This document shows positions 1 through 64,000 of a stretch of DNA of 64,000 bases, piece by piece. Source of the stretch: Hyaloraphidium curvatum SAG 235-1 (Eukaryota; Fungi; Monoblepharomycota); the NCBI GenBank assembly GCA_025558095.1, contig JAIVFI010000011.1:682001-746000 (forward strand), written 5' to 3'. Positions within the stretch are counted from its first letter, which is position 1, and every line of letters begins with the position of its first letter. The notes beneath the pieces are model-generated. The model saw nothing but the letters and a program-made list of their open reading frames with translations. It ran no database searches and was not told the origin of the DNA. The position numbers and the translations under genes are program-made.

Positions 1-526
1 GCGGCGTCTTTGAATAGTCCTTTTCGGCAGGAGCTACGGAATCGAAAGAGATGTCGTGACGGAACTCGCACCGCGACCCCTTCAGACAGCCGCCGGGAGA
101 CAGATTGAAGCGGCAAATGAAATCGTCCATGGCATGTGAGAAGAGGCAATCCGATCGCGCACAATGTCCTGCGAGCAGGTGACGGCAGACGGCTTTCTTG
201 GGTTTGCCGGACTGCGCCCCAACGCCGAACAACTCGTCCATAGTCCGTGACAGGCTGAAGTTGTTGCCGGCAAGCACCGTGGACAGCTTCCGTGAGTCCA
301 CGTCCGGAAAGCAGGACGCGAGCATGTCCAGCGGCGACAGCACATGCATATGGCTCCCCTGCCCGTCATCCTGCCAAAGATCCTCGTCCTCGTTGTCTGC
401 CAAGTCCGCAAGAGCATCTTCCTTGTCCGAAGCCGGGCCATCGTCAATCCGGGCTGCAGCTGGGTACGCGAAACTCTCCGGCGCGAATTCCGCCACATCG
501 TCCAGATTCAGGCCAGAGAACGCCAT
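1..526 (-). CDS. PAM2-like/CUE-like/tandem CCCH zinc-finger protein, 5' part (runs off the window start)
   Basis: Open frame from ATG 526, not in the ORF track: MAFSGLNLDDVAEFAP..., CUE-like LASCFPDVDSRKLSTVLAGNNFSLSRTMDEL, fingers CRHLLAGHCARSDCLFSH and CRFNLSPGGCLKGSRCEFRH. Confidence 0.7.
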   Translation of the reverse strand, partial: MAFSGLNLDDVAEFAPESFAYPAAARIDDGPASDKEDALADLADNEDEDLWQDDGQGSHMHVLSPLDMLASCFPDVDSRKLSTVLAGNNFSLSRTMDELFGVGAQSGKPKKAVCRHLLAGHCARSDCLFSHAMDDFICRFNLSPGGCLKGSRCEFRHDISFDSVAPAEKDYSKTP

Positions 527-712
527 TCGACGGCGATTGCCGACTTCAGAACAAGACAGAGATCAGTGCCTGGCCGAAGCGGCCCCTGCCCCTTTGCCAG
601 GGATCCGGGGGCAAATAGCGAGGGCGTCGGGCAAAGGCATGCTCAAAGGTGCGCAAGTATAGTCCACCACGCCGCGTGAACTGTCCCGAGTTTCGCCTCG
701 CTGACGGTAGCC

Positions 713-1454
713 ATGCCCCTCCGTCTTGCGCCTTTGGCGCGCGCCTCGGCCGCGCTCCTGCGCCCCGCGTTTGCCGCCCCGCGGACCGCGTTTGCGCGCG
801 CCGCCCGGCCCGCGGCGTTCGCGCGGACATACGGTGAAGCCTTGGCGCGCCAATGCCCCCGATTGAGCTAACAGAACGCCATGCGGATGTCATGTCGTGC
901 TCGTTTTGCAGCCACGCGAAAGTACACGCCGGAGCACGAATGGGTGGAGGTGACGGACGGCATCGCTACCGTCGGGATCACGGACTACGCTCAGAAGGCG
1001 CTCGGGGACGTCGTCTACATCGAAGTGCCCCAGGTCGGCAAGAAGGTCGCGAAGAAAGGTGGCATCTGCCTTGTTGGCGTTGGAACTCTGCTGATCCCGG
1101 CCTTTCTCGCACGTGGAACTCGGACCTTCCCTTCTCGGCCCGGTCTCCCTGGCGTCTGCGTACATGCTTCGGCAGATATGATCGGTGCTGTTGAAAGTGT
1201 GAAGGCGGCGTCGGACATCTACGCTCCCCTGTCCGGAGAGGTCGTGGAGGCAAACTCCGAGCTGGAGGGGTCGCCGAGCCTGATCAACGAGGAGCCCTAC
1301 GGCCAGGGTGGGTCGACAGGAAAAGTAGTCTTTGAACCAGGCTAATGCCTTTTACGACGTAGGTTGGCTGTGCAAGATGAAGATTTCCGACCCGGCCGAG
1401 CTCGAGGGCCTGATGGACGACGCTGCATACGAGAAGCACACGGCTTCGGACTGA
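713..1454 (+). CDS. GCV3: Glycine cleavage system H protein, mitochondrial (3 introns)
   Basis: Arg/Ala-rich presequence, KYTPEHEWV, GITDYAQKALGDVVY, lipoyl motif VESVKAASDIYAP, INEEPYGQGWL. Confidence 0.95.
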
Positions 1455-1712
1455 ACTGCCATTTACATCTCACTCCATTTGCATCCTGCATGTGACTTGC
1501 TCGCCTTCGAAGACTTTTCGGTTGGGGTTGGGGGCGGTTCAAGGAGACCGGGCAGCCGGTTCGGTAGACAGAGGGCAGGTTGCTATGTATATGGGTACCG
1601 GGCGGACCCAAGGACACTGCTGCCATCTCCTTCAGCTTTGGCGAAGAATCTGCCAATTCGAAAAGGGCAGATCGTGGTTGTGGCGGGGTCGTTCGTCCCC
1701 CAGTTCCGATCA

Positions 1713-3535
1713 ATGTGCGGTATCCTGGTGCGTGTCCGCAGCCCATCGCCGGACACGGGCCAGTATGCATACCGATGCGAAAGCTTCGTCGAGGACTTCA
1801 TCTCGCGACGGGGTCCGGACCACCAGGGATCGCATCGCGTCGAATGTGGAGACCTTTGGCAGATTGCGTTCTCCGCGACGGTGCTGCACCTCCGGGGGGA
1901 CCTGTGCAGGCAGCCGGTCGTCACAGCTAGCGGCAACGTGCTATGTTGGAACGGGGAGCTCTTTGGAGGTCTGCCCGGCGCGGAGGCGCGCGAGGCCAAT
2001 GACACCGTTCTCGTTGCCGCCGCTCTGGAACGCGCAGATGGCCTTAGAGGCATCCTAGAGGTCTTTTCAAAGGCTCGCGGCGAGTTTGCTTTTGTCTTTT
2101 ACCATGCGAGCACGGCGACGCTTTGGTTCGCCCGCGACCACCTTGGGAGGAGATCGTTGCTTTGGCGGTTGGAGCCCGACGGCTTCACCCTGGCTTCCGT
2201 TGGAGGCAAGGACGGGGGATTCTGGGAGCTGCCCGTGGGCGGCATTTTTGCGGTGGACATGCGCAGCGGCGGCGCCCCTGGACTCTGGACCATTCACCGG
2301 TGGGGCGGGAGAGAACCGGAAGAGGCCTTGTCGTGGATGCCTACCCTTCGCGAAGGACGAGAAGTACCTGGAAACTTCTCGTTCTTTAGCGAGCCGCCAC
2401 CAAGCACCTTTGAAGCGACGGAATGGCCCCCGAATGCTTCTCTAGGCGATATACTGCCTCGCTTGGCGGGCTCCGTGGACGTTGTGCAACAGTTGTTGGA
2501 GAGCGCAGTCAGGAAGCGCGTCTGCAACATTCGGTCTAGTGGCACGGCACCTTGTCTCGCCATTCTGTTTTCTGGTGGTCTCGATTGCAGTCTCCTGGCG
2601 TTCATGGCTGCGCGTGCTCTTCCCCCGGGGGAGGTGATTGATTTGATCAACGTCGCCTTTGAGAATCCGCGATCTCTGGGTGCCCGGGTGAAGAGCCAGG
2701 CTCGAGATGGCGGTAACGTTGACGACAAGGCAAAATACGCCGTTCCTGACAGGCTGACTGCCCGGACTTCGTTGGGGAATCTTCGGGCAGCGTTGCCCGG
2801 GCGACAGTTCCGGCTCGTGGAGGTCAACGTGCCTTACAGCGAGGCCATGGAACAGAAATCTCGCCTGCTCGAGCTGATGGCGCCGGCGGCTACCGTAATG
2901 GACTTGGTTGTCACGCCCGGAGCGTGTTGTTGATCTAGTCTGACCGATCTCTCGGCAGAGCATTGCGATGGCGATTTGGTTCGCCGTTCGAGGCTCTGGC
3001 ACCGGCGGGATGTCGGAGGCAAGGGTCGTTCTGAGCGGCCTGGGCGCAGACGAATTGTTCGGCGGCTACTGTGGGTCTGCTCGAGCTCCTGCATACCGAT
3101 CTGACCCCCAACCTAGCTCGTCATCGATCAAGGTTCCAGCAAGGAAGATGGCCCGCATTGGTGCACGAGCTCAACCTCGACCTTCAGCGATTGCCGTCAA
3201 GGAACCTCGGCAGGGACGATCGCATCGTTTCGGACCACGGCAAAGAGCTAAGGCTTCCGTTTCTGGACGAGGACGTGCTCGAGCTCTGTAGCCGCTTGCC
3301 CGTCGAACGCAAATGCGATCCCAGGTAAGGCGGCCGCGCTCGCTCCGCCGCGCAAGCTCAGGTCCCGTCTTCTTGAAGGCTCCCGGCTGGCCTTGGTGAC
3401 AAGCTGATCCTTCGGCTACTCGCCCATCGGCTGGGGCTTGGGTCGACGGCAACCTTTCCCAAGAGGGCAATCCAGTTCGGGGCCCGGACAGCCAAAATGA
3501 ACGGCAGCGAACGGGGCGACGATGCGATCGAGTGA
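1713..3535 (+). CDS. ASNSD1: Asparagine synthetase domain-containing protein (ASNSD1/YML096W-like), spliced
   Basis: N-terminal MCGI, VLHLRG, WNGE, RDHLGRRSLL, LFSGGLDC, INVAF, VPDR, SGLGADELFGGY, RNLGRDDR, PFLD, KRAIQFG. Confidence 0.9.
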
Positions 3536-3566
3536 AAAGAGCTTGTTCACACTGTACAGTGCCCCT

Positions 3567-4295
3567 TTACTCGTCCGCGGCGTCCACTCGCTTCGTTTGC
3601 AGACCTGGATGCGGCCGGCGGTAAGAACGGTGCAGATCCCCCGGCACTTCCGCACATACCCTTGTACGAAGCAACGGGCACGTGCTCGACGTAGGTGAAC
3701 ATCTTCTCCTTCGCGTCCTCGGCGTCGTTGCGTTTCCGGCTCAGGCGGACACGAATCCGGTGCTGCACGTTCTTCACTCCCTTGCCCCACACGGCCTTGT
3801 TCAGGGCGGGATCCAACCGAACCTCCTTCGTCTTCATCGCCCGCTGCGCAAAAGATCGGATGACCTTCACGGCCTTCGGGGCACGCTTCTTGAAGGTCCT
3901 GAGGGCGGCGAACACCGCATCAGCTTGGGTCCCAGAAGCAATCGCCGCCCGTCTCCGGTGGGAGAGACGGCGCACCGCGCACATCCCAATGACTCCGCGT
4001 CACCCGTCGTGGAGCCGGACGAGCGCAGGCCGCGCTCCATCGTCGCCCAGCAGGAAAGGTAGCGCCCCTAGCCCTACTCGGTGCCGCCAGTCCCCAAGCC
4101 ACCGTGACCATCGTCAACTGCACTGAAACTCACTTCCCCAGCAGGTATTTGTGGAGGTGAATAGTGTACTCTGAGGACGTCGTGTGAGCCCCCGCCGTTG
4201 CAACTCGCGCCGTCCCCCCCCCGATACCCACCTCGGCTCACAGCCTCGAGCGCAGTGCTCCGCGACTTCTTCGACTCCTTCTTGTCCTTTGCCAT
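3567..4295 (-). CDS. RPL31: 60S ribosomal protein L31 (3 introns)
   Basis: REYTIHLHK / [11 protein letters not shown] / [33 protein letters not shown]. Confidence 0.96.
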
Positions 4296-4571
4296 CGCGA
4301 CGACTGTGGGTCGCCGACGTCCGCCAGAAGCGAGTAGATGGTCCGGTACCGCGAGAGAGTCGACGGGGAAAGAGGGACGGGGAACGGAATCCTCGGTCAG
4401 ACCCTCGTCCGTCGCGGATCGAGGATGTCCCAACGACGCGGCCTGCCAGTTGGCAGAGGCGCCTGGAGGAGGAACGCACCGGAAGTGTTGGGCGAGCGGG
4501 GTAGGGGTTCTGAGAGGGAAGCGCAAATTGTGTGAACCTTCAGGTCATCATTAAGGGAGTTTCAACATCAA

Positions 4572-6850
4572 CTAGCTTCCCCGACCGCTGCGATCAGCTC
4601 CTCTAAGCGCGCCTTTTCGCCGCCTTCGACCTGATCGGCCATCTCCCTGAGCACCGCCACCACTGCCGCCGGTTGTTGCTTGCGCCGCTCCACTAGCTCG
4701 AGCAGGTGCTCGTACGCCTGCGCCCAATGCATCAGCAATCGGCGCCGCGGCCACCGCGGACTGCCGACCCACCTGTCCCCGATCGCCGCGCGCGAGAGCA
4801 AGGTAGCCGATCACGTTGGCGCACTGCTGCAGCGTGAACAGGCCCCCCTCCAACCGCCGCGCCAGCCGGTCGTCCTCGTCCAGGTCCAGCTCGTCGTCCT
4901 CCACCTCCTTCTCCACCCGATCCATTCTCTGGACGTACGTTTCCCACATCTCGGCCAGCCGATCCACCTTCTCGAACTGTTCCTCCTCGAACTTCCCGAG
5001 GAGGCGCGACCTGTACTCCTCGGAAGCGAACAGGTGGCTAAAGAGGGTTGCGATGATCGCAATGGCATGCTCTGAGGGGGCACTTCAGATCCCGATCTTC
5101 ACTGCATAGCTGATGGGCTCACCGTCCTCCTCCACCTCTGACCAAGCCTTGTACTGCTTGCGCAGGGCCTTCGTGCCTTTGCGCATGAAGATTGCAAAGA
5201 CCGTCTTGAGCCCGAGGATGTCCACAAACCTCCTGCAAAGCTCTCCTGTCTCGGCACTGGAGCCCGCCAGCGCATAGTTGACCACTCTGAGCGCCCGCAT
5301 GCGCGACATCAGCTTCGCCCTGTCATCGGTCCGCCCTGTCAGAGCGGAATGGCTCGGTAGCGCCAGGGTACTCGCTTCAGCATCATCAGCATCAGCTCCA
5401 GGCCCTCCGCCTGCAAAAAGAACGCTTTGCCCAGCGATTCTTGCAGAACAGCGCACGTAGCGTCGAACAGATTCTCCATGAACTCTGTCTCCTCGTCGTC
5501 TTTGGGATCTTTCTTCCGGAAAGGCTGGTCGCACACGGGACCGTTAGCACGTGGGTGCATTTGCACTGCCGGACGGAACTCACCGCCAAACACTGTAGAG
5601 CAATGTCTACACCACCAAGCTCACAGAACTTGAGCCGATTCGCTGTAGAGCTCGGCAGTAAAGACCTCGGACCAACTCGAGGCAAAGCAAGGAGACCAAC
5701 GTTGATCCGCCTGGAGAAGGATAGCCAGCATCTCGCTCGCGTATTGCTTGTTGGAGTCCATCCCCTTTGCCTGTATTCGCCGCAGCAGGAAGGGCAGCAC
5801 CTGCGTCTTCGCCACAACGGCCGACGAGGCACCAGAGTCCACCGCAATCACGTTCTCGATGAAACCTGAAAATGGGTCAGTAGTTTGCTAGGCAATCACA
5901 GAACGTCGCTGCCACCAACCTAAGATACCAAAGACGCCCTTGCGATCCTCATCCCTGTTTTCGTCCAGCCTCGTGAGGTTCTGCACCACCAACTCCAGCG
6001 CCTGCCCTTCGACCAGGGCCTTGACCAACTCCTTCACCCCATTCTCCTGCGCCTCCCCATCCTCATCGGGCACGATCTCCTCGTCCGTCACCTCGTCGAG
6101 CAGCTCTATCGCCGACAGGACAATGTCCGTGTTCTCGTGGCTCAAAAGGCCCAGTATCGAGCCCACCGTGCCCGTCTTTATCAGCTCCGGGTAAAGTTGT
6201 GGTGCCGACGTCACGGCCATCAAGGCGTGCACCTGCTCGTCCAAGTCTGCCTCCGACTCCATGAATCTTCGCGCCCCTCTGGGTAAGACTCCGTGCGAAA
6301 AACACAGCACAAGGATGAACGCACTTCAGCGGTTCATCGGCGAACTTCACACGCAGCTCCTCGTTCTTGGCTAGAGCCTTTTCGAACTTTAAAACCAGCC
6401 TCTTGAGCTGAGGGAGGTCCATCTTCCCTTGGTCCTCCTGCACCCGTGCCAAACGGCAAGCCTCAGAGTCGGTCACAGACGCTAAACAGCAGTATCCTGA
6501 CCTCATCAAGCTGATCGACCACCTGCCCCAGAAGGAGAATGAATGAATTGCAGTGACAAGATCGGAGACGCCGACTTTCCCACCTCGAAAACCTTCTTCA
6601 GTTCCGACGAAACGCCTCCACCGTACATCCGGCCACCTTCTTCGTCCTCAAAGTCGTCCTCCGGGGGCAGTTCGGGTCCAGCCGCTTCGGGAGAGTCGCC
6701 GTCTTCGGGGACATCCTCGATCGTCGTCCGTCCGCTCTCCCGTGCTCCTCCGTCCTCTACGCGGTACTTTTTGAGGGCCTCGTAGGAAGGTTCCTCCGGC
6801 AGCTTCCGCTTGCCAAGGTTTTTGGCAGGCGGAAGCTTGAAAATGTCCAT
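4572..6850 (-). CDS. CTNNBL1: Beta-catenin-like protein 1 (Prp19/CDC5L complex), multi-exon
   Basis: FMESEADLDEQV, LLSHENTDI, NKQYASEMLAILLQ, EETEFMENLFD, EGLELM, RRLEGGLFTLQ. Confidence 0.92.
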
Positions 6851-7074
6851 CGTGCTTCGCCGCGAGCGCTCTGCTCCGTATGGTGGGGATTGCTCGCGAC
6901 GTGTGGTCAACCGCTCCCTTTTCTCGCAGACAGGACAACACTTGCGGCTGAAAGGACAGCCTGCGACGTGCTCTTTGCGCATCGCAATCATCGTGGAAGC
7001 GAGTACTTGCCCGGCCCCGCGCCTTTGGCACGGCGTTAGCCTCTCTCGTGGCGGGCGGTTCCCGCGCCGGGACC

Positions 7075-8347
7075 ATGGTTTCCTCCGTGGCACGCGTGTA
7101 CGCCAATGTCAACGAACAAGAGGAGCGGAGTTATTGGGATTACGACAACATGGTTATTCAGTGGGGGTGGGTTCGGAAGCTCGGGACGACACGATGGGGC
7201 CCAGTCTGAAGCGTGGGTTCCTGCCTCGCGTCTCGGGCATGCAGAGGCCAGGACAACTACGAGATCGTGCGGAAAGTGGGCCGTGGAAAGTACTCGGAGG
7301 TCTTCGAGGGGGTCAACATCACGAACGACGAGAAGTGTGTGATAAAGGTCCTCAAGCCGGTGAAGAAGAAGAAGATCAAGCGGGAGATCAAGATCTTGCA
7401 GAATCTTAGCGGCGGGCCAAACATCATCCAGCTCTTGGACGTGGTTCGGGATCCGCAGGTTGGATTGGTGGCCATCGGCCATCGCCGGGGAGATGATGCT
7501 GATCCGCCGCGGCAGTCCAAAACTCCGGCACTGGTCTTTGAGTACGTCAACAACACGGACTTCAAGGTCCTGTACCCGAAGCTCTCGGACCTTGACGTTC
7601 GGTACTACATTTTGGAGCTTTTGAAGGCTCTGGACTTTTGCCACTCCCGCGGCATCATGCACCGGGACGTGAAGCCGCATAACGTGATGATCGATCACGA
7701 GCGGCGGCAGCTACGGCTCATCGACTGGGGCTTGGCGGAGTTTTACCATCCCGGAACGGAGTACAACGTCAGGGTGGCGTCGAGGTACTTCAAGGGACCG
7801 GAGCTGCTGGTGGACTTCCAGGAGTACGACTACAGCTTGGACATGTGGAGCTTGGGCTGCATGTTTGCGAGCATTGTGGGCGGCTTCCTTGCGGGGCTTT
7901 TTTCGTTCCGGCTGATCTTTCCGGCCACTCAGATTTTCCGGAAGGAACCTTTCTTCCACGGGCACGACAACTACGACCAGCTGGTCAAGATTGCCAAAGT
8001 CCTTGGCACGGACGAGCTGTTCGCGTACCTGGAAAAGTACGACATCGAGTTGGATCCGCATTTCGACGAGATCCTGGGACGATACCCCCGAAAACCGTGG
8101 AACCGATTCGTGAACGCCGAGAACACTCGCTATATCACCCCGGAAGCCATTGACTTCCTGGACCGGCTTCTGCGATACGATCACCAGGAACGTCTGACGC
8201 CAAAGGAGGCCATGGCACACGCCTACTTCGGTCGGTCCCGGAGCCCTTTCGCAGCGGGGGAATCGTGCTGACATGACCCTGCCAGATCCCGTTCGAGAGA
8301 AGGGGAAGGAAGACGAGATGGAGACGAGTACCACGGCGAGCTCGTAG
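7075..8347 (+). CDS. CKA1: Casein kinase II alpha catalytic subunit
   Basis: [72 protein letters not shown]. Confidence 0.97.
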
Positions 8348-9490
8348 TAATGCAGACACTCGGGTTTTTCATTTGTATGGTAGCACTGATACCCAGGCTT
8401 CTCGATTCTCGACTATGTTCTGTTGGTGGCAAGTGTACCAACAACGCGACAAGGGTACCAACAACGCGACATCGCCTGTTGTCGCTGTCCAATACTGCTG
8501 CAACCACGACATGTGAAGCTCAGCTCAAGCTCTCGGGCTTTGAATTCGACCATGCTTTGAACTTCACGGACGCGTGCGTCGTCCGGGCGTGCGCCGGCAG
8601 GTTCGCGACGGTGAGCGTTCTCTCAGAGCAGGATGGGCACTTCCATCCCGAGGAGGAACCAAAAAGATATTAGCTCTATACGATCCCTCTTGGGACGTGA
8701 TTACGGACTCTTTGCTTTACCTCTCTGAGGGTTTCTGGACGTGTGGCATGTGGACGCGTGGCTAGGCAGTGGAGCTTCTGACACCCGAACCGCACAGGCG
8801 GCAGTCAACCAGCAAACATGGGCAGCACGGTCCTGAACGATACGATGCTGGCGTTCACTGTCACGAGACACTTGTGTGGGTACAAACCAGCGGAACGGAG
8901 ACGGGACCAGGCCAAGGACGAACACCGTGGATGAACTCACGTCTGATCACTGATGGAGATCACCATTTTACTGCCTTCCTGCTGACGGCTTCGCTGGGCT
9001 CATTGTGTTCGGGGATCCTGCCGAAGTTGGGTCGCTGACCCAAGCCTCATAGCCGGCAGGACAACCACTTGACCCCGCGATGGGTCTCCACTCGCCGTTG
9101 CGCCTGTACACGCTGTCCAGAAAGGTGCGTCACAATTTCTTGATGTCCGGGAGAACAGCGTGGCGGATGTTGGACAAACAGTCCAAGCATGTATTGCCAG
9201 AATCTGGTGACGAGAACTTTCTTGCTGACACGCTTTGTGTTGCTTGATGGGATGTTGCTCGGCTGCTTTATACTTATCAAATCGCATTTCAGGGACGCTC
9301 TACTGCTACCAGAAATGAGGCTGGATGTACCAATCTAAATGAGCTGTGCATTACAGCAGTCATCCAGATTCGAACATGCCTTATCTGCATAGAGCAAGAG
9401 TCCACAGCTGAAGTGGAAGTCTCATTGACCTCAGACCTCAGTGATCATCCAAATCAGGCTGCCTGAGGAGGCCTCTCCTGCCCCATCATC

Positions 9491-10837
9491 AGCAAGCTGT
9501 TGTCGATTTCCTCAATGACATGCTCAATGGCCATGCAAGACTGGGGCCAGACACTGCTGGTAATCCTACACAAGAGGCGGCCCAAGAACGTGGCTGGCAA
9601 GTGCTACCGGGGCATCAGCATAGAAAGGACACTGGACACGGTCTTTTCCCTGGTCTGGAACGCTTGTTGGCTAGCTCCCTGGCTGGGTGCAACAAGCTGC
9701 TGGAAGGCTTGCAATTTGGATTCCGTGCACAGAGGTTAGACGGCACCACTTTGATCTTGTCGAAGACAGTGAAGGATGCCAAGATGCAGCTGGACCTCTT
9801 GTCCGCATATGTCAGTGCCAGATGGGCTGAAGATCATTAGCAAGACTGCATATGCCAGTGCCAATGGGCTGGAGATCAACGCGAGCAAAACAGAGTGGAT
9901 GGCCAGGAAGATACCTCACCATGTAACGCTCATGTACAGGGGCCAGGAGCTGAAGAGGGTTGACAGCTTCAAGCTTCTGGGGTATCAGCTGACCTCAACC
10001 GGCCGGAGCAAGGACCATGTGCATGGCAGAGAGGCCAAGATGAACGCTGCTTATGGGCTCTGGCTCCGCGACTTCAGGGAGCAGCCTGGGATGAGTCCTG
10101 ACCTCCAGCTCAAGCTCTACAACACAAAGGTCAAGGCAGTGGGCCAATATGGGAACCCGTCCATTGTGGAGATGCCGAACGAGGAGTACCTTGCCGGGGA
10201 AAGCACCAGGGACAGAGTGACATGCATGGCCCTTCGTGCTGTCACTCATCAGCCCAAGTCTACCTCCCTGGCTTGTCTGTATGCGATCACTGGCCAGTAC
10301 CCGCTTGCAGTTCATGACCACGAGTCGGCACTCAAGTTCCTCATGCGCATCAAAACAGCGGATCCTGCGCTGTACCTGCTCTACAAGGAGCTCAAGATCG
10401 AGGCACTGAAGGGGTGCTGGAACTGGGCTGCCTTCCTGAGGGAACTACCTGTGTACTATGGTGGAGAGGAGGGGAGGGAGATGTGGGAGAAGGACACTTT
10501 TTCATGGGCCAAGGAGACTGTCGAGAATCTTGTGAAAGGCAAGTTCAGGGAGATCAATGCCCAGAAGCTCAAGGACAACAACAAGCTGCACTTCTGGAGG
10601 ATGCGTGACATGACCTTGGTCACATTGCACCGTCGCTGATCCGGGTGGAGAAGCACCGGAGGGACGTCCAGAAGCTGCTCTGCTCTACCCACGACCTGGA
10701 GGTTTCCCCAACAAGGATACTCTCCCCATCAATTTTGTCTCGAAGTTTATGTATGCTGCTCATCAAGTCAATCCGAAAGTGCCAGGAGGAGGAGCTCGTG
10801 ATCCTGAAGGGCCGCCTTGAAACCAGGGGCAACAACC
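9491..10837 (+). mobile_element. Degenerate, rearranged LINE fragments (RT N-terminus, post-RT region, short endonuclease piece)
   Basis: Nearly identical to 17.3-18.9 kb, with deletions and frameshifts; 10780-10837 matches the endonuclease segment EEELVILNGRLEPGATT at 21.2 kb. Confidence 0.9.
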
Positions 10838-11061
10838 TGTTGGAGTGGCTATGGGGCGTGGGGAAGACGTAGCCCCAGTGGTCTGAACCGGGTCAGAACT
10901 CAGATGGACGGGATGGGGAGAGGGACAGTTTCACGTTGACCCGTTGTCCATTCCCTTGCGATGACAAGTCCCTAGATGACCCCTCCGGTCGTACCCAAGT
11001 ATCCCCACACGCCAATAGACTCCCTATTGAGATAGAATCGAAGCAACGATCCATTCCAACA
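10838..11061 (-). repeat. 224-bp Copia-type LTR with adjacent polypurine tract
   Basis: TGTTGGA...TCCAACA terminal inverted repeat; on the minus strand it is preceded by GAGGGGGAG (11062-11070); a second PPT-TGTTGGAA copy lies at ~11124-11147. Confidence 0.85.
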
Positions 11062-12510
11062 CTCCCCCTCGTTGCAAGATTCCCTCCAGTGCATATCAAT
11101 CCCAACAACGTAGCAATGCATTGTTCCAACACTCCCCCTCGTTGCAAAGTTGTCTCCCAGATGTGATCTCCGTTGCAAACCAGTTGCAGTTATCAAGTCA
11201 CTTTCAATACTCCCCTCCTGTCAAGAATCCCTGAGAAATCTCCAGTTTCACTTTCAAATCTCCACAAATCCCCGAAGTGCTTTGAAATGCTCAAACTTAG
11301 CTATCCATTTTTGGTCCTTCAAGTCCAGTCATTTGCATCACAGTGTTATGCACCTCTTGCTAGTTTCCTGCACACAGACTGGTTCTGCCTCGTTGCACAT
11401 TGCACAGATCCTTCTGCTGATTCTAAAGCAAAGCTCAACAGTCCCATTGCATGCGTGGTTTCTCCAGGTCCTTCCACCTGGTCAGTTTCCACCATTCCAG
11501 AGTCTTCCTAGAATGTCTGGCTCTTCCATTGGTCACATGCTCTCCTCCTTTAGAGTCCATCCAGTTGTCCTTCAAGCTTGTTGGCAAAGCACTCTGATGG
11601 TGTCCTTGCAACACCTCCTCCACGTGTCCCGTGTTGACTGGATCAAAAGCACATCTCCCAGAAAGTGATTCACCAACAGCAAGTTTCCCAGAAAGTGAGT
11701 CACCCTTCATCACTCCCCCTGAATCGCTTTCTTCTGCTCCTTCCAGGAATGGGTCGTTCCCTGTACAGTGCCCAAGAACATCTGTATCACCAATACCCTT
11801 TGTCTCTGGTTCACCACCCTCAGGATCCAGTTTGTTGCAAGCATCAGATCTCACAGACTCTCCATGCAGCTCCACCTCCTCCTGAATCATGTCTGGTTCG
11901 GAGTGATCTTCCATCAAAATGTCCCTGTCAAGTTCGCAAAGCAGCTGTCCATTTGCATCTTTAGTCTCCTTTCCCAAGTCAGCAACAAAATCTGTTTCAG
12001 CATCTCCATTCTGAACCAAATTCAAATCCCCCTGGTTATCCGGCATGTTCAAATCGTCTTGCATGAGTGTCTGCTGCATCCCTCCATATGATGCGTCCAG
12101 AATCTCAGCTCTGCTGAAAGTACTTCCACTTCCAGAGTCAGACCCTCCACTGGTCAGGTCACATGCCTCATGTCTTTCGAAATCAGAGCCTCTAGCTCCC
12201 TCTGCAAGGTATGGATCGTCCTCCACGATCTCTGCGTTCATCTGATACGAGCCGTTGTGCAAACTCAGTGTTCCCATGAGTTCACCCTCTGGGGAAAGAA
12301 TATTGCCACCCTCTGGGCCCAACAGCACCAGGAATCCCATCTTCACCACGCTCTCAATCGATGGCAATGCTCCACATCGATCTCCAATGTTTGCATCCTC
12401 CATCAAAGTGATGATCTTCCCTGTCAAGAACCTCAGTCTTGTGGCCCGAATACCACCCGCGGTCGCCGATCCCTTCGTGATCCCAAAGTCACGTAGGCCA
12501 CAAATATAAT
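11062..12510 (-). mobile_element. Non-autonomous Copia-like internal region (post-protease segment plus acidic ORF; no IN/RT/RH seen)
   Basis: LPSIESVVKMGFLVLLGPEGGNILSPEGELMGTLSLHNGSYQM resembles the Copia segment that follows the protease; region ends in PPT+LTR. Confidence 0.55.
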
Positions 12511-12613
12511 TGCTAGCCAGAAACCATCCGCCCATCCAAGTCCAGCTCCAATGTCAAGAACAACTCCAACTGGATCCAGAGGCTCCAAACACATCCATCC
12601 GTCCCCAACAACA
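12511..12613. repeat. ~105-bp TG...CA repeat (probable solo LTR, family X), copy 1
   Basis: Similar to 15293-15397 and, inverted and partial, to 20710-20739 (shared core TCCAAACACATCCATCC..CCCCA.CAACA). Confidence 0.7.
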
Positions 12614-15182
12614 GACGGCGAGCACGACAGCACCTTGGGCTACGCAATTGATGCATAACTCCGTGCCGTCCACAAGGTATCGCAGTTTCTGCATCTGCTT
12701 GTCCGTCAGGTAACGGTTCTTGGATCGAATGCCGGCGGCGGCCAATGCTGTTTCCGAGAATAGGCGGCACGGTGTGCTCGGTATGAAGAGAATGTTGTCA
12801 AGCCGAACAACGGGTCCGCTCGTGCAAAAACGCACGTACATGGTGCCAGCCTGTGACACCTCCACGGGCCCCGTAAGTCCATGCACAACGAACTTGGGTA
12901 TCGAGTAGACTTTGGTCAGGTCGCTTAGGGTATTGGTGGAGTTGCGACTCGCGCCAGAATCGAAGAAGGAATCGCAGTTGTTCGCTCGGACATGGTTAAT
13001 GTACGCGCGAGCGTGTTGAGCTTGTACCATGCCGCTGTCGATGTCCTCCCCCGAAACAGCGTTGGACGTCACGGTCGGCATCACAGCGGCCTCCCCGCCG
13101 CCACGTAGTTAGTAGTCGAAGCCGTTGCCGTAGGTTGCTCCCTCGCCGGGCTCGTGGTCGTAGCCGACATAGCTGAGATCGGCTCCCTCACTGTCACCAT
13201 CCATCGAGCCATATCCCAGGAAGCCGAAGGCTGTCAGGCAACGCTGCGATGAAGATCGATCTGGGTGCGAGGCGGGTGAGTTACCTTCGGCAGCGGCGTC
13301 GCCTTACCGAGATGAACAGAGAGGATACAAATCGAATCAAAATGAGATAGCGGGACAAGGAACGGAAAATCAAGTCAGTATCAGTGGCGGATGTTGTGAG
13401 ATCCGAGGGGAGGTTTTCCGGGTTGAGGTGCGGTCAACCCGGGAAAACACAGCGACTCCCATCCCAAACTCCGTCACGCGGCACACAGTCACGCGCCGGG
13501 CCCGCGGCCCCTCCTGGCGCGAGGCAACCGCCGACGTCGAGCACCACGGCCCCTTCGCGACGCCGGGCCCACGGCCCATACTCTAGCGCCGGGCCCACGG
13601 CCCCTTCGCGGCGCCGGGCCCGCGGCCCACATTCCACGCGCCGGGCCCGCGGCCCCTTCACGGCGCTGGGCACCGCGGCCCTCTTCTTTGAGCGTCTGGC
13701 ACCTCGGCCCTTCGCGACGCGTGGCCTGCGGCCCTCCTCTCAAGCATCTGGCCCTCGGCCCTTCGGGACGCGGGGCCCGCGTCCCTCCTCTTCAACCAAG
13801 CGCCGAGCACCGCGGCCCCTTCGCGGCGCGGGCACCTCGGCCCTGACATCACCACCCGATGCTCACCCTCGCTGTGTTCCATCTGGCCATCTGCCAGCAT
13901 GGCGTACGGCTGCTGGGGCGGTGACGGGCACTCGCGCTGTACGTGCCCCTTGCCGTTGCAATTGTGGCACTTCTTGTCGGGGCACGCCGATGCCACGTGC
14001 CCCGGCTTGCCGCATTCGCGGCAGGTGATCTCACTGGTCACCGGAGCCGGCCTCCAAACGGCAGCACCAGCCGGGCGGTAGCTTGGGCCGCCCATCGGCC
14101 TCAGTGTCTGCGCGGGGTAGTAGCCGCGGCCTCCGCGCATGCCGCCACGTGCCAACCCGCGGCCGCGCATCCGAGTATCATGGCCCTGGCCTTGGATAGG
14201 AGCCATGCCACTCGGCCTGTAGCTGGGGTACGGAGCGTAGCGACCGTGCTCGTACCAGGGGCGCTGCGGAGGCCGACTGAGGATGCCACCACCACGGAGG
14301 GCTTGTTGGGGCGGCTGATAGGCAGTGAAGCCGGGTCCGAACCAGCAGGTGGTGGGAGCGTCGGGAGTGTCGCCGGAGCTGTCATCTTGACAGGTGCATG
14401 CGACATCTTGTTCCCTTGGGCTGTGTTAGCCGCATCCCGCATGCCATTGAACGAGAATGTTATACTCTCGCTCTTGCCGTCTTCGTCGAAGTGCCCGTCG
14501 TCGTCAATGACTCGGCCCCAGAATCCTTGGAGTTCTGCGAACGGGAAGCCTTCGATGAACGTCACCATCAAAGCCACGTCGTAGTCTGAGAGTGGTTTCT
14601 TGTGCGCAAGTCTCTCTGACTTGATACTCAGCAGCTCATTGAAGTTTTGGTCCACAGTCTTTGAAGCGTCCCACTGCCACTTGTTTACGCGGACTTGGGA
14701 CTCGTGTACCAAGCGCGCCTTTCCAACTTTGAACTTCTTGTGAATCGCGATCCAGAGGTCGTAGGCCGTCTTGGGCTCGTCGAACGCTTCCTGGAGGACG
14801 TCGTCGAGCATCAACATGAGCTCGCCGTAGGCCTTTTCGGCCGTCGTCCTGAACTTGTGTTCCGTGAGGATCGAGTGCGCGGCCTTCTCTTCCTCGGCAA
14901 GGATGGTCTGCCTCTGCCGGTCTGTGGTCTCTGGAGCGGCGCTGCGCTCAGCAGCCCTCTTGCGGGCCTGCTCGAGCTGCCAGTCGATGCTGAGGACGTT
15001 GTTGACGACGTACTCGTACATCCCAAGCTTGTTGAGGTAGATGGGGGCCTTGCGGTCCCACTGGACCATGTTGTCACCGGTGTTGAGCAGGATAGGCTTG
15101 TCGGCATCGTTGGCTGTCATCCTGTCACGGGCGGGCTTCCAGGGGTAGCAGGCACGTGTCAGAGCAGTTGAGACTCTTAATC
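12614..15182 (-). mobile_element. Truncated Ty1/Copia element: PBS, gag (ATG 15120, frameshifted), two CCHC knuckles, protease; interrupted by a solo LTR
   Basis: Gag KAYGELMLMLDD...TAYDLWIAIHKKF; CRECGKPGHVASAC and CHNCNGKGHVQREC; protease FFDSGASRN...VVRLDNILFIP; PBS at 15161-15182. Confidence 0.88.
13232..13848. repeat. 617-bp solo-LTR-like element containing a GC-rich tandem array
   Basis: Perfect TGTCAGG...CCTGACA termini; interrupts Copia gag; units of CGCCGGGCCCGCGGCCC plus a short spacer at ~13490-13845. Confidence 0.65.
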
Positions 15183-15292
15183 CTTTGTTCCCCTGGTCGC
15201 AGGCGCCCAGAGACAGGTGCAGATGAGGCAGGTGGCGTTCCTGGTGTTTGTTGTGTTATTCCCCTCTCCCTAGAGCCGCCCTCCTAGGTTAT

Positions 15293-15397
15293 TGTCTAGC
15301 CAAGATCCACCCATCCATCCAAGTCCAACATCCAACTCCAGGACCAACTCCAACTCGATCCGACGGCTCCAAACACATCCATCCATCCCCAGCAACA
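15293..15397. repeat. Family X ~105-bp solo-LTR-like repeat, copy 2
   Basis: TGTCTAGCC...CCCCAGCAACA, homologous to 12511-12613; right end joins directly to LINE sequence. Confidence 0.7.
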
Positions 15398-16156
15398 AGA
15401 AGGCCCCTAACGGCAGGGCAGCGGATGAGGATGGGATCAGGCTCGAGTTCGTCAAGTATGGGACCACTGTGCTGAAGCAAGCTGTTGTCGATCTGCTCAA
15501 CGACGTGCTCAATGGGGTCAACATGCAAGACTGGGGCCATGTCCAGACATTGCTGGTGATGCTGCACAAGAAGGGGCCCAAGAACGTGGCTGTCAACTAC
15601 CGGGGCATCAGCATAGAGAGGACACTGGAGAAGGTCTTCTCCCTGGTCTGGAACGCTCGGCTAGCTCCCTGGGCTGAGTGCAACAAGCTGCTGGAAGGCT
15701 CGCAGTTTGGATTCAGTGCACGGAGGTCCACCCTTCATACAGTGTTCCTCGCTGAGGCGCTCTTCTCCTTGGCCAAGGCACGCAAGGAGAAGCTGATCAT
15801 GGTGCTTGTAGATTTCACAAAGGCTTTTGACACGGTGGAGCGCTTGAGGTTGTGGAGGAAGCTGGAGGAGATGGGTGTACCCAAACAGGTTGTTGATATG
15901 TTCGAGATGGCGTTTGGGCGGGTGTGGGGAAGGCTCCGGGATGAGGATGGCACCAAGTCGGACTTTATCAAGTTCCTAACTGGAGTGAAGCAGGGGGACC
16001 CCCTCTCATCGCTGTTCTTCATCTTGTTCATCAACGACATCACTGCTTTCATGGAGGCCGCGCCAATGGTGCAAAAGGGATGGATCTGGGTGTTTGAGGA
16101 AGAGGAGGATCAGGAAAGGATGGTCAGCTTGCTGGCTTTGTTCTTTGCAGACGACA
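15398..16156 (+). mobile_element. LINE reverse-transcriptase fragment
   Basis: NYRGISI, QFGF, VDFTKAFDTV, GVKQGDPLS, ends at FFADD. Confidence 0.93.
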
Positions 16157-17214
16157 GAGGAGAAGAAGAATAGAATAGTATTGGTGACCCGGACCTGCAA
16201 CTGGCTTGGCCGCTGTTACACCATCAGTTTGCTGCTAATTTGAAGTTTGTCGTCGTGCATCTTTTTCATTTTCCCTGTTTTCTGTCCTTCATGGACTTTG
16301 AGATGAAGCTGGCAATGGAGTTGAGGGCCTTCTCCTTCTGCCGCCTCGCTTTGATCGTGGGCTCGAACTCCTTGATGCTAAGAGCCCAGAGCCAGGTCTC
16401 CATGTTCCACTCGCGGCCCAGTGCTTCCAGTCTGGTCTGCAGCTTCTGGCGCCGCTCTGCATTTGCTGAACAGTGGAACAGAAAGTGTTGTTCGTCTCCA
16501 ATGTGTTCAGGGTCATGCTTGCACGTTCTCTGCTGCACCTCAAGTCCTTGGTGCCTGCCTGTCTCCACCTCCAGGTCGTGGGTAGAGCACAGCAACTTTT
16601 GGACATCCCTCCGGTGCTTCTCCACCCGGATCAGGGATGGTCCGATGTGGCCAAAGGTCATGTCACACATCCTCCAAAAGTGCAGTTTGTCGTTGTCCTT
16701 GAGCCTTTGGGCATTGATCTCCCTGAACTTGCCCTTCACAAGATTCTCCACAGTCTCCTTGGGCCATGAGAAAGTGTCCTTCTCCCACATCTCCCTCCCA
16801 TCTTCGCCGCCATGGTATACAAGTAGTTCCCTCAGGAAGCAGCTGGAGGTCAGGACTCATCCCAGGCTGCTCCCTGATGTCATGGAGCCAGAGCCCATAA
16901 GCAGCGTTCATCTTGGCCTCTCTGTCATGCACATGGTCCTTGCTCCGGCCGGTTGAGGTCAGCTGATACCCCAGAAGCTTGAAGCTGTCAACCCTCTTCA
17001 GCTCCTGGTCCCTGTACATGAGCTTTACACGGTGAGGTATCCTCCTGGCCATCCACTCTGTCTTGCTGACGTTGATCTCCAGCCCATTGGCACTGGCATA
17101 TGCAGACAGAAGGTCCAGCTGCATCTTGGCATCCTTCACCGTCTTCGAGATCAAAGTGGTGTCGTCTGCAAAGAACAGAGCTAGCAAGCTGACCATCCTC
17201 TCCTGATCCTCTTC

Positions 17215-19260
17215 AGGACGAGGATGGGATCCGGCTCGAGTTCGTCAAGTAGGGGACTGCAGTACTGAAGCAAGCTGTTGTCAACCTCCTCAACGACGTG
17301 CTCAATGGCGTCAAGATGGATGACTGGGGCCAGACACTGCTGGTGATGCTGCACAAGAAGGGGCCCAAGAACGTGGCTGGCAACTACCGAGGCATCAGCA
17401 TAGAGAGGACGCTGGAGAAGGTCTTCTCCCTGGTCTGGAACGCTCGGCTAGCTCCCTGGGCTGAGTGCAACAAGCTGCTGGAAGGCTCGCAGTTTGGATT
17501 CCGTGCACGGAGATCGACCCTTCATGCAGTGTTCCTTGCCGAGGCACTCTTCTCCCTGGCCAAGGCACGCAAGGAGAAGCTGATCATGGTCTTTGTAGAT
17601 TTCACAAAGGCTTTTGACACGGTGGAACACCCCAGGTTATGGCAGAAACTGGAGGAGATGGGTGTACCCAAACAGGTTGTTGACATGTTCGAGATGGCGT
17701 TCGGGCGCGTGTGGGGACGGCTCCGGGATGAAGACGGGACCAAGTCAGACTTCATCAAGTTCCTGACCGGAGTGAAGCAGGGGGACCCTCTCTCGTCGCT
17801 GTTCTTCATCTTGTTCATCAACGACATCACTGCTTTCATGGAGGCCAATGGTGCAAAAGGGATGGATCTGGGCATGGTGTCTGAGGAGGAAGAGGATCAG
17901 GAGAGGATGGTCAGCTTGCTAGCTCTGTTCTTTGCAGACGACACCACTTTGATCTCGAAGACGGTGAAGGATGCCAAGATGCAGCTGGATCTTCTGTCTG
18001 CATATGCCAGTGCCAATGGGCTGGAGATCAACGTCAGCAAGACAGAGTGGATGGCCAGGAGGATACCTCACCGTGTAAAGCTCATGTACAGGGACCAGGA
18101 GCTGAAGAGGGTTGACAGCTTCAAGCTTCTGGGGTATCAGCTGACCTCAACCGGCCGGAGCAAGGACCATGTGCATGGCAGAGAGGCCAAGATGAACGCT
18201 GCTTATGGGCTCTGGCTCCGCGACTTCAGGGAGCAGCCTGGGATGAGTCCTGACCTCCAGCTCAAGCTCTACAACACAAAGGTCAAGGCAGTGGGCCAAT
18301 ATGGGAACCCGTTCATTGTTGAGATGCCGAAGGAGGAGTACCTTGCCGGGGAAAGCACCAGGGACAAAGTGACATGCATGGCTCTTCGTGCCGTCACTCA
18401 TCTGCCCAAGTCTACCTCCCTGGCCTGTCTGTATGCGATCACTGGCCAGTACCCCCTTGCAGTTCATGACCACGAGTCGGCACTCAAGTTCCTCATGCGC
18501 ATCAAAACAGCGGATCCTGCGCTGTACCTGCTCTACAAAGAGCTCAAGATCGAGGCACTGAAGGGGTCCTGGAACTGGGCTGCCTTCTTGAGGGAACTAC
18601 TTGTATACTATGGTGGCGAAGATGGGAAGGAGATGTGGGAGAAGGACACTGTCTCATGGCCCAAGGAGACTGTGGAGAATCTTGTGAAGGGCAAGTTCAG
18701 GGAGATCAATGCCCAGAGGCTCAAGGACAACGACAAACTGCACTTTTGGAGGATGTGTGACATGACCTTTGGCCACATCGGACCATCCTTGATCCGGGTG
18801 GAGAAGCACCGGAGGGATGTCCAAAAGTTGCTGTGCTCTACCCACGACCTGGAGGTGGAGACAGGCAGGCACCAAGGACTTGAGGTGCAGCAGAGAACGT
18901 GCAAGCATGACCCTGAGCACATTGGAGACGAACAACACTTTCTGTTTCACTGTTCAGCAAATGCGGAGCGGCGCCAGAAGCTGCAGACTAGATTGGAAGC
19001 ACTAGACCGCGAGTGGAACATGGAGACCTGGCTCTGGGCTCTTAGCATCAAGGAGTTCGAGCCCACGATCAAAGCGAGGCGGCAGAAGGAGAAGGCCCTC
19101 AACTCCATTGCCAGCTTCATCTCAAAGTCCATGAAGGACAGGAAAACTGGGAAAATGAAAAAGACACACGACGACGATGAACTTTGCAATTAGCAGCAAA
19201 CTCATGGTGTAACAGCGGCCAAGCCAGGGGCAGGTCCGGGTCACCAATACTATTCTATTC
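17215..19260 (+). mobile_element. 5'-truncated copy of the same LINE inserted antisense into the host copy; 631-aa RT ORF at 17298-19193
   Basis: Complete RT motifs through to the 3' tail CTATTCTATTC; the host sequence TCTGAGGAG|GAAGAGGATCAG is split around it. Confidence 0.92.
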
Positions 19261-20739
19261 ATCTCCTCAGACACCATGCCCAGATCCATCCCTTTTGCAC
19301 CATTGGCCTCCATGAAAGCAGTGATGTCGTTGATGAACAAGATGAAGAACGGCGACGAGAGAGGGTCCCCCTGCTTCACTCCGGTCAGGAACTTGATGAA
19401 GTCTGACTTGGTCCCGTCTTCATCCCGGAGCCGTCCCCACACGCGCCCGAACGCCATCTCGAACATGTCAACAACCTGTTTGGGTACACCCATCTCCTCC
19501 AGTTTCTGCCATAACCTGGGGTGTTCCACCGTGTCAAAAGCCTTTGTGAAATCTACAAAGACCATGATCAGCTTCTCCTTGCGTGCCTTGGCCAGGGAGA
19601 AGAGTGCCTCGGCAAGGAACACTGCATGAAGGGTCGATCTCCGTGCACGGAATCAAACTGCGAGCCTTCCAGCAGCTTGTTGCACTCAGCCCAGGGAGCT
19701 AGCCGAGCGTTCCAGACCAGGGAGAAGACCTTCTCCAGCGTCCTCTCTATGCTGATGCCTCGGTAGTTGCCAGCCACGTTCTTGGGCCCCTTCTTGTGCA
19801 GCATCACCAGCAGTGTCTGGCCCCAGTCATCCATCTTGACGCCATTGAGCACGTCGTTGAGGAGGTTGACAACAGCTTGCTTCAGTACTGCAGTCCCCTA
19901 CTTGACGAACTCGAGCCGGATCCCATCCTCGTCCTTTGCGTGCCTTGCCGTTGGGGGCCTTCTTCAAGACCCTCTCCAGCTCCTTGAGGGTGATGGGGCG
20001 CAGCAGGTCTCCAGAAGGCGTGATCGTGGCCTTGGGAAGTGGTGGAAACGTGAGCCTTGGATCCTCCTCGATCTTGGTCACGTACTCGGCGCTGGCGACC
20101 ATCTCCATGTGGCGCACCAGCTCTACAAAGGGCACGGGGTTGCCCTTGCGCCTTGCGTGAGCCTTTCCAAGCAGCTGGTAGTACCCCTTAGGCTCTCGCC
20201 TGAAGAGTCGCTCTAGCAGCTTGGAGTTCTCTCGCTCAGCAACCCTCCGCATCCTCTTCTCCAACTTCTTCCGCTCCTTCTCCAGCTCCCGCGTCTTCCC
20301 CTGGTACTCCTTCTTCCACTCATCCTTCTCCATGAGGGATCGCAGCTCAAGAAGGCGTGACAGCTTCCGATCGATCTCGGCCCTCTCTGCCGAGCCCGCA
20401 AAGCCGTTGAGGAACTTGTCCGCCTCTTCGTATACGCTGACCTTGTCGTACTTCTTCTTCGCGACCTTGTTCACCGCTGCCATGATCTGGATGAGCCGGT
20501 TGCACTTGTCGGATCCAGCTTGAAGTTGCTCGTACTCTTGCATTGCCTCCTTGACCCAGGGCTCGTCGTAGAGGTTTCGCATTATTGCGAGGAAGTGGAA
20601 GTCGCACGGCACGCCCTTGCAGTGCGGCTTGTTCTCCTTCGCAGCTGGCCGCACGAGGTTGGCCTTGATGGTCAGGCTCAGGGCCATGTGGTCTGAGGTG
20701 ACGACCCAGTGTTGCTGGGGATGGATGGATGTGTTTGGA

Positions 20740-21106
20740 TGTTAGACCACTGGACTAAAGAGAAGGTACCACGTCTCTGGCCCAAGTGGTCTGACGTCTA
20801 AGAGCATGTCACCATAGGGAACCAACACTCCCCCCCATGCCTTAGACGTCGAGGCCTCCCCCCGATCGCCCGCATAATACATCTCAGACGCCGGGCCCGC
20901 GGCCCCCATCGCGGCGTTGGGCTTCCGCGGCCCTAGGCTCCTGGGCCTATCTCACAAAACCACAAGCGCGACGACCAGGGTTCGAACCTCCGACTCTAGA
21001 GCAATGAGACTCTTAATCTGTTAGACCACTGGACTAAAGAGAAGGTACCATGTCTCTGGCCCAAGTGGTCTGACGTCTAAGAGCATGTCACCATAGGGAA
21101 CCAACA
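20740..21106 (-). mobile_element. TRIM (terminal-repeat retrotransposon in miniature), 367 bp
   Basis: Two 88-bp TGTT...AACA direct repeats (20740-20827, 21019-21106) differing by one C/T; PBS at 20997-21018; PPT at ~20828-20836; non-coding interior. Confidence 0.92.
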
Positions 21107-22382
21107 CCTTCCTTCACAAATGCAAGCTGGGTGACCGTCCCGTAGCGGCTCTGCGGCACGATTGCGTAGTCCAAGGTGCTGTCCCGCTCGCCATCCTTTC
21201 CTGCGCGAGTTGTTGCCCCCGGCTCGAGGCGCCCATTAAGGATCACCAGCTCCTCCTCATGGCACAGTGCAAGAAGCTGTTTCCCTCTCCGATCCGTGCG
21301 CTGCCCCGACCGGATTACACGCTTTCCGAAGCTCGTGCCACGCACATCGCTGTTTGCCTCGCTTATCCCCACATGTGCGTTCAGGTCCCCGATCACGATC
21401 GGCATGTCGCACCCAGCCACAATCCCTGAGAACCTCGACCACAACTCGTCCTGTTGTGTGTGAGTATGTCCTGCATTGGCGTCGGCGGTATGTACGCCCC
21501 CAGCACATTCACTCCGCCGACTTGGATCTGCACGACATCCAGGATCGGGTCCAAGTCTGTCCGTACGGTGTGCGGTAGCTCCTTTCGCACAAAGACCGTC
21601 AACCCTCCTCCACCATGCTCCGAGCAGCTCTTCTCATAAACCTCGAAAGTTTCCAGTACCGCGGCAACCTCTGCATGGATGTCGTTGTTGCTCATATACT
21701 CCTCCCAAGTCCGCTTCTCGCCTTTGCCCGTCCACCTTGCTTCAGCGAAAACGACGATATCGTACTCTACAATGTGTAGCAGCAGCTCACGTATAAAGAG
21801 GCTCTTCTCGAGCTTCCGCTCAACGTTTTGGTACAGTATCTTGAGGCATGTCCGAGTCTCATTTTCCTAGCCGCGCGCAGCACGCTCTCCAGCGTTCCCG
21901 CGTGCAGTCTGGCGCATCTCCCAAAGCTCGCGCAACTTTGCTTCGATCTTTTCCATGGTGAGCGTCGTTTCCAGGCCTGTTTCCGGCGGCGTGTAGACGA
22001 TCTTCGGGCCGTCGCGGCGGGAGGGAATCCCATCCTTCTCCATCTGCTGGACCAGGTGGTACTGCGCAGTAGACCGGTTCTTCTGCATCCACGTCTTCTC
22101 GCGGCTCGCATACGCAGCCAGGTGCTTCAGGGCTCCAGCCTCGTTGAGCCGAATGAGCGTCTCACGGTCCTCCTCGGTCGAGAACGTGAGCTGGAGGTCA
22201 AAGGTGCGATCTCCTGTGAGGTACCACTTGTCCACCACGATCTCCTTGAGCGCATCGGTCCGCTGAACGAGCACCTCACGGTCCTTGTGGTCGTGCGGCA
22301 GGTCGAGGGCGCTGCACTTGAGGAGGTCACGGGCACCTTCTCCGGTCTTCGCACTTTCGGGCGCCCGGCGGATCCTCCCTTT

Positions 22383-23143
22383 ACAGCTGACCCTGCATTG
22401 TACCTGCTCTACAAGGAGCTCAAGATCGAGGCACTGAAGGGGTGCTGGTGTACAGCTGGAACTGGGCTGCCTTCCTGAGGGAATTGCTTGTGTACTATGG
22501 TGGAGAGGAGGGGAGGGAGATGTGGGAGAAGGACACTTTTTCATGGGCCAAGGAGACTGTCGAGAATCTTGTGAAAGGCAAGTTCAGGGAGATCAATGCC
22601 CAGAAGCTCAAGGACAACGACAAGCTGCACTTCTGGAGGATGTGTGGCATGACCTTTGGTCATATTGCACCGTCGCTGATCCGGGTGGAGAAGCACCGGA
22701 GGGACGTCCAGAAGCTGCTCTGCTCTACCCACGACCTGGAGGTGGAGACAGGCAACCACCAAGGACTTGAGGTGCAGCAGAGGATATGCAAACATGACTG
22801 TGAGCACATTGGAGATGAACAACACTTTCTGTTCCACTGTTCAGCAAATGCAGAGCGGCGCCAGAAGCTGCAGACCAGACTGGAAGCACTGGGCCGCGAG
22901 TGGAACATGGAGACCTGGCTCTGGGCTCTTAGCATCAAAGAGTTCGAGCCCACGATCAAAGTGAGGTGGCAAAAGGAGAAGGCCCTCAACTCCATTGCCA
23001 GCTTCATCTCAAAGTCCATGAAGGACAGAAAACAGGGAAAATGAAAAAGATGCACGATGACAAACTTCAAATTAGCAGCAAACTGATGGTGTAAACAGCG
23101 GCCAAGCCAGGGGCAGGTCCGGGTCACCAACACTATTCTATTC
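22383..23143 (+). mobile_element. 5'-truncated LINE 3' end (second subfamily, matching the 9.9-10.7 kb copy)
   Basis: ADPALYLLYKELKIE...GDEQHFLFHC...; tail CTATTCTATTC. Confidence 0.92.
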
Positions 23144-24779
23144 AAACTCCAGGGCGGAGTAGGTCATTGCCTCTAGCTGAGCTTGAACGTTGATCCAGGC
23201 AGCAGTCTCGTGATGGGTCATGAAAACTGCATAAAGCTTCGTGACTGGATCGATCCACTGCAAAATCCGCATCAATGATGAAACGGAGTCCTCAAATGCA
23301 TAATAGCAGGAACCACCAACCATGTGTGTTGTCCATGCTCCACCCCACGAATATGTCCCCTTGCGGCATGGCCACCCAATGAAAGCTTCATCAACTATGA
23401 CAGATGAGCAGAGACCATATCCTTTGCCAAGAGCTTTGGGGCCTCCGGGAAAGTTGAACGGCATCGTTCCCAGGGGTGCATGGTCCATCGAAAAGAGCGC
23501 AACCGTGCGAGGAGACAGAATCCGGGCCCCGTTTAGCTTGCCACCATTGACCATCATCTGGCAAAACTTGGCATAGTCCGCAAGGGTGGAGAAGAGGCCG
23601 CCTCCACCAGAACAGAAAGGAGGTTCCGAGGGTGGAGGAAGGAACGGTCCTGCGATCTCACGTCGGACAAGCGGCGCATCGGGAAGCTTCATGCGGGTCC
23701 TTGGGTCCACGTCATGGCCGTAGAGCGGCATGAAACGGTCGAGCTTTTCGGGAGGGATGTGGAAAGCAGTGTCATTCTGCAATTCAAAGTCAGTGAGATG
23801 TTCAGTCATCACCGCAGCAGCAGGAAAGAACAAACCATGCCAAGGGGCTTGAAGAGCCTCTGTTCCAAGAACTGACCCAAGCTCTGCCCCGTGATTGCTT
23901 CGATGATGATTCCGAGGAGAGATGTGCTCTCGCCGTACCTGAAGGAGGAATCATTAGCTTCTGCGTGTGCCATGGAAGGACCACAGAACTCACTTCCATC
24001 TTGCTCCGGGCTGGAACGCAAGCGGGACCGCGCACAGGTCTGCGATCACATCCTTGCCCGTCTTTGGCCGTCCAAGCTCCTTGGCGCTCCTCTCCCTTTG
24101 CTTCACAAACATCGCATCCGTGGGTTCCAGCGCCATGTATCCGAAAGGGAGCCCGCTTGTGTGCGTGAGCAAATGGCGAATAGTGATGTCTGTCTTCAAA
24201 GGCTCCGTCACGAGCGAGGCGTCGGCCCCGGAAACGTAGACGCGCAGATCGGCAAGCTGGGGCATGACGTTCTTGGCCGGCGTGTTGATTGTGAGCCTGC
24301 CCTCTTCGACGAGGATCATCTGAAACGGTCGCAAGGTGGGTCAATGGTCGGCTTGCTTCCAAATTAGCCCCAGATCGGCGCCCACTATTGCGACGCCGAC
24401 GATTGGCTTCGTCATGCTCATGATCCGGAAGAGGGCGTCTTCACCCATCGCGATGCCTTGCTCCCGGTCCCGCATGCCGACGTGCTCTCGTAGAACATCC
24501 TCGCCGTCGCAGTTGAGGAGAAAGGACACGCCCGCAAACGTTCCGTCCTCGACGCGGGACTTGAGAAGGCCCCTCAGCTTGTCGAGCCGCGAAGCAGAGA
24601 AACGGGCGGCACCCGTCGGACCGGCGGCTGCGGCGGAATGGTTGAGAAGTGCACCCGACAGGAGCCGGTCTGCGGTGGGCTGCACCTGCGCGGCCAGCGG
24701 CCGAGGCCGGCACAGATCCGCCGACGGCCCCCACGGCCACCAATGCCGGAGAATCGGAACTGCCGGACGCGTCCGGCAT
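23138..24779 (-). CDS. Beta-lactamase-family serine hydrolase/esterase (EstB/LovD-like), spliced
   Basis: SxxK motif FRIMSMTKPI, LLTHTSGL, PLAFQPG, SGGGGLFST, YSWGGAWTT, WIDP. Confidence 0.88.
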
Positions 24780-25261
24780 CTCAGCGTTGTGCTTGCTCGC
24801 CAGAAGCAGATGGGATTCACGAGTTACGGGCAGGGGCACTTTTCAGAGAGATCAGAGAGTGGGAGACAAAGGGACAGGGCTGGTCGGCCAACCCGGCACT
24901 GTGGCTAATTCCCCGCCTCGGTTGCGACACCTCCCATTTTCCTGCCCGATCCGAAAGACCCTGCGCCAAGATCAAATGCTTTGATAGCGCTCGCCAGCTC
25001 CCGGTATGCCCTGCGAGCCTGGGAAGCTACCCATGGCTGACGGTATCTTGATCAAGCTTCCCCAGAAGTCCCGAAGCTCGCAGGACTGAAATTCTCTCGT
25101 CCTTGCGAGCCCGAAGCACATTCATTAGTTGGCACGAGTACGGATCGTTCGGGTGCGTGGGGGTGCAGCATGGTCTTAGGACTTGCGCGCGGCTTGCGGC
25201 CTTGCGGCCGGCGGCGGGGCTTCGGTTGATCACCCATCACCCTCGCGCGCGCTCTGGCGCG

Positions 25262-27884
25262 ATGAGGTTCGGGGAGGAACTGGCCGAGTTCAAATCCAAA
25301 TCTCCATACGCGGCATACTGCGGTGCGTCGCGAGGACGCGCTTCGGCGCGTGTCCCTCGACGCTGATGTTGCGCTGCACCTGTCGTTCTGGAAAATCGGC
25401 CGCATCGACCCCTCTACCCCCGGTTGGACAGTGGACTACGATGGCCTCAAGAAGGAAATCAAGGACGGAGAGGATCGCGGGGATTTTGGGGAGGAGAACG
25501 AGGCCATATTCCTCCGGAGGCTTGAGGACGAATTGGAGAAGGTTGGACCTGGCCGCGACGAGCCGAGCGGGATGAGGCACCAACGGCTTCCGTTGTGCGG
25601 CATTTCCAGGTCACGGGCTTTCACCAGATGAAGTCGGAGGAGCTCGAGCAACGGCTCACACACCTGGAGCTCCTGGTCGAGGACGCCGGCCAGGCGGACA
25701 AAGGCGCCGACAAAAACCGGCTAGATCGGATAGAGGAGGAGCTGGAACTATGCAGCGGTCTCCTGACGGCTCTCGATCGGTACACGAAGATGAACTACAC
25801 TGCCTTCCTTAAGGTGGCGGCCGTGGAGGCGTATCCGCTCTCGGACGCGATCTCATGGGTTTCGGCCCCAGATTTTGAAGAAGCACGACAAGCTGACCAA
25901 CTTTCAATTGCGGACCATGTTCATGATGGTGCGAGAGTGGTAGCGCCGCCGCCAAGTCCTTCTCTGATCCGTGTTTCTCGGCAGCGGATGGCTTATCGAC
26001 CGTTTTACGCGGTCAGCTTCGACGATCAGCTTCTTCTGCTGTCGAAGCTATACTCGGCGTTGAACAGCCTACGGAGCGGTTATCAATCCAGCTTGTCGGG
26101 CGGCGCGGTCGACGCGTCGATCCGGCGGAAACGAAAGTTCTGGGTTCATCCAGGTCTGTTCTGGTCCCCGTTGCGCCACCACCTCGTTGTTCCTGACTGT
26201 GCTGTGTGCAGACAACGTGACGGAGGTCAAGATCGAGATCCTGAAGCACCTCCCCGTGATCGTGTTTGCTCGGCAAAAGGCCGATTACGACCCCGGTGTC
26301 TCCTCCATTTACTTTGACAACGACGCCTTCGAATCGTACAAGGACCGCGTGATGGAGGCCCAGGAGTCGGAGCTCATCCGGGTCTCCTGGCCAGGGCAGC
26401 CGGGACAGGATCTTTCGGATTCCAAAGTGCGCGTGGAGCGGAAACGGAAGGGGCCCGGAGGCATCACAGAACGTTTCGAGCTCAAGGAGAAGTACCTCAA
26501 GGACTATCTGGCGGGGACGTGGACCATGGCTGCGAAGTTGGAAAAGAAGCGGAGCCGTGGCACCACCCCAGAAGGCGAGATTGCCGCCTTGGAAGAGCTC
26601 GCCAGCGGCATCCAACGGTCGGTGCTGGATCGGAAGCTGCGACCAGTTCTGGGCGTGTACTACAACCGTAAGGTGGCCACCACGGGCTGCGGGATCGGCG
26701 TGCTCACCTCGGGAATCCCAGGCACGGCGTTCCAACTGATCGGCGACGATACCATGTCCGTTTCGCTGGACACAGAAATCGCCTTTTTCCGGGAGGACAG
26801 TACTGGGGTGGACAGGACCGCCGGCGGTTGGCGCCGAGCCGACGTCACGGACCCTTATCCCTTCAAATCTCTTCCCAAGGATGAGTGCAACGTCTTCCCG
26901 TTTGCGGTGCTGGAGATCGACTACATCCTTCCTCCGGGCGTGGACGATCCGGCCTGGATGCAGAACTTGGTGCGGAGCGGCGCCGTGGAACCCGTGCCCC
27001 GCTTCTCCAAGTTTGTCCACGGGCTAGCGGTGCTGATGGAGGATGCCGTGCCACTGCTGCCGAATTGGCTGGTAAGGGGCCGAAAATGGGCACTGGTCGT
27101 TCGTCCCGCTGATGCTCCGCGTAGCCACAACTGGACAGGGACATCCGGAAGATGGCGTCGAGCCGGTCCCTCCAGCAGCTTCCCGAAGCTGATGTGGACG
27201 AAATTGACACTGCCGACGACGTCGACATCGTGGAGGACGCGGAGGAGGACGGCGAGGAAGATGGCGGCGAAGAGGTGGACGTGTACGAGGCCACTCCAGC
27301 GGCGGGCGGCCGGACAAGCGGTCCGACGCCGGGTGGCCCATCGGGTGCTGCGGAGGAAGGGAGAGTCGGATTGCTGGCAAAGCCGGGGCTGCGAAAGAAG
27401 CGTGTGGCGGTGCCCGTGCGGGTCGAGCCCAAAGTGTTCTTTGCCAACGAGCGGACGCTACTCTCGTGGCTCAGATTCGTGGGTGCTCTCGACGCGGCGC
27501 CTGCATCCGCATCTCTTGACGTCATCTGCCATTCAGACAATCGTTCTCGGCGGTCTTGCGATCGGTATGCTCAACTTCAGCGATAGAGTTGGGCAGGTCA
27601 CTGGTGAGTCAGCGCAATCCCCAGCACCACGCTACGCCTGACGTCGTCCCTCAGGCGCCCTATTTTCCATCGTTGCCATGGGCATAATGCTCTATTCCTT
27701 TGCTCTCTATGTGTGGCGGACGCGGATGATCGAAATCCGCTACGCGGGACCGTACGACGACCGGATAGGGCCCATCGTAGTTGTGGTCGCCCTGTTCACG
27801 TGCGTGCTCGTGAACTTGTGGCTGCGGTTCGACGGGGGCATCCAGGGGGTGCTCAAGCTGTTCTATCCTGATGGAGAGCTCTGA
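25262..27884 (+). CDS. Vacuolar transporter chaperone subunit (SPX + VTC + DUF202 transmembrane; VTC2/3/4 family)
   Basis: [81 protein letters not shown]. Confidence 0.9.
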
Positions 27885-27952
27885 CATGGACGATGGAGCG
27901 TTGTTGGGGTGTTGATTCAATCTACTTTTTCTCCCTTTGTCCCCCAGAGCGA

Positions 27953-28804
27953 TCATGCCTTCTTCTCCTCCGTGCCCTCGTTCATCTTGTACCAAACAAA
28001 CGCAACGATGATAAGAATGGGGATGACAAGACGCAGCATGCTGCAAACAGGGTATCGTTCCAGGGCAGAGAAACGGCGCGGGTGGGGGCGAGACGTCAGG
28101 CGGAGGAGGAAGCGGTTCGCAACCGCAGGCATCGGCGCATCAGAGGAGGACGCATTTGCTTCGTGGTCAACGAGCGTCCTTCGTCACACACGGTGCGGCC
28201 GCCGGTCCGGCTGATCAACTCACGAAGCGGTGTCCTGTTTCGGCGTCGGCATGGCCGAGGGGGTCACGTGCGCCTTGCTCTTCTTTGCCGGCTTGGCCTC
28301 CTGTCGATGCGGGGCCCGCATCGTCAGGAACTTGGCCGGCGCAACGGACGGGAGACACTCGGGGGATCACCACCCACCGTGTCCGAAATGTTGCCGATGT
28401 ACCACTTCTTCAGGAGATTCCGGGCATCATCCGAGTGCCCAATCTCCTCGAATGCCTCGGTGGCATCCTGGCCTGGAATGTCGGGCGGGGTCAGGGCCCG
28501 CGGGGCGGGCGGAGGGAGAAGGGGAACGAACCGGCCTGTTCCAAAAGCACCTCCTCACCGCCAGGGTGCTGGAGAGTTGGAACGCATCCGATGAGCCCAA
28601 TTTCGACGGGAAGAAGCGCGAATCCTGGGTACCTCGTCCAGGAACTTGGTGACGTCTGAACGGGTCGGGGATCAGCACACCGAGAATCGAATAATGTGGC
28701 CGCCGAGGCCCACCGAAGACGCGTCCGTCGATCGCGACCCAGATGTCGGACCGCTTGTTGTGCTTCTCCAGGTCCGCCCACGTGTAGACCTTCTGGTCGG
28801 CCAT
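27953..28804 (-). CDS. CYB5: Cytochrome b5 with C-terminal membrane anchor
   Basis: [50 protein letters not shown]; last exon LVIPILIIVAFVWYK. Confidence 0.93.
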
Positions 28805-29288
28805 GGCTGCGGCGGCAAATCCGCGGGGGTCGGCGGGAACGGGCGAGGGCGGCGCGGCGCCGGCGGATCGCGTGGAAATGCGGCGGGAGACGGTTCCGCG
28901 GCGGCGGCGACGCGTGCCGCGGCGTAGGCGGGGGACCGCACGGCGGGGCGGAGTGTGGGGGCGAAACGCGCGGTGAGCGGCCCGCCCGGCGAGGGAGCGC
29001 AACGGCCGCGGCGGCGCGAACCTGCTCGGCTTGACGATGGCTGGACACGGAGATGGAGACGGAATCCAGACGTGCGGAGGTGCGCCGACCAGTGAGTCAA
29101 AAGCGAGTGAGAAGACGGTGAGAAGACGGTCTCGCCCCCGAAACGATGATCGCCCGCTCCGTTGCCGGTCCGAGCGCCACATCATATGCAGCCAACGAAG
29201 ATCGGTATTCGGTATGACATCAAGAGCAATAAACTACGGCCGCTGCCATGCCGGCCCCGACGAGATCGAGCGCAGCCCGCACCGCCGG

Positions 29289-30685
29289 CTACGGTTCAAG
29301 CGGTGTCCGGAGCGTGGCCGATGTCGGCGCCCGCTGCAGCCCGTTGACCGAGCTGTGCACATCCACGACTTCCGCCGCGCTGACCCCGGACACTGCGGAA
29401 CGGGACCGTCAGTGGAATGTTTTGCGGCCGCGGTGACGATCGTCTCCCACCTAGCTTCGACAGACCCTGCCCAAAGTTCGTGAGGCAGACGACGAGCGTC
29501 GCCAGCGTCAGACAGAGGAAAAAGAGGGATATCGATGCTGCAGAGAGCGGATGTCAGGGGGACTTGAAGGAGAGCAGCACACACCAACGCACCGAAGAAT
29601 GTCAGGTACTTCCAGGTGTACTCGAACCGCGCGTACTGCGACGGGCTCAGCACCTGCACGAGCTGGAAAACAAAGTAGGCGACGCAGAGGAGGATGGCGA
29701 CGAAGAAAGTGACGGCCACGACGAGGTCCTCCTTGCGCACGCCCCAGATGCCCAGCATGACGATGCCGAGGAAGACGGGCATGGCAAAGACGGTCGCCCA
29801 GAACTCGGGCTCGTTGGGGGCGACCTGCAGGATGACGTACTGCACGGCGTAGGCCAGCCCGAAGAAGACGTCGAACTTGAGGCACACCAGGAGGACCTCG
29901 TACCAGCGGTACATGTCTGGAGCGAGGAGTTGGGTGATGAAACAGAATCGAGGCAGCCGAGGGGCAGTTGGGGAGAGCCGAAACCCGTCAGGGGAGCAGG
30001 AGGAACGGCGGCCCAGCGAACCCACTCCGCATCCTCGGCTCCGGCCCAATCTTCTTGTACACCTTCCAGCTGAACTCCTGGTACAGCTTGTAGGCGAAAA
30101 AGACGTACAGAACGCAGAAGATGCCGATGACGATGGGGATGATGTAGAGCGCGGGCCGGATCGACTGCAGCGCGCCCTCGTCCGTCACGTCCGCCATGAG
30201 CAGCGGGTCGTCCAGCAGCGCGGCGACCTGGAAGTACTGGAACACGGCGTACCCGAGGCACACGAAGTTGAACAGCACGAAGCCGGCGATCTGCACGGTG
30301 TTGCGGTTCCATATCTGGCCACGGGCTGGGATGAGCTCCGGCGAGCGCTGCAGGGCGGCGCTACCCACGGCATCGGCACCGAATCCCGCCTGGTACAGCT
30401 GCGACACGCAGAACACGATGAGGTACGTCGGCGTGCCGCGCGCGGGCGTGTCAGCGACGAGGTCCGCGTTGCGCAGGAACAGCGCGGTCGTCGCGGCGGC
30501 GAGCGTGACGGTGACGACGGCCTGCACGACGGCGCACAGCAGCATGAGCCGCCCGTACGTCGACGTGGGAAACGGCTGCCGACGTGTGAAATTGGGGTGC
30601 GAAGGGGCGCGAAGGGCGGGGCGGGCGGCGCGCGGGAGACGTCAGGGCGGCCCCGGCGGGCGTGCGCGGCGCCGCGCACCCGCAT
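29289..30685 (-). CDS. Multi-pass membrane protein (UPF0658-like), spliced
   Basis: Several hydrophobic helices; RNTVQIAG, LYQEFSWKVYKKIG, LKFDVFF, NFGQGL. Confidence 0.7.
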
Positions 30686-31259
30686 GGTCTCGAAACGAAG
30701 CGTTTGATGGGCCGCGCAGGATTACATGCCGGGTCGGCAGGCGCCGGCAGCTTTCGCTATGGCGGTTGGAACGAACCCTGCTGCGGCGTCGGCAACACGG
30801 GGGACGATGTCATCACCTCAAACGCTCGTCCTCCCCTCGAGCCCAGCCTGCGCCCTCTATCGCCACTGCAAAGTCATCTTCATTCATTCTCAAGTCACCC
30901 TGACTGCTTTCCGAGACAGACCAGATGCTCTGCAGCCCGCGTGGTGGTGCGATGCATACCGATCATCCTTTCTTTGCCGATGGAGCTGTGCAGGCCAGGC
31001 CCTGCGAGCTTCAGACACGACTCGAGAGACGTCCACGCTTACTGATGGCCAGTCTTTCAAGCTGGCGATCTTGTGAGGCGGTCAATCTCCCCGCCGCCGT
31101 GTAATTTGTCGATCCCGGTCGTGTGATCAGCTAGCGGGACAGCGGGAGGCATTCCGAAAAGAAACCTTCATTCCTCGGCTTCGGCACGCCCTTCCTCTGC
31201 TTCGACACCATCGCATCGCTTGCGGCACCGCTCTACTGGAGGACTTGCGCTCGCGGGCG

Positions 31260-31919
31260 ATGGAGACGCTCGAGGACGCCACGCCCGCCGGCGGCCGCAG
31301 CCGCGTCGCGATCTCCGAGCAGCCGATATCGTCGGCGTCCGTGGCCGACGCCGTGCGCGACGACGCATGCGGCGCCATCTCGCTCTTCGAGGGCACCACG
31401 CGCGACACGTTCGGCGGCCGCCGCGTGCTCCGCCTCGAGTACGAGGCGTACGTGCCGATGGCGCTCAAGGAGATGATGAAACTGTGCAGCGAGGCGCGCG
31501 AAAGGTGGCCGGAGCTGGTGCACGTCGCGGTAGATCACCGCATCGGCGTGGTGCCCGTCAGGGAGCCGTCGGTGGTGATCGCCGTGTCGAGCCCGCACCG
31601 GAGGGATGCAATCGCCGCGTGCGAGTGGCTCATCGACGAGCTCAAGGCCCGCGTGCCCATATGGAAGAAAGAGTGGTACGAAGGCGAAGATAGCGCATGG
31701 AAGGTCTGTGGGGTGCTTTGCGGGCAGGGCGAAGGCGATCTCATGCCTTTGTGGCCATCCCAGATGAATGCCGAGTGCGTGGGCTGCAGTACTCGGAGAC
31801 CGGAGCGAGCAAACGGGCACGGACACGGCCATGGCCATTCGCACGAGCCGGGCCATCACCACCATCACCCCGGGGGCGATGCGGCCGTGGCGGACCACGC
31901 TGCCAACGCCGGCGCGTGA
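31260..31919 (+). CDS. MOCS2: Molybdopterin synthase catalytic subunit (MoaE/MOCS2B) with His-rich tail
   Basis: CGAISLFEGTTRD, LEYEAYVPMA, HRIGVVPV, SSPHR, IDELKARVPIWKKE. Confidence 0.93.
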   Translation: METLEDATPAGGRSRVAISEQPISSASVADAVRDDACGAISLFEGTTRDTFGGRRVLRLEYEAYVPMALKEMMKLCSEARERWPELVHVAVDHRIGVVPVREPSVVIAVSSPHRRDAIAACEWLIDELKARVPIWKKEWYEGEDSAWKVCGVLCGQGEGDLMPLWPSQMNAECVGCSTRRPERANGHGHGHGHSHEPGHHHHHPGGDAAVADHAANAGA

Positions 31920-31944
31920 AAACTCTCTCTAGGGGACCCGGGCT

Positions 31945-33421
31945 CTATTCGAACCGCGCGCGCAGGGCCACCAGCTCCTCGTGCCACCGCACGTAGCGCT
32001 CCTGGAGGCGGTCGAGCTGGTCCAAGTCGTCGCGGAACTCGTTCCGGAGCCTCAGCTCCACATCCAACGACATTCTCCCTTCGGGTTCCGCGGCCAGCCG
32101 CTCCTTGCGGCGCCGGTCGAACTTGGAACGGAACCCGTCGATGCGGGCCCGCAGGTCCGCCAGCTCGCGGTGCCGGCGTTCGTAGAGCGCCGATGCTTCT
32201 TTGTACTCTTCCTCGGTCGTGACGGGCGGTTGTGCGGGTGCGCTGGCTGGTGGGGAAGCTCGAGCTGCGGCGCAAATGTCAGCACGAGGAAAAAGATGGA
32301 GCGCGGCGAGCATTGAACCAACATGGAGACCGTCTGCTCCGATCCCGACGATCGCGGCTCCGGCTGCGGCTCCGGCTACGGGTCCTCGAGCGGGCCCTGG
32401 TCCTCCGATCCCGATCCCGATCCCGCTCCCTCGAGCTCGCGCGATCCCGATCCCGGTCGCGGCGGTCGCGATCCCGGTCCCGATCGCGTTCGCGGTCCCT
32501 GCCACGGTACGAATCCGTCGCTTTGGACGGGTAGCCCGGCGACCGGTCCCCGCGCTGCGCGCCGTCCGACGCCGCGGGCGAAGCCACCGACTCGGGACCC
32601 TTGGTCGACGCGGCCCTCTTAAACTTGGGCAGCCTGGGCGCCGAGTCCTTGGGCTGCTCCGAGGGCGGCGTGTCCGGGCCGCCGGAATCGGTGCCCGACT
32701 GCGCCTCCAGGCGCGGGCGCTTGGCGCGGTCCGAGTCGGGCGGGGTGGCGGAGGACTCGCGCTTGAGCGAGCCGTCCGGTGTCCGGCCGCCGGCGTCAGA
32801 TGCCGCACGTTTGGCCGGCGCCGCAGCGTTCCCGTCCGGCTTCCCACCCTTGCCCGCCGGCGTCGCGCCGCGTTCCTTGCGCCCGCCGACTTCCGCGGGC
32901 GTCGCACTCCTCCTTTTACGCCCCTCCGCGTCCGAAGGCGGCGCGCTGCCCTCCTTCCTGCGGCTCCCGGCCTTGGCCGCGGGGGACACGGAGCGCCTCC
33001 CCCGGTCCGAAGCAACGGCCAGCTTCCCATCCTCGATGGGCAGCGGCTCCTTTGCCACCTTTATCCGATGGACCAGCTGGCCCAGCAGGTGCATCTCGGG
33101 CGGGACCGAGGGCTTGCCCCCGGCCAGGCCGTACAGCACGGGCACGGAATCCTCCTCCCTCTGCCGCTTGAACGCGTACGACCGATCGCCGACCCGCAGG
33201 ACCTGCCCATCGATCGATCAGCACTCAGATTATTGGGACGGTTCGGCGAATGCGCCCACGTTGTCGTCCGGGTCGGCGCCGAAGCGCAGCGACATTGCGG
33301 GCGCGTCGGCCGCGTCGAGCAGCTCCGCGAGCGCCTCCGGCAGCCGCACGCGCGCGACCGGGATGCGGCCCGGCGGCGCACCGTCGGGCGGCCGCGGAAG
33401 CAGCCGCACGGACGCCGCCAT
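31945..33421 (-). CDS. ELL/occludin-domain protein (Pol II elongation factor ELL-like) with RD/RS-rich linker
   Basis: C-terminal PPVTTEEEYKEASALYERRHRELADL...RYVRWHEELVALRARF; RDRDRD and RSRSRS tracts. Confidence 0.6.
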
Positions 33422-33491
33422 CGCTCCGAGGGACGAGGTCGGGCGGGCGTGACCGCGGCGATCCCTTCACGCATCATCAGCGCTTCGCGCC

Positions 33492-33788
33492 ATGGCTAGC
33501 CTGAGCCCCGAGTGCACCGGCCTGAAGAAGGAGTACGACGACTGCTTCAACAAGTGGTACGCGGACAAGTTCCTGCGCGGCGATGTGGCCAGCAACGACT
33601 GCAAGGACCTGTTCGACCGCTACCGCGCTTGCGTATGGGTGGGTTCCTCCCCGGCACCTCCAGACCCCGCTGACAGACGTGCCGCTCCGTGAAAGAATGC
33701 GGTGAGGGAAAAGAAGCTGGACACGGTCATCGAGGAGGCCCGGAACGAGGCGCCGTTCGCGGACAAGCCCGCCGGAGACAAGGCCTGA
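33492..33788 (+). CDS. MDM35: Mitochondrial intermembrane-space twin-Cx9C protein Mdm35/TRIAP1
   Basis: [30 protein letters not shown]...[12 protein letters not shown]. Confidence 0.95.
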
Positions 33789-33886
33789 AGTGAACGCGCC
33801 ATCGCCGACAAGCGGAGGCACCTTGGCTTCATCGGACCACAGATCTGGCATTTCTGGCTCTATTCTCTTTGTCCACGGACATGGGT

Positions 33887-35098
33887 TCAGCGTTTGATGA
33901 GGCCGTGCTGGTGTGGAAGGCGGGGTCAGCAGGAGAAGGAGATGACCGCGCCGGAACGCGTCGGACGGACCCACGGCTTCGGCTGCCCCGGCGAGCGACC
34001 TGGCGACGAACCCGAGGACGCTCTCGACCTCGCTGCGGAGGCTTCCCAGCGCCTCGACGTCGGCCAGGCGCCTGTCGAGGAACGCTTTGGTCTCCGCGCG
34101 GCCCGGGGACTTGTCCTCGACCATGAAGAGCTCTTAAGGATGAACATGGATGGTATGGTTGGCTTGCGCACGGTGGAATGGAGAGAGACGGGTTGCCTAC
34201 CGGTAGAGGAATAGACGGCTCCCAGCATCGCGCTTTTCGTGTACCACGAGACCTGTCGGCGAGCCGGCGCCAGAATAAGCAGCGGATCAAAGGCAGAGCT
34301 CGCTTGGAATGTGCTCACGTCGTTGGCTTGGTCTCCCGCAAAGTTCCAGATGACGTTGGCAAGGTTGGCAAGGTGGAGCGAGGCAGAAAGGACGTTGCCC
34401 GGAAGAACGAGCAGCGCGATGGCCTAGCAGAAGCGAGCAACGAGATGAATCAGGGCAATTCGGTGCGGACGCGATCGGCCAATGCCCACCTCGTGCCATG
34501 TCTCTGCGTAAGGCATGGTCTTTTCAAGGCGGGTCACGCACCCCAGCCTGATCTTCTGGGTGGTTCCCATCCTGTCCGCGAGCTTCAAATCAGTCCCCGT
34601 TCGTCTTCCGGCGCGTCGGGCAGGTACAGACTTTGACACGTCCATCCCCGACATCTCCCTCCCCGCCTCGTCCAGCGCCGTCGCCAAAAAGTACTCCACG
34701 AGCTGCACCGGGCCCCTCGGGAACAGCCCGCTCGCCGAGACGGTCGGAAGCCCCGTTTCCGCGGCTCCGTGCCTCAGCGCCGCGTCGGACCAGCCGAGCC
34801 GGGGGACGGCGAGGAGGGCGGCGCGGAGGATGGGGGTGGTGGGGTCCGAGGGGAGGTCTTGCGGGGCAGATGAATGCGAAGATGGTGTTGGAGGGTTCTC
34901 CGGGGCGGAATCGGAGAACGAGGGAGGAGGGACGGTGGAGAAGAGGCGCGGTCGCGTCGAGGCACGGAGCCGTCCATCGCGGGGCCGCGGGGCCGATTCC
35001 GCCCCGGCGATCGATCGCAGAGCATTTGTCCGAGGTTGAAGCAGGAGAACGAGGTCTGACGGAAGCCCCCTGCGCGCGTGGAAGCGCGCGGCGATCAT
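33887..35098 (-). CDS. COQ9: Ubiquinone biosynthesis protein COQ9
   Basis: ILRAALLAVPRLGWS, GLFPRGPVQLV, DVIWNFAGD, SWYTKSAML, DKSPGRAETKAFLDRRL. Confidence 0.88.
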
Positions 35099-35153
35099 GT
35101 TGTCGTTGGCGTCGCGCGACGGTTTCATAGCTCCGCGCAAACACCACTTCGAG

Positions 35154-35787
35154 ATGGGGAAGAAGAAGGACAAGGACCCTTCTGCGACCGTGCAGCACAA
35201 GGAGGCATTCATGCGGATGAACCACCTGTACCAGGCCGCGGTCCTGATGACCGGAATGGCGCGGGCGGCGGCGGCACCGGGGGCGGATGCGGCCTCGGAC
35301 CCGAAACCCGCGGAGAAGGCCAAGGAGGCGGCGCAGGACCAGTCGATGGTCAATCTGGGGTCGTACTACGCGCACTTGATGAGGACTGTGGGGAAGAAGC
35401 TCGTGATTCGGGCGTGAGTGGCGGCGGCACGCGTTGCCTGTCAACGTATGGAGGCGGTCCTCACCTTCGGGGCCCTCCAGTGACCCTTCGGTGAAACGGA
35501 CCATCTGCAAGTACTGCGATGCTGTGCTGCTGCCTGGAATAGGCGCCGATGTCCGGACGAAGTGTGCGTGCTGCGAGCTTTGGTCCCCTCTCCCGGTCCC
35601 GTCATCTGACATTGACTCGACAGCCAAACCGAACAAGCGGACTTCGATACGCTGCCGACGCTGCGGACGTGCGCGGTCTCTTGTGCACGCCGACCCCGAC
35701 TACGTTCCATTTTCGGTCCGCGCGGCGAGGAAGCCGGAGGATGCTGCGGCCCAGGACTCCGAGACCAAGGGCGTGATGGGAATTTGA
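35154..35787 (+). CDS. RPR2: RNase P subunit Rpr2/Rpp21
   Basis: RMNHLYQAA, DPSVKRTICKYCDAVLLPG, IRCRRCGRAR. Confidence 0.88.
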
Positions 35788-38693
35788 CACATGCTCTCCG
35801 ACTGGAATTGCCATCTATTCGATCGAAGCATCTTACTCTCCGTCACCCTGGCACGTTTAGATTCTGCACCGCTCTCTTCTGTGTCCACATCACTCATGGC
35901 CGGCCGTTTTGCTGCGGAGCCAGACGCGCCAGGGGCTGGATTCTCAAGCTGTGCGACCTTGATATCGTGTAGCCACTTGCGCACACGCCTCAGCGTTGCA
36001 TACCAGGTCCCTGCCACAATGCTGCTTATGCCCTCAGTGCGGAACTTCTCAAGCAGAGGCTCAATCTCCTTCTTTCTCCGACGCGATGTTTCCATGCTCC
36101 TCCTTTGATCCAGCTCAAGCACCTGCTTGTAGGTTGCTTCAGTAATCTCCGTGTAGCTCACGTCCCATTCATGTTCTTTCTTTCGCCTTTCAAGGGTCCC
36201 TGTGGTCTGGCTCCCTGTTTCTTCCGGCAGTTCAGTGACGAAACTTCCTGTTTCTTCTGGCAGATCTGCTTCCATGGGTGTTTCCTCGTGCTGTTGTGCC
36301 TTTTCCGTCAGCTTTTGAATATCAGCCAAGCAGAGCTGGATCTGCTTCTCCAGCTCAGCTCTGAGCTGATCATCCTCGCACAACTGAAGCTTTTGTTCCA
36401 GCTCATTTTTGAGACGGTCAAGCCTCCTGACATTTGCAACGGGCAAGCTCTTTATGTACTCCTTGATCCGTTTCTTGAAATGCTCCTTCTTTGTACCATG
36501 GCACGGAATTTGAGCAACGGCCCAACAGTATTCACGCAACATTGCTTTTGTCAGTCCACGAAAATCCAAAGTCTCGATTCTCTGGATATGACTCCTATCA
36601 ATAATGTCGGTATTGTAGCCATAATCAACCTCATCTTCAGGCACAAAGAGGTCGTCATTGATCTCCCCATTGATGACTAGAGGTGGCAACCCTAGGGATT
36701 CCAAGACAAATCCAAGCAAGCGTTCATGCCTTTGCTGAAACTGCTCCTTTCCAAAAGCAGGCTCATGGCGTCGACTACTGAGCTGTTGTACAGTGTGGAA
36801 CTTGGAATTGGCATAGACCCGCAAGACCTTCTCTACGAAAGGCAAGTTTCTTGCAGAGGAGTTGAGACTAGCTTCAAGTGGTGCTAGGTTGCCCAAGCGA
36901 TGAAGAGGTTCACCAGAGGCCCGATCACTGGTGGTGAAGAACAAGCGGTTCTCATCATCATCATTGGCCTGGGACCAAATATGCTCGACACTCCAATCCT
37001 TTCGGAAGATTGCATCAACATACAGCCGCGTTTTCATTCCAGAAAGATGTGCATCTTCCTCCAGACTGTTGGCCCGCATCACAACATAACGCATGGCAAC
37101 CTCTTTCATGCCCTTCGGCCCGTAGAGTGAAGCATTGAGAGCCCAACTGAGGTCCTTCTCTTCCTTTGAGGATAGTTCCAGGTCCTCCATATTTGGACTC
37201 AAAATCTCAAGGGCCCAAGCACAGACAAGAGCTTTCTGCATCCTGGTCTGAATATACTCCTTTGAGCTGTTACCTCCAGGGAAGAGATAGGCATGAAGGA
37301 GGATCTTCTCAAGAGCACGAAGTGCGCGTACCACCAATTCTGTTGTCTTGCTATCAGCGTAAAACAATGCATCAGAATCACCAGGCACTTCGTCTGCATC
37401 CAGCTTTATCAAGATAGCAAACACCACTGCTTGCCACAGGACAGCTTTGCCCCGAACTTCCGGTGCTGTAGCCATGTCCTGCAGCAGCAAGAGCCTTGCA
37501 AGAGCTCCATCAATGCTGCCCACAATTGAGGTTTCCGTCCTGGGAATGGCAATCAAGCGCTTGGCGATAGAGAAGATGCGACGGAAGAAATCAGCAAGGC
37601 CCTGCACTGCTGCTGCCCTCTCATCTGGTTGACATCCCATGGGACTGGGGGCTTCATAGACATGAAGTTACGAGCCCAGCAATGCTGGCAGGATTGAGCG
37701 ACATCTTCATGCACCATGCACGAGCAGCAGCCAACATCGTCTCGTCCTTCATGTCGCCCAAAGAAACCTCATCAGTTACCCATTGGCCCTCAAGCAGGTC
37801 CGCATCCTCAGCCAGATCAGGATCACCAAACTTCCTGAGTTCTGAAGTGATCTTCCACTTGAGCATCGACGAGGCATCCAGAGCCTCCCCAGGAGTGTTG
37901 ACAACACCAAACACACGGAGTGCAACGTTTTCGTTTCGAGAAATCATCTGGATCGCCAGGTCACACGTGCCCAGAGCATCATGGGGCAAAACCCATACAT
38001 TTACACATACGACGGATTCCAGAAGATACTCTGCAAACGGGAACGACGATTGACTATAATGACTGCCCTCGAATAGATCGTTCAGTTTGGATTGAACTGC
38101 TCGACAGATATGCGCAAACTTAGACTTGTCCTCATTCAGGGCTGGCCTTGTAGTTTCTAAAGCCAGTTTGCCCCAGTTTTTCTGCATGGGTGACAGTGTT
38201 AATGCCGAGAAGTCGGAGTTGTTTGCTTCACTAGTACCAGTGCGTGGGCGTCGTTCTTCCGCTGCAGTAGTCTTGGTTTCGGCCTGGTTTGAACAGTCCG
38301 GAGCACCTTGCAGAGAGTTTGCACCCATGAATCCCGATTATAGGGGACGAAGAACTGTTCCGCAGCAATGATTCGCAGAAGCGCGGCGGCCACGATAGAC
38401 ATGGTTGTGAATCGCTGCTGCCCGTCCACAATGCCTGCCTCCGTCGTGTTTTTCGTCAACAAGACGACTGTGCCGATGAAATACTGCTCATTCGCACGAA
38501 AACTCTTCCACAAGTCGACGACAAGGTCCAGAACCCGATCCAGTCCCCACACGTACGGCCGCTGGTATTCTGGAATCGTGAGCTGACCGTAGTCTTTGAT
38601 AAGTTCGTCGGGCAGGCCAAGGATTGGTGAGGTGGAAGTTTCGATGTCAAGCGATTGGCCCCGTTTGGGAGCAGGATTCGCTTCCGCTGCCAT
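35700..38693 (-). CDS. GmrSD/SspE-like DUF262 + DUF1524 (HNH) nuclease with SAP-like domain and NLS-like tail; spliced; 3' end and third junction uncertain
   Basis: IPEYQRPYVW, YFIGTVVL, IVDGQQRFTT, FGVVNTPG (FxxxN), SVEHIWSQ, RLGNLAPLEASLNSSARNLPFVEK; introns at 38182-38237 and 37948-37998. Confidence 0.88.
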
Positions 38694-38908
38694 CGCTTCG
38701 TGTGGGGGACCGAGTGTCTCGGCGCGGCGTGACCGTGACCCCGCGTGATGCTCTGTCCCGACTGCGTGCGCCCCATAAACTGCATCCGAGTTCGTCGGGC
38801 TTTCAAAATGCACCGTTGCACGCGTCAATTATTCGCTGCAATCCGTTCAATCGTTAGAGCATCAAAGCGGGGTATTACAAGTTGCCTATAGATCCCTCCA
38901 CACCCGGA

Positions 38909-41504
38909 TCAAAGCAAGCAGTCGTTGACCAGGTTCACGAACGACGCCGCCGCCACGCCCTGCCGCACCGTCTCGTCCAGGCACACGGACGTCTGCCGGT
39001 ACACGACCTCGAGCGAGGAAAGAGGGGGCTTCCCTTGCACCGCTGTGCGCAACACCATCAGTATCTGAGGCGTCAATAAGGGCGACGGACAACCAACCGA
39101 GAATGACGCCGTTGACCATGTTGGCGACGGGTTCCCGCGCCGCGGGCTGCAAAAGGTGCGCCAGCGGGCTCTTGAACGGGTCGCTGTACGCCAGCAAGGA
39201 AAAGCACTCCTGCGGCCGCGTGAGCTCCACTTCCACGATCTCCGACAAGCAATCGCACCTGCAACGCCGTGCGGAACGGCTCCCTCTCCTCCGCCCCATA
39301 CTCGTTCTGCAGCTCCTGCCCGTACGCCATGACCGTCGCCAGCAGATCCTCCTCCGGCTCTTTCCGCCTCCGCCGCGGCGTGCCCTGCGCCGAACGCGTG
39401 GACCCCACCATCCCCCCGTTCCGTAGCCGCGCCCTGCCCGACGACGCATCCACCTCCATCGCGTCCCCGTCCGAATCCATCGCCTCGTCCGAGTCGTCCG
39501 CCGGCCCGGGGCGCGCGGGGGTCGACAGCGCCATCCTGTCGTCGTCCGCGCGGCCACGCCGCGGCGTGGAAGGGGGCTGCTTGCCCCGCGCGGGGGTCTG
39601 CGGCTCCGCCAGGGCCGAGGCGCGCTGGGCCATCAGTCCGACCGTGTCGACGAAGCGGCGGACCTTGAGGTAGAAGGCCACGGGGGGGATTGCGAGGTCC
39701 TGCGGGCTCCCGGGGATGCGCGAGGCTTTGGAGACCATGGCGAGGGGAACGGGGTGCGAGAGGACGGTGGGGTGCAGCCGGTCCAGCATCTCGATGGCCT
39801 TGTCGATCGAGCCGTCCATGATAAAGTCCCGGATTTCTGCGACGCGGCGTCATGAGCACGTTCGACGTTCACTGGCCCACAGGATGAACCCACTCTGCCT
39901 GTTCTTGATCTCCTTGTTCATCAGGCTCGCCGACACCCACGCCTCGTTCCTCAACCCGCCCCGGCTGGCCATGCTCGCCGCGTCCCGCGGCTCCTCCTCC
40001 ATCTCCACGTCGTCCGCCCTCGCCGCGGCGCCGAGCGCTCCGTGCGCGAACGCCTCGGCGGTCTCTGTGTACCCCTGGTGGATGAGGTACGAGAGCACGA
40101 GGTCGTTGAGCACGTTGCGCGCGGCCTTGGGATGTCGCGGGTCAGAGTGGCCGTTGGTAGCGGGTTGCGAGAGGTCGAGCTGGGAGGATTGCTGGGAGTC
40201 GGGCGGCTGGGTCGAGGCGGCGGAGTTGAGGCGCTGCAGCGCAGGCGCCGGGGTCGTGGGGGCCGAAGGCGAAGCAACGGACAGCGGCAGGGGTATCTGG
40301 TGGATCTGCGAAAAGATCCGAGCCTTCGTTTCCTGCCCAAAATCGTGAGCGGAGGACACCTTCACCGAGCAAGCGACCCACCTTGAAGTACCCGTCGATG
40401 TCGAACCGGAACGGCCTGTGCCCAAAGTTGGCCTCCACCACCTCCCCCGGCGTCCGCAGCCCGACGGACGGGTACAGCAGCATCCCGAACGGCGCCGCCC
40501 CGGGCATCAACCCGCCCCTCATGCCCGACGGCGGCTCCTGCCGCATGTCCCGGAACGCGACGCCGAGGAACTTGCCGTTCTTGGTGAAGAACGCGGACCA
40601 GTTGCCCTCGGCAAAGTTGACGCCGCACCCGATCACGTCGCCCGTGGTGAAGGTCGGGCCGTAGGGCTTGCCCGTGCCGTAGCAGGCGAACGAGTTGCCG
40701 TCGTCGCCGTGGTAGCCCCACGAGCCCGGTTCCCAGCCCGGCAGGCGGTTCGTGGAGACACCTGCGTGCGAGAAGCCGATGCCGATGTAGCCGTCGCGGC
40801 CCTTGGAGACGATGTCGACCTCGAAGTAGTAGAGGCCGCACGAGGGGGGGACGGGGTGGTTGGCGCGCACGGCGGCCGCGTCGCTGTCGTTCTTGCCCGT
40901 TCCTGGAACACGGGATTGGCCTCCAACGCCGCCAAGGACGGAGCCCGGAATCACCGTTGTAGTTGACCGTGAGTCCCCCGTTCGCCAGCTGCAGCAGCGA
41001 GCACTTGTCCTTGGAATTCCACGCCGACGGCAACGGCACCGACGCGACCTGCGCCTCCGGCCCGGCAGAGGGCGCCGGCAGCCGCACCGCAAACTTCGGG
41101 CGTTCCGCCGGCCCGTCCTGCGGGGCGGCCCGCAGCGCGACGCCGACGGGGGTGTCGCGCAGGTACGACGGGATGCCGGGCGGGCCGGGCGGCACGTGCG
41201 ACGCGCGGCTCGGCGACGGCAGCGACGGCTCGGCGACCATCTCGTCGTCGTCGGGCGGCGTGCGGCCTGCCCCGCGGACGGCGAGGGACACCGGTCACGT
41301 GTTTGCGCGGGCACAGGCGGGCATTCCCGTGTTTCCGGTTCCGAGGCATTCAAGAGCAGTCAGAGAGGTGCGAATGGCGGCGCAGTTTGCCTCACCGCTC
41401 GCGGCGTCGGCGTACGTCTGCGGGTCGCGCGGGGGGGCCGCGCTGGACGGACCCGCCGTCGCGGTGCCCGTCGACCGCCGGCCCGGCGTGGACGCGTTCG
41501 TCAT
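38909..41504 (-). CDS. RanBP9/10-like CTLH/GID ubiquitin-ligase subunit (SPRY-LisH-CTLH-CRA)
   Basis: [86 protein letters not shown]. Confidence 0.9.
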
Positions 41505-41776
41505 GGCGACGCGACTCCGCGCTCGGAGGCGGCGACAGAGGAGGGAGTGGGGTGCGGCGGAGGGAGGAGATTCGAGGTCACGCTGCGCGGGTGGCGAATG
41601 GCGAGCTGCGGCGGCGGTGGATGACAGGAACAGTCATCGCTCCCACTTCTCCGAGGCCCAAACTCCCAACAGTCGCTGAGGAAGAGTTAGGAGGCAGACA
41701 CGATAGCAGGGAGCAACGCGAACGGAAGCTGCCAATGTCTGGGATCGGATGTATAGCCCCCCTACACCGCGCCGCC

Positions 41777-43569
41777 TCAACCGGCGTGCGTCTTGGTCAT
41801 GAGCAGCCTGATCATCTCCCCGCTCACCCGGTTTGCCTCGTTCAGCCTCTCCCCGAAAAACTCGGCCGCCCCCTCGAACCGTTGCCGGTACCCCTCCTGG
41901 TCCCCCGACTCGATGATCTGCACCCAGCCCTGCGCGGCGATGCAGAATTCGAGGTCGTCCGCGCGGATGGAGCGGAACTGCAGCGCGGCGTTGATGGCGT
42001 CCGTGAGGAGGGCGGGGGTGCGGAAGACGTACTCGGTGATGCCGAGCAGGATTCTGGCAGGGGGAGGATCGGGTCAGCGCGGCTTGTGCGCGCATGCACG
42101 GGCGAGCAGACCGGAAAATGGGGGTCTGGCAGATCATGTGGTCGTACGGGTTGGCCCCCGTGAGGTACCAGCAGTCCGCCATGGCCAGCAGCGACAGGTG
42201 CGAGTTGGGCGTCCTCGCGTCCTTGGGTATCGCCGACAGGCTGAACTGCTCCAGCAGATCGTCCGAAAGCAGAAACGGCTCCGTCCGGCCCCCGAATATC
42301 GCCTCCCCCGCCGTCCGTATCCGCCTCTCGAACTCGTCCCGCTGTTCCGTGACCATGAGCTTGTACAGGTGCGTGGCCGACTGCGCGTACTGCCGGATCT
42401 GCTTGCGCGCGCTGGGGTTCATCATCGCCAGGCCGGCGTAGACGTGCCATTTGGCCGAGATGATGCGGAGGGAGATGAGGATCTTGACGTTCTCGATGCC
42501 GCCGACGTAGGACGGGTTCTCCCACTGGGAACCGCGCGGCGGCGGGTTAGCCCCCAACCATTCCTCGCCCCGCCGCGGCAGCCCCACCGGAAAAGTGCCC
42601 ATCACCCTCCACGTGTGCACCATGCTGAGGAAAGCCAGGTGGGTCACGGCCTGGGTGTCGGCCGTGATGCGGTCGTGGTCGAGGTAGCTCGGCAGGCAGA
42701 CAAAGTCGCTGTGAAGGCACGAGAGGATGTGCTTCACGGTGCGGAAGCGGGCGTCGTCGGAGCGGTGCCGGATGAGGACGAGGGGCTGGCCTGTGGTGTC
42801 GACGCTAGGAAGTCGGGCGGGGGGTCAGCTTGCCCGCCAACGGGGGGCCGGCCGGGACTGACTTGGGGCCGTGGAGGGAGTGGCAGGTGACGATGGCAAC
42901 GTCCGGAGGGAGATGCTTCTCGAACGCCTTGATCTCGGGCTCCTTGACCGATGTCTGGCCCCCAACGACGGCGTTGAGCTTGGTCGCTGCCCGGCCCCGT
43001 CAGCCCAGCCACCACGGCGCTCGCAATGCCCCTTCCCACATGGTCCGTAGGCCTCCACCACCGCGTCAATGTTCTTGGCCTCCACCGAGTAGAAGATGAC
43101 GTCGCTCCGGCGCGAGACCAGGTGGCCGTCCTGCAGCACCTCGATGCCCGTCCCTGCCGCCGCGGAAACAGTCTGAGCCCCCAACCAACCATCCCGGCAT
43201 GCCGAAAGCACCTTCAAAATCCTTCTTCAGCTGCTCGTACTTGGACGGCACGTCGCACACGTTGATGCTGCGGGGAAGAACCGCAGTTGGAACGCGTAGG
43301 GGGCGTTCAGACGATTCAACACTCGCTTCTTCCAGCCGGCCTTCCGGAACCGCGTGGCATACAGCCGCCCCATGTCGCCTGGCGCGCGAATGGGGCCATA
43401 CCATTGGGGAAACGCGTGGGAAAGGGGGAAGGGAGAGGCGTCACCCGGAGCGGGCACGGGCGGCCAGAGAGGGCGTACCCATGCCGATGAGGCCGATCTG
43501 GACGGTCTCCTTGGCCGACTCGTCATAGGCATCGCCCGCAGGCTCCTCCTTCTCCTTCCCCTTCGACAT
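41777..43569 (-). CDS. TYR1: Prephenate dehydrogenase (fungal Tyr1 type), multi-exon
   Basis: IGLIGMGDMGRLY, DGHLVSRRSD, GGQTSVKEPE, CHSLHGP, HDRITADTQAVTHLAFLSM, KWHVYAGLA, PNSHLSLL. Confidence 0.94.
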
Positions 43570-43679
43570 CCCCGTCTCGAATGCAGAAAGTGTCCTGGGG
43601 ATGAAGTCCCTTCCCCGCGTTGAGGTACCGTCAACGGCTTCCATGGGCTCTCGAAGACCAGCGCGATAGGCCGACTGAG

Positions 43680-44600
43680 ATGAGGGACGCGGCGGACGAT
43701 GCCGAGCCCTCCCCGCCGGCCGAGGCGTCGCCGTTCGTCTTCCTGCGCGACGTCGACTGCGCGGCGCTCGCGCGGCCGCACCTCACCGCCGACCGCGACG
43801 TCCTCGCGCTGCACGGCATCGCGCACCTCTTCGACACGCACGTGCGGCCGTACCTGCCGCCGCGGGCAGCCTCGCCGGGGGCCGCCGGGGAGCCGGCCAG
43901 GCTGAAGCTGGTGTTCAGGCAGGACTCGGCGGGCAAGATCGCGTCGTCGCGCAAGCCGGACGAGCCGCGGGAGATGGAGCCGACATACAAGGACTACCTG
44001 CCAGACATCACCTGTGGGTGGCCGACGGGGGGCTCCGGAGGCCCGTTCGGCTGACTGGAATCGTCCATTCTTGCTTGCCTCCCTCCCGTCCTGGCCCCCT
44101 TGTGTGCTCCCGCGTTCAGTCCCACCCGACCTCGCTCCGTCGACGAACCTCGAGTACCTCGCCTTCCACCCCAACCCCAACCTCCCGCCCACGATTGCCC
44201 CCGTGGACGACGCCTTCCTCCGCGCCTTCCGCCTCGAGCCCGGCAAGATCTCCCCCGAGGAATTCGACGGCTCCATCCTCGGCGTCGCCCCCCCAACCGC
44301 CGGCGCCCCAAAGCCGGAGAAGAAGCCCGCGCCGCCCCCCACCGTTCCGACGGGCACGCTCAAGATCAAGCTGACCAAGCTGGGCTCCTCGACCCCCGGG
44401 ACGCCGTCGTCGTACGTGGCGTCGCCGGTGAGCAAGCCGGCGGCGGGGAACGTGGCGCCCGAGTACAACCCGGGGACGCCGACGGGTGGAACGACGATCC
44501 GGCTGACGGTGGGCGACAGGAGCAAGCTGGCCAAGGTGGGCTCGCGTGGCGGGCCACCGCGATGCGCTTTTCCTGATCTTCTCCCGGGTTCCAGAAGTGA
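43680..44600 (+). CDS. MED19: Mediator subunit 19 (Rox3)-like
   Basis: PHLTADRDVLALHGIAHLFD, PTYKDYLPDI, LRAFRLEPG. Confidence 0.6.
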
Positions 44601-44914
44601 GTTATTGGTTTTGGAGCGGTCGTCGCATGGAAGGGCGGCCGCGATGGCCGGGGAGCGTGGTGGGAGAGGCGCTGATCGCATGGCCGGAAGCGCGAGCGGG
44701 AAACGATCCGATACCTAGCATCGTGGCACGATGTACTGATCTGGCAGATACCAGATGATCTGGCTCGTGAGATCTGCGAGGTTGACGATGGGTCCGGGGA
44801 GAGACCGCCCTAGTCAAAGCGCGGGCGAACGAAAACGACGCGCTTCCTTCACACTTTCCTCCCCCCCCACCCCCGTCCTTCTCGGCCTACGCGGGCCGGC
44901 CCGGCGCGTCCAAA

Positions 44915-46974
44915 ATGAACGGGCAGCTGATCCAGGACGAGTACGGGCGGCCGTTTATCCTGCTGCGCGAGCAGGGCCGGAAGAAGAGGCTGCAGGGCCT
45001 CGCGGCGATGAAGGTCGGCATCCCCGGCGGCGCGGCGGCGCCGGCACGCCTGCGCCGCGCGATTGGCGCGGGCCCTTTTGAATGCGGCGCTGACGGGTCC
45101 CCCGGCGCCCTCTCCGTGCCCCTCGCCCCGCGGAACCCCCTTTCCACCCCCGGTCGCAGTCGCACATCCTGGCCGCCCGCACCGTCACCAACATCGTGCG
45201 CACATCGCTGGGCCCCAAGGGCCTCGACAAGATCCTCGTGTCGCCCGACGGCGAGATCACCGTGACCAATGACGGCGCGACGATCCTCTCCCAGATGGAG
45301 GTCGAGCACCAGATCGCGAAGCTGCTGGTGCAGCTGTCCAAGAGCCAGGACGACGAGATCGGGGACGGGACCACGGGCGTCGTCGGTCGGTTTTTCGCCG
45401 CCAGGAAGCCGGGGGTGCGGGCTGACGCGCGCGTTCCGCGGGGCAGTGCTGGCGGGCGCGCTGCTCGAGCAGGCCGAGGACCTGCTGGACCGCGGCGTGC
45501 ACCCGATCCGCATCGCGGACGGATTCGATGCCGCGTGCCAGTTTGCGGTCAAGCACCTGGACAAGATCGCCGACACCATCGAGTTCTCCAAGGAGAGCAG
45601 CGAGGTGCTCTTCAAGACCGCAAAGACCAGCCTGGGCTCCAAGATGTGGGTTTCCGACCGTGGCCAGCTGCTTGAGCGTCATCTCACAGGCTTTGTCGCC
45701 CGGCACAGCGTGTCCAAGTGCCACGACCTGTTCGCCAAGATGGCCGTGGACGCTGTACTCGCCGTCGCCGACCTGGAGCGGAAGGACGTCGACTTCGAGC
45801 TGATCAAGGTCGACGGCAAAGTCGGCGGCTCGCTCGAGGATTCGATGCTCGTGCACGGCGTCGTGGTGGACAAGGACTTCTCGCACCCGCAGATGCCCAA
45901 GGAGCTCCACGACGTCAAGCTCGCCATCCTCACCTGCCCGTTCGAACCCCCGAAGCCCAAGACCAAGCACAAGCTCGACATCACCTCGGTGGAGGAGTAC
46001 AAGAGGCTGCAGGAGTACGAGAAGGAGAAGTTCACCGAGATGGTGCAGCACGTCAAGGACTCGGGGGCCAACCTCGTCATCTGCCAGTGGGGATTCGACG
46101 ACGAGGCGAATCACCTGCTGCTGCAGAACCAGCTGCCCGCGATCCGATGGGTCGGAGGTCCCGAGATCGAGGTGGGCGGCTCCCGACTGGGGCGCCCGCG
46201 TCGCTGGTCTGATGGAGCGCTTTGTCAGCTCATCGCGATCGCCACCAACGGCCGCATCGTCCCCCGCTTCGAGGAGCTTTCCGCCGCTAAGCTCGGCGCG
46301 GCCGGCCTGGTCCGGGAGCTCAGCTTCGGCACGACCAAGGACAGCATGATCGTCATTGAGGAGTGCGCCAACTCGCGCGCCGTGACAATCTTCATCCGCG
46401 GCGGCAACAAGATGATCATCGACGAGGCCAAGCGCAGCATCCACGACGCCCTGTGCGTGGTCCGCAACCTCGTCCGCGAGAACAGGATCGTGTACGGCGG
46501 CGGCGCCGCCGAGATCGCGTGCTCCCTTGCCATCTCCAAGGCCGCGGACTCCATCTCGACCGTGGAGCAGTACGCGTGGAGGGCGTTTGCGGGGGCGCTG
46601 GACACAGTGCCGCTGACGCTGGCGGAGAACTCGGGGCTGTCGCCCATCGAGACGCTGGCGGAGGTCAAGTCGAAGCAGGTGGTGGAGGACAACACGAGGC
46701 TGGGGATCGACTGCATGCTCAAGGGGAGCAATGGTAGGCCGGGTTGCCGTTCTCGCACATCGAGTGGTCGATCTGATTCCCTTTCAAGACATGAGGGAGC
46801 AGTTTGTGTTTGACCCGCTCATTTCCAAGCGGCAGCAGTTCCTCCTGGCGACGCAGCTGGTCAAGCTGATCCTCAAGGTTCGTTGTCTCTTTGTGGCCCC
46901 TTCGACGACCGGCTCAATCGTGTACTCCCCAGATCGACGACGTGATCAGCCCAGCGGACATAGACCAGAACTGA
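44915..46974 (+). CDS. CCT5: T-complex protein 1 subunit epsilon
   Basis: [62 protein letters not shown]. Confidence 0.97.
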
Positions 46975-47067
46975 GCTCGGCTCTTGGAGGAGAAAAACTA
47001 GTACCCGATCCCTGCGATACCTGCGCCACTGTAACTGCGGCACATAGATTCTATTGGCTCGCGAACG

Positions 47068-47724
47068 CTACGCCGCCTCGAACGTCCTAGCCATGATCGT
47101 CATCCCGTCTGGAAGATCGAACGGCCGCTTGCCGTCGACGTCGAGGTCCCGGTACACGATTTCGCCCCAGCGCTCGAAGCCGTGCTTGGCGAACAGCGCC
47201 GTGGATTTTGGCGACGTGCAGAGCGCCCACGCCAACGGGAACCCGGCCTCCTTTACAGAGTCCACGCACTGAACGAGCAGTTTTTGAGCGACTCCTCTCC
47301 GCTGGCTGCCCGTTGCGGTCGCCAGGAAAGACACGTAGGCGCTCCTCGTGTCCAGTGGCAGGCCCCTTTCCTTCAGCGCCGCGTGGAACGTGTCCCCGCC
47401 CGCCCTCATTATCGAGACGATCGCGTGGAGGGCTTTATCAGGTCCGTCGTAGGTGTCGAAGACTTCCTGGTGCCAGTCCTCCTGGAGCAAGAGCACGCCC
47501 AGCACCTCCCCGCCCGGCCCCAGCGCGACAAGCGACGGCGGTTGCTTGCCGAGGAGCGACGGAACGTGGTCCTCGATCAAATATTCGCGCAGATCGAACG
47601 GTCCCCGCTGGAGGACGCGCGCCCAGGAATACTTCTCGTCCGCGTCGAACGCGTCGCAGGTCACGTCGACGGCGGGGATCGCGGTCGACGCGTCCAGGGG
47701 AACGATGCGGAAGGAGTCGGCCAT
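47068..47724 (-). CDS. GNAT-family N-acetyltransferase, intronless
   Basis: Acetyl-CoA motif YVSFLATATGSQRRGVAQKL; TSPKSTALFAKHGF. Confidence 0.85.
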   Translation of the reverse strand: MADSFRIVPLDASTAIPAVDVTCDAFDADEKYSWARVLQRGPFDLREYLIEDHVPSLLGKQPPSLVALGPGGEVLGVLLLQEDWHQEVFDTYDGPDKALHAIVSIMRAGGDTFHAALKERGLPLDTRSAYVSFLATATGSQRRGVAQKLLVQCVDSVKEAGFPLAWALCTSPKSTALFAKHGFERWGEIVYRDLDVDGKRPFDLPDGMTIMARTFEAA

Positions 47725-48102
47725 CCGGTGCGCCCGAACGGAGTGCAGCAGGCGGGCGAGCCGTTGTAGCGACGCGATCGGCCGGGAGCGATCAGCCACC
47801 ACCTCTGAGCTTGATGCTGCTAGCTCATCCGCAATGGCTTGTCGGCCCTTTCATCAGGCGTACCCGAGAACCTGATGCATACGACGATATCTGTGTTTCC
47901 TAAGCTGGGATACAACTTGACCCGTTGCGCTGACCGATCTCCGCGTCTTCCGCCACATCCGCGATCCGACACACACACTTCGGGTTCACCAACTCTACTT
48001 CCCTACCACTTGTTCCTTAAGGCTAAGGTTAGGCAGGAGCTGGATCCCCGGTCAGTCGGCGACGCACTGATTGGATGCTCCGCGGAACAGGTCTCGCACG
48101 CT

Positions 48103-48635
48103 TTAATTCGGGCAGGTTCCCAGGGTGGGGCAGCTCTGGGTATCCAAAGCCACAACCTGCGCCCCGACGGCAGCCCCGGTCGCCGAAAAGGTCATGTAGG
48201 TCTCGCACGTCGTGGGTGGATAGAACACGACGAGCTTGCAATTGGTGTCGAGCCTGCACTTGGCCTTGCAATCTTCGAGATCGGAGGCGGTCGTCTGCTG
48301 CGAGTACTGGCCCGAGCAGGGCTCGACGTCGCCGCAGACCTTGAAGCCGTCGCTGTATCGGCGGTAGAGATGGCGCAGGGTTGGCGCGGAGACGCACGCA
48401 ACCTGGTCTGCGGAGGCGCCCGGGTAGGCAAACTCGCTGGCATGACGGCATCAGGCAATCTGATGGCTGCTTCGTTTCTCCGGTGGCCTCACCAGAAGCA
48501 TCCCGGGGAGCAATCGCTGCAGGAGCGCGCGAAAACGGCCGGCGCGACCGGGGCCGGCGAGGCGAGGGCGGCCATGGGGGTAAGGAGCAAGGCCAAGGGC
48601 GCGAACAGAATGGCGACGGCCACAGCGGGGTTCAT
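48103..48635 (-). CDS. Small secreted cysteine-rich protein with PAN/apple-like motif (1 intron)
   Basis: Not in the ORF track as a unit: signal peptide MNPAVAVAILFAPLALLL..., CSDCSPGCFC across a GT-AG intron, DLEDCKAKCRLDTNCKLVVF, stop TAA at 48103-48105. Confidence 0.7.
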
Positions 48636-49093
48636 TGCGCGAGTTGCAGAGGCAGGCCGGCACGGTCGATGAAACCCCTGATGATCGTCCCTTGATCAGG
48701 CGGAGGGACGATGAAACCCCTGCGCGTCCCCTAGGCCTAGACCCTCCGCTGCAAGACCACCGGCCCAAACTGAAGCTAAAGGGCGCGCCAACGTCTCCCC
48801 GTGTCTCCTTATGCGGCACATTCGCACGGCTTGCGGAATCGCCTGATTCCGGCCACAGGTCGTCCTTGCCTGTGTAGAGCGGCCATTGGGCCCCTTCCCT
48901 TGCCGGTCCCGCGCAACAAAGAAGGGCGCAGGTCTGATGGCGTTAGTTGGCCTTTTCTGTATCTTTCAAAGTCTGAATCATTAGGCACGTTGTTGCGCAG
49001 AAAGGTCCGCGTCTCCCGCCCGTCCGCCCTTCCGACTCGACTCACTTTTTTGAACTTGCCACCGCCTCACTTCACTCCCACCTCCTTCCGGCG

Positions 49094-50249
49094 ATGGCAG
49101 CGGCGCCAAGCATGTCCTGTGGGTTCTCCTCTCCGCGTCCACGCCCCTCTCGTTGACGCGGCCGGCGCCCTTCCAGCGAACTTCACTCCGGGAACTCATC
49201 GCCCGCAGAGGGCGGAGCTCCCGCCGCCCACGGCCCTCCGCGGGGCCCGCTTGAACCACCTCACGGGCAACATCGGCACGGTCGTCGAGGGCTTCGACCT
49301 CTCGCGGGCGACGGCCGCGGACGTGGCCGCGATCAAGCGGCTCGTTGCGGAGCGCGGCGTCCTGCACTTCACGAACCAGGAGGCCTTTGGGAACCGGGAG
49401 CAGGTCGACTTTTGCCGGATGATGGGCAAGGCATACACGCACAAGTCGGTGAAGGCCGATGACGAGTTCCCCGAGGTCATGAGGATCCATGTGGACTCGA
49501 ACTCCGAGTTCGTCTTTGGCGCGGAAGCATGGCACGCGGACATTACCTACGAGCAGGTCCCGGCCCAGTGGACCATGCTCAAGGTCACCGAGTGCCCGGA
49601 GGTCGGGGGCGATACGGCCTTTGTCTCGACCCAGGGCCTTCTCGACAAGTTCAGCCCTTTGATCCGGAACGTGCTGCGGTCGCTCTCGGCGGTGCACGAG
49701 AGCTACCATGTCTTCAAAGGTGCCTACGGTCAGGCGCACCGGAAGCCGGAGGAGGGCAAGGGGAGCTACCAGGCGGCGGTCGAAGCCCCGGAGTATCCGG
49801 AAGCCGTCCATCCCGTCGTCATCCGGCACCCTCTCACCGGAAAGGAGTCGCTCTACGTCAACCGTTCCTTCACCACCAAAATCCTTGGCATCCCGGCCGC
49901 CGAGAGCAGTGGGTTTTCGCAAGATGTCTTCTTCCAAGCTCATGTCTCACTACTACCCATCCATCATCAGCGTACCTTCTTCAATTGATTCACCACGTCA
50001 CGTCCAACGCCACGGAATGTATGTCTGCCTGCTCGTGCCATACCATTGATCGATCGCTAATGCCTCCACGTTCCAGATCAATGCCGCATCCGGTGGACGC
50101 CCAATTCTGTGACTCTCTGGGACAATTATGTAGTTCAGCACACGGCCAACTTTGATTACCCCGGACAGACGCGGACGGGATACCGCATCACGACGCTGGC
50201 CGACGGTCCGCCGCAGCCGGCAATGGCATCGGCAGGTGCAAAGCTGTGA
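49094..50249 (+). CDS. TauD/TfdA-family Fe(II)/2-oxoglutarate dioxygenase 1, ending in AKL
   Basis: WHADITYE, GGDTAF, HPVVIRHPLTGKESLYVN, WDNYVVQH. Confidence 0.92.
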
Positions 50250-50356
50250 TGTGCCTTTGCAAACGACTTGAAACAAGTGTTGAATCCAATATAATGTTGC
50301 AAATCCAAGCAAATCCAAGTTACAGAACGTTCCGTTCACGGCTCTCCCACCCCGCC

Positions 50357-52344
50357 CTAAACTCCGATCAGGTTGTTCCCCCCGTCCAGCACGGGGGCGA
50401 CGGAGTGCACCACGGCTTCGTGCTCCTCCCTCAGCTTCTCGTGGTTCACCGGCTCCTTCTTGATGTCGTCGTCGTCCAGGTCCTCGGACGCCTTGGAGTC
50501 GGTGTCCGAGGCGATCAGCGACGTCGCGCGAACGGTTCCCTCGGGGAGGTACAGGATGCCGTTGCGCTTGTCGCGCCGCCAGAGGTACTCGATCGCGACT
50601 GTCACGAAGAGGCCGATGAAGAGGGTGGTGGCGGTGTAGATATAGCCGACGGGGAAACGGGGGGCGCTGCTGGTGGGCCACAGGACGAGCTGGCCCACGA
50701 TGAAAATGGTGTCTGCGGGGTTAGAGCCGGAAGTGAGCGAACAGTTGCATGCGGAGCGGTGGTGATCCTACAGCTGGCAGTGTTCATCGTGCCGATGGTC
50801 ACGGTCCTTTCGACGGGATCCTTGTCCACCACGGCCGTCAAGTACGCCATTGTTGTCTAGAGTCCGGATCAGCAAGTGGGAAAGCCGCAACCGCAAAGTC
50901 ACCCACCCCGATCGGACTCGACACCGCGCCGAGGAAATACGCGAGCACTTGCACCGGGAACGGGACGTACCAGATGGCCAGGATTAGCATGCCGATGAAG
51001 GAGACGAACATGGGCCCGAGGATGACCCAGAAGCGGTTGTCGTAGTAGTCGGACAGCCATCCCCAAAGCAGCGTGGTAATGAGCGTGGTGGCCGAGACCG
51101 CAGTGGGGATGGTGTTGATTTGCTGCACCGTCCAGCCACCGGAGAACTTGAGGAGGAAACCGAGGTAGCCTGGGCGAGGTGACTCAGCCACGCGGACCGA
51201 AGGTGGAGGGACCGATCGGACATACCCCAGCCCGCCGCGGCCGAATTGTAGATGGCGTAGAGGATGGTGAAGAGGTACACGTGCCACCGGCTGAAGATGC
51301 GCTGGAACGTTTTCCAGTCGTACTTGATCTTGTCCTGCCTGCCGTCCTTGATCAGGCGCTCCTCGGCGAACTTTTTCTCCTCGTCGCTGCGAACGGCGCA
51401 CATGAGGATGCGTGATGGGTGGAGGCCGAGCACGCGTACGTGAAGAACTTCCACTTGGTCGTGCTCGGGTAGTCGGGGATGAGGAAGAATCCTGTTCAGG
51501 TCTGGATGTGAGCCCGTGAGTGTCTTCCGGGATGCATGCCGCTCACCGATCATGCCGGATACGAAGGAAATCCCCCCGTCGACGACGAAAAGCCATTTCC
51601 ATCCGGCGAGATTATGCGCCCCGTTTAGGTTCGTGTAGACAGCAGCCTGCAGGTAGCCCGAAAACATGGCGCCGATGTACGCGGTCACGGCAAACAGCGA
51701 GAGCCGCTTCGAGAACTCGGCGCGGGTGTACCAGCTACCGATCAGATACACGACGCCGGGGAAGTAGCCGGCTTCCAGAGCGCCGAGGATGGCCTGGCAG
51801 GCGTACAGCTGGTTGACGTTCGTGACGAAGGCCTTGCCGATGGTGACGGCCGTCCAGCCGAGCTCGAGCAGGGGCAGGTACAGGGAAGGACGGATCTTGG
51901 TGATGAAGATGTTGGAGGGGATTGCGAGACTGCGTCGAAGCGTTTGCGAGCTGCAACAGAAGCGGTCGTTCACAGCTCACACGCAGTAGGGCACGTTGAA
52001 AGCGAGGACGGCGTAGTTCAGCTCGTTCTGCAACATCCCGAGATCCTCACGCATCCCGCTGAGGAACGCGTTGTTGATGTTGGACTGGTCGAGGGTCTTG
52101 ACGAAGTAGCCGAAGCACGCGTAGATCAGGATGGCGACGTCGATCTTGAAAACCAGGTTCCGCTCCTCGGGCGTCTTCGTGTCGTAGTCCGAGTCCCATA
52201 GAATGGCGCGCCACGCTGCAGGGAAAGTCAGGCGCGTCCACGCATCGCAGAGACCCGCCGCCTACACTTCTTTGGCTTCGCCTGCGTTTCAACGGAGACC
52301 GGAACAGCGTGCGCTTCAGCTTCGGAGCCGTTCAAGCCCGACAT
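50357..52344 (-). CDS. MFS transporter, anion:cation symporter family (Fen2/Liz1/Seo1-like), multi-exon
   Basis: ERNLVFKID, LDQSNINNAFLSGMREDL, GSWYTRAEFSKR, MFSGYLQAAV, LAGWKWLFVVDG, APRFPVGY. Confidence 0.92.
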
Positions 52345-52434
52345 TACGTCGATACGGCTGCGAGGTGCAACGCGCGGTCCGTGGAGAGTGTGGCGGCCGC
52401 AGGCTCAAAAAGGTGACGGCGGTGAAGGCACCCA

Positions 52435-52533
52435 GTGGTGCCATTGCGTCCACGGGTTTTGGAGGGGTGGCGCAATTTTCGGGATTCCCTCGCACGCCCA
52501 GCCACACGGCCGGGCGCACAGGTGTGACGCCAT
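52435..52533. promoter_or_regulatory. Three CYS-3/MetR-like bZIP sites in the divergent MFS/TauD promoter
   Basis: GTGGTGCCAT (52435), GTGGCGCAAT (52467) and GTGACGCCAT (52524) versus consensus ATGRYRYCAT. Confidence 0.4.
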
Positions 52534-52658
52534 CGGCCGGACCACGCACCACCTCACCTAAACGAGCACGCCATCGCGCGTCAATCTAGAGTCTCCGGAT
52601 ATAAACTCGAGGAGCGTGCAGAGAGCCGCACCGTCTCCGACCGGCGTCAGCTGCGATC

Positions 52659-54013
52659 ATGGCCGCCCCCGCTGTCAACTCGCACGTCCCGCCTCCCCGT
52701 CCCGCTCCAGTGCAGCGCCATCTCGCCGGCACCAAGGCCGACCCCGCTAAGCGCTCGCTGGTCAGCGCAGCCGGCGCGCAGGTCAACGACCTCACGCGCC
52801 ACGTCGGGACCGAGATCCTCGGCCTGCAGGTGCGCCGTACGGCGCGCATCCGATATGCTCCTGTTGACACGCACGCGCAGCTCAAGGACTTCAATGACCA
52901 GCAGCTCGAGGACCTCGCGCTCCTCATTGCCGAGCGCGGTGTCGTTTTCTTCCGCGACCAGGACCTCAACCCCGAGCGTCTCGCTGCCATCGGCCGCCGC
53001 CTCGGCAAGACGCACGATCGCGTTCCCGGAGTCTCGCCCGACCCCCGGTTCCCTGACGTCCAAGAGATCCGCGTGGATGCCAACAGCAAGAGGAACCCTG
53101 GAAATTGGCATCAGGATCATAGCGCGGACGACGAGCCTGCGGCTGTTACCTTCTCCTACTACACGGACGTGCCGGATGCTCCTGGTGGAGACACGCTCTG
53201 GGTGCGTACTCGTACAGATACCGTGCATGCGTGGTCTAAAGCGTCAAAATGCAGGCGTCGCTCTATGAAGCCTACGACAAGCTCTCGCCGGCGTTCCGCG
53301 CCCTGCTCGACAGCCTCGAGACGCTTCAGGAGGGCGCGTACTACCCGCACGCGGTCGATTACGAGCCCGCCCGCGGGGTGGGCGAGTCCACGTTGCTCCA
53401 AGGCGCCGCTTCCTAACCACGCGAAACCGCCAGATCCATCCGCTCATCCGCACGCACCCATTGACCGGCTGGCGCATTCTGTACGTCAATTCAGCTTGGT
53501 GAGGTCCGTCATGCATCCGCCGCGTTCTTTCGTGCTCAAGGAAGCGCGATCCAGGGCCAAGCAGATCCGCGGCTTCACCAAGGCCGAGTCTGACCTGCTC
53601 CTTAACTTCCTGAACCAGCACATCGCCAACGGCGTCGAGTTCCAGGTCCGCTACAAGCTCAAAAAGAACACCGTTGCTCTCTGGGACAACCGCGCGGTGC
53701 AGCACGTCGCCACCTGGGTGTGTTGGCATCCCTCCGCCTCATCCTTCGGCTGACGTGCATGATTCTTCAGGACTACTTCCCCGACACCCGCGTCCTCAAC
53801 CGAGTCGTCGTCCGCGGCGAGAAGCCCTTCTTCGACCGCGCCTCCAAGTCCCGCCGCGAGGCTCTCGGCATCCCCATCACGCCGTCGTGGAAGGGCGACA
53901 TCGCCAACACAATCGCGGACATCTACGCCACCAACCGCGACCGCGCCTTCACGGACGAGCAGCTGTACAAGCACCTCAAGAACAAGTTCGAAGGCGGGAA
54001 GGAGAAGCTTTGA
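52659..54013 (+). CDS. TauD/TfdA-family dioxygenase 2 (Jlp1-like)
   Basis: LALLIAERGVVFFRDQD, WHQDHS, GGDTLWAS, HPLIRTHPLTGW, WDNRAVQH. Confidence 0.93.
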
Positions 54014-54126
54014 GGGGGATTGGATTGACTCGTACTTTTGCGCCGGATTCGGAGGGAACGAATAGATCGATACGAATTTGATGTCTTTCTTCTGTGCGCT
54101 CGTCCTAGTGCAGACGAAGGTGTCCG

Positions 54127-54333
54127 TTGGGTCAGGCACGTCCGTTCGTGGCCTCGACGTGCGACCACTGCGGTTCCGCGGCGCAGCGCGGGCTGAAGAG
54201 GTGCTCCCGGTGCAAAATGGCGCACTACTGCTCCTCGGAATGCCAGGTCCTGGCGTGGAAAGGGGGACACCGCGAGGCGTGTACGCGAGCGAGCGGGGCG
54301 GGGGAAGCGGCGACAACGGCAGCGCAAGGCTAG
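54127..54333 (+). pseudogene. Isolated MYND zinc-finger exon or fragment with no in-frame ATG
   Basis: CDHC...RCSRCKMAHYCSSECQVLAWKGGHREAC; upstream in-frame TAG at 54106-54108. Confidence 0.6.
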
Positions 54334-54384
54334 ATACGGCATAAGCGACTACATTAGAGCTTCTCCCCCGCCACTGCCGCCGCA

Positions 54385-55176
54385 TCACCCAAACAGCTCC
54401 GCCCCGGGCACGAACACGCCGTTCCCGTTGAGCCAGCTCCTCAGCGTGGCGAGGTCCCCCGGCCTGTGGTGCCTGAAAGCCCTGAACCCCAGCGCCCTCG
54501 CCGCGTCCACGTTGGCCTCGTTGTCGTCGATAAACAGGCACTCCCGCTCCGACAGCCCGTGCTTTTCCAGGAAGGTGGTCCAGTAGGCCGGGTCCGGCTT
54601 GCAGAGGCCGACCTCGTGCGACAGCCAGGTTCCCGTCGCGTCCCGCAGGATCGAGGCCAGGCGGGGTTCGAAGTTCCCGGAGGAGAGGAAGTCGTAGTGG
54701 AGGCGGTCCGTGTTGGAGAGGATATAGTACCGGTGACCAAGCTCCCTCACCGCCTCGGCGGTCGACATCATTTCCGGCCACGGGTCGAACATGCCGCACC
54801 ACATGGCCTCGAGCTCGGCCAGCGTCGGGAGCTCCACCTGCCCTTCGAACACGAGCGAGGCGGCTTCGGCCGCCAGCGCGGGCAGCCAGCCGTCGTCCCC
54901 GTTGGGAGACGACATGTACTTCAGCGAGCGGTCGTAGAGGAGGCCGCCGGGGTGCAAACTCTTTTTCAGCGTGCCAATCGCGTCCTTTGCATCCGGTTTC
55001 ATCCGGCACGAGGGGTTCAGCTCCCGGATTCGCTCGAAGAGGCGCTCAAAGATCCGTTCCCAGCGGAGCCGAACCAGAACGTCCCCCAGGTCCCAGAGGA
55101 CGCTTCGCGGGTCCGGACCGTCAGCAAGAGGGAAACGCACATCGAAGAAAGATCCTCACACTATCTTTCCCGGCAT
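54385..55176 (-). CDS. HAD-superfamily phosphatase (YihX-like), 1 intron
   Basis: MPGKIVVLWDLGDVL after splicing; ILSNT, KPDPAYW, FIDDNEANV. Confidence 0.88.
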
Positions 55177-55410
55177 CGCGGTCCGAATGCGATTTCGTCT
55201 GGTTGTCCGTTTGTTGTCGTGGCACTGAAATCATTCGTCTCTCAACCCGCGAGCGAAGCGAATTTTAGAGAGCCCCCTCTGCGCCCGCCATCCTCGCGGG
55301 CCGTGCGGGTGCGCTGCAAATAGCTGCCGCTGTGCCGCGCCTCGGCCGACCGGCGGAACCGCGGCAGCCGCCCGGGACGTGCGCCCCCGGCATCCCCGTC
55401 CCCCGCACAC

Positions 55411-58400
55411 ATGCTCGGCCCCGCGCCCGAGGAGCTCTTCGACAGCGACGACGACGCGCCGCAGGCGCCGAAGCGGCCGCGCTTTTCGTTCGACGATGTC
55501 ATCCATCTCATCGACTCGGACGCCGAGGGCCCCTCGTCGGGCAGCGAGTCGGACGACGACGTGCTGCCGGCAGATCTCACCGTCAAGGCGGAGCCCGGCC
55601 TGGCCGCCGGCACCGTGAAGCGCAAGAGGATGCAGGTGAAGCGGGAGGACAAGGGCAAGGCCCCCGTGAAGCAGCCGCCAAAGGAGTTCTTCCTCGTGGA
55701 CTCGGACGACGAGGGCGACGTGCACCTGTCGCAGCTCAAGGCGGACGAGGACTTTGCGAGGCGGCTGCAGTCGGAGCTGGGCCCGGCCGGCCCCTCGGGG
55801 AGTAAGAAGCAGGAGGAGGAGGACTACCTGCTCGCGCTCCAACTATCGAGCACCTGGGACAGCGATGACGACCTCATCGTGCTCGACCACAGCTGGGGCG
55901 GCAAGAAGAAAGCCGAGCCCGTGAGCTCGTCGCCTCTGCCGGTCCTGCCCGCCATCAAGCGGGATCCGGGTGCGCCCCAAATCAAGCCCGACCCGCACGG
56001 CATCGTCAAGCCCGAACCCGGCCTCGCCCAGGCACCCGTCGCCATCAAGCCGGACCCGTACGGGACCGTCAAGCACGAGCCCACGGTCGCCATCAAGCCC
56101 GATCCGTACGGCGTGCGGCCCGTCAAGCCGGAGCCGCTGCCGCAGACCGTGGCGGACCGCCTGCGCGACCTCTACACCCCCCTCACGCCGCAGCAGGTCG
56201 AGGCCGCCGCGGCCCGCGAGGCCGCAACCAACAACTACGGCGCGGGCCCGTCGCGGCTCGGCGGGCCGGTCGACGCAATGCCGGCGGGCGACGAGGTCAA
56301 GGTGCTGCTCAAGTCGGTGGAGCAGAACCTGGCGATCCAGGTCAAGCCCAAGGAGCAGCGGATCAGGACGCCGTACCGGATGACGTGCCAGCTGCTGGAG
56401 CACCAGAAGATCGGCGTCGAGTGGATGAAGAACCAGGAGGTCGGCACGGGCCACCATGGCGGGATCCTCGCGGACGACATGGTCTGTCGCGCGCGGGCTT
56501 CGATGCACTTTCTAGCTCACTCACCCCGCTTCGCGTTTAGGGCCTCGGCAAGACCATCCAGACGATCGCGCTCATGCTACTGAACCCGCCCAAGTCCGCC
56601 GACAAGGCCAAGACGACCCTCATCGTCTGCCCGACCTCGCTCCTGCACCAGTGGCAGCGCGAGCTCACCACGCGCACCATCGCCGGCACCTTCAAGATCT
56701 TCCTGCACTACGGCCCCAAGAAGGCCAAGGACCCGCGCACGTTCGCCGGGTACGACGTCGTCCTGACGACCTTTGGCACGCTGGCGGCCGAGTTCCCCGA
56801 CCTTCGCAACGAGACCAAGCCGCAGAAAGGCGACTCGTTCGCGCACCTCGGCGAAGCCGGCAAGGAGGAGGCCGACCGGGAGTTCGAGCGGGACATGGTT
56901 GAGATGGAGGAGCGGAGCGAGACCATCCGGGCGCAGCAGGGGCCGCTGGGGAGGAACGTGTGGTACCGCTGCGTGCTCGACGAGGCGCACAAGATCTCCA
57001 ACAAGCGGACCAAGGTGGCCAACTCGGCAAAGTGGCTCACGGCCAAGTACCGGTGGTGCCTTACCGGGACGCCGTTCAGCAACAGCGGTGCGTTGCCTGG
57101 CGTTCGGGAAGCACTAAGATCCCAGCTGACCCAGTTTTGCAGTCGAGGAGCTCTTCTCGCTGCTACAGTTCCTCGCCGTCCCGACCTGGTCGGACTGGAA
57201 GATGTTCAGGAAGCAGATCGTGCAGCCGATCCGGCACGGAAGCTCGAGGCGCGCGATCGAGAAGGTCCACGTGCTTCTTCAGGGTACGTCACGCCGGCTG
57301 TTGCTCGAGACGTCCCGCCTGATCCGACCCCGGTCTTCAGGAATCTGCCTGCGCCGGCACAAGATGAGCCAGCTGGACGGCAAGCCCATCCTCGAGACCC
57401 TGCCGCCCAAGACGGAGCACTCAGAGGTGGTGCACTTTTCGACGGCCGAGCGCGACTTCTACCAGGCCCTGGAGAACCGGACGCGGCTCAAGTTCAACGA
57501 GTACGTCAGACGGGGGACGGTCATGAACAACTACGCCAACATCCTCGCGCTGCTGAGCAAGCTCCGTCAGGCGTGGTGGGTTCGCTTTGGGAGGGCGAGG
57601 CATCCGTCCCCTGACAGTCTGTGGGTGCAGCTGCCATCCGAACCTCATCAAGACGGTCGCGGTCGGCCCGGGCGAGGACGACGGGGACGAGGACGACGAG
57701 GACGCGCAGGATACTGGCCTCGCCCGGCGCATGTCCGCTACCGTCGTGCAGCGGGTCAAGGAGCAGGGCCTCGACGCGGTCGAGTGCGCCGTCTGCACGG
57801 ACCAGGTCGTCTTCGACGAGGGCGTGCTCATCCAGGCGTGCGGGCACGGCTACTGCCGGACCTGCATCGAAGCCTACATCGAGGGCGGGGGGAACAACGG
57901 GTGCCCGCAGTGCCGCAAGGAGGTGAACGAGGACGCGCTGGTGCGGTTCGAGACCTTCCGGAAGGTGCACATGCCCGAAGCCGTGCCCAAGCCCAAGCCG
58001 GAGCCCAAGGACGAGGAGGAGGTACCACCGTTCAAGTCGAGCGCCAAGATTGACAGGTGCCTCGAGATCCTGGACCGCATCCGCGCCGACAAGCCGGGGG
58101 AGAAGACGATTGTCTTCACGCAGTGGCTCGGCATCCACGCGCTCCTGGCGGTTCCGCTCGCCCAGCGCGGGATGCGCTTCGTGCGGATCGACGGGCGCAT
58201 GAACGTCAAGAAGCGCGCGGAATCCGTGGAGGCCTTTGCGAACGATCCCAATGTGGGACTTGCTCGTCCGGCGGTCGGCTGAAGCACCTAACGCTCCGGC
58301 GCCGCAGGTCAACATCCTCATCATTTCGCTGCAGTGCGGCTCCCTCGGGCTCAACCTCACCTGCGCGAACCACGTCGTCCTGTTCGACGTCTGGTGGAAC

Positions 58401-58661
58401 CCTCAGGTCGAAGGGCAGGCGATGGACCGCGCGCACCGGTTCGGCCAGACCAAGCCCGTCTCGGTGCACAAGATCACGGTCGCGGACAGCGTCGAGGACC
58501 GCATCCTCGAGCTGCAAGACCGCAAGAGAAAGATGTTCCAGGCCGCGTTCGACGGGGGTTCGCTCAAGAAGATCGGAGGCCGGCTTACCCTCGGCGAGCT
58601 CCAGGATCTGTTCGGGCGGGAGGATCCGCAGGGTGGGGAGGACGACGACGATCTGTTCTGA
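55411..58661 (+). CDS. SNF2-family ATPase with RING finger (Rad5/16 group; Uls1/Rrp2-like)
   Basis: GGILADDMGLGKT, DEAH, CLTGTP, RING CAVC..CGHGYCRTC..CPQC, SAKID, GLNLTCANHV, WWNP..QAMDRAHRFGQ. Confidence 0.93.
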
Positions 58662-58731
58662 GGCACGGTGGTGATTCTTCTTTGTCGCGAGATTCGTTGG
58701 CTGTCACGATACATCAACCCTTCGACTAATT

Positions 58732-59496
58732 CTAGGCTTCGGCCTTGACGGGCGTACAATCCACCTTGTGCTTTGTCCAATCCTTCTTTTGGCAGGCGGA
58801 CGAGCAGTAGCTCGCCGATTTGCACCGCGCGCAGCTCAGCAGCCGCCCTTCGGGTCCTTCGCCCTCCGTTTTGGCACATGTCCGGCACTTCGGGGTCGGG
58901 CCGTCGGCCGAGCCGCCGAGGACCTCCACGCGGTAGTAATCCGTCAGGGAAAGGCAGAAGGCCAGGAGCAGCCCGGTCCGCTTGAAGCAGTAATCGAAAT
59001 CGACGGGGTCCGCCATGAACCCCGCCTGCACGGCCTTGGTGAACGACTCGACGGCCTCCTTGGGCATCTGCTTCACGAGCACCGTGTAGTGCGTCCCAAA
59101 GTCCTTCTCGTCGGGCGGCTGCACGTGGACGATCTGCGTGAGCTCCTCCGGCCTGGGCATCCGCTTCCCCAGGGCCTTGCGGGCGTACGCGTCCCGCACC
59201 CATTCGAGCTCCTTCCCCGCAATGTCCGACACGGACTCGGCCGAGGCCACGTAGGAAACCCTGTCCAGCGCGCGGCCGGCCTCCCCGCTCATGTCCTCTT
59301 TGTTGTACTCGGCCGCGACGGGGCTGGCCTTTTTCGACGTGGCGGGCATCTCGATCGACGCCGCACGGAGCACCTTGCGGCGCTCCGCGACCGAGAGGGC
59401 GCGCCACCAGCGGGAGAAGCCGTCCGCGTGCTCCTCCCAGAAGGCGCGGACCTGCTTGCGCACCCCGGCGAGCTCGGCGCCCGGGGGCGCGGCCAT
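58732..59496 (-). CDS. MYND zinc-finger protein, intronless
   Basis: CRTC...CARCKSASYCSSACQKKDWTKHKVDC. Confidence 0.85.
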   Translation of the reverse strand: MAAPPGAELAGVRKQVRAFWEEHADGFSRWWRALSVAERRKVLRAASIEMPATSKKASPVAAEYNKEDMSGEAGRALDRVSYVASAESVSDIAGKELEWVRDAYARKALGKRMPRPEELTQIVHVQPPDEKDFGTHYTVLVKQMPKEAVESFTKAVQAGFMADPVDFDYCFKRTGLLLAFCLSLTDYYRVEVLGGSADGPTPKCRTCAKTEGEGPEGRLLSCARCKSASYCSSACQKKDWTKHKVDCTPVKAEA

Positions 59497-59736
59497 TTCG
59501 TGCGGCGGGGCGAATAGGCGCCCCAGGCAAGAACAGAGAGCCGATCGGCGCACGGGGCGTGAGGGAGCGCCCGTCGGCGGCAGTGCGGACAGCCGACAGC
59601 GGAGCCCTCAAGGGATTGCACCGCCCTTCGCCACAACGGTGCGCCTTTCTGCGGTTGGGATTTCTGCGTGCGAGTGCGAGTGCGGGTGGGCGAGTTTGGG
59701 TGCCCGTTGGAGGCTTTGGCACTTCCGCGCTCCGCG

Positions 59737-61563
59737 ATGCCGCGGCAGCTCGCGTGTTTGGAGTGCCGGAAGTCGAAGAAAGACTGCCGCGTCCCGGCCG
59801 CCGCCGAACAGTGCGAACGCTGCGCCGAGCGCGGGTTGGCGTGCGTGGTGCCGACGACGATGGCCAAGCCCGGGCCGAAGGGGCCGCGCAAGTCGAGCGC
59901 GGCGTCGCGGAAGCGCCCCCAGGTGCGGGAGGAGGCCGTTCAGTCGCCGGCGTCGTCGTCTTCGTCTTCCGCCGCCCTTCCGGGACTGCCGCTGGAAGTC
60001 GTGCATATTGCTCCGCTGCCGGAAAACGCTGCAACTCTGGCGGCCCTCGCCTTTTTCTTCGAGCTCACCGAATCGCCGGCGCCGATGATCCACCGCGACG
60101 CTGCAGGTGCGCGCTCGCCGTTCTTTGTCGCCTCGGCGCTGGCGCTGCTGCCCTTTGGGATGCGCGCCGCCGGCTTCCACGTGCCCCCGGACTGGACGCG
60201 GTTTCCCGCCATGTACGCCGCGAGGGCGGCATCCGAACTCGCCGCAGTGTTGGACCGTCCTGAGGACCCGGGACCGGCCGCCTTTTCGGCGCTTTCGAAC
60301 ATCCAGGTCGGGGCTCTCCTGGCCGGGCGCTCCACCGTGGCAGCCCAGCTTTTGCAAACAGCTCACGCCCTACTGGCCAAGCACGGGTACCTTAGGCCGC
60401 TGCCGAAGTGGAGGGACGCCGCGGCCGCGGAACTGGGCCGGGACGCGACGCCCGCGGCATATCGCGCCCATTACCTCGAATTCTACTCGAGGATACGGAT
60501 CTCCAACAGCATCCTCCTGCAGGCTTACGTCTCGCGGGGCTGGACGCGCCGGCTGGATCTCATGGAACCTCTGCACCCCTCCCTGCGCCGGCCCGCGTTC
60601 CCCTCCTCCGTCGCATGGAGGCTGACGAACGCTCCGACGTTCGACCCCCGTAGCGTGCCGGTCGAACCGTTGCTCTGCGATGCCGTTGGCTGGATCGACT
60701 TGGCGCCGGGATCGTCCGAGCGCGCCGCAGCTCTGGCGGCCCTGCCGAACCTCCTGCAGCGGACGAGGCAGGCCCTGCCGTTCCTCGCCGCCGCCCTCCG
60801 ATGCCAGGTGGACCGCTTCCTCGTGGGCTGCAGGCTGGCGGGCCTGCACTCGCCTTCGGAGCTCCCCGTTTCCCCTCCGGGAGACCTTCCCCGGCCGCTC
60901 GCGTCCCTCGTGTTGACGCGGGACTCCCTTTCGCGAACTCTCTCGGAGGCGCTTTCGGCGATCCCCGCCGAGGCCCAACTGGCCTTCAGCACGGGCTCCG
61001 CGGAGGCCCTTGTTTCCGCCTTTCCCACGTCGACCCCGGCCCACGCCCGGAACCAGGCCCCGCTGTACCTGGCCCTCGCGCTCCTGCCCCTGGAGCTGTG
61101 GACGAGCTTCGGCCTCCCTTTCGCCGGGGAGGACCCCTCCGACTCTGGCACCAGGCTCGCCCTCGAGATGTCGCACCACCCCGGCCTGCTCGCCTCGGCC
61201 ATCAGCACCACGCGGCTCCTCAGGTCCCTGACCCGCGGCGCCCCCGTGCTCAACCACACGCCCTACGCGATCGCGCTGTCGCTGTGCCACCTCCACGGGT
61301 CCGCCTTCCGGCTGCTTTCTGCGCGGCTCCCCGGGTCCCCCGCCGCGCTCGAGTGCCGGCGGGACGCGGAGGACTGCCTGGACATCCTGCGGGGCTACTC
61401 GGGCGCGAGCCCGGGGGCGGCGGCCGCGCTGCGCTGCGCGATCGGGGTGGTTTCGGGGGCGGGATTGGCCAAGGAGGAGTTCGACCGGGCGATGTTTGCG
61501 GGGGAGGGCGAGGAGAGGGAGGGGGTCGAGGAGCTGCTGGCGGCGTACGGCAGGGACGGGTAG
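59737..61563 (+). CDS. Fungal Zn(II)2Cys6 transcription factor, intronless
   Basis: ACLECRKSKKDC...CERCAERGLAC. Confidence 0.88.
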   Translation: MPRQLACLECRKSKKDCRVPAAAEQCERCAERGLACVVPTTMAKPGPKGPRKSSAASRKRPQVREEAVQSPASSSSSSAALPGLPLEVVHIAPLPENAATLAALAFFFELTESPAPMIHRDAAGARSPFFVASALALLPFGMRAAGFHVPPDWTRFPAMYAARAASELAAVLDRPEDPGPAAFSALSNIQVGALLAGRSTVAAQLLQTAHALLAKHGYLRPLPKWRDAAAAELGRDATPAAYRAHYLEFYSRIRISNSILLQAYVSRGWTRRLDLMEPLHPSLRRPAFPSSVAWRLTNAPTFDPRSVPVEPLLCDAVGWIDLAPGSSERAAALAALPNLLQRTRQALPFLAAALRCQVDRFLVGCRLAGLHSPSELPVSPPGDLPRPLASLVLTRDSLSRTLSEALSAIPAEAQLAFSTGSAEALVSAFPTSTPAHARNQAPLYLALALLPLELWTSFGLPFAGEDPSDSGTRLALEMSHHPGLLASAISTTRLLRSLTRGAPVLNHTPYAIALSLCHLHGSAFRLLSARLPGSPAALECRRDAEDCLDILRGYSGASPGAAAALRCAIGVVSGAGLAKEEFDRAMFAGEGEEREGVEELLAAYGRDG

Positions 61564-61596
61564 GAACCGATCCGGGGAGGTTCATAACACGTGCAG

Positions 61597-62685
61597 CTAG
61601 CCGTAGTTCGGCCTGGCGTCCCTGCACGCCGCCTTGTGCCCCTCGATCCACGCTTCCTTCTGGCAGGCGGCCCCGCAGTACCGCGCGACGAAGCACCTGG
61701 AACACCGCGACAGCGTCCCCAGCGCGGCCCGTTTCCCGCACCCGTCGCACGTGTCGGGCACGTTGCCGAACGTCCGGGTGTTGGTCTTTGCGGGGTCGAT
61801 CGCTGCCTTTCCCACGATCATGTCGGTCACTTCCCGCTTGCCGCGCATTTCGGCGGCAAATGCCGGGTCTGGGACGTGCGCGTGCGCGGCCAGGATGAAG
61901 TCGAGCGCCTGGTCGAGCGAATCGGCCGCCGGGGTCCCCCCGCGCTCCCTGACCTCGGCCGCGTGCGCGAGCCACGGCCCCGCGTTCTCCAGCACCACCA
62001 TCTGGAGCACGAGCTGCGGTATCGGAATGCCGACGAACCTGGTCCGCTTTGCCGGGGTGTCCAGCGACGGCTGCTTGGCGTGGAGGAGGTCCTTCCAGTC
62101 GTCGGCCAGCACGGTCCGGGCGGCGGCGTCCAGGAGCAGCACGTCGTCCGCCAGGCGATGCCGCACCGGCCTCGCCTTCGTCAACCGCTGCAAAATGGTC
62201 CAGACAGGCAGGACCTGCCTCTTGAAGGCGGCGTCGAAGGTCTCGGTGGCCTTTGCCATCGCTGCCGGTAAAGGCGAGCCCAAGCCGGCCCCCGAAGGCT
62301 CGTAGGCACCCCAGCGTTCGCGGATCGCGGCATCCGCAAAAGGCATCGCGATCCGCCTGATGACGGGATACAGGGAGGGGAGGAGCTCGAGGCAGAGGGC
62401 GCAGTACTGCTCGACCTCCATCGGTTCGGCCGGAACGCGTCCCTTGGGGAAGAACGTCGCCAACCCCTCGCGGCTGCGGACCGTGCGGTCCGAGAGCGCG
62501 AGCAGCTGCAGCATCACGATGCCGAGCGGGAGGTCCAGCGCCATCTGCAGCGGCATCGGCGCGGGGGCGGGCGGGCCGGCGGCAAGGCGTTCCAGCGCGC
62601 GGAGGGGCTCCTTGCACGCGTCCATGGCGGCGGCCGTCTCGCGGACGAAGCGGGCCGTGTCCATCTCGCTCCAGGAGGGCGCCAT
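61597..62685 (-). CDS. MYND zinc-finger protein, intronless
   Basis: CDGC...CSRCFVARYCGAACQKEAWIEGHKAAC. Confidence 0.85.
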   Translation of the reverse strand: MAPSWSEMDTARFVRETAAAMDACKEPLRALERLAAGPPAPAPMPLQMALDLPLGIVMLQLLALSDRTVRSREGLATFFPKGRVPAEPMEVEQYCALCLELLPSLYPVIRRIAMPFADAAIRERWGAYEPSGAGLGSPLPAAMAKATETFDAAFKRQVLPVWTILQRLTKARPVRHRLADDVLLLDAAARTVLADDWKDLLHAKQPSLDTPAKRTRFVGIPIPQLVLQMVVLENAGPWLAHAAEVRERGGTPAADSLDQALDFILAAHAHVPDPAFAAEMRGKREVTDMIVGKAAIDPAKTNTRTFGNVPDTCDGCGKRAALGTLSRCSRCFVARYCGAACQKEAWIEGHKAACRDARPNYG

Positions 62686-63002
62686 CGCGGGTGGCGGGTC
62701 CGATGGAATTGTGGGACCCGATGACGACCCCTACGCGGACTCGAGCTGGATACTCGAACCGTCCTTGAAGTTCTTGAACAGCACCCTCGTCAAGAGCGTT
62801 CTCATGACTTAGAACCAAAGGGCCGCGTGATTCATTCCACCTCTGCTAAGCAAAGTCAAGGCTCTATGTTTGGTATAGATGCCCAGGTAGCTATGTGCAC
62901 ACTCTTGCAGACCACTCCAGTCTATCTCCTCTTTTCTGTGGTGTAGCTTCTCATGCTACATCGGTTCCGCCTCTTGTCTAGCTTCTTGCGCTTGCGTCAG
63001 AT

Positions 63003-64000
63003 CTACATCTTCGCCTTTTTAGTCGCCGGGGCGTTCATGACCGCCGACGGCCTCGGGAAAGCAATCTGCCTGCTCGAAGAGTCGGGATTCCGAGCGATTC
63101 CGGAGCCACCAAGACACCCACCTCCCCACGGCCACCAGCTTCCCGTCTGCCCTCCACAGCGTGATCTCATACTCCGCCACGTCCCGCTCCAGCACCGTCA
63201 TCTGCGCTCTTGTCCGCAGCCACGAGTCCGAACCGTCGCCCGACGGCGGGCCGTCCCGAACCGGGTTCAGGAAGTGGATCGCCAGGCTGACGGTCGAGTG
63301 GCCGTAGGATGCGGGCCCGGAGGCGATGCCGCCGGACATGAGGAAGGCGCCGTACTGCCGCAACCCGGGTTAGCGCACCCCGGAGCGAAGGAATGAACGC
63401 CCAGCATGACGCACGTTGAACGATTGTGGCGCGTCGCAAAGGAACAGCGCGTGCACGTTCTCCGCCGGCCCCGCAACAACCTCCTTCCTCATCCGGATCC
63501 AGAAGTCCGTCCCGTCCGCGAGGTCCATCCAAGCGTCCACGTCACCGTCCCGCGCACCGTCCCCGCCATTCGCCTTCCGCGAGCGGATCAGCGACCACGC
63601 TTCGGCAACGCCGGGGGAGGGGTGGGTGTAGGCGTACTCGAGGTTCGCAAGGTACGGAGGTTTCTTCCAACCCGTGCCGTCGAGGAGGTCCTGGGGGGTG
63701 GGGTTCGAGGTGATGGTCGACGGCGTCGGCGCGGGTTTGGAAGGGCGGCGGTAGCGCGAGGTCGACGCGCTGATGTGCAGCGGCTGGTCGTGGGTGGCGA
63801 GGTCGCAGAAGGTGCCCTGGACGACGAGGAGGCACTTGGGTTCCGAAGGTTTGGAGGGCCTGCCGAGGGAGAACAGCTGGGGAGCCGTGCAATGAGCTCC
63901 TCCGCGGCAAGCATTCCGAACCAATCGCCGCAGCCCACTTCGCATCCCGCCACACAGGTCCGCTTGCCCTTCTTGACCACCCGCACGACCGCCTCCAGCG
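63003..64000 (-). CDS. Double hot-dog acyl-CoA thioesterase-like protein, 3' part; predicted to end AKM (PTS1-like)
   Basis: RVVKKGKRT, LFLCDAP, HSTVSLAIHF, EYEITLWRADGKLVAVGRQ. Confidence 0.7.

Follow-up and report, generated by a model that had tools for sequence, protein, structure and literature searches.

A broken, compositionally foreign GmrSD-type nuclease gene in the nuclear genome of the fungus Hyaloraphidium curvatum

The window analyzed here, a 64,000-nucleotide stretch of the Hyaloraphidium curvatum genome, harbors a 3.1-kb locus that we read, with moderate confidence, as a single-copy foreign insertion carrying a rare eukaryote-associated GmrSD gene, recently acquired, recently inactivated and not domesticated. 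The gene would have come from another eukaryote, probably a fungus, with its intron already present; it is transcribed on contigs shared with its neighbors, with intron 1 spliced and a +1 break plus a TGA codon falling between DUF262 and the nuclease part.

Domain identity and the break in the reading frame

The minus-strand gene at 35700-38693 matches the GmrSD_N/DUF262 profile PF03235 (E 4e-20; 73.2 bits versus a curated cut-off of 33.2, and 73.4 bits for the same gene in the genome-wide scan), and its DUF1524 piece matches PF07510, GmrSD_C (E 3e-12; 47 bits versus a cut-off of 23); the profile check proposed with the initial annotation thus places both domains above cut-off. Protein searches of the gene were run exon by exon. 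Against the PADLOC models HEC-06, Orf5 and SspE, the same ORF pieces align with the N- and C-termini, the SspE models scoring lower than HEC-06 and Orf5. The three DUF262 signatures read from the sequence are present (IPEYQRPYVW, 38547-38576; VDGQQR, 38412-38429; FGVVNTPG, 37888-37911) and align with the relatives described below, and the DUF1524 His-Me finger motifs likewise stand where they had been reported (VEHIWSQ, 36969-36989; HRLGNLAPLEASLNS, 36846-36902); alignment A3 shows no variation at residues E219, H220, G250, N251 and L252. The analysis therefore bears out a two-domain nuclease gene of the GmrSD/SspE type in the nuclear genome of a fungus, the genome itself containing 74 matches to Fungal_trans (PF04082).

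Exon 1 (38238-38693; ATG at 38693, 152 codons) encodes the N-terminal part of DUF262, identified by Pfam and PADLOC, and its end is set by an RNA joint. Exon 2, in frame A (37654-38181; 175 codons plus the TGA at 37656-37654), encodes the second DUF262 half, collinear with residues 192-328 of the relative P0001, and carries an 18-residue insertion (37957-38010), before the FGVVNTPG motif, that is not present in relatives. The frame-B ORF (35700-37640; 646 codons from the ATG at 37640) encodes a helical linker and DUF1524, with the Pfam match at 3e-12 and 41% identity to P0001. Further along this ORF lie a SAP-like stretch (36453-36554, by alignment to relatives), a coiled-coil-like stretch (36282-36374), a C-terminal module (about 35970-36170, from alignment A1) and a basic, NLS-like tail (35844-35909); its last 29 codons (35700-35787) overlap the coding sequence of RPR2 in antisense. 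The H. curvatum copy is SAP-like by position only: the SAP domain of P0001 and P0020 aligns with 36453-36554, and the SAP profile PF02037 finds no match in this copy even at E <= 10. The encoded order would thus be a ParB-like DUF262 NTPase, a helical linker, a DUF1524 His-Me nuclease, a SAP-like stretch, the C-terminal module and the NLS-like tail, and, by analogy with the family, the protein if intact would be expected to work in the nucleus as an NTP-regulated nuclease against modified or foreign DNA.

In the predicted model of the linker and nuclease region (pLDDT 79), the strand-strand-helix order around the motifs fits a His-Me finger, and the top eight Foldseek matches in the PDB are DndI, the SspE C-terminal domain and BrxU, all of them weak (E 5e-3 to 4.5e-2, TM 0.27-0.45, probability 0.72-1.0, 10-17% identity). 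A sequence search of the PDB with exon 1 returned SspE and a DUF262 protein as best matches (E 0.06-0.08); the frame-B ORF (ORF3) had no matches there.

The claim that the gene is spliced holds for its first intron and fails for the second. Intron 1 (38182-38237, minus strand; 56 nt, GT..AG, phase 0, 48% GC) is removed in RNA contigs, with a joint at 38181/38238 in the X1 RNA contig, after which exons 1 and 2 are in frame. What had been taken for a second intron turns out to be a break of the frame by +1 at 37654-37667, where frame A stops at the TGA (37656-37654) and frame B does not open until 37667. Across 36278-38181 the RNA contig is unbroken, and it shows neither a joint nor an indel at the break. 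In tblastn searches with P0001 and P0002 the frame switches at 37657/37661 with no protein gap, residues 192-328 and 327-743 of P0001 mapping to two frames that abut at this point; because homology is collinear across the break, the ancestral gene clearly encoded both domains as one polypeptide. As sequenced, no transcript joins DUF262 and DUF1524 in frame. The initial annotation had presented a spliced two-domain gene and had named the lack of such a transcript as grounds for refutation; genome and RNA contigs alike show the frame interrupted between DUF262 and DUF1524, so that this ground applies. The TGA, the +1 shift and the unspliced RNA leave the two GmrSD domains neither in one polypeptide nor in a GmrS/GmrD pair, and ordinary translation would therefore yield a 327-residue DUF262 fragment only. 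Because there is no further stop in about 970 codons, the break is probably very young. These results come from one strain, the genome and the RNA run being of the same organism.

It is quite unlikely that the gene is nonetheless intact, with a second spliceosomal intron or a minor isoform removing the stop to yield a full DUF262-DUF1524 protein. GT..AG pairs restoring the frame do exist on paper, such as a 70-nt GTAACT..GCAG candidate (37671-37602), linker length varies among relatives (P0004 is shorter at that point), and the RNA evidence consists of contigs, which lose rare isoforms, so that a minor frame-restoring splice form could escape. However, the RNA shows no joint at the break although the six other introns within 4.5 kb were all captured, the donor of the 70-nt candidate is weak, P0001 similarity carries on across the supposed intron, in the second frame and starting at 37661, and the frame A alignment with relatives reaches its very stop. 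A separate 63-nt in-frame GTATGT..CAG stretch (37948-38010) was rejected as an intron, since the RNA retains it and its excision would take out residues that align with relatives.

A locus that works despite the break, either through a +1 ribosomal frameshift at CUA-UGA-A, in the manner of antizyme, or as two polypeptides comparable to GmrS and GmrD, is similarly improbable. Both frames remain open for about 970 codons and overlap by 14 nt, and the frame-B ATG lies 14 nt past the stop. Against recoding, a CUA P-site tRNA re-pairs poorly in the +1 frame, and the 111 nt downstream, which fold at z = -0.09, offer no stimulatory RNA structure; against a split gene, eukaryotes seldom translate an ORF located downstream of a 327-codon ORF. 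Separate GmrS and GmrD proteins are known from some bacteria (PMC4619093), but P0001, P0004 and P0005 hold both domains in a single uninterrupted ORF, and in the P0002 gene the shared intron is the sole interruption. An inactivated gene thus remains the preferred reading of the locus.

A compositional island between two housekeeping genes

The gene lies in a 3.1-kb compositional island (35788-38908) that fills the interval from the RPR2 stop to the stop of the RanBP9-like gene, with 51% GC versus 67% outside (0.514 and 0.673); maximum-likelihood segmentation places its bounds at 35780-38944. GC3 is 0.51-0.64 in the nuclease gene versus 0.82-0.93 in the flanks, and intron GC is 0.48 versus 0.55-0.69. 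Because the gene is compositionally foreign in both GC and GC3, its horizontal acquisition, as the initial annotation had proposed, is likely, the insertion being deduced from composition alone. The observed/expected CpG ratio of the island (0.75) lies between that of the flanks (1.15) and that of transposon-like regions (0.5-0.6), and some of the GC contrast could stem from methylation-driven decay instead of from the composition of the donor. Transposons in the H. curvatum genome are also typically low in GC. RIP was ruled out as the origin of the low GC by a TpA/ApT of 0.44 and by the open ORFs.

These figures also bear on vertical descent, in which an old fungal gene would have lost GC through local mutation bias (CpG decay, weak expression). 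The intermediate CpG ratio is in keeping with it, as are the C5-methyltransferase loci of the genome, of which there are at least four, and the intron and eukaryotic relatives, which show a long eukaryotic history. It is nevertheless unlikely: a GC3 gap of about 0.3 over a still-open ORF exceeds what mild CpG depletion gives, the island bounds coincide with the neighbors' stop codons, the other DUF262 gene of the genome has native composition (70% GC), and in the host of P0001 the deviation has the opposite sign (GC3 0.45 for P0001 versus 0.12-0.22). Recent acquisition is accordingly the reading retained below.

Both flanking genes proposed in the initial annotation are confirmed by Pfam matches to Rpr2 and LisH. 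RPR2 (35097-35787, plus strand; introns 35414-35480 and 35564-35623) is further defined by RNA joints and its spliced translation, and the 3' part of the LisH/CTLH (RanBP9/GID-like) gene (38909-40425, minus strand; introns 39043-39097 and about 39209-39257) by RNA joints and its stop at 38909-38911. RNA records 1 and 4 and metagenome record 6 link the nuclease gene to these neighbors, so that its placement between them, which reads had been expected to verify, holds on both sides; in record 4 the RanBP9-like gene and the nuclease gene share one RNA contig. On the plus strand, antisense to the nuclease gene, a GT..AG intron (36129-36194, joint 36128/36195) reads as part of a read-through RPR2 3' UTR because spliced RPR2 exons share its RNA contig. 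The nuclease-gene transcripts themselves look like read-through from the neighboring genes. Together with the broken frame and the unameliorated codon composition, this resemblance speaks against the domestication that had been proposed.

Neither terminal inverted or direct repeats, nor a tRNA or Rfam match, were found at the nuclease locus, in line with the reported lack of flanking transposon ends. The gene is single-copy in the genome, GmrSD_C being found once genome-wide, and with one copy, no terminal repeats and no tRNA it does not behave as a transposable element or as mobile cargo. There are likewise no adjoining sspABCD or dndBCDE genes of the kind expected for an SspE or DndI system, the neighbors being RPR2 and the LisH/CTLH gene. 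A homologue of the RanBP9-like gene, P0037 (48% identity), was inspected for synteny and has a P450 gene downstream on its contig.

Eukaryote-associated relatives and the probable donor

Relatives of this gene are few. An exhaustive phmmer search of 1.84 billion representatives yielded only 14 matches. The nearest relatives, metagenomic sequences at 37-41% identity with P0001 at 41%, make up about five clusters (P0001/P0015/P0020; P0002/P0016; P0003/P0017; P0004; P0005), and their hosts differ widely in GC; in alignment A3 relatives are 29-40% identical to the H. curvatum copy over the linker and nuclease region. A profile search with alignment A1 gained P0020 only, and a word-indexed protein search with residues 1-340 of the frame-B ORF returned no match. 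The relatives have the domain layout of the H. curvatum copy; Pfam SAP is found in P0001 (1.2e-6) and P0020 (6.2e-6), and the C-terminal module is common to the relatives and the H. curvatum copy, with three copies in P0002. The P0002 gene, on contig L006, has a 67-nt intron at the position and in the phase of intron 1. P0001 lies among cellular eukaryotic genes (CCZ1-longin, USP and ABCF-type), another relative adjoins an intron-split Med7, and in the tree the clade of relatives is set apart from ordinary GmrSD with an SH-aLRT of 100. A giant-virus origin of the 563-kb contig of P0001 was considered and rejected: the mimivirus-type promoter word occurs at chance level, and the neighbors are those just named.

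Because the nearest relatives sit on eukaryote-type contigs and have the SAP domain, the shared module and the shared intron, the donor was probably a eukaryote rather than a bacterium. Direct gain from a bacterium or phage, with the intron added later, is very unlikely. The family is overwhelmingly prokaryotic (PMC4619093) and both ends of the gene match PADLOC models, but the best prokaryote-type matches fall short of the eukaryote-type matches by 20 orders of magnitude or more. Scans with alignment A2 gave no match in viral and metagenome contigs and a sole, weak match in GTDB contigs (34% identity over 78 residues); the intron position is common to a relative, and the SAP domain and C-terminal module are common to relatives in eukaryotic contexts. 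The "bacterial-type" label of the initial annotation, taken as a direct bacterial origin, thus finds no support in view of the separate clade, the eukaryote-type contigs, the shared intron and the lack of any close bacterial relative in these searches. A eukaryotic source remains the one preferred here.

Compositional contrast recurs in three hosts. Besides H. curvatum (51% versus 67% GC, gene broken), the P0001/P0015 host has an intact gene with the GC3 offset given above, and the P0003/P0017 host has a relic of about 63% GC versus 32-40%, P0003 and P0017 being truncated. The signatures of the locus and its relatives suggest repeated eukaryote-to-eukaryote transfer followed by decay. A broader proposal, that a eukaryote-specific clade combining GmrSD, SAP and the C-terminal module moves horizontally among nuclear genomes as naked single-gene islands, with fast gain, brief retention and breakage, is tentative and somewhat doubtful; if true, it would parallel, in the nucleus, the fast turnover of defense or selfish nuclease genes in bacteria.

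Significance and comparison with known systems

Prokaryotic immune genes now residing in eukaryotes are a topic of current interest, and this locus and its few relatives define a eukaryote-adapted form of GmrSD with an intron, a SAP domain, a shared C-terminal module and an NLS-like tail. This GmrSD-SAP eukaryotic clade is previously undescribed. The full two-domain architecture, which had been put forward as novel for eukaryotes, had already been reported: two-domain GmrSD homologues are described in diatoms, green algae and Heterolobosea (PMC4619093), and a 2017 paper that gave a count of 263 DUF1524 sequences from eukaryotes also notes close homologues in Agaricomycetes (PMC5714182). A literature search found no functional study of any eukaryotic GmrSD member. 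Because the H. curvatum genome encodes several cytosine-5 DNA methyltransferase homologues, a modification-dependent nuclease might harm its own host, which would give a reason for inactivation. The H. curvatum copy is probably non-functional and its own importance is therefore limited; the intact relatives P0001 and P0002 are more worthwhile for functional work.

Type IV GmrSD enzymes (Eco94GmrSD, CT596 GmrSD) have the same order of DUF262 ParB-like NTPase, helical linker and DUF1524 His-Me nuclease, and their QR, DGQQR, FxxxN, EH and GNL motifs are also conserved in the H. curvatum copy. In contrast to them, this copy has about 400 extra C-terminal residues (SAP-like stretch, coiled-coil-like stretch, module and basic tail) and a spliceosomal intron, resides in a nuclear genome, belongs to a distinct clade and is broken in frame between its domains. 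BrxU (7P9K/7P9M), SspE (6JIV/7DRI) and DndI (9JFL) are the best, though weak, structural matches to the linker and nuclease model; unlike these systems, the locus has no BREX, Ssp or Dnd partner genes nearby and its neighbors are housekeeping genes. Eukaryotic GmrSD genes reported earlier likewise lie in nuclear genomes and were likewise read as transfers; those reports describe no architecture with SAP or a C-terminal module and give neither intron nor expression data.

Domains and transcripts of the nuclease gene

Three long minus-strand pieces recovered by ORF scan, together covering 35700-38828, hold the nuclease gene. In searches done exon by exon, piece 1 (exon 1, 38238-38693) matches the Pfam family GmrSD_N/DUF262 (E 4e-20) and piece 3 (35700-37640) matches GmrSD_C/DUF1524 (E 3e-12), both well over the curated cut-off; in the ~560-residue PADLOC models HEC-06, Orf5 and SspE, piece 1 aligns with the first ~100 positions and piece 3 with the last ~100. 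The DUF262 and DUF1524 motifs read from the sequence in the initial annotation are all found where it placed them, and the profile matches confirm the two domains; both belong to the GmrSD family, with intact motifs. For a model of the linker and nuclease region (pLDDT 79), the eight best PDB matches are DndI, SspE-CTD and BrxU, with weak scores. An 18-residue insertion within DUF262 (37957-38010, minus strand), missing from all relatives, looks like a tandem copy, since diverged, of the strand that follows it; an in-frame GTATGT..CAG stretch of 63 nt (37948-38010), left unspliced in the RNA contig, overlaps this insertion.

The gene lies, as had been claimed, between RPR2 (plus strand; Pfam Rpr2) and a RanBP9/GID-like gene (minus strand; Pfam LisH/CTLH). 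X1, a run from the same organism, is RNA, since its contigs are spliced: they lack a 56-nt minus-strand intron (38182-38237) whose removal fuses pieces 1 and 2 in phase 0, a junction over which the protein alignment with relatives passes uninterrupted, and they show two further introns in each of the flanking genes. One 3.1-kb contig starts within the nuclease gene (36278) and extends through the RanBP9-like exons, while a second leads from RPR2 exons as far as 36129 within the island and continues past a plus-strand GT..AG intron (36129-36194). These contigs, which are data independent of the assembly, are shared by the nuclease gene and its neighbours, and the gene is thus physically linked to both flanks and transcribed, perhaps from its neighbours' promoters. 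The 36129-36194 intron is antisense to the C-terminal module of the nuclease ORF, and unspliced contigs over it exist too; the RPR2 transcript appears to extend at least 500 nt beyond the RPR2 stop into the island (35788-36307).

Frame break between the two domains

Piece 2 stops at a TGA (37656-37654), and piece 3 lies in the +1 frame and is open only from 37667. The initial annotation took the gene to be spliced and intact, with DUF262 joined to DUF1524; the RNA contig, however, is unspliced here, running unbroken over 36278-38181 and free of joints, substitutions and indels, so that in this contig the two domains lie in frames that differ by +1. In tblastn, residues 192-328 of the relative P0001 fall on 38058-37657 in one frame and residues 327-743 on 37661-36429 in the other, with no gap in the protein at the switch, and the relative P0002 behaves in the same way. 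Collinear homology in two abutting frames, together with unspliced RNA, thus identifies the supposed second intron as a one-base frame shift in a formerly continuous coding sequence. Frame-restoring GT..AG pairs are possible on paper at the break; their signals are weak, and their use would delete sequence that aligns with the relatives. The RNA downstream of the break has no unusual structure (z = -0.09).

Under standard decoding, the product is 152 + 175 = 327 residues with DUF262 only. Apart from the break, about 970 codons are free of stops, and the break must therefore be recent or else tolerated; DNA and RNA over it come from one strain, the identical metagenomic pieces lying outside 37654-37667. 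A young pseudogene is the most likely reading of this copy, and the earlier notion of a domesticated nuclease is not supported for it.

Compositional island and host genome

GC content, 0.66-0.70 around the nuclease gene, drops to about 0.50 within it, and two-state maximum-likelihood segmentation places an island at 35780-38944 (0.514 GC inside versus 0.673 outside). With the stop codon of RPR2 ending at 35787 and that of the RanBP9-like gene at 38909-38911, the island is the whole interval between the two coding sequences. GC3 is 0.51-0.64 in the nuclease gene versus 0.82-0.93 in host genes, and its spliced intron has 48% GC versus 55-69% in host introns; the GC and GC3 contrasts support the foreign origin proposed earlier. 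The nuclease ORF ends in 29 codons (35700-35787) that are antisense to RPR2 coding sequence, and the original stop codon seems to have been lost at this edge of the island. Searches of the island for terminal repeats, tRNAs and Rfam features gave nothing, in agreement with the reported absence of flanking transposon ends.

RIP indices are negative in the island. Its CpG observed/expected ratio is 0.75, compared with 1.15 for the flanks and 0.5-0.6 for the transposon-like regions of the window, a mild depletion like that of these regions and a hint of transposon-like methylation in the island. The host assembly contains several C5 DNA methyltransferase homologues, at C12:523184-524251, C12:548189-549250, C4:762134-762625 and C4:158154-158768. 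Transposons of the host genome are mostly GC-poor and CpG-depleted; other lower-GC stretches (52-58%) lie at 5000-11500 and 14000-22500, the latter with a reverse-transcriptase ORF (RVT_1, 17298-19193), and an ORF of the same length recurs at 59668-61563.

The host assembly (31.9 Mb, 55 contigs) has 74 matches to the fungal-specific domain Fungal_trans, which matched none of 14 prokaryotic control genomes; the host is thus a fungus. In it, the 3.2-kb stretch with the nuclease gene is single-copy, and GmrSD_C occurs nowhere else. A second DUF262 gene (C32:467851-469299; minus strand of L003, 454-1902), without DUF1524 and at a native 70% GC, is a different, resident DUF262-only lineage. Contigs from a rhizosphere (X2) and a freshwater (X4) metagenome match parts of the island and its junction with RPR2 (35562-35830, 36101-36496, 37746-38027) at 99% identity or more, so the same organism, with the gene in place, occurs in the environment.

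Relatives, likely origin and probable inactivation

An exhaustive HMMER search gave only 14 matches among 1.84 billion representatives, the four best being P0001 (988 aa, 41% identity, E 3e-49), P0002 (813 aa, 40% identity), P0003 (E 1e-27) and P0004 (E 1e-13); no close relatives were found in viral, metagenomic-collection or GTDB sequences. P0001, with GmrSD_N, GmrSD_C and a SAP domain (Pfam), is encoded on an intron-poor, AT-rich, 563-kb metagenomic contig beside CCZ1-longin, USP, ABCF/eEF3-like, cyclophilin and formyltransferase genes, neighbours that mark its host as a cellular eukaryote. The P0002 gene adjoins an intron-split Med7 and carries an intron of 67 nt, two residues ahead of a conserved Trp, that exactly matches 38182-38237 in position and phase. 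The nuclease gene, P0001 and P0002 have in common a C-terminal module of ~70 residues (roughly W/F-D-V ... T-R-x-x-Y ... W-x-x-L-R-x-R) that has no Pfam match, with three copies in P0002 (residues ~520-813) and one in the window (~35970-36170). In a quick maximum-likelihood tree, the gene and its relatives form a long-branched clade apart from ordinary 550-650-aa GmrSD (SH-aLRT 100).

The P0001 gene (L004 8001-10967) is intact and sharply set off from six neighbouring genes (GC3 0.45 versus 0.12-0.22), as is, in a syntenic contig from another sample, that of the 95% identical P0015 (L007 4327-7302). P0003 and P0017 (L013 45-1064; L014 646-1620) are fragments without DUF262, comprising the linker and half a His-Me finger inside which they end, at ~63% GC versus 32-40% in adjoining DNA; the P0002 and P0004 genes have no GC3 anomaly. 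Island or decay in three of the five host lineages with context, a small sample, suggests repeated transfer and turnover.

By analogy with the family (PMC4619093, PMC8565348, PDB entry titles), NTP would be bound by the ParB-like domain of an intact protein and DNA cut by its His-Me finger, probably upon base or backbone modification; targeting to nuclear DNA would come in addition from the SAP-like stretch and the basic tail. We infer a eukaryotic donor and a recent inactivation, which may reflect harm done by such a nuclease where the host methylates its own DNA. Two-domain GmrSD homologues were reported in a few eukaryotes in 2015 (PMC4619093), and a 2017 survey listed 263 eukaryotic DUF1524 proteins, with close homologues in Agaricomycetes (PMC5714182). 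The literature searched describes neither this SAP-bearing clade nor introns in genes of this type, and contains no functional work in eukaryotes.
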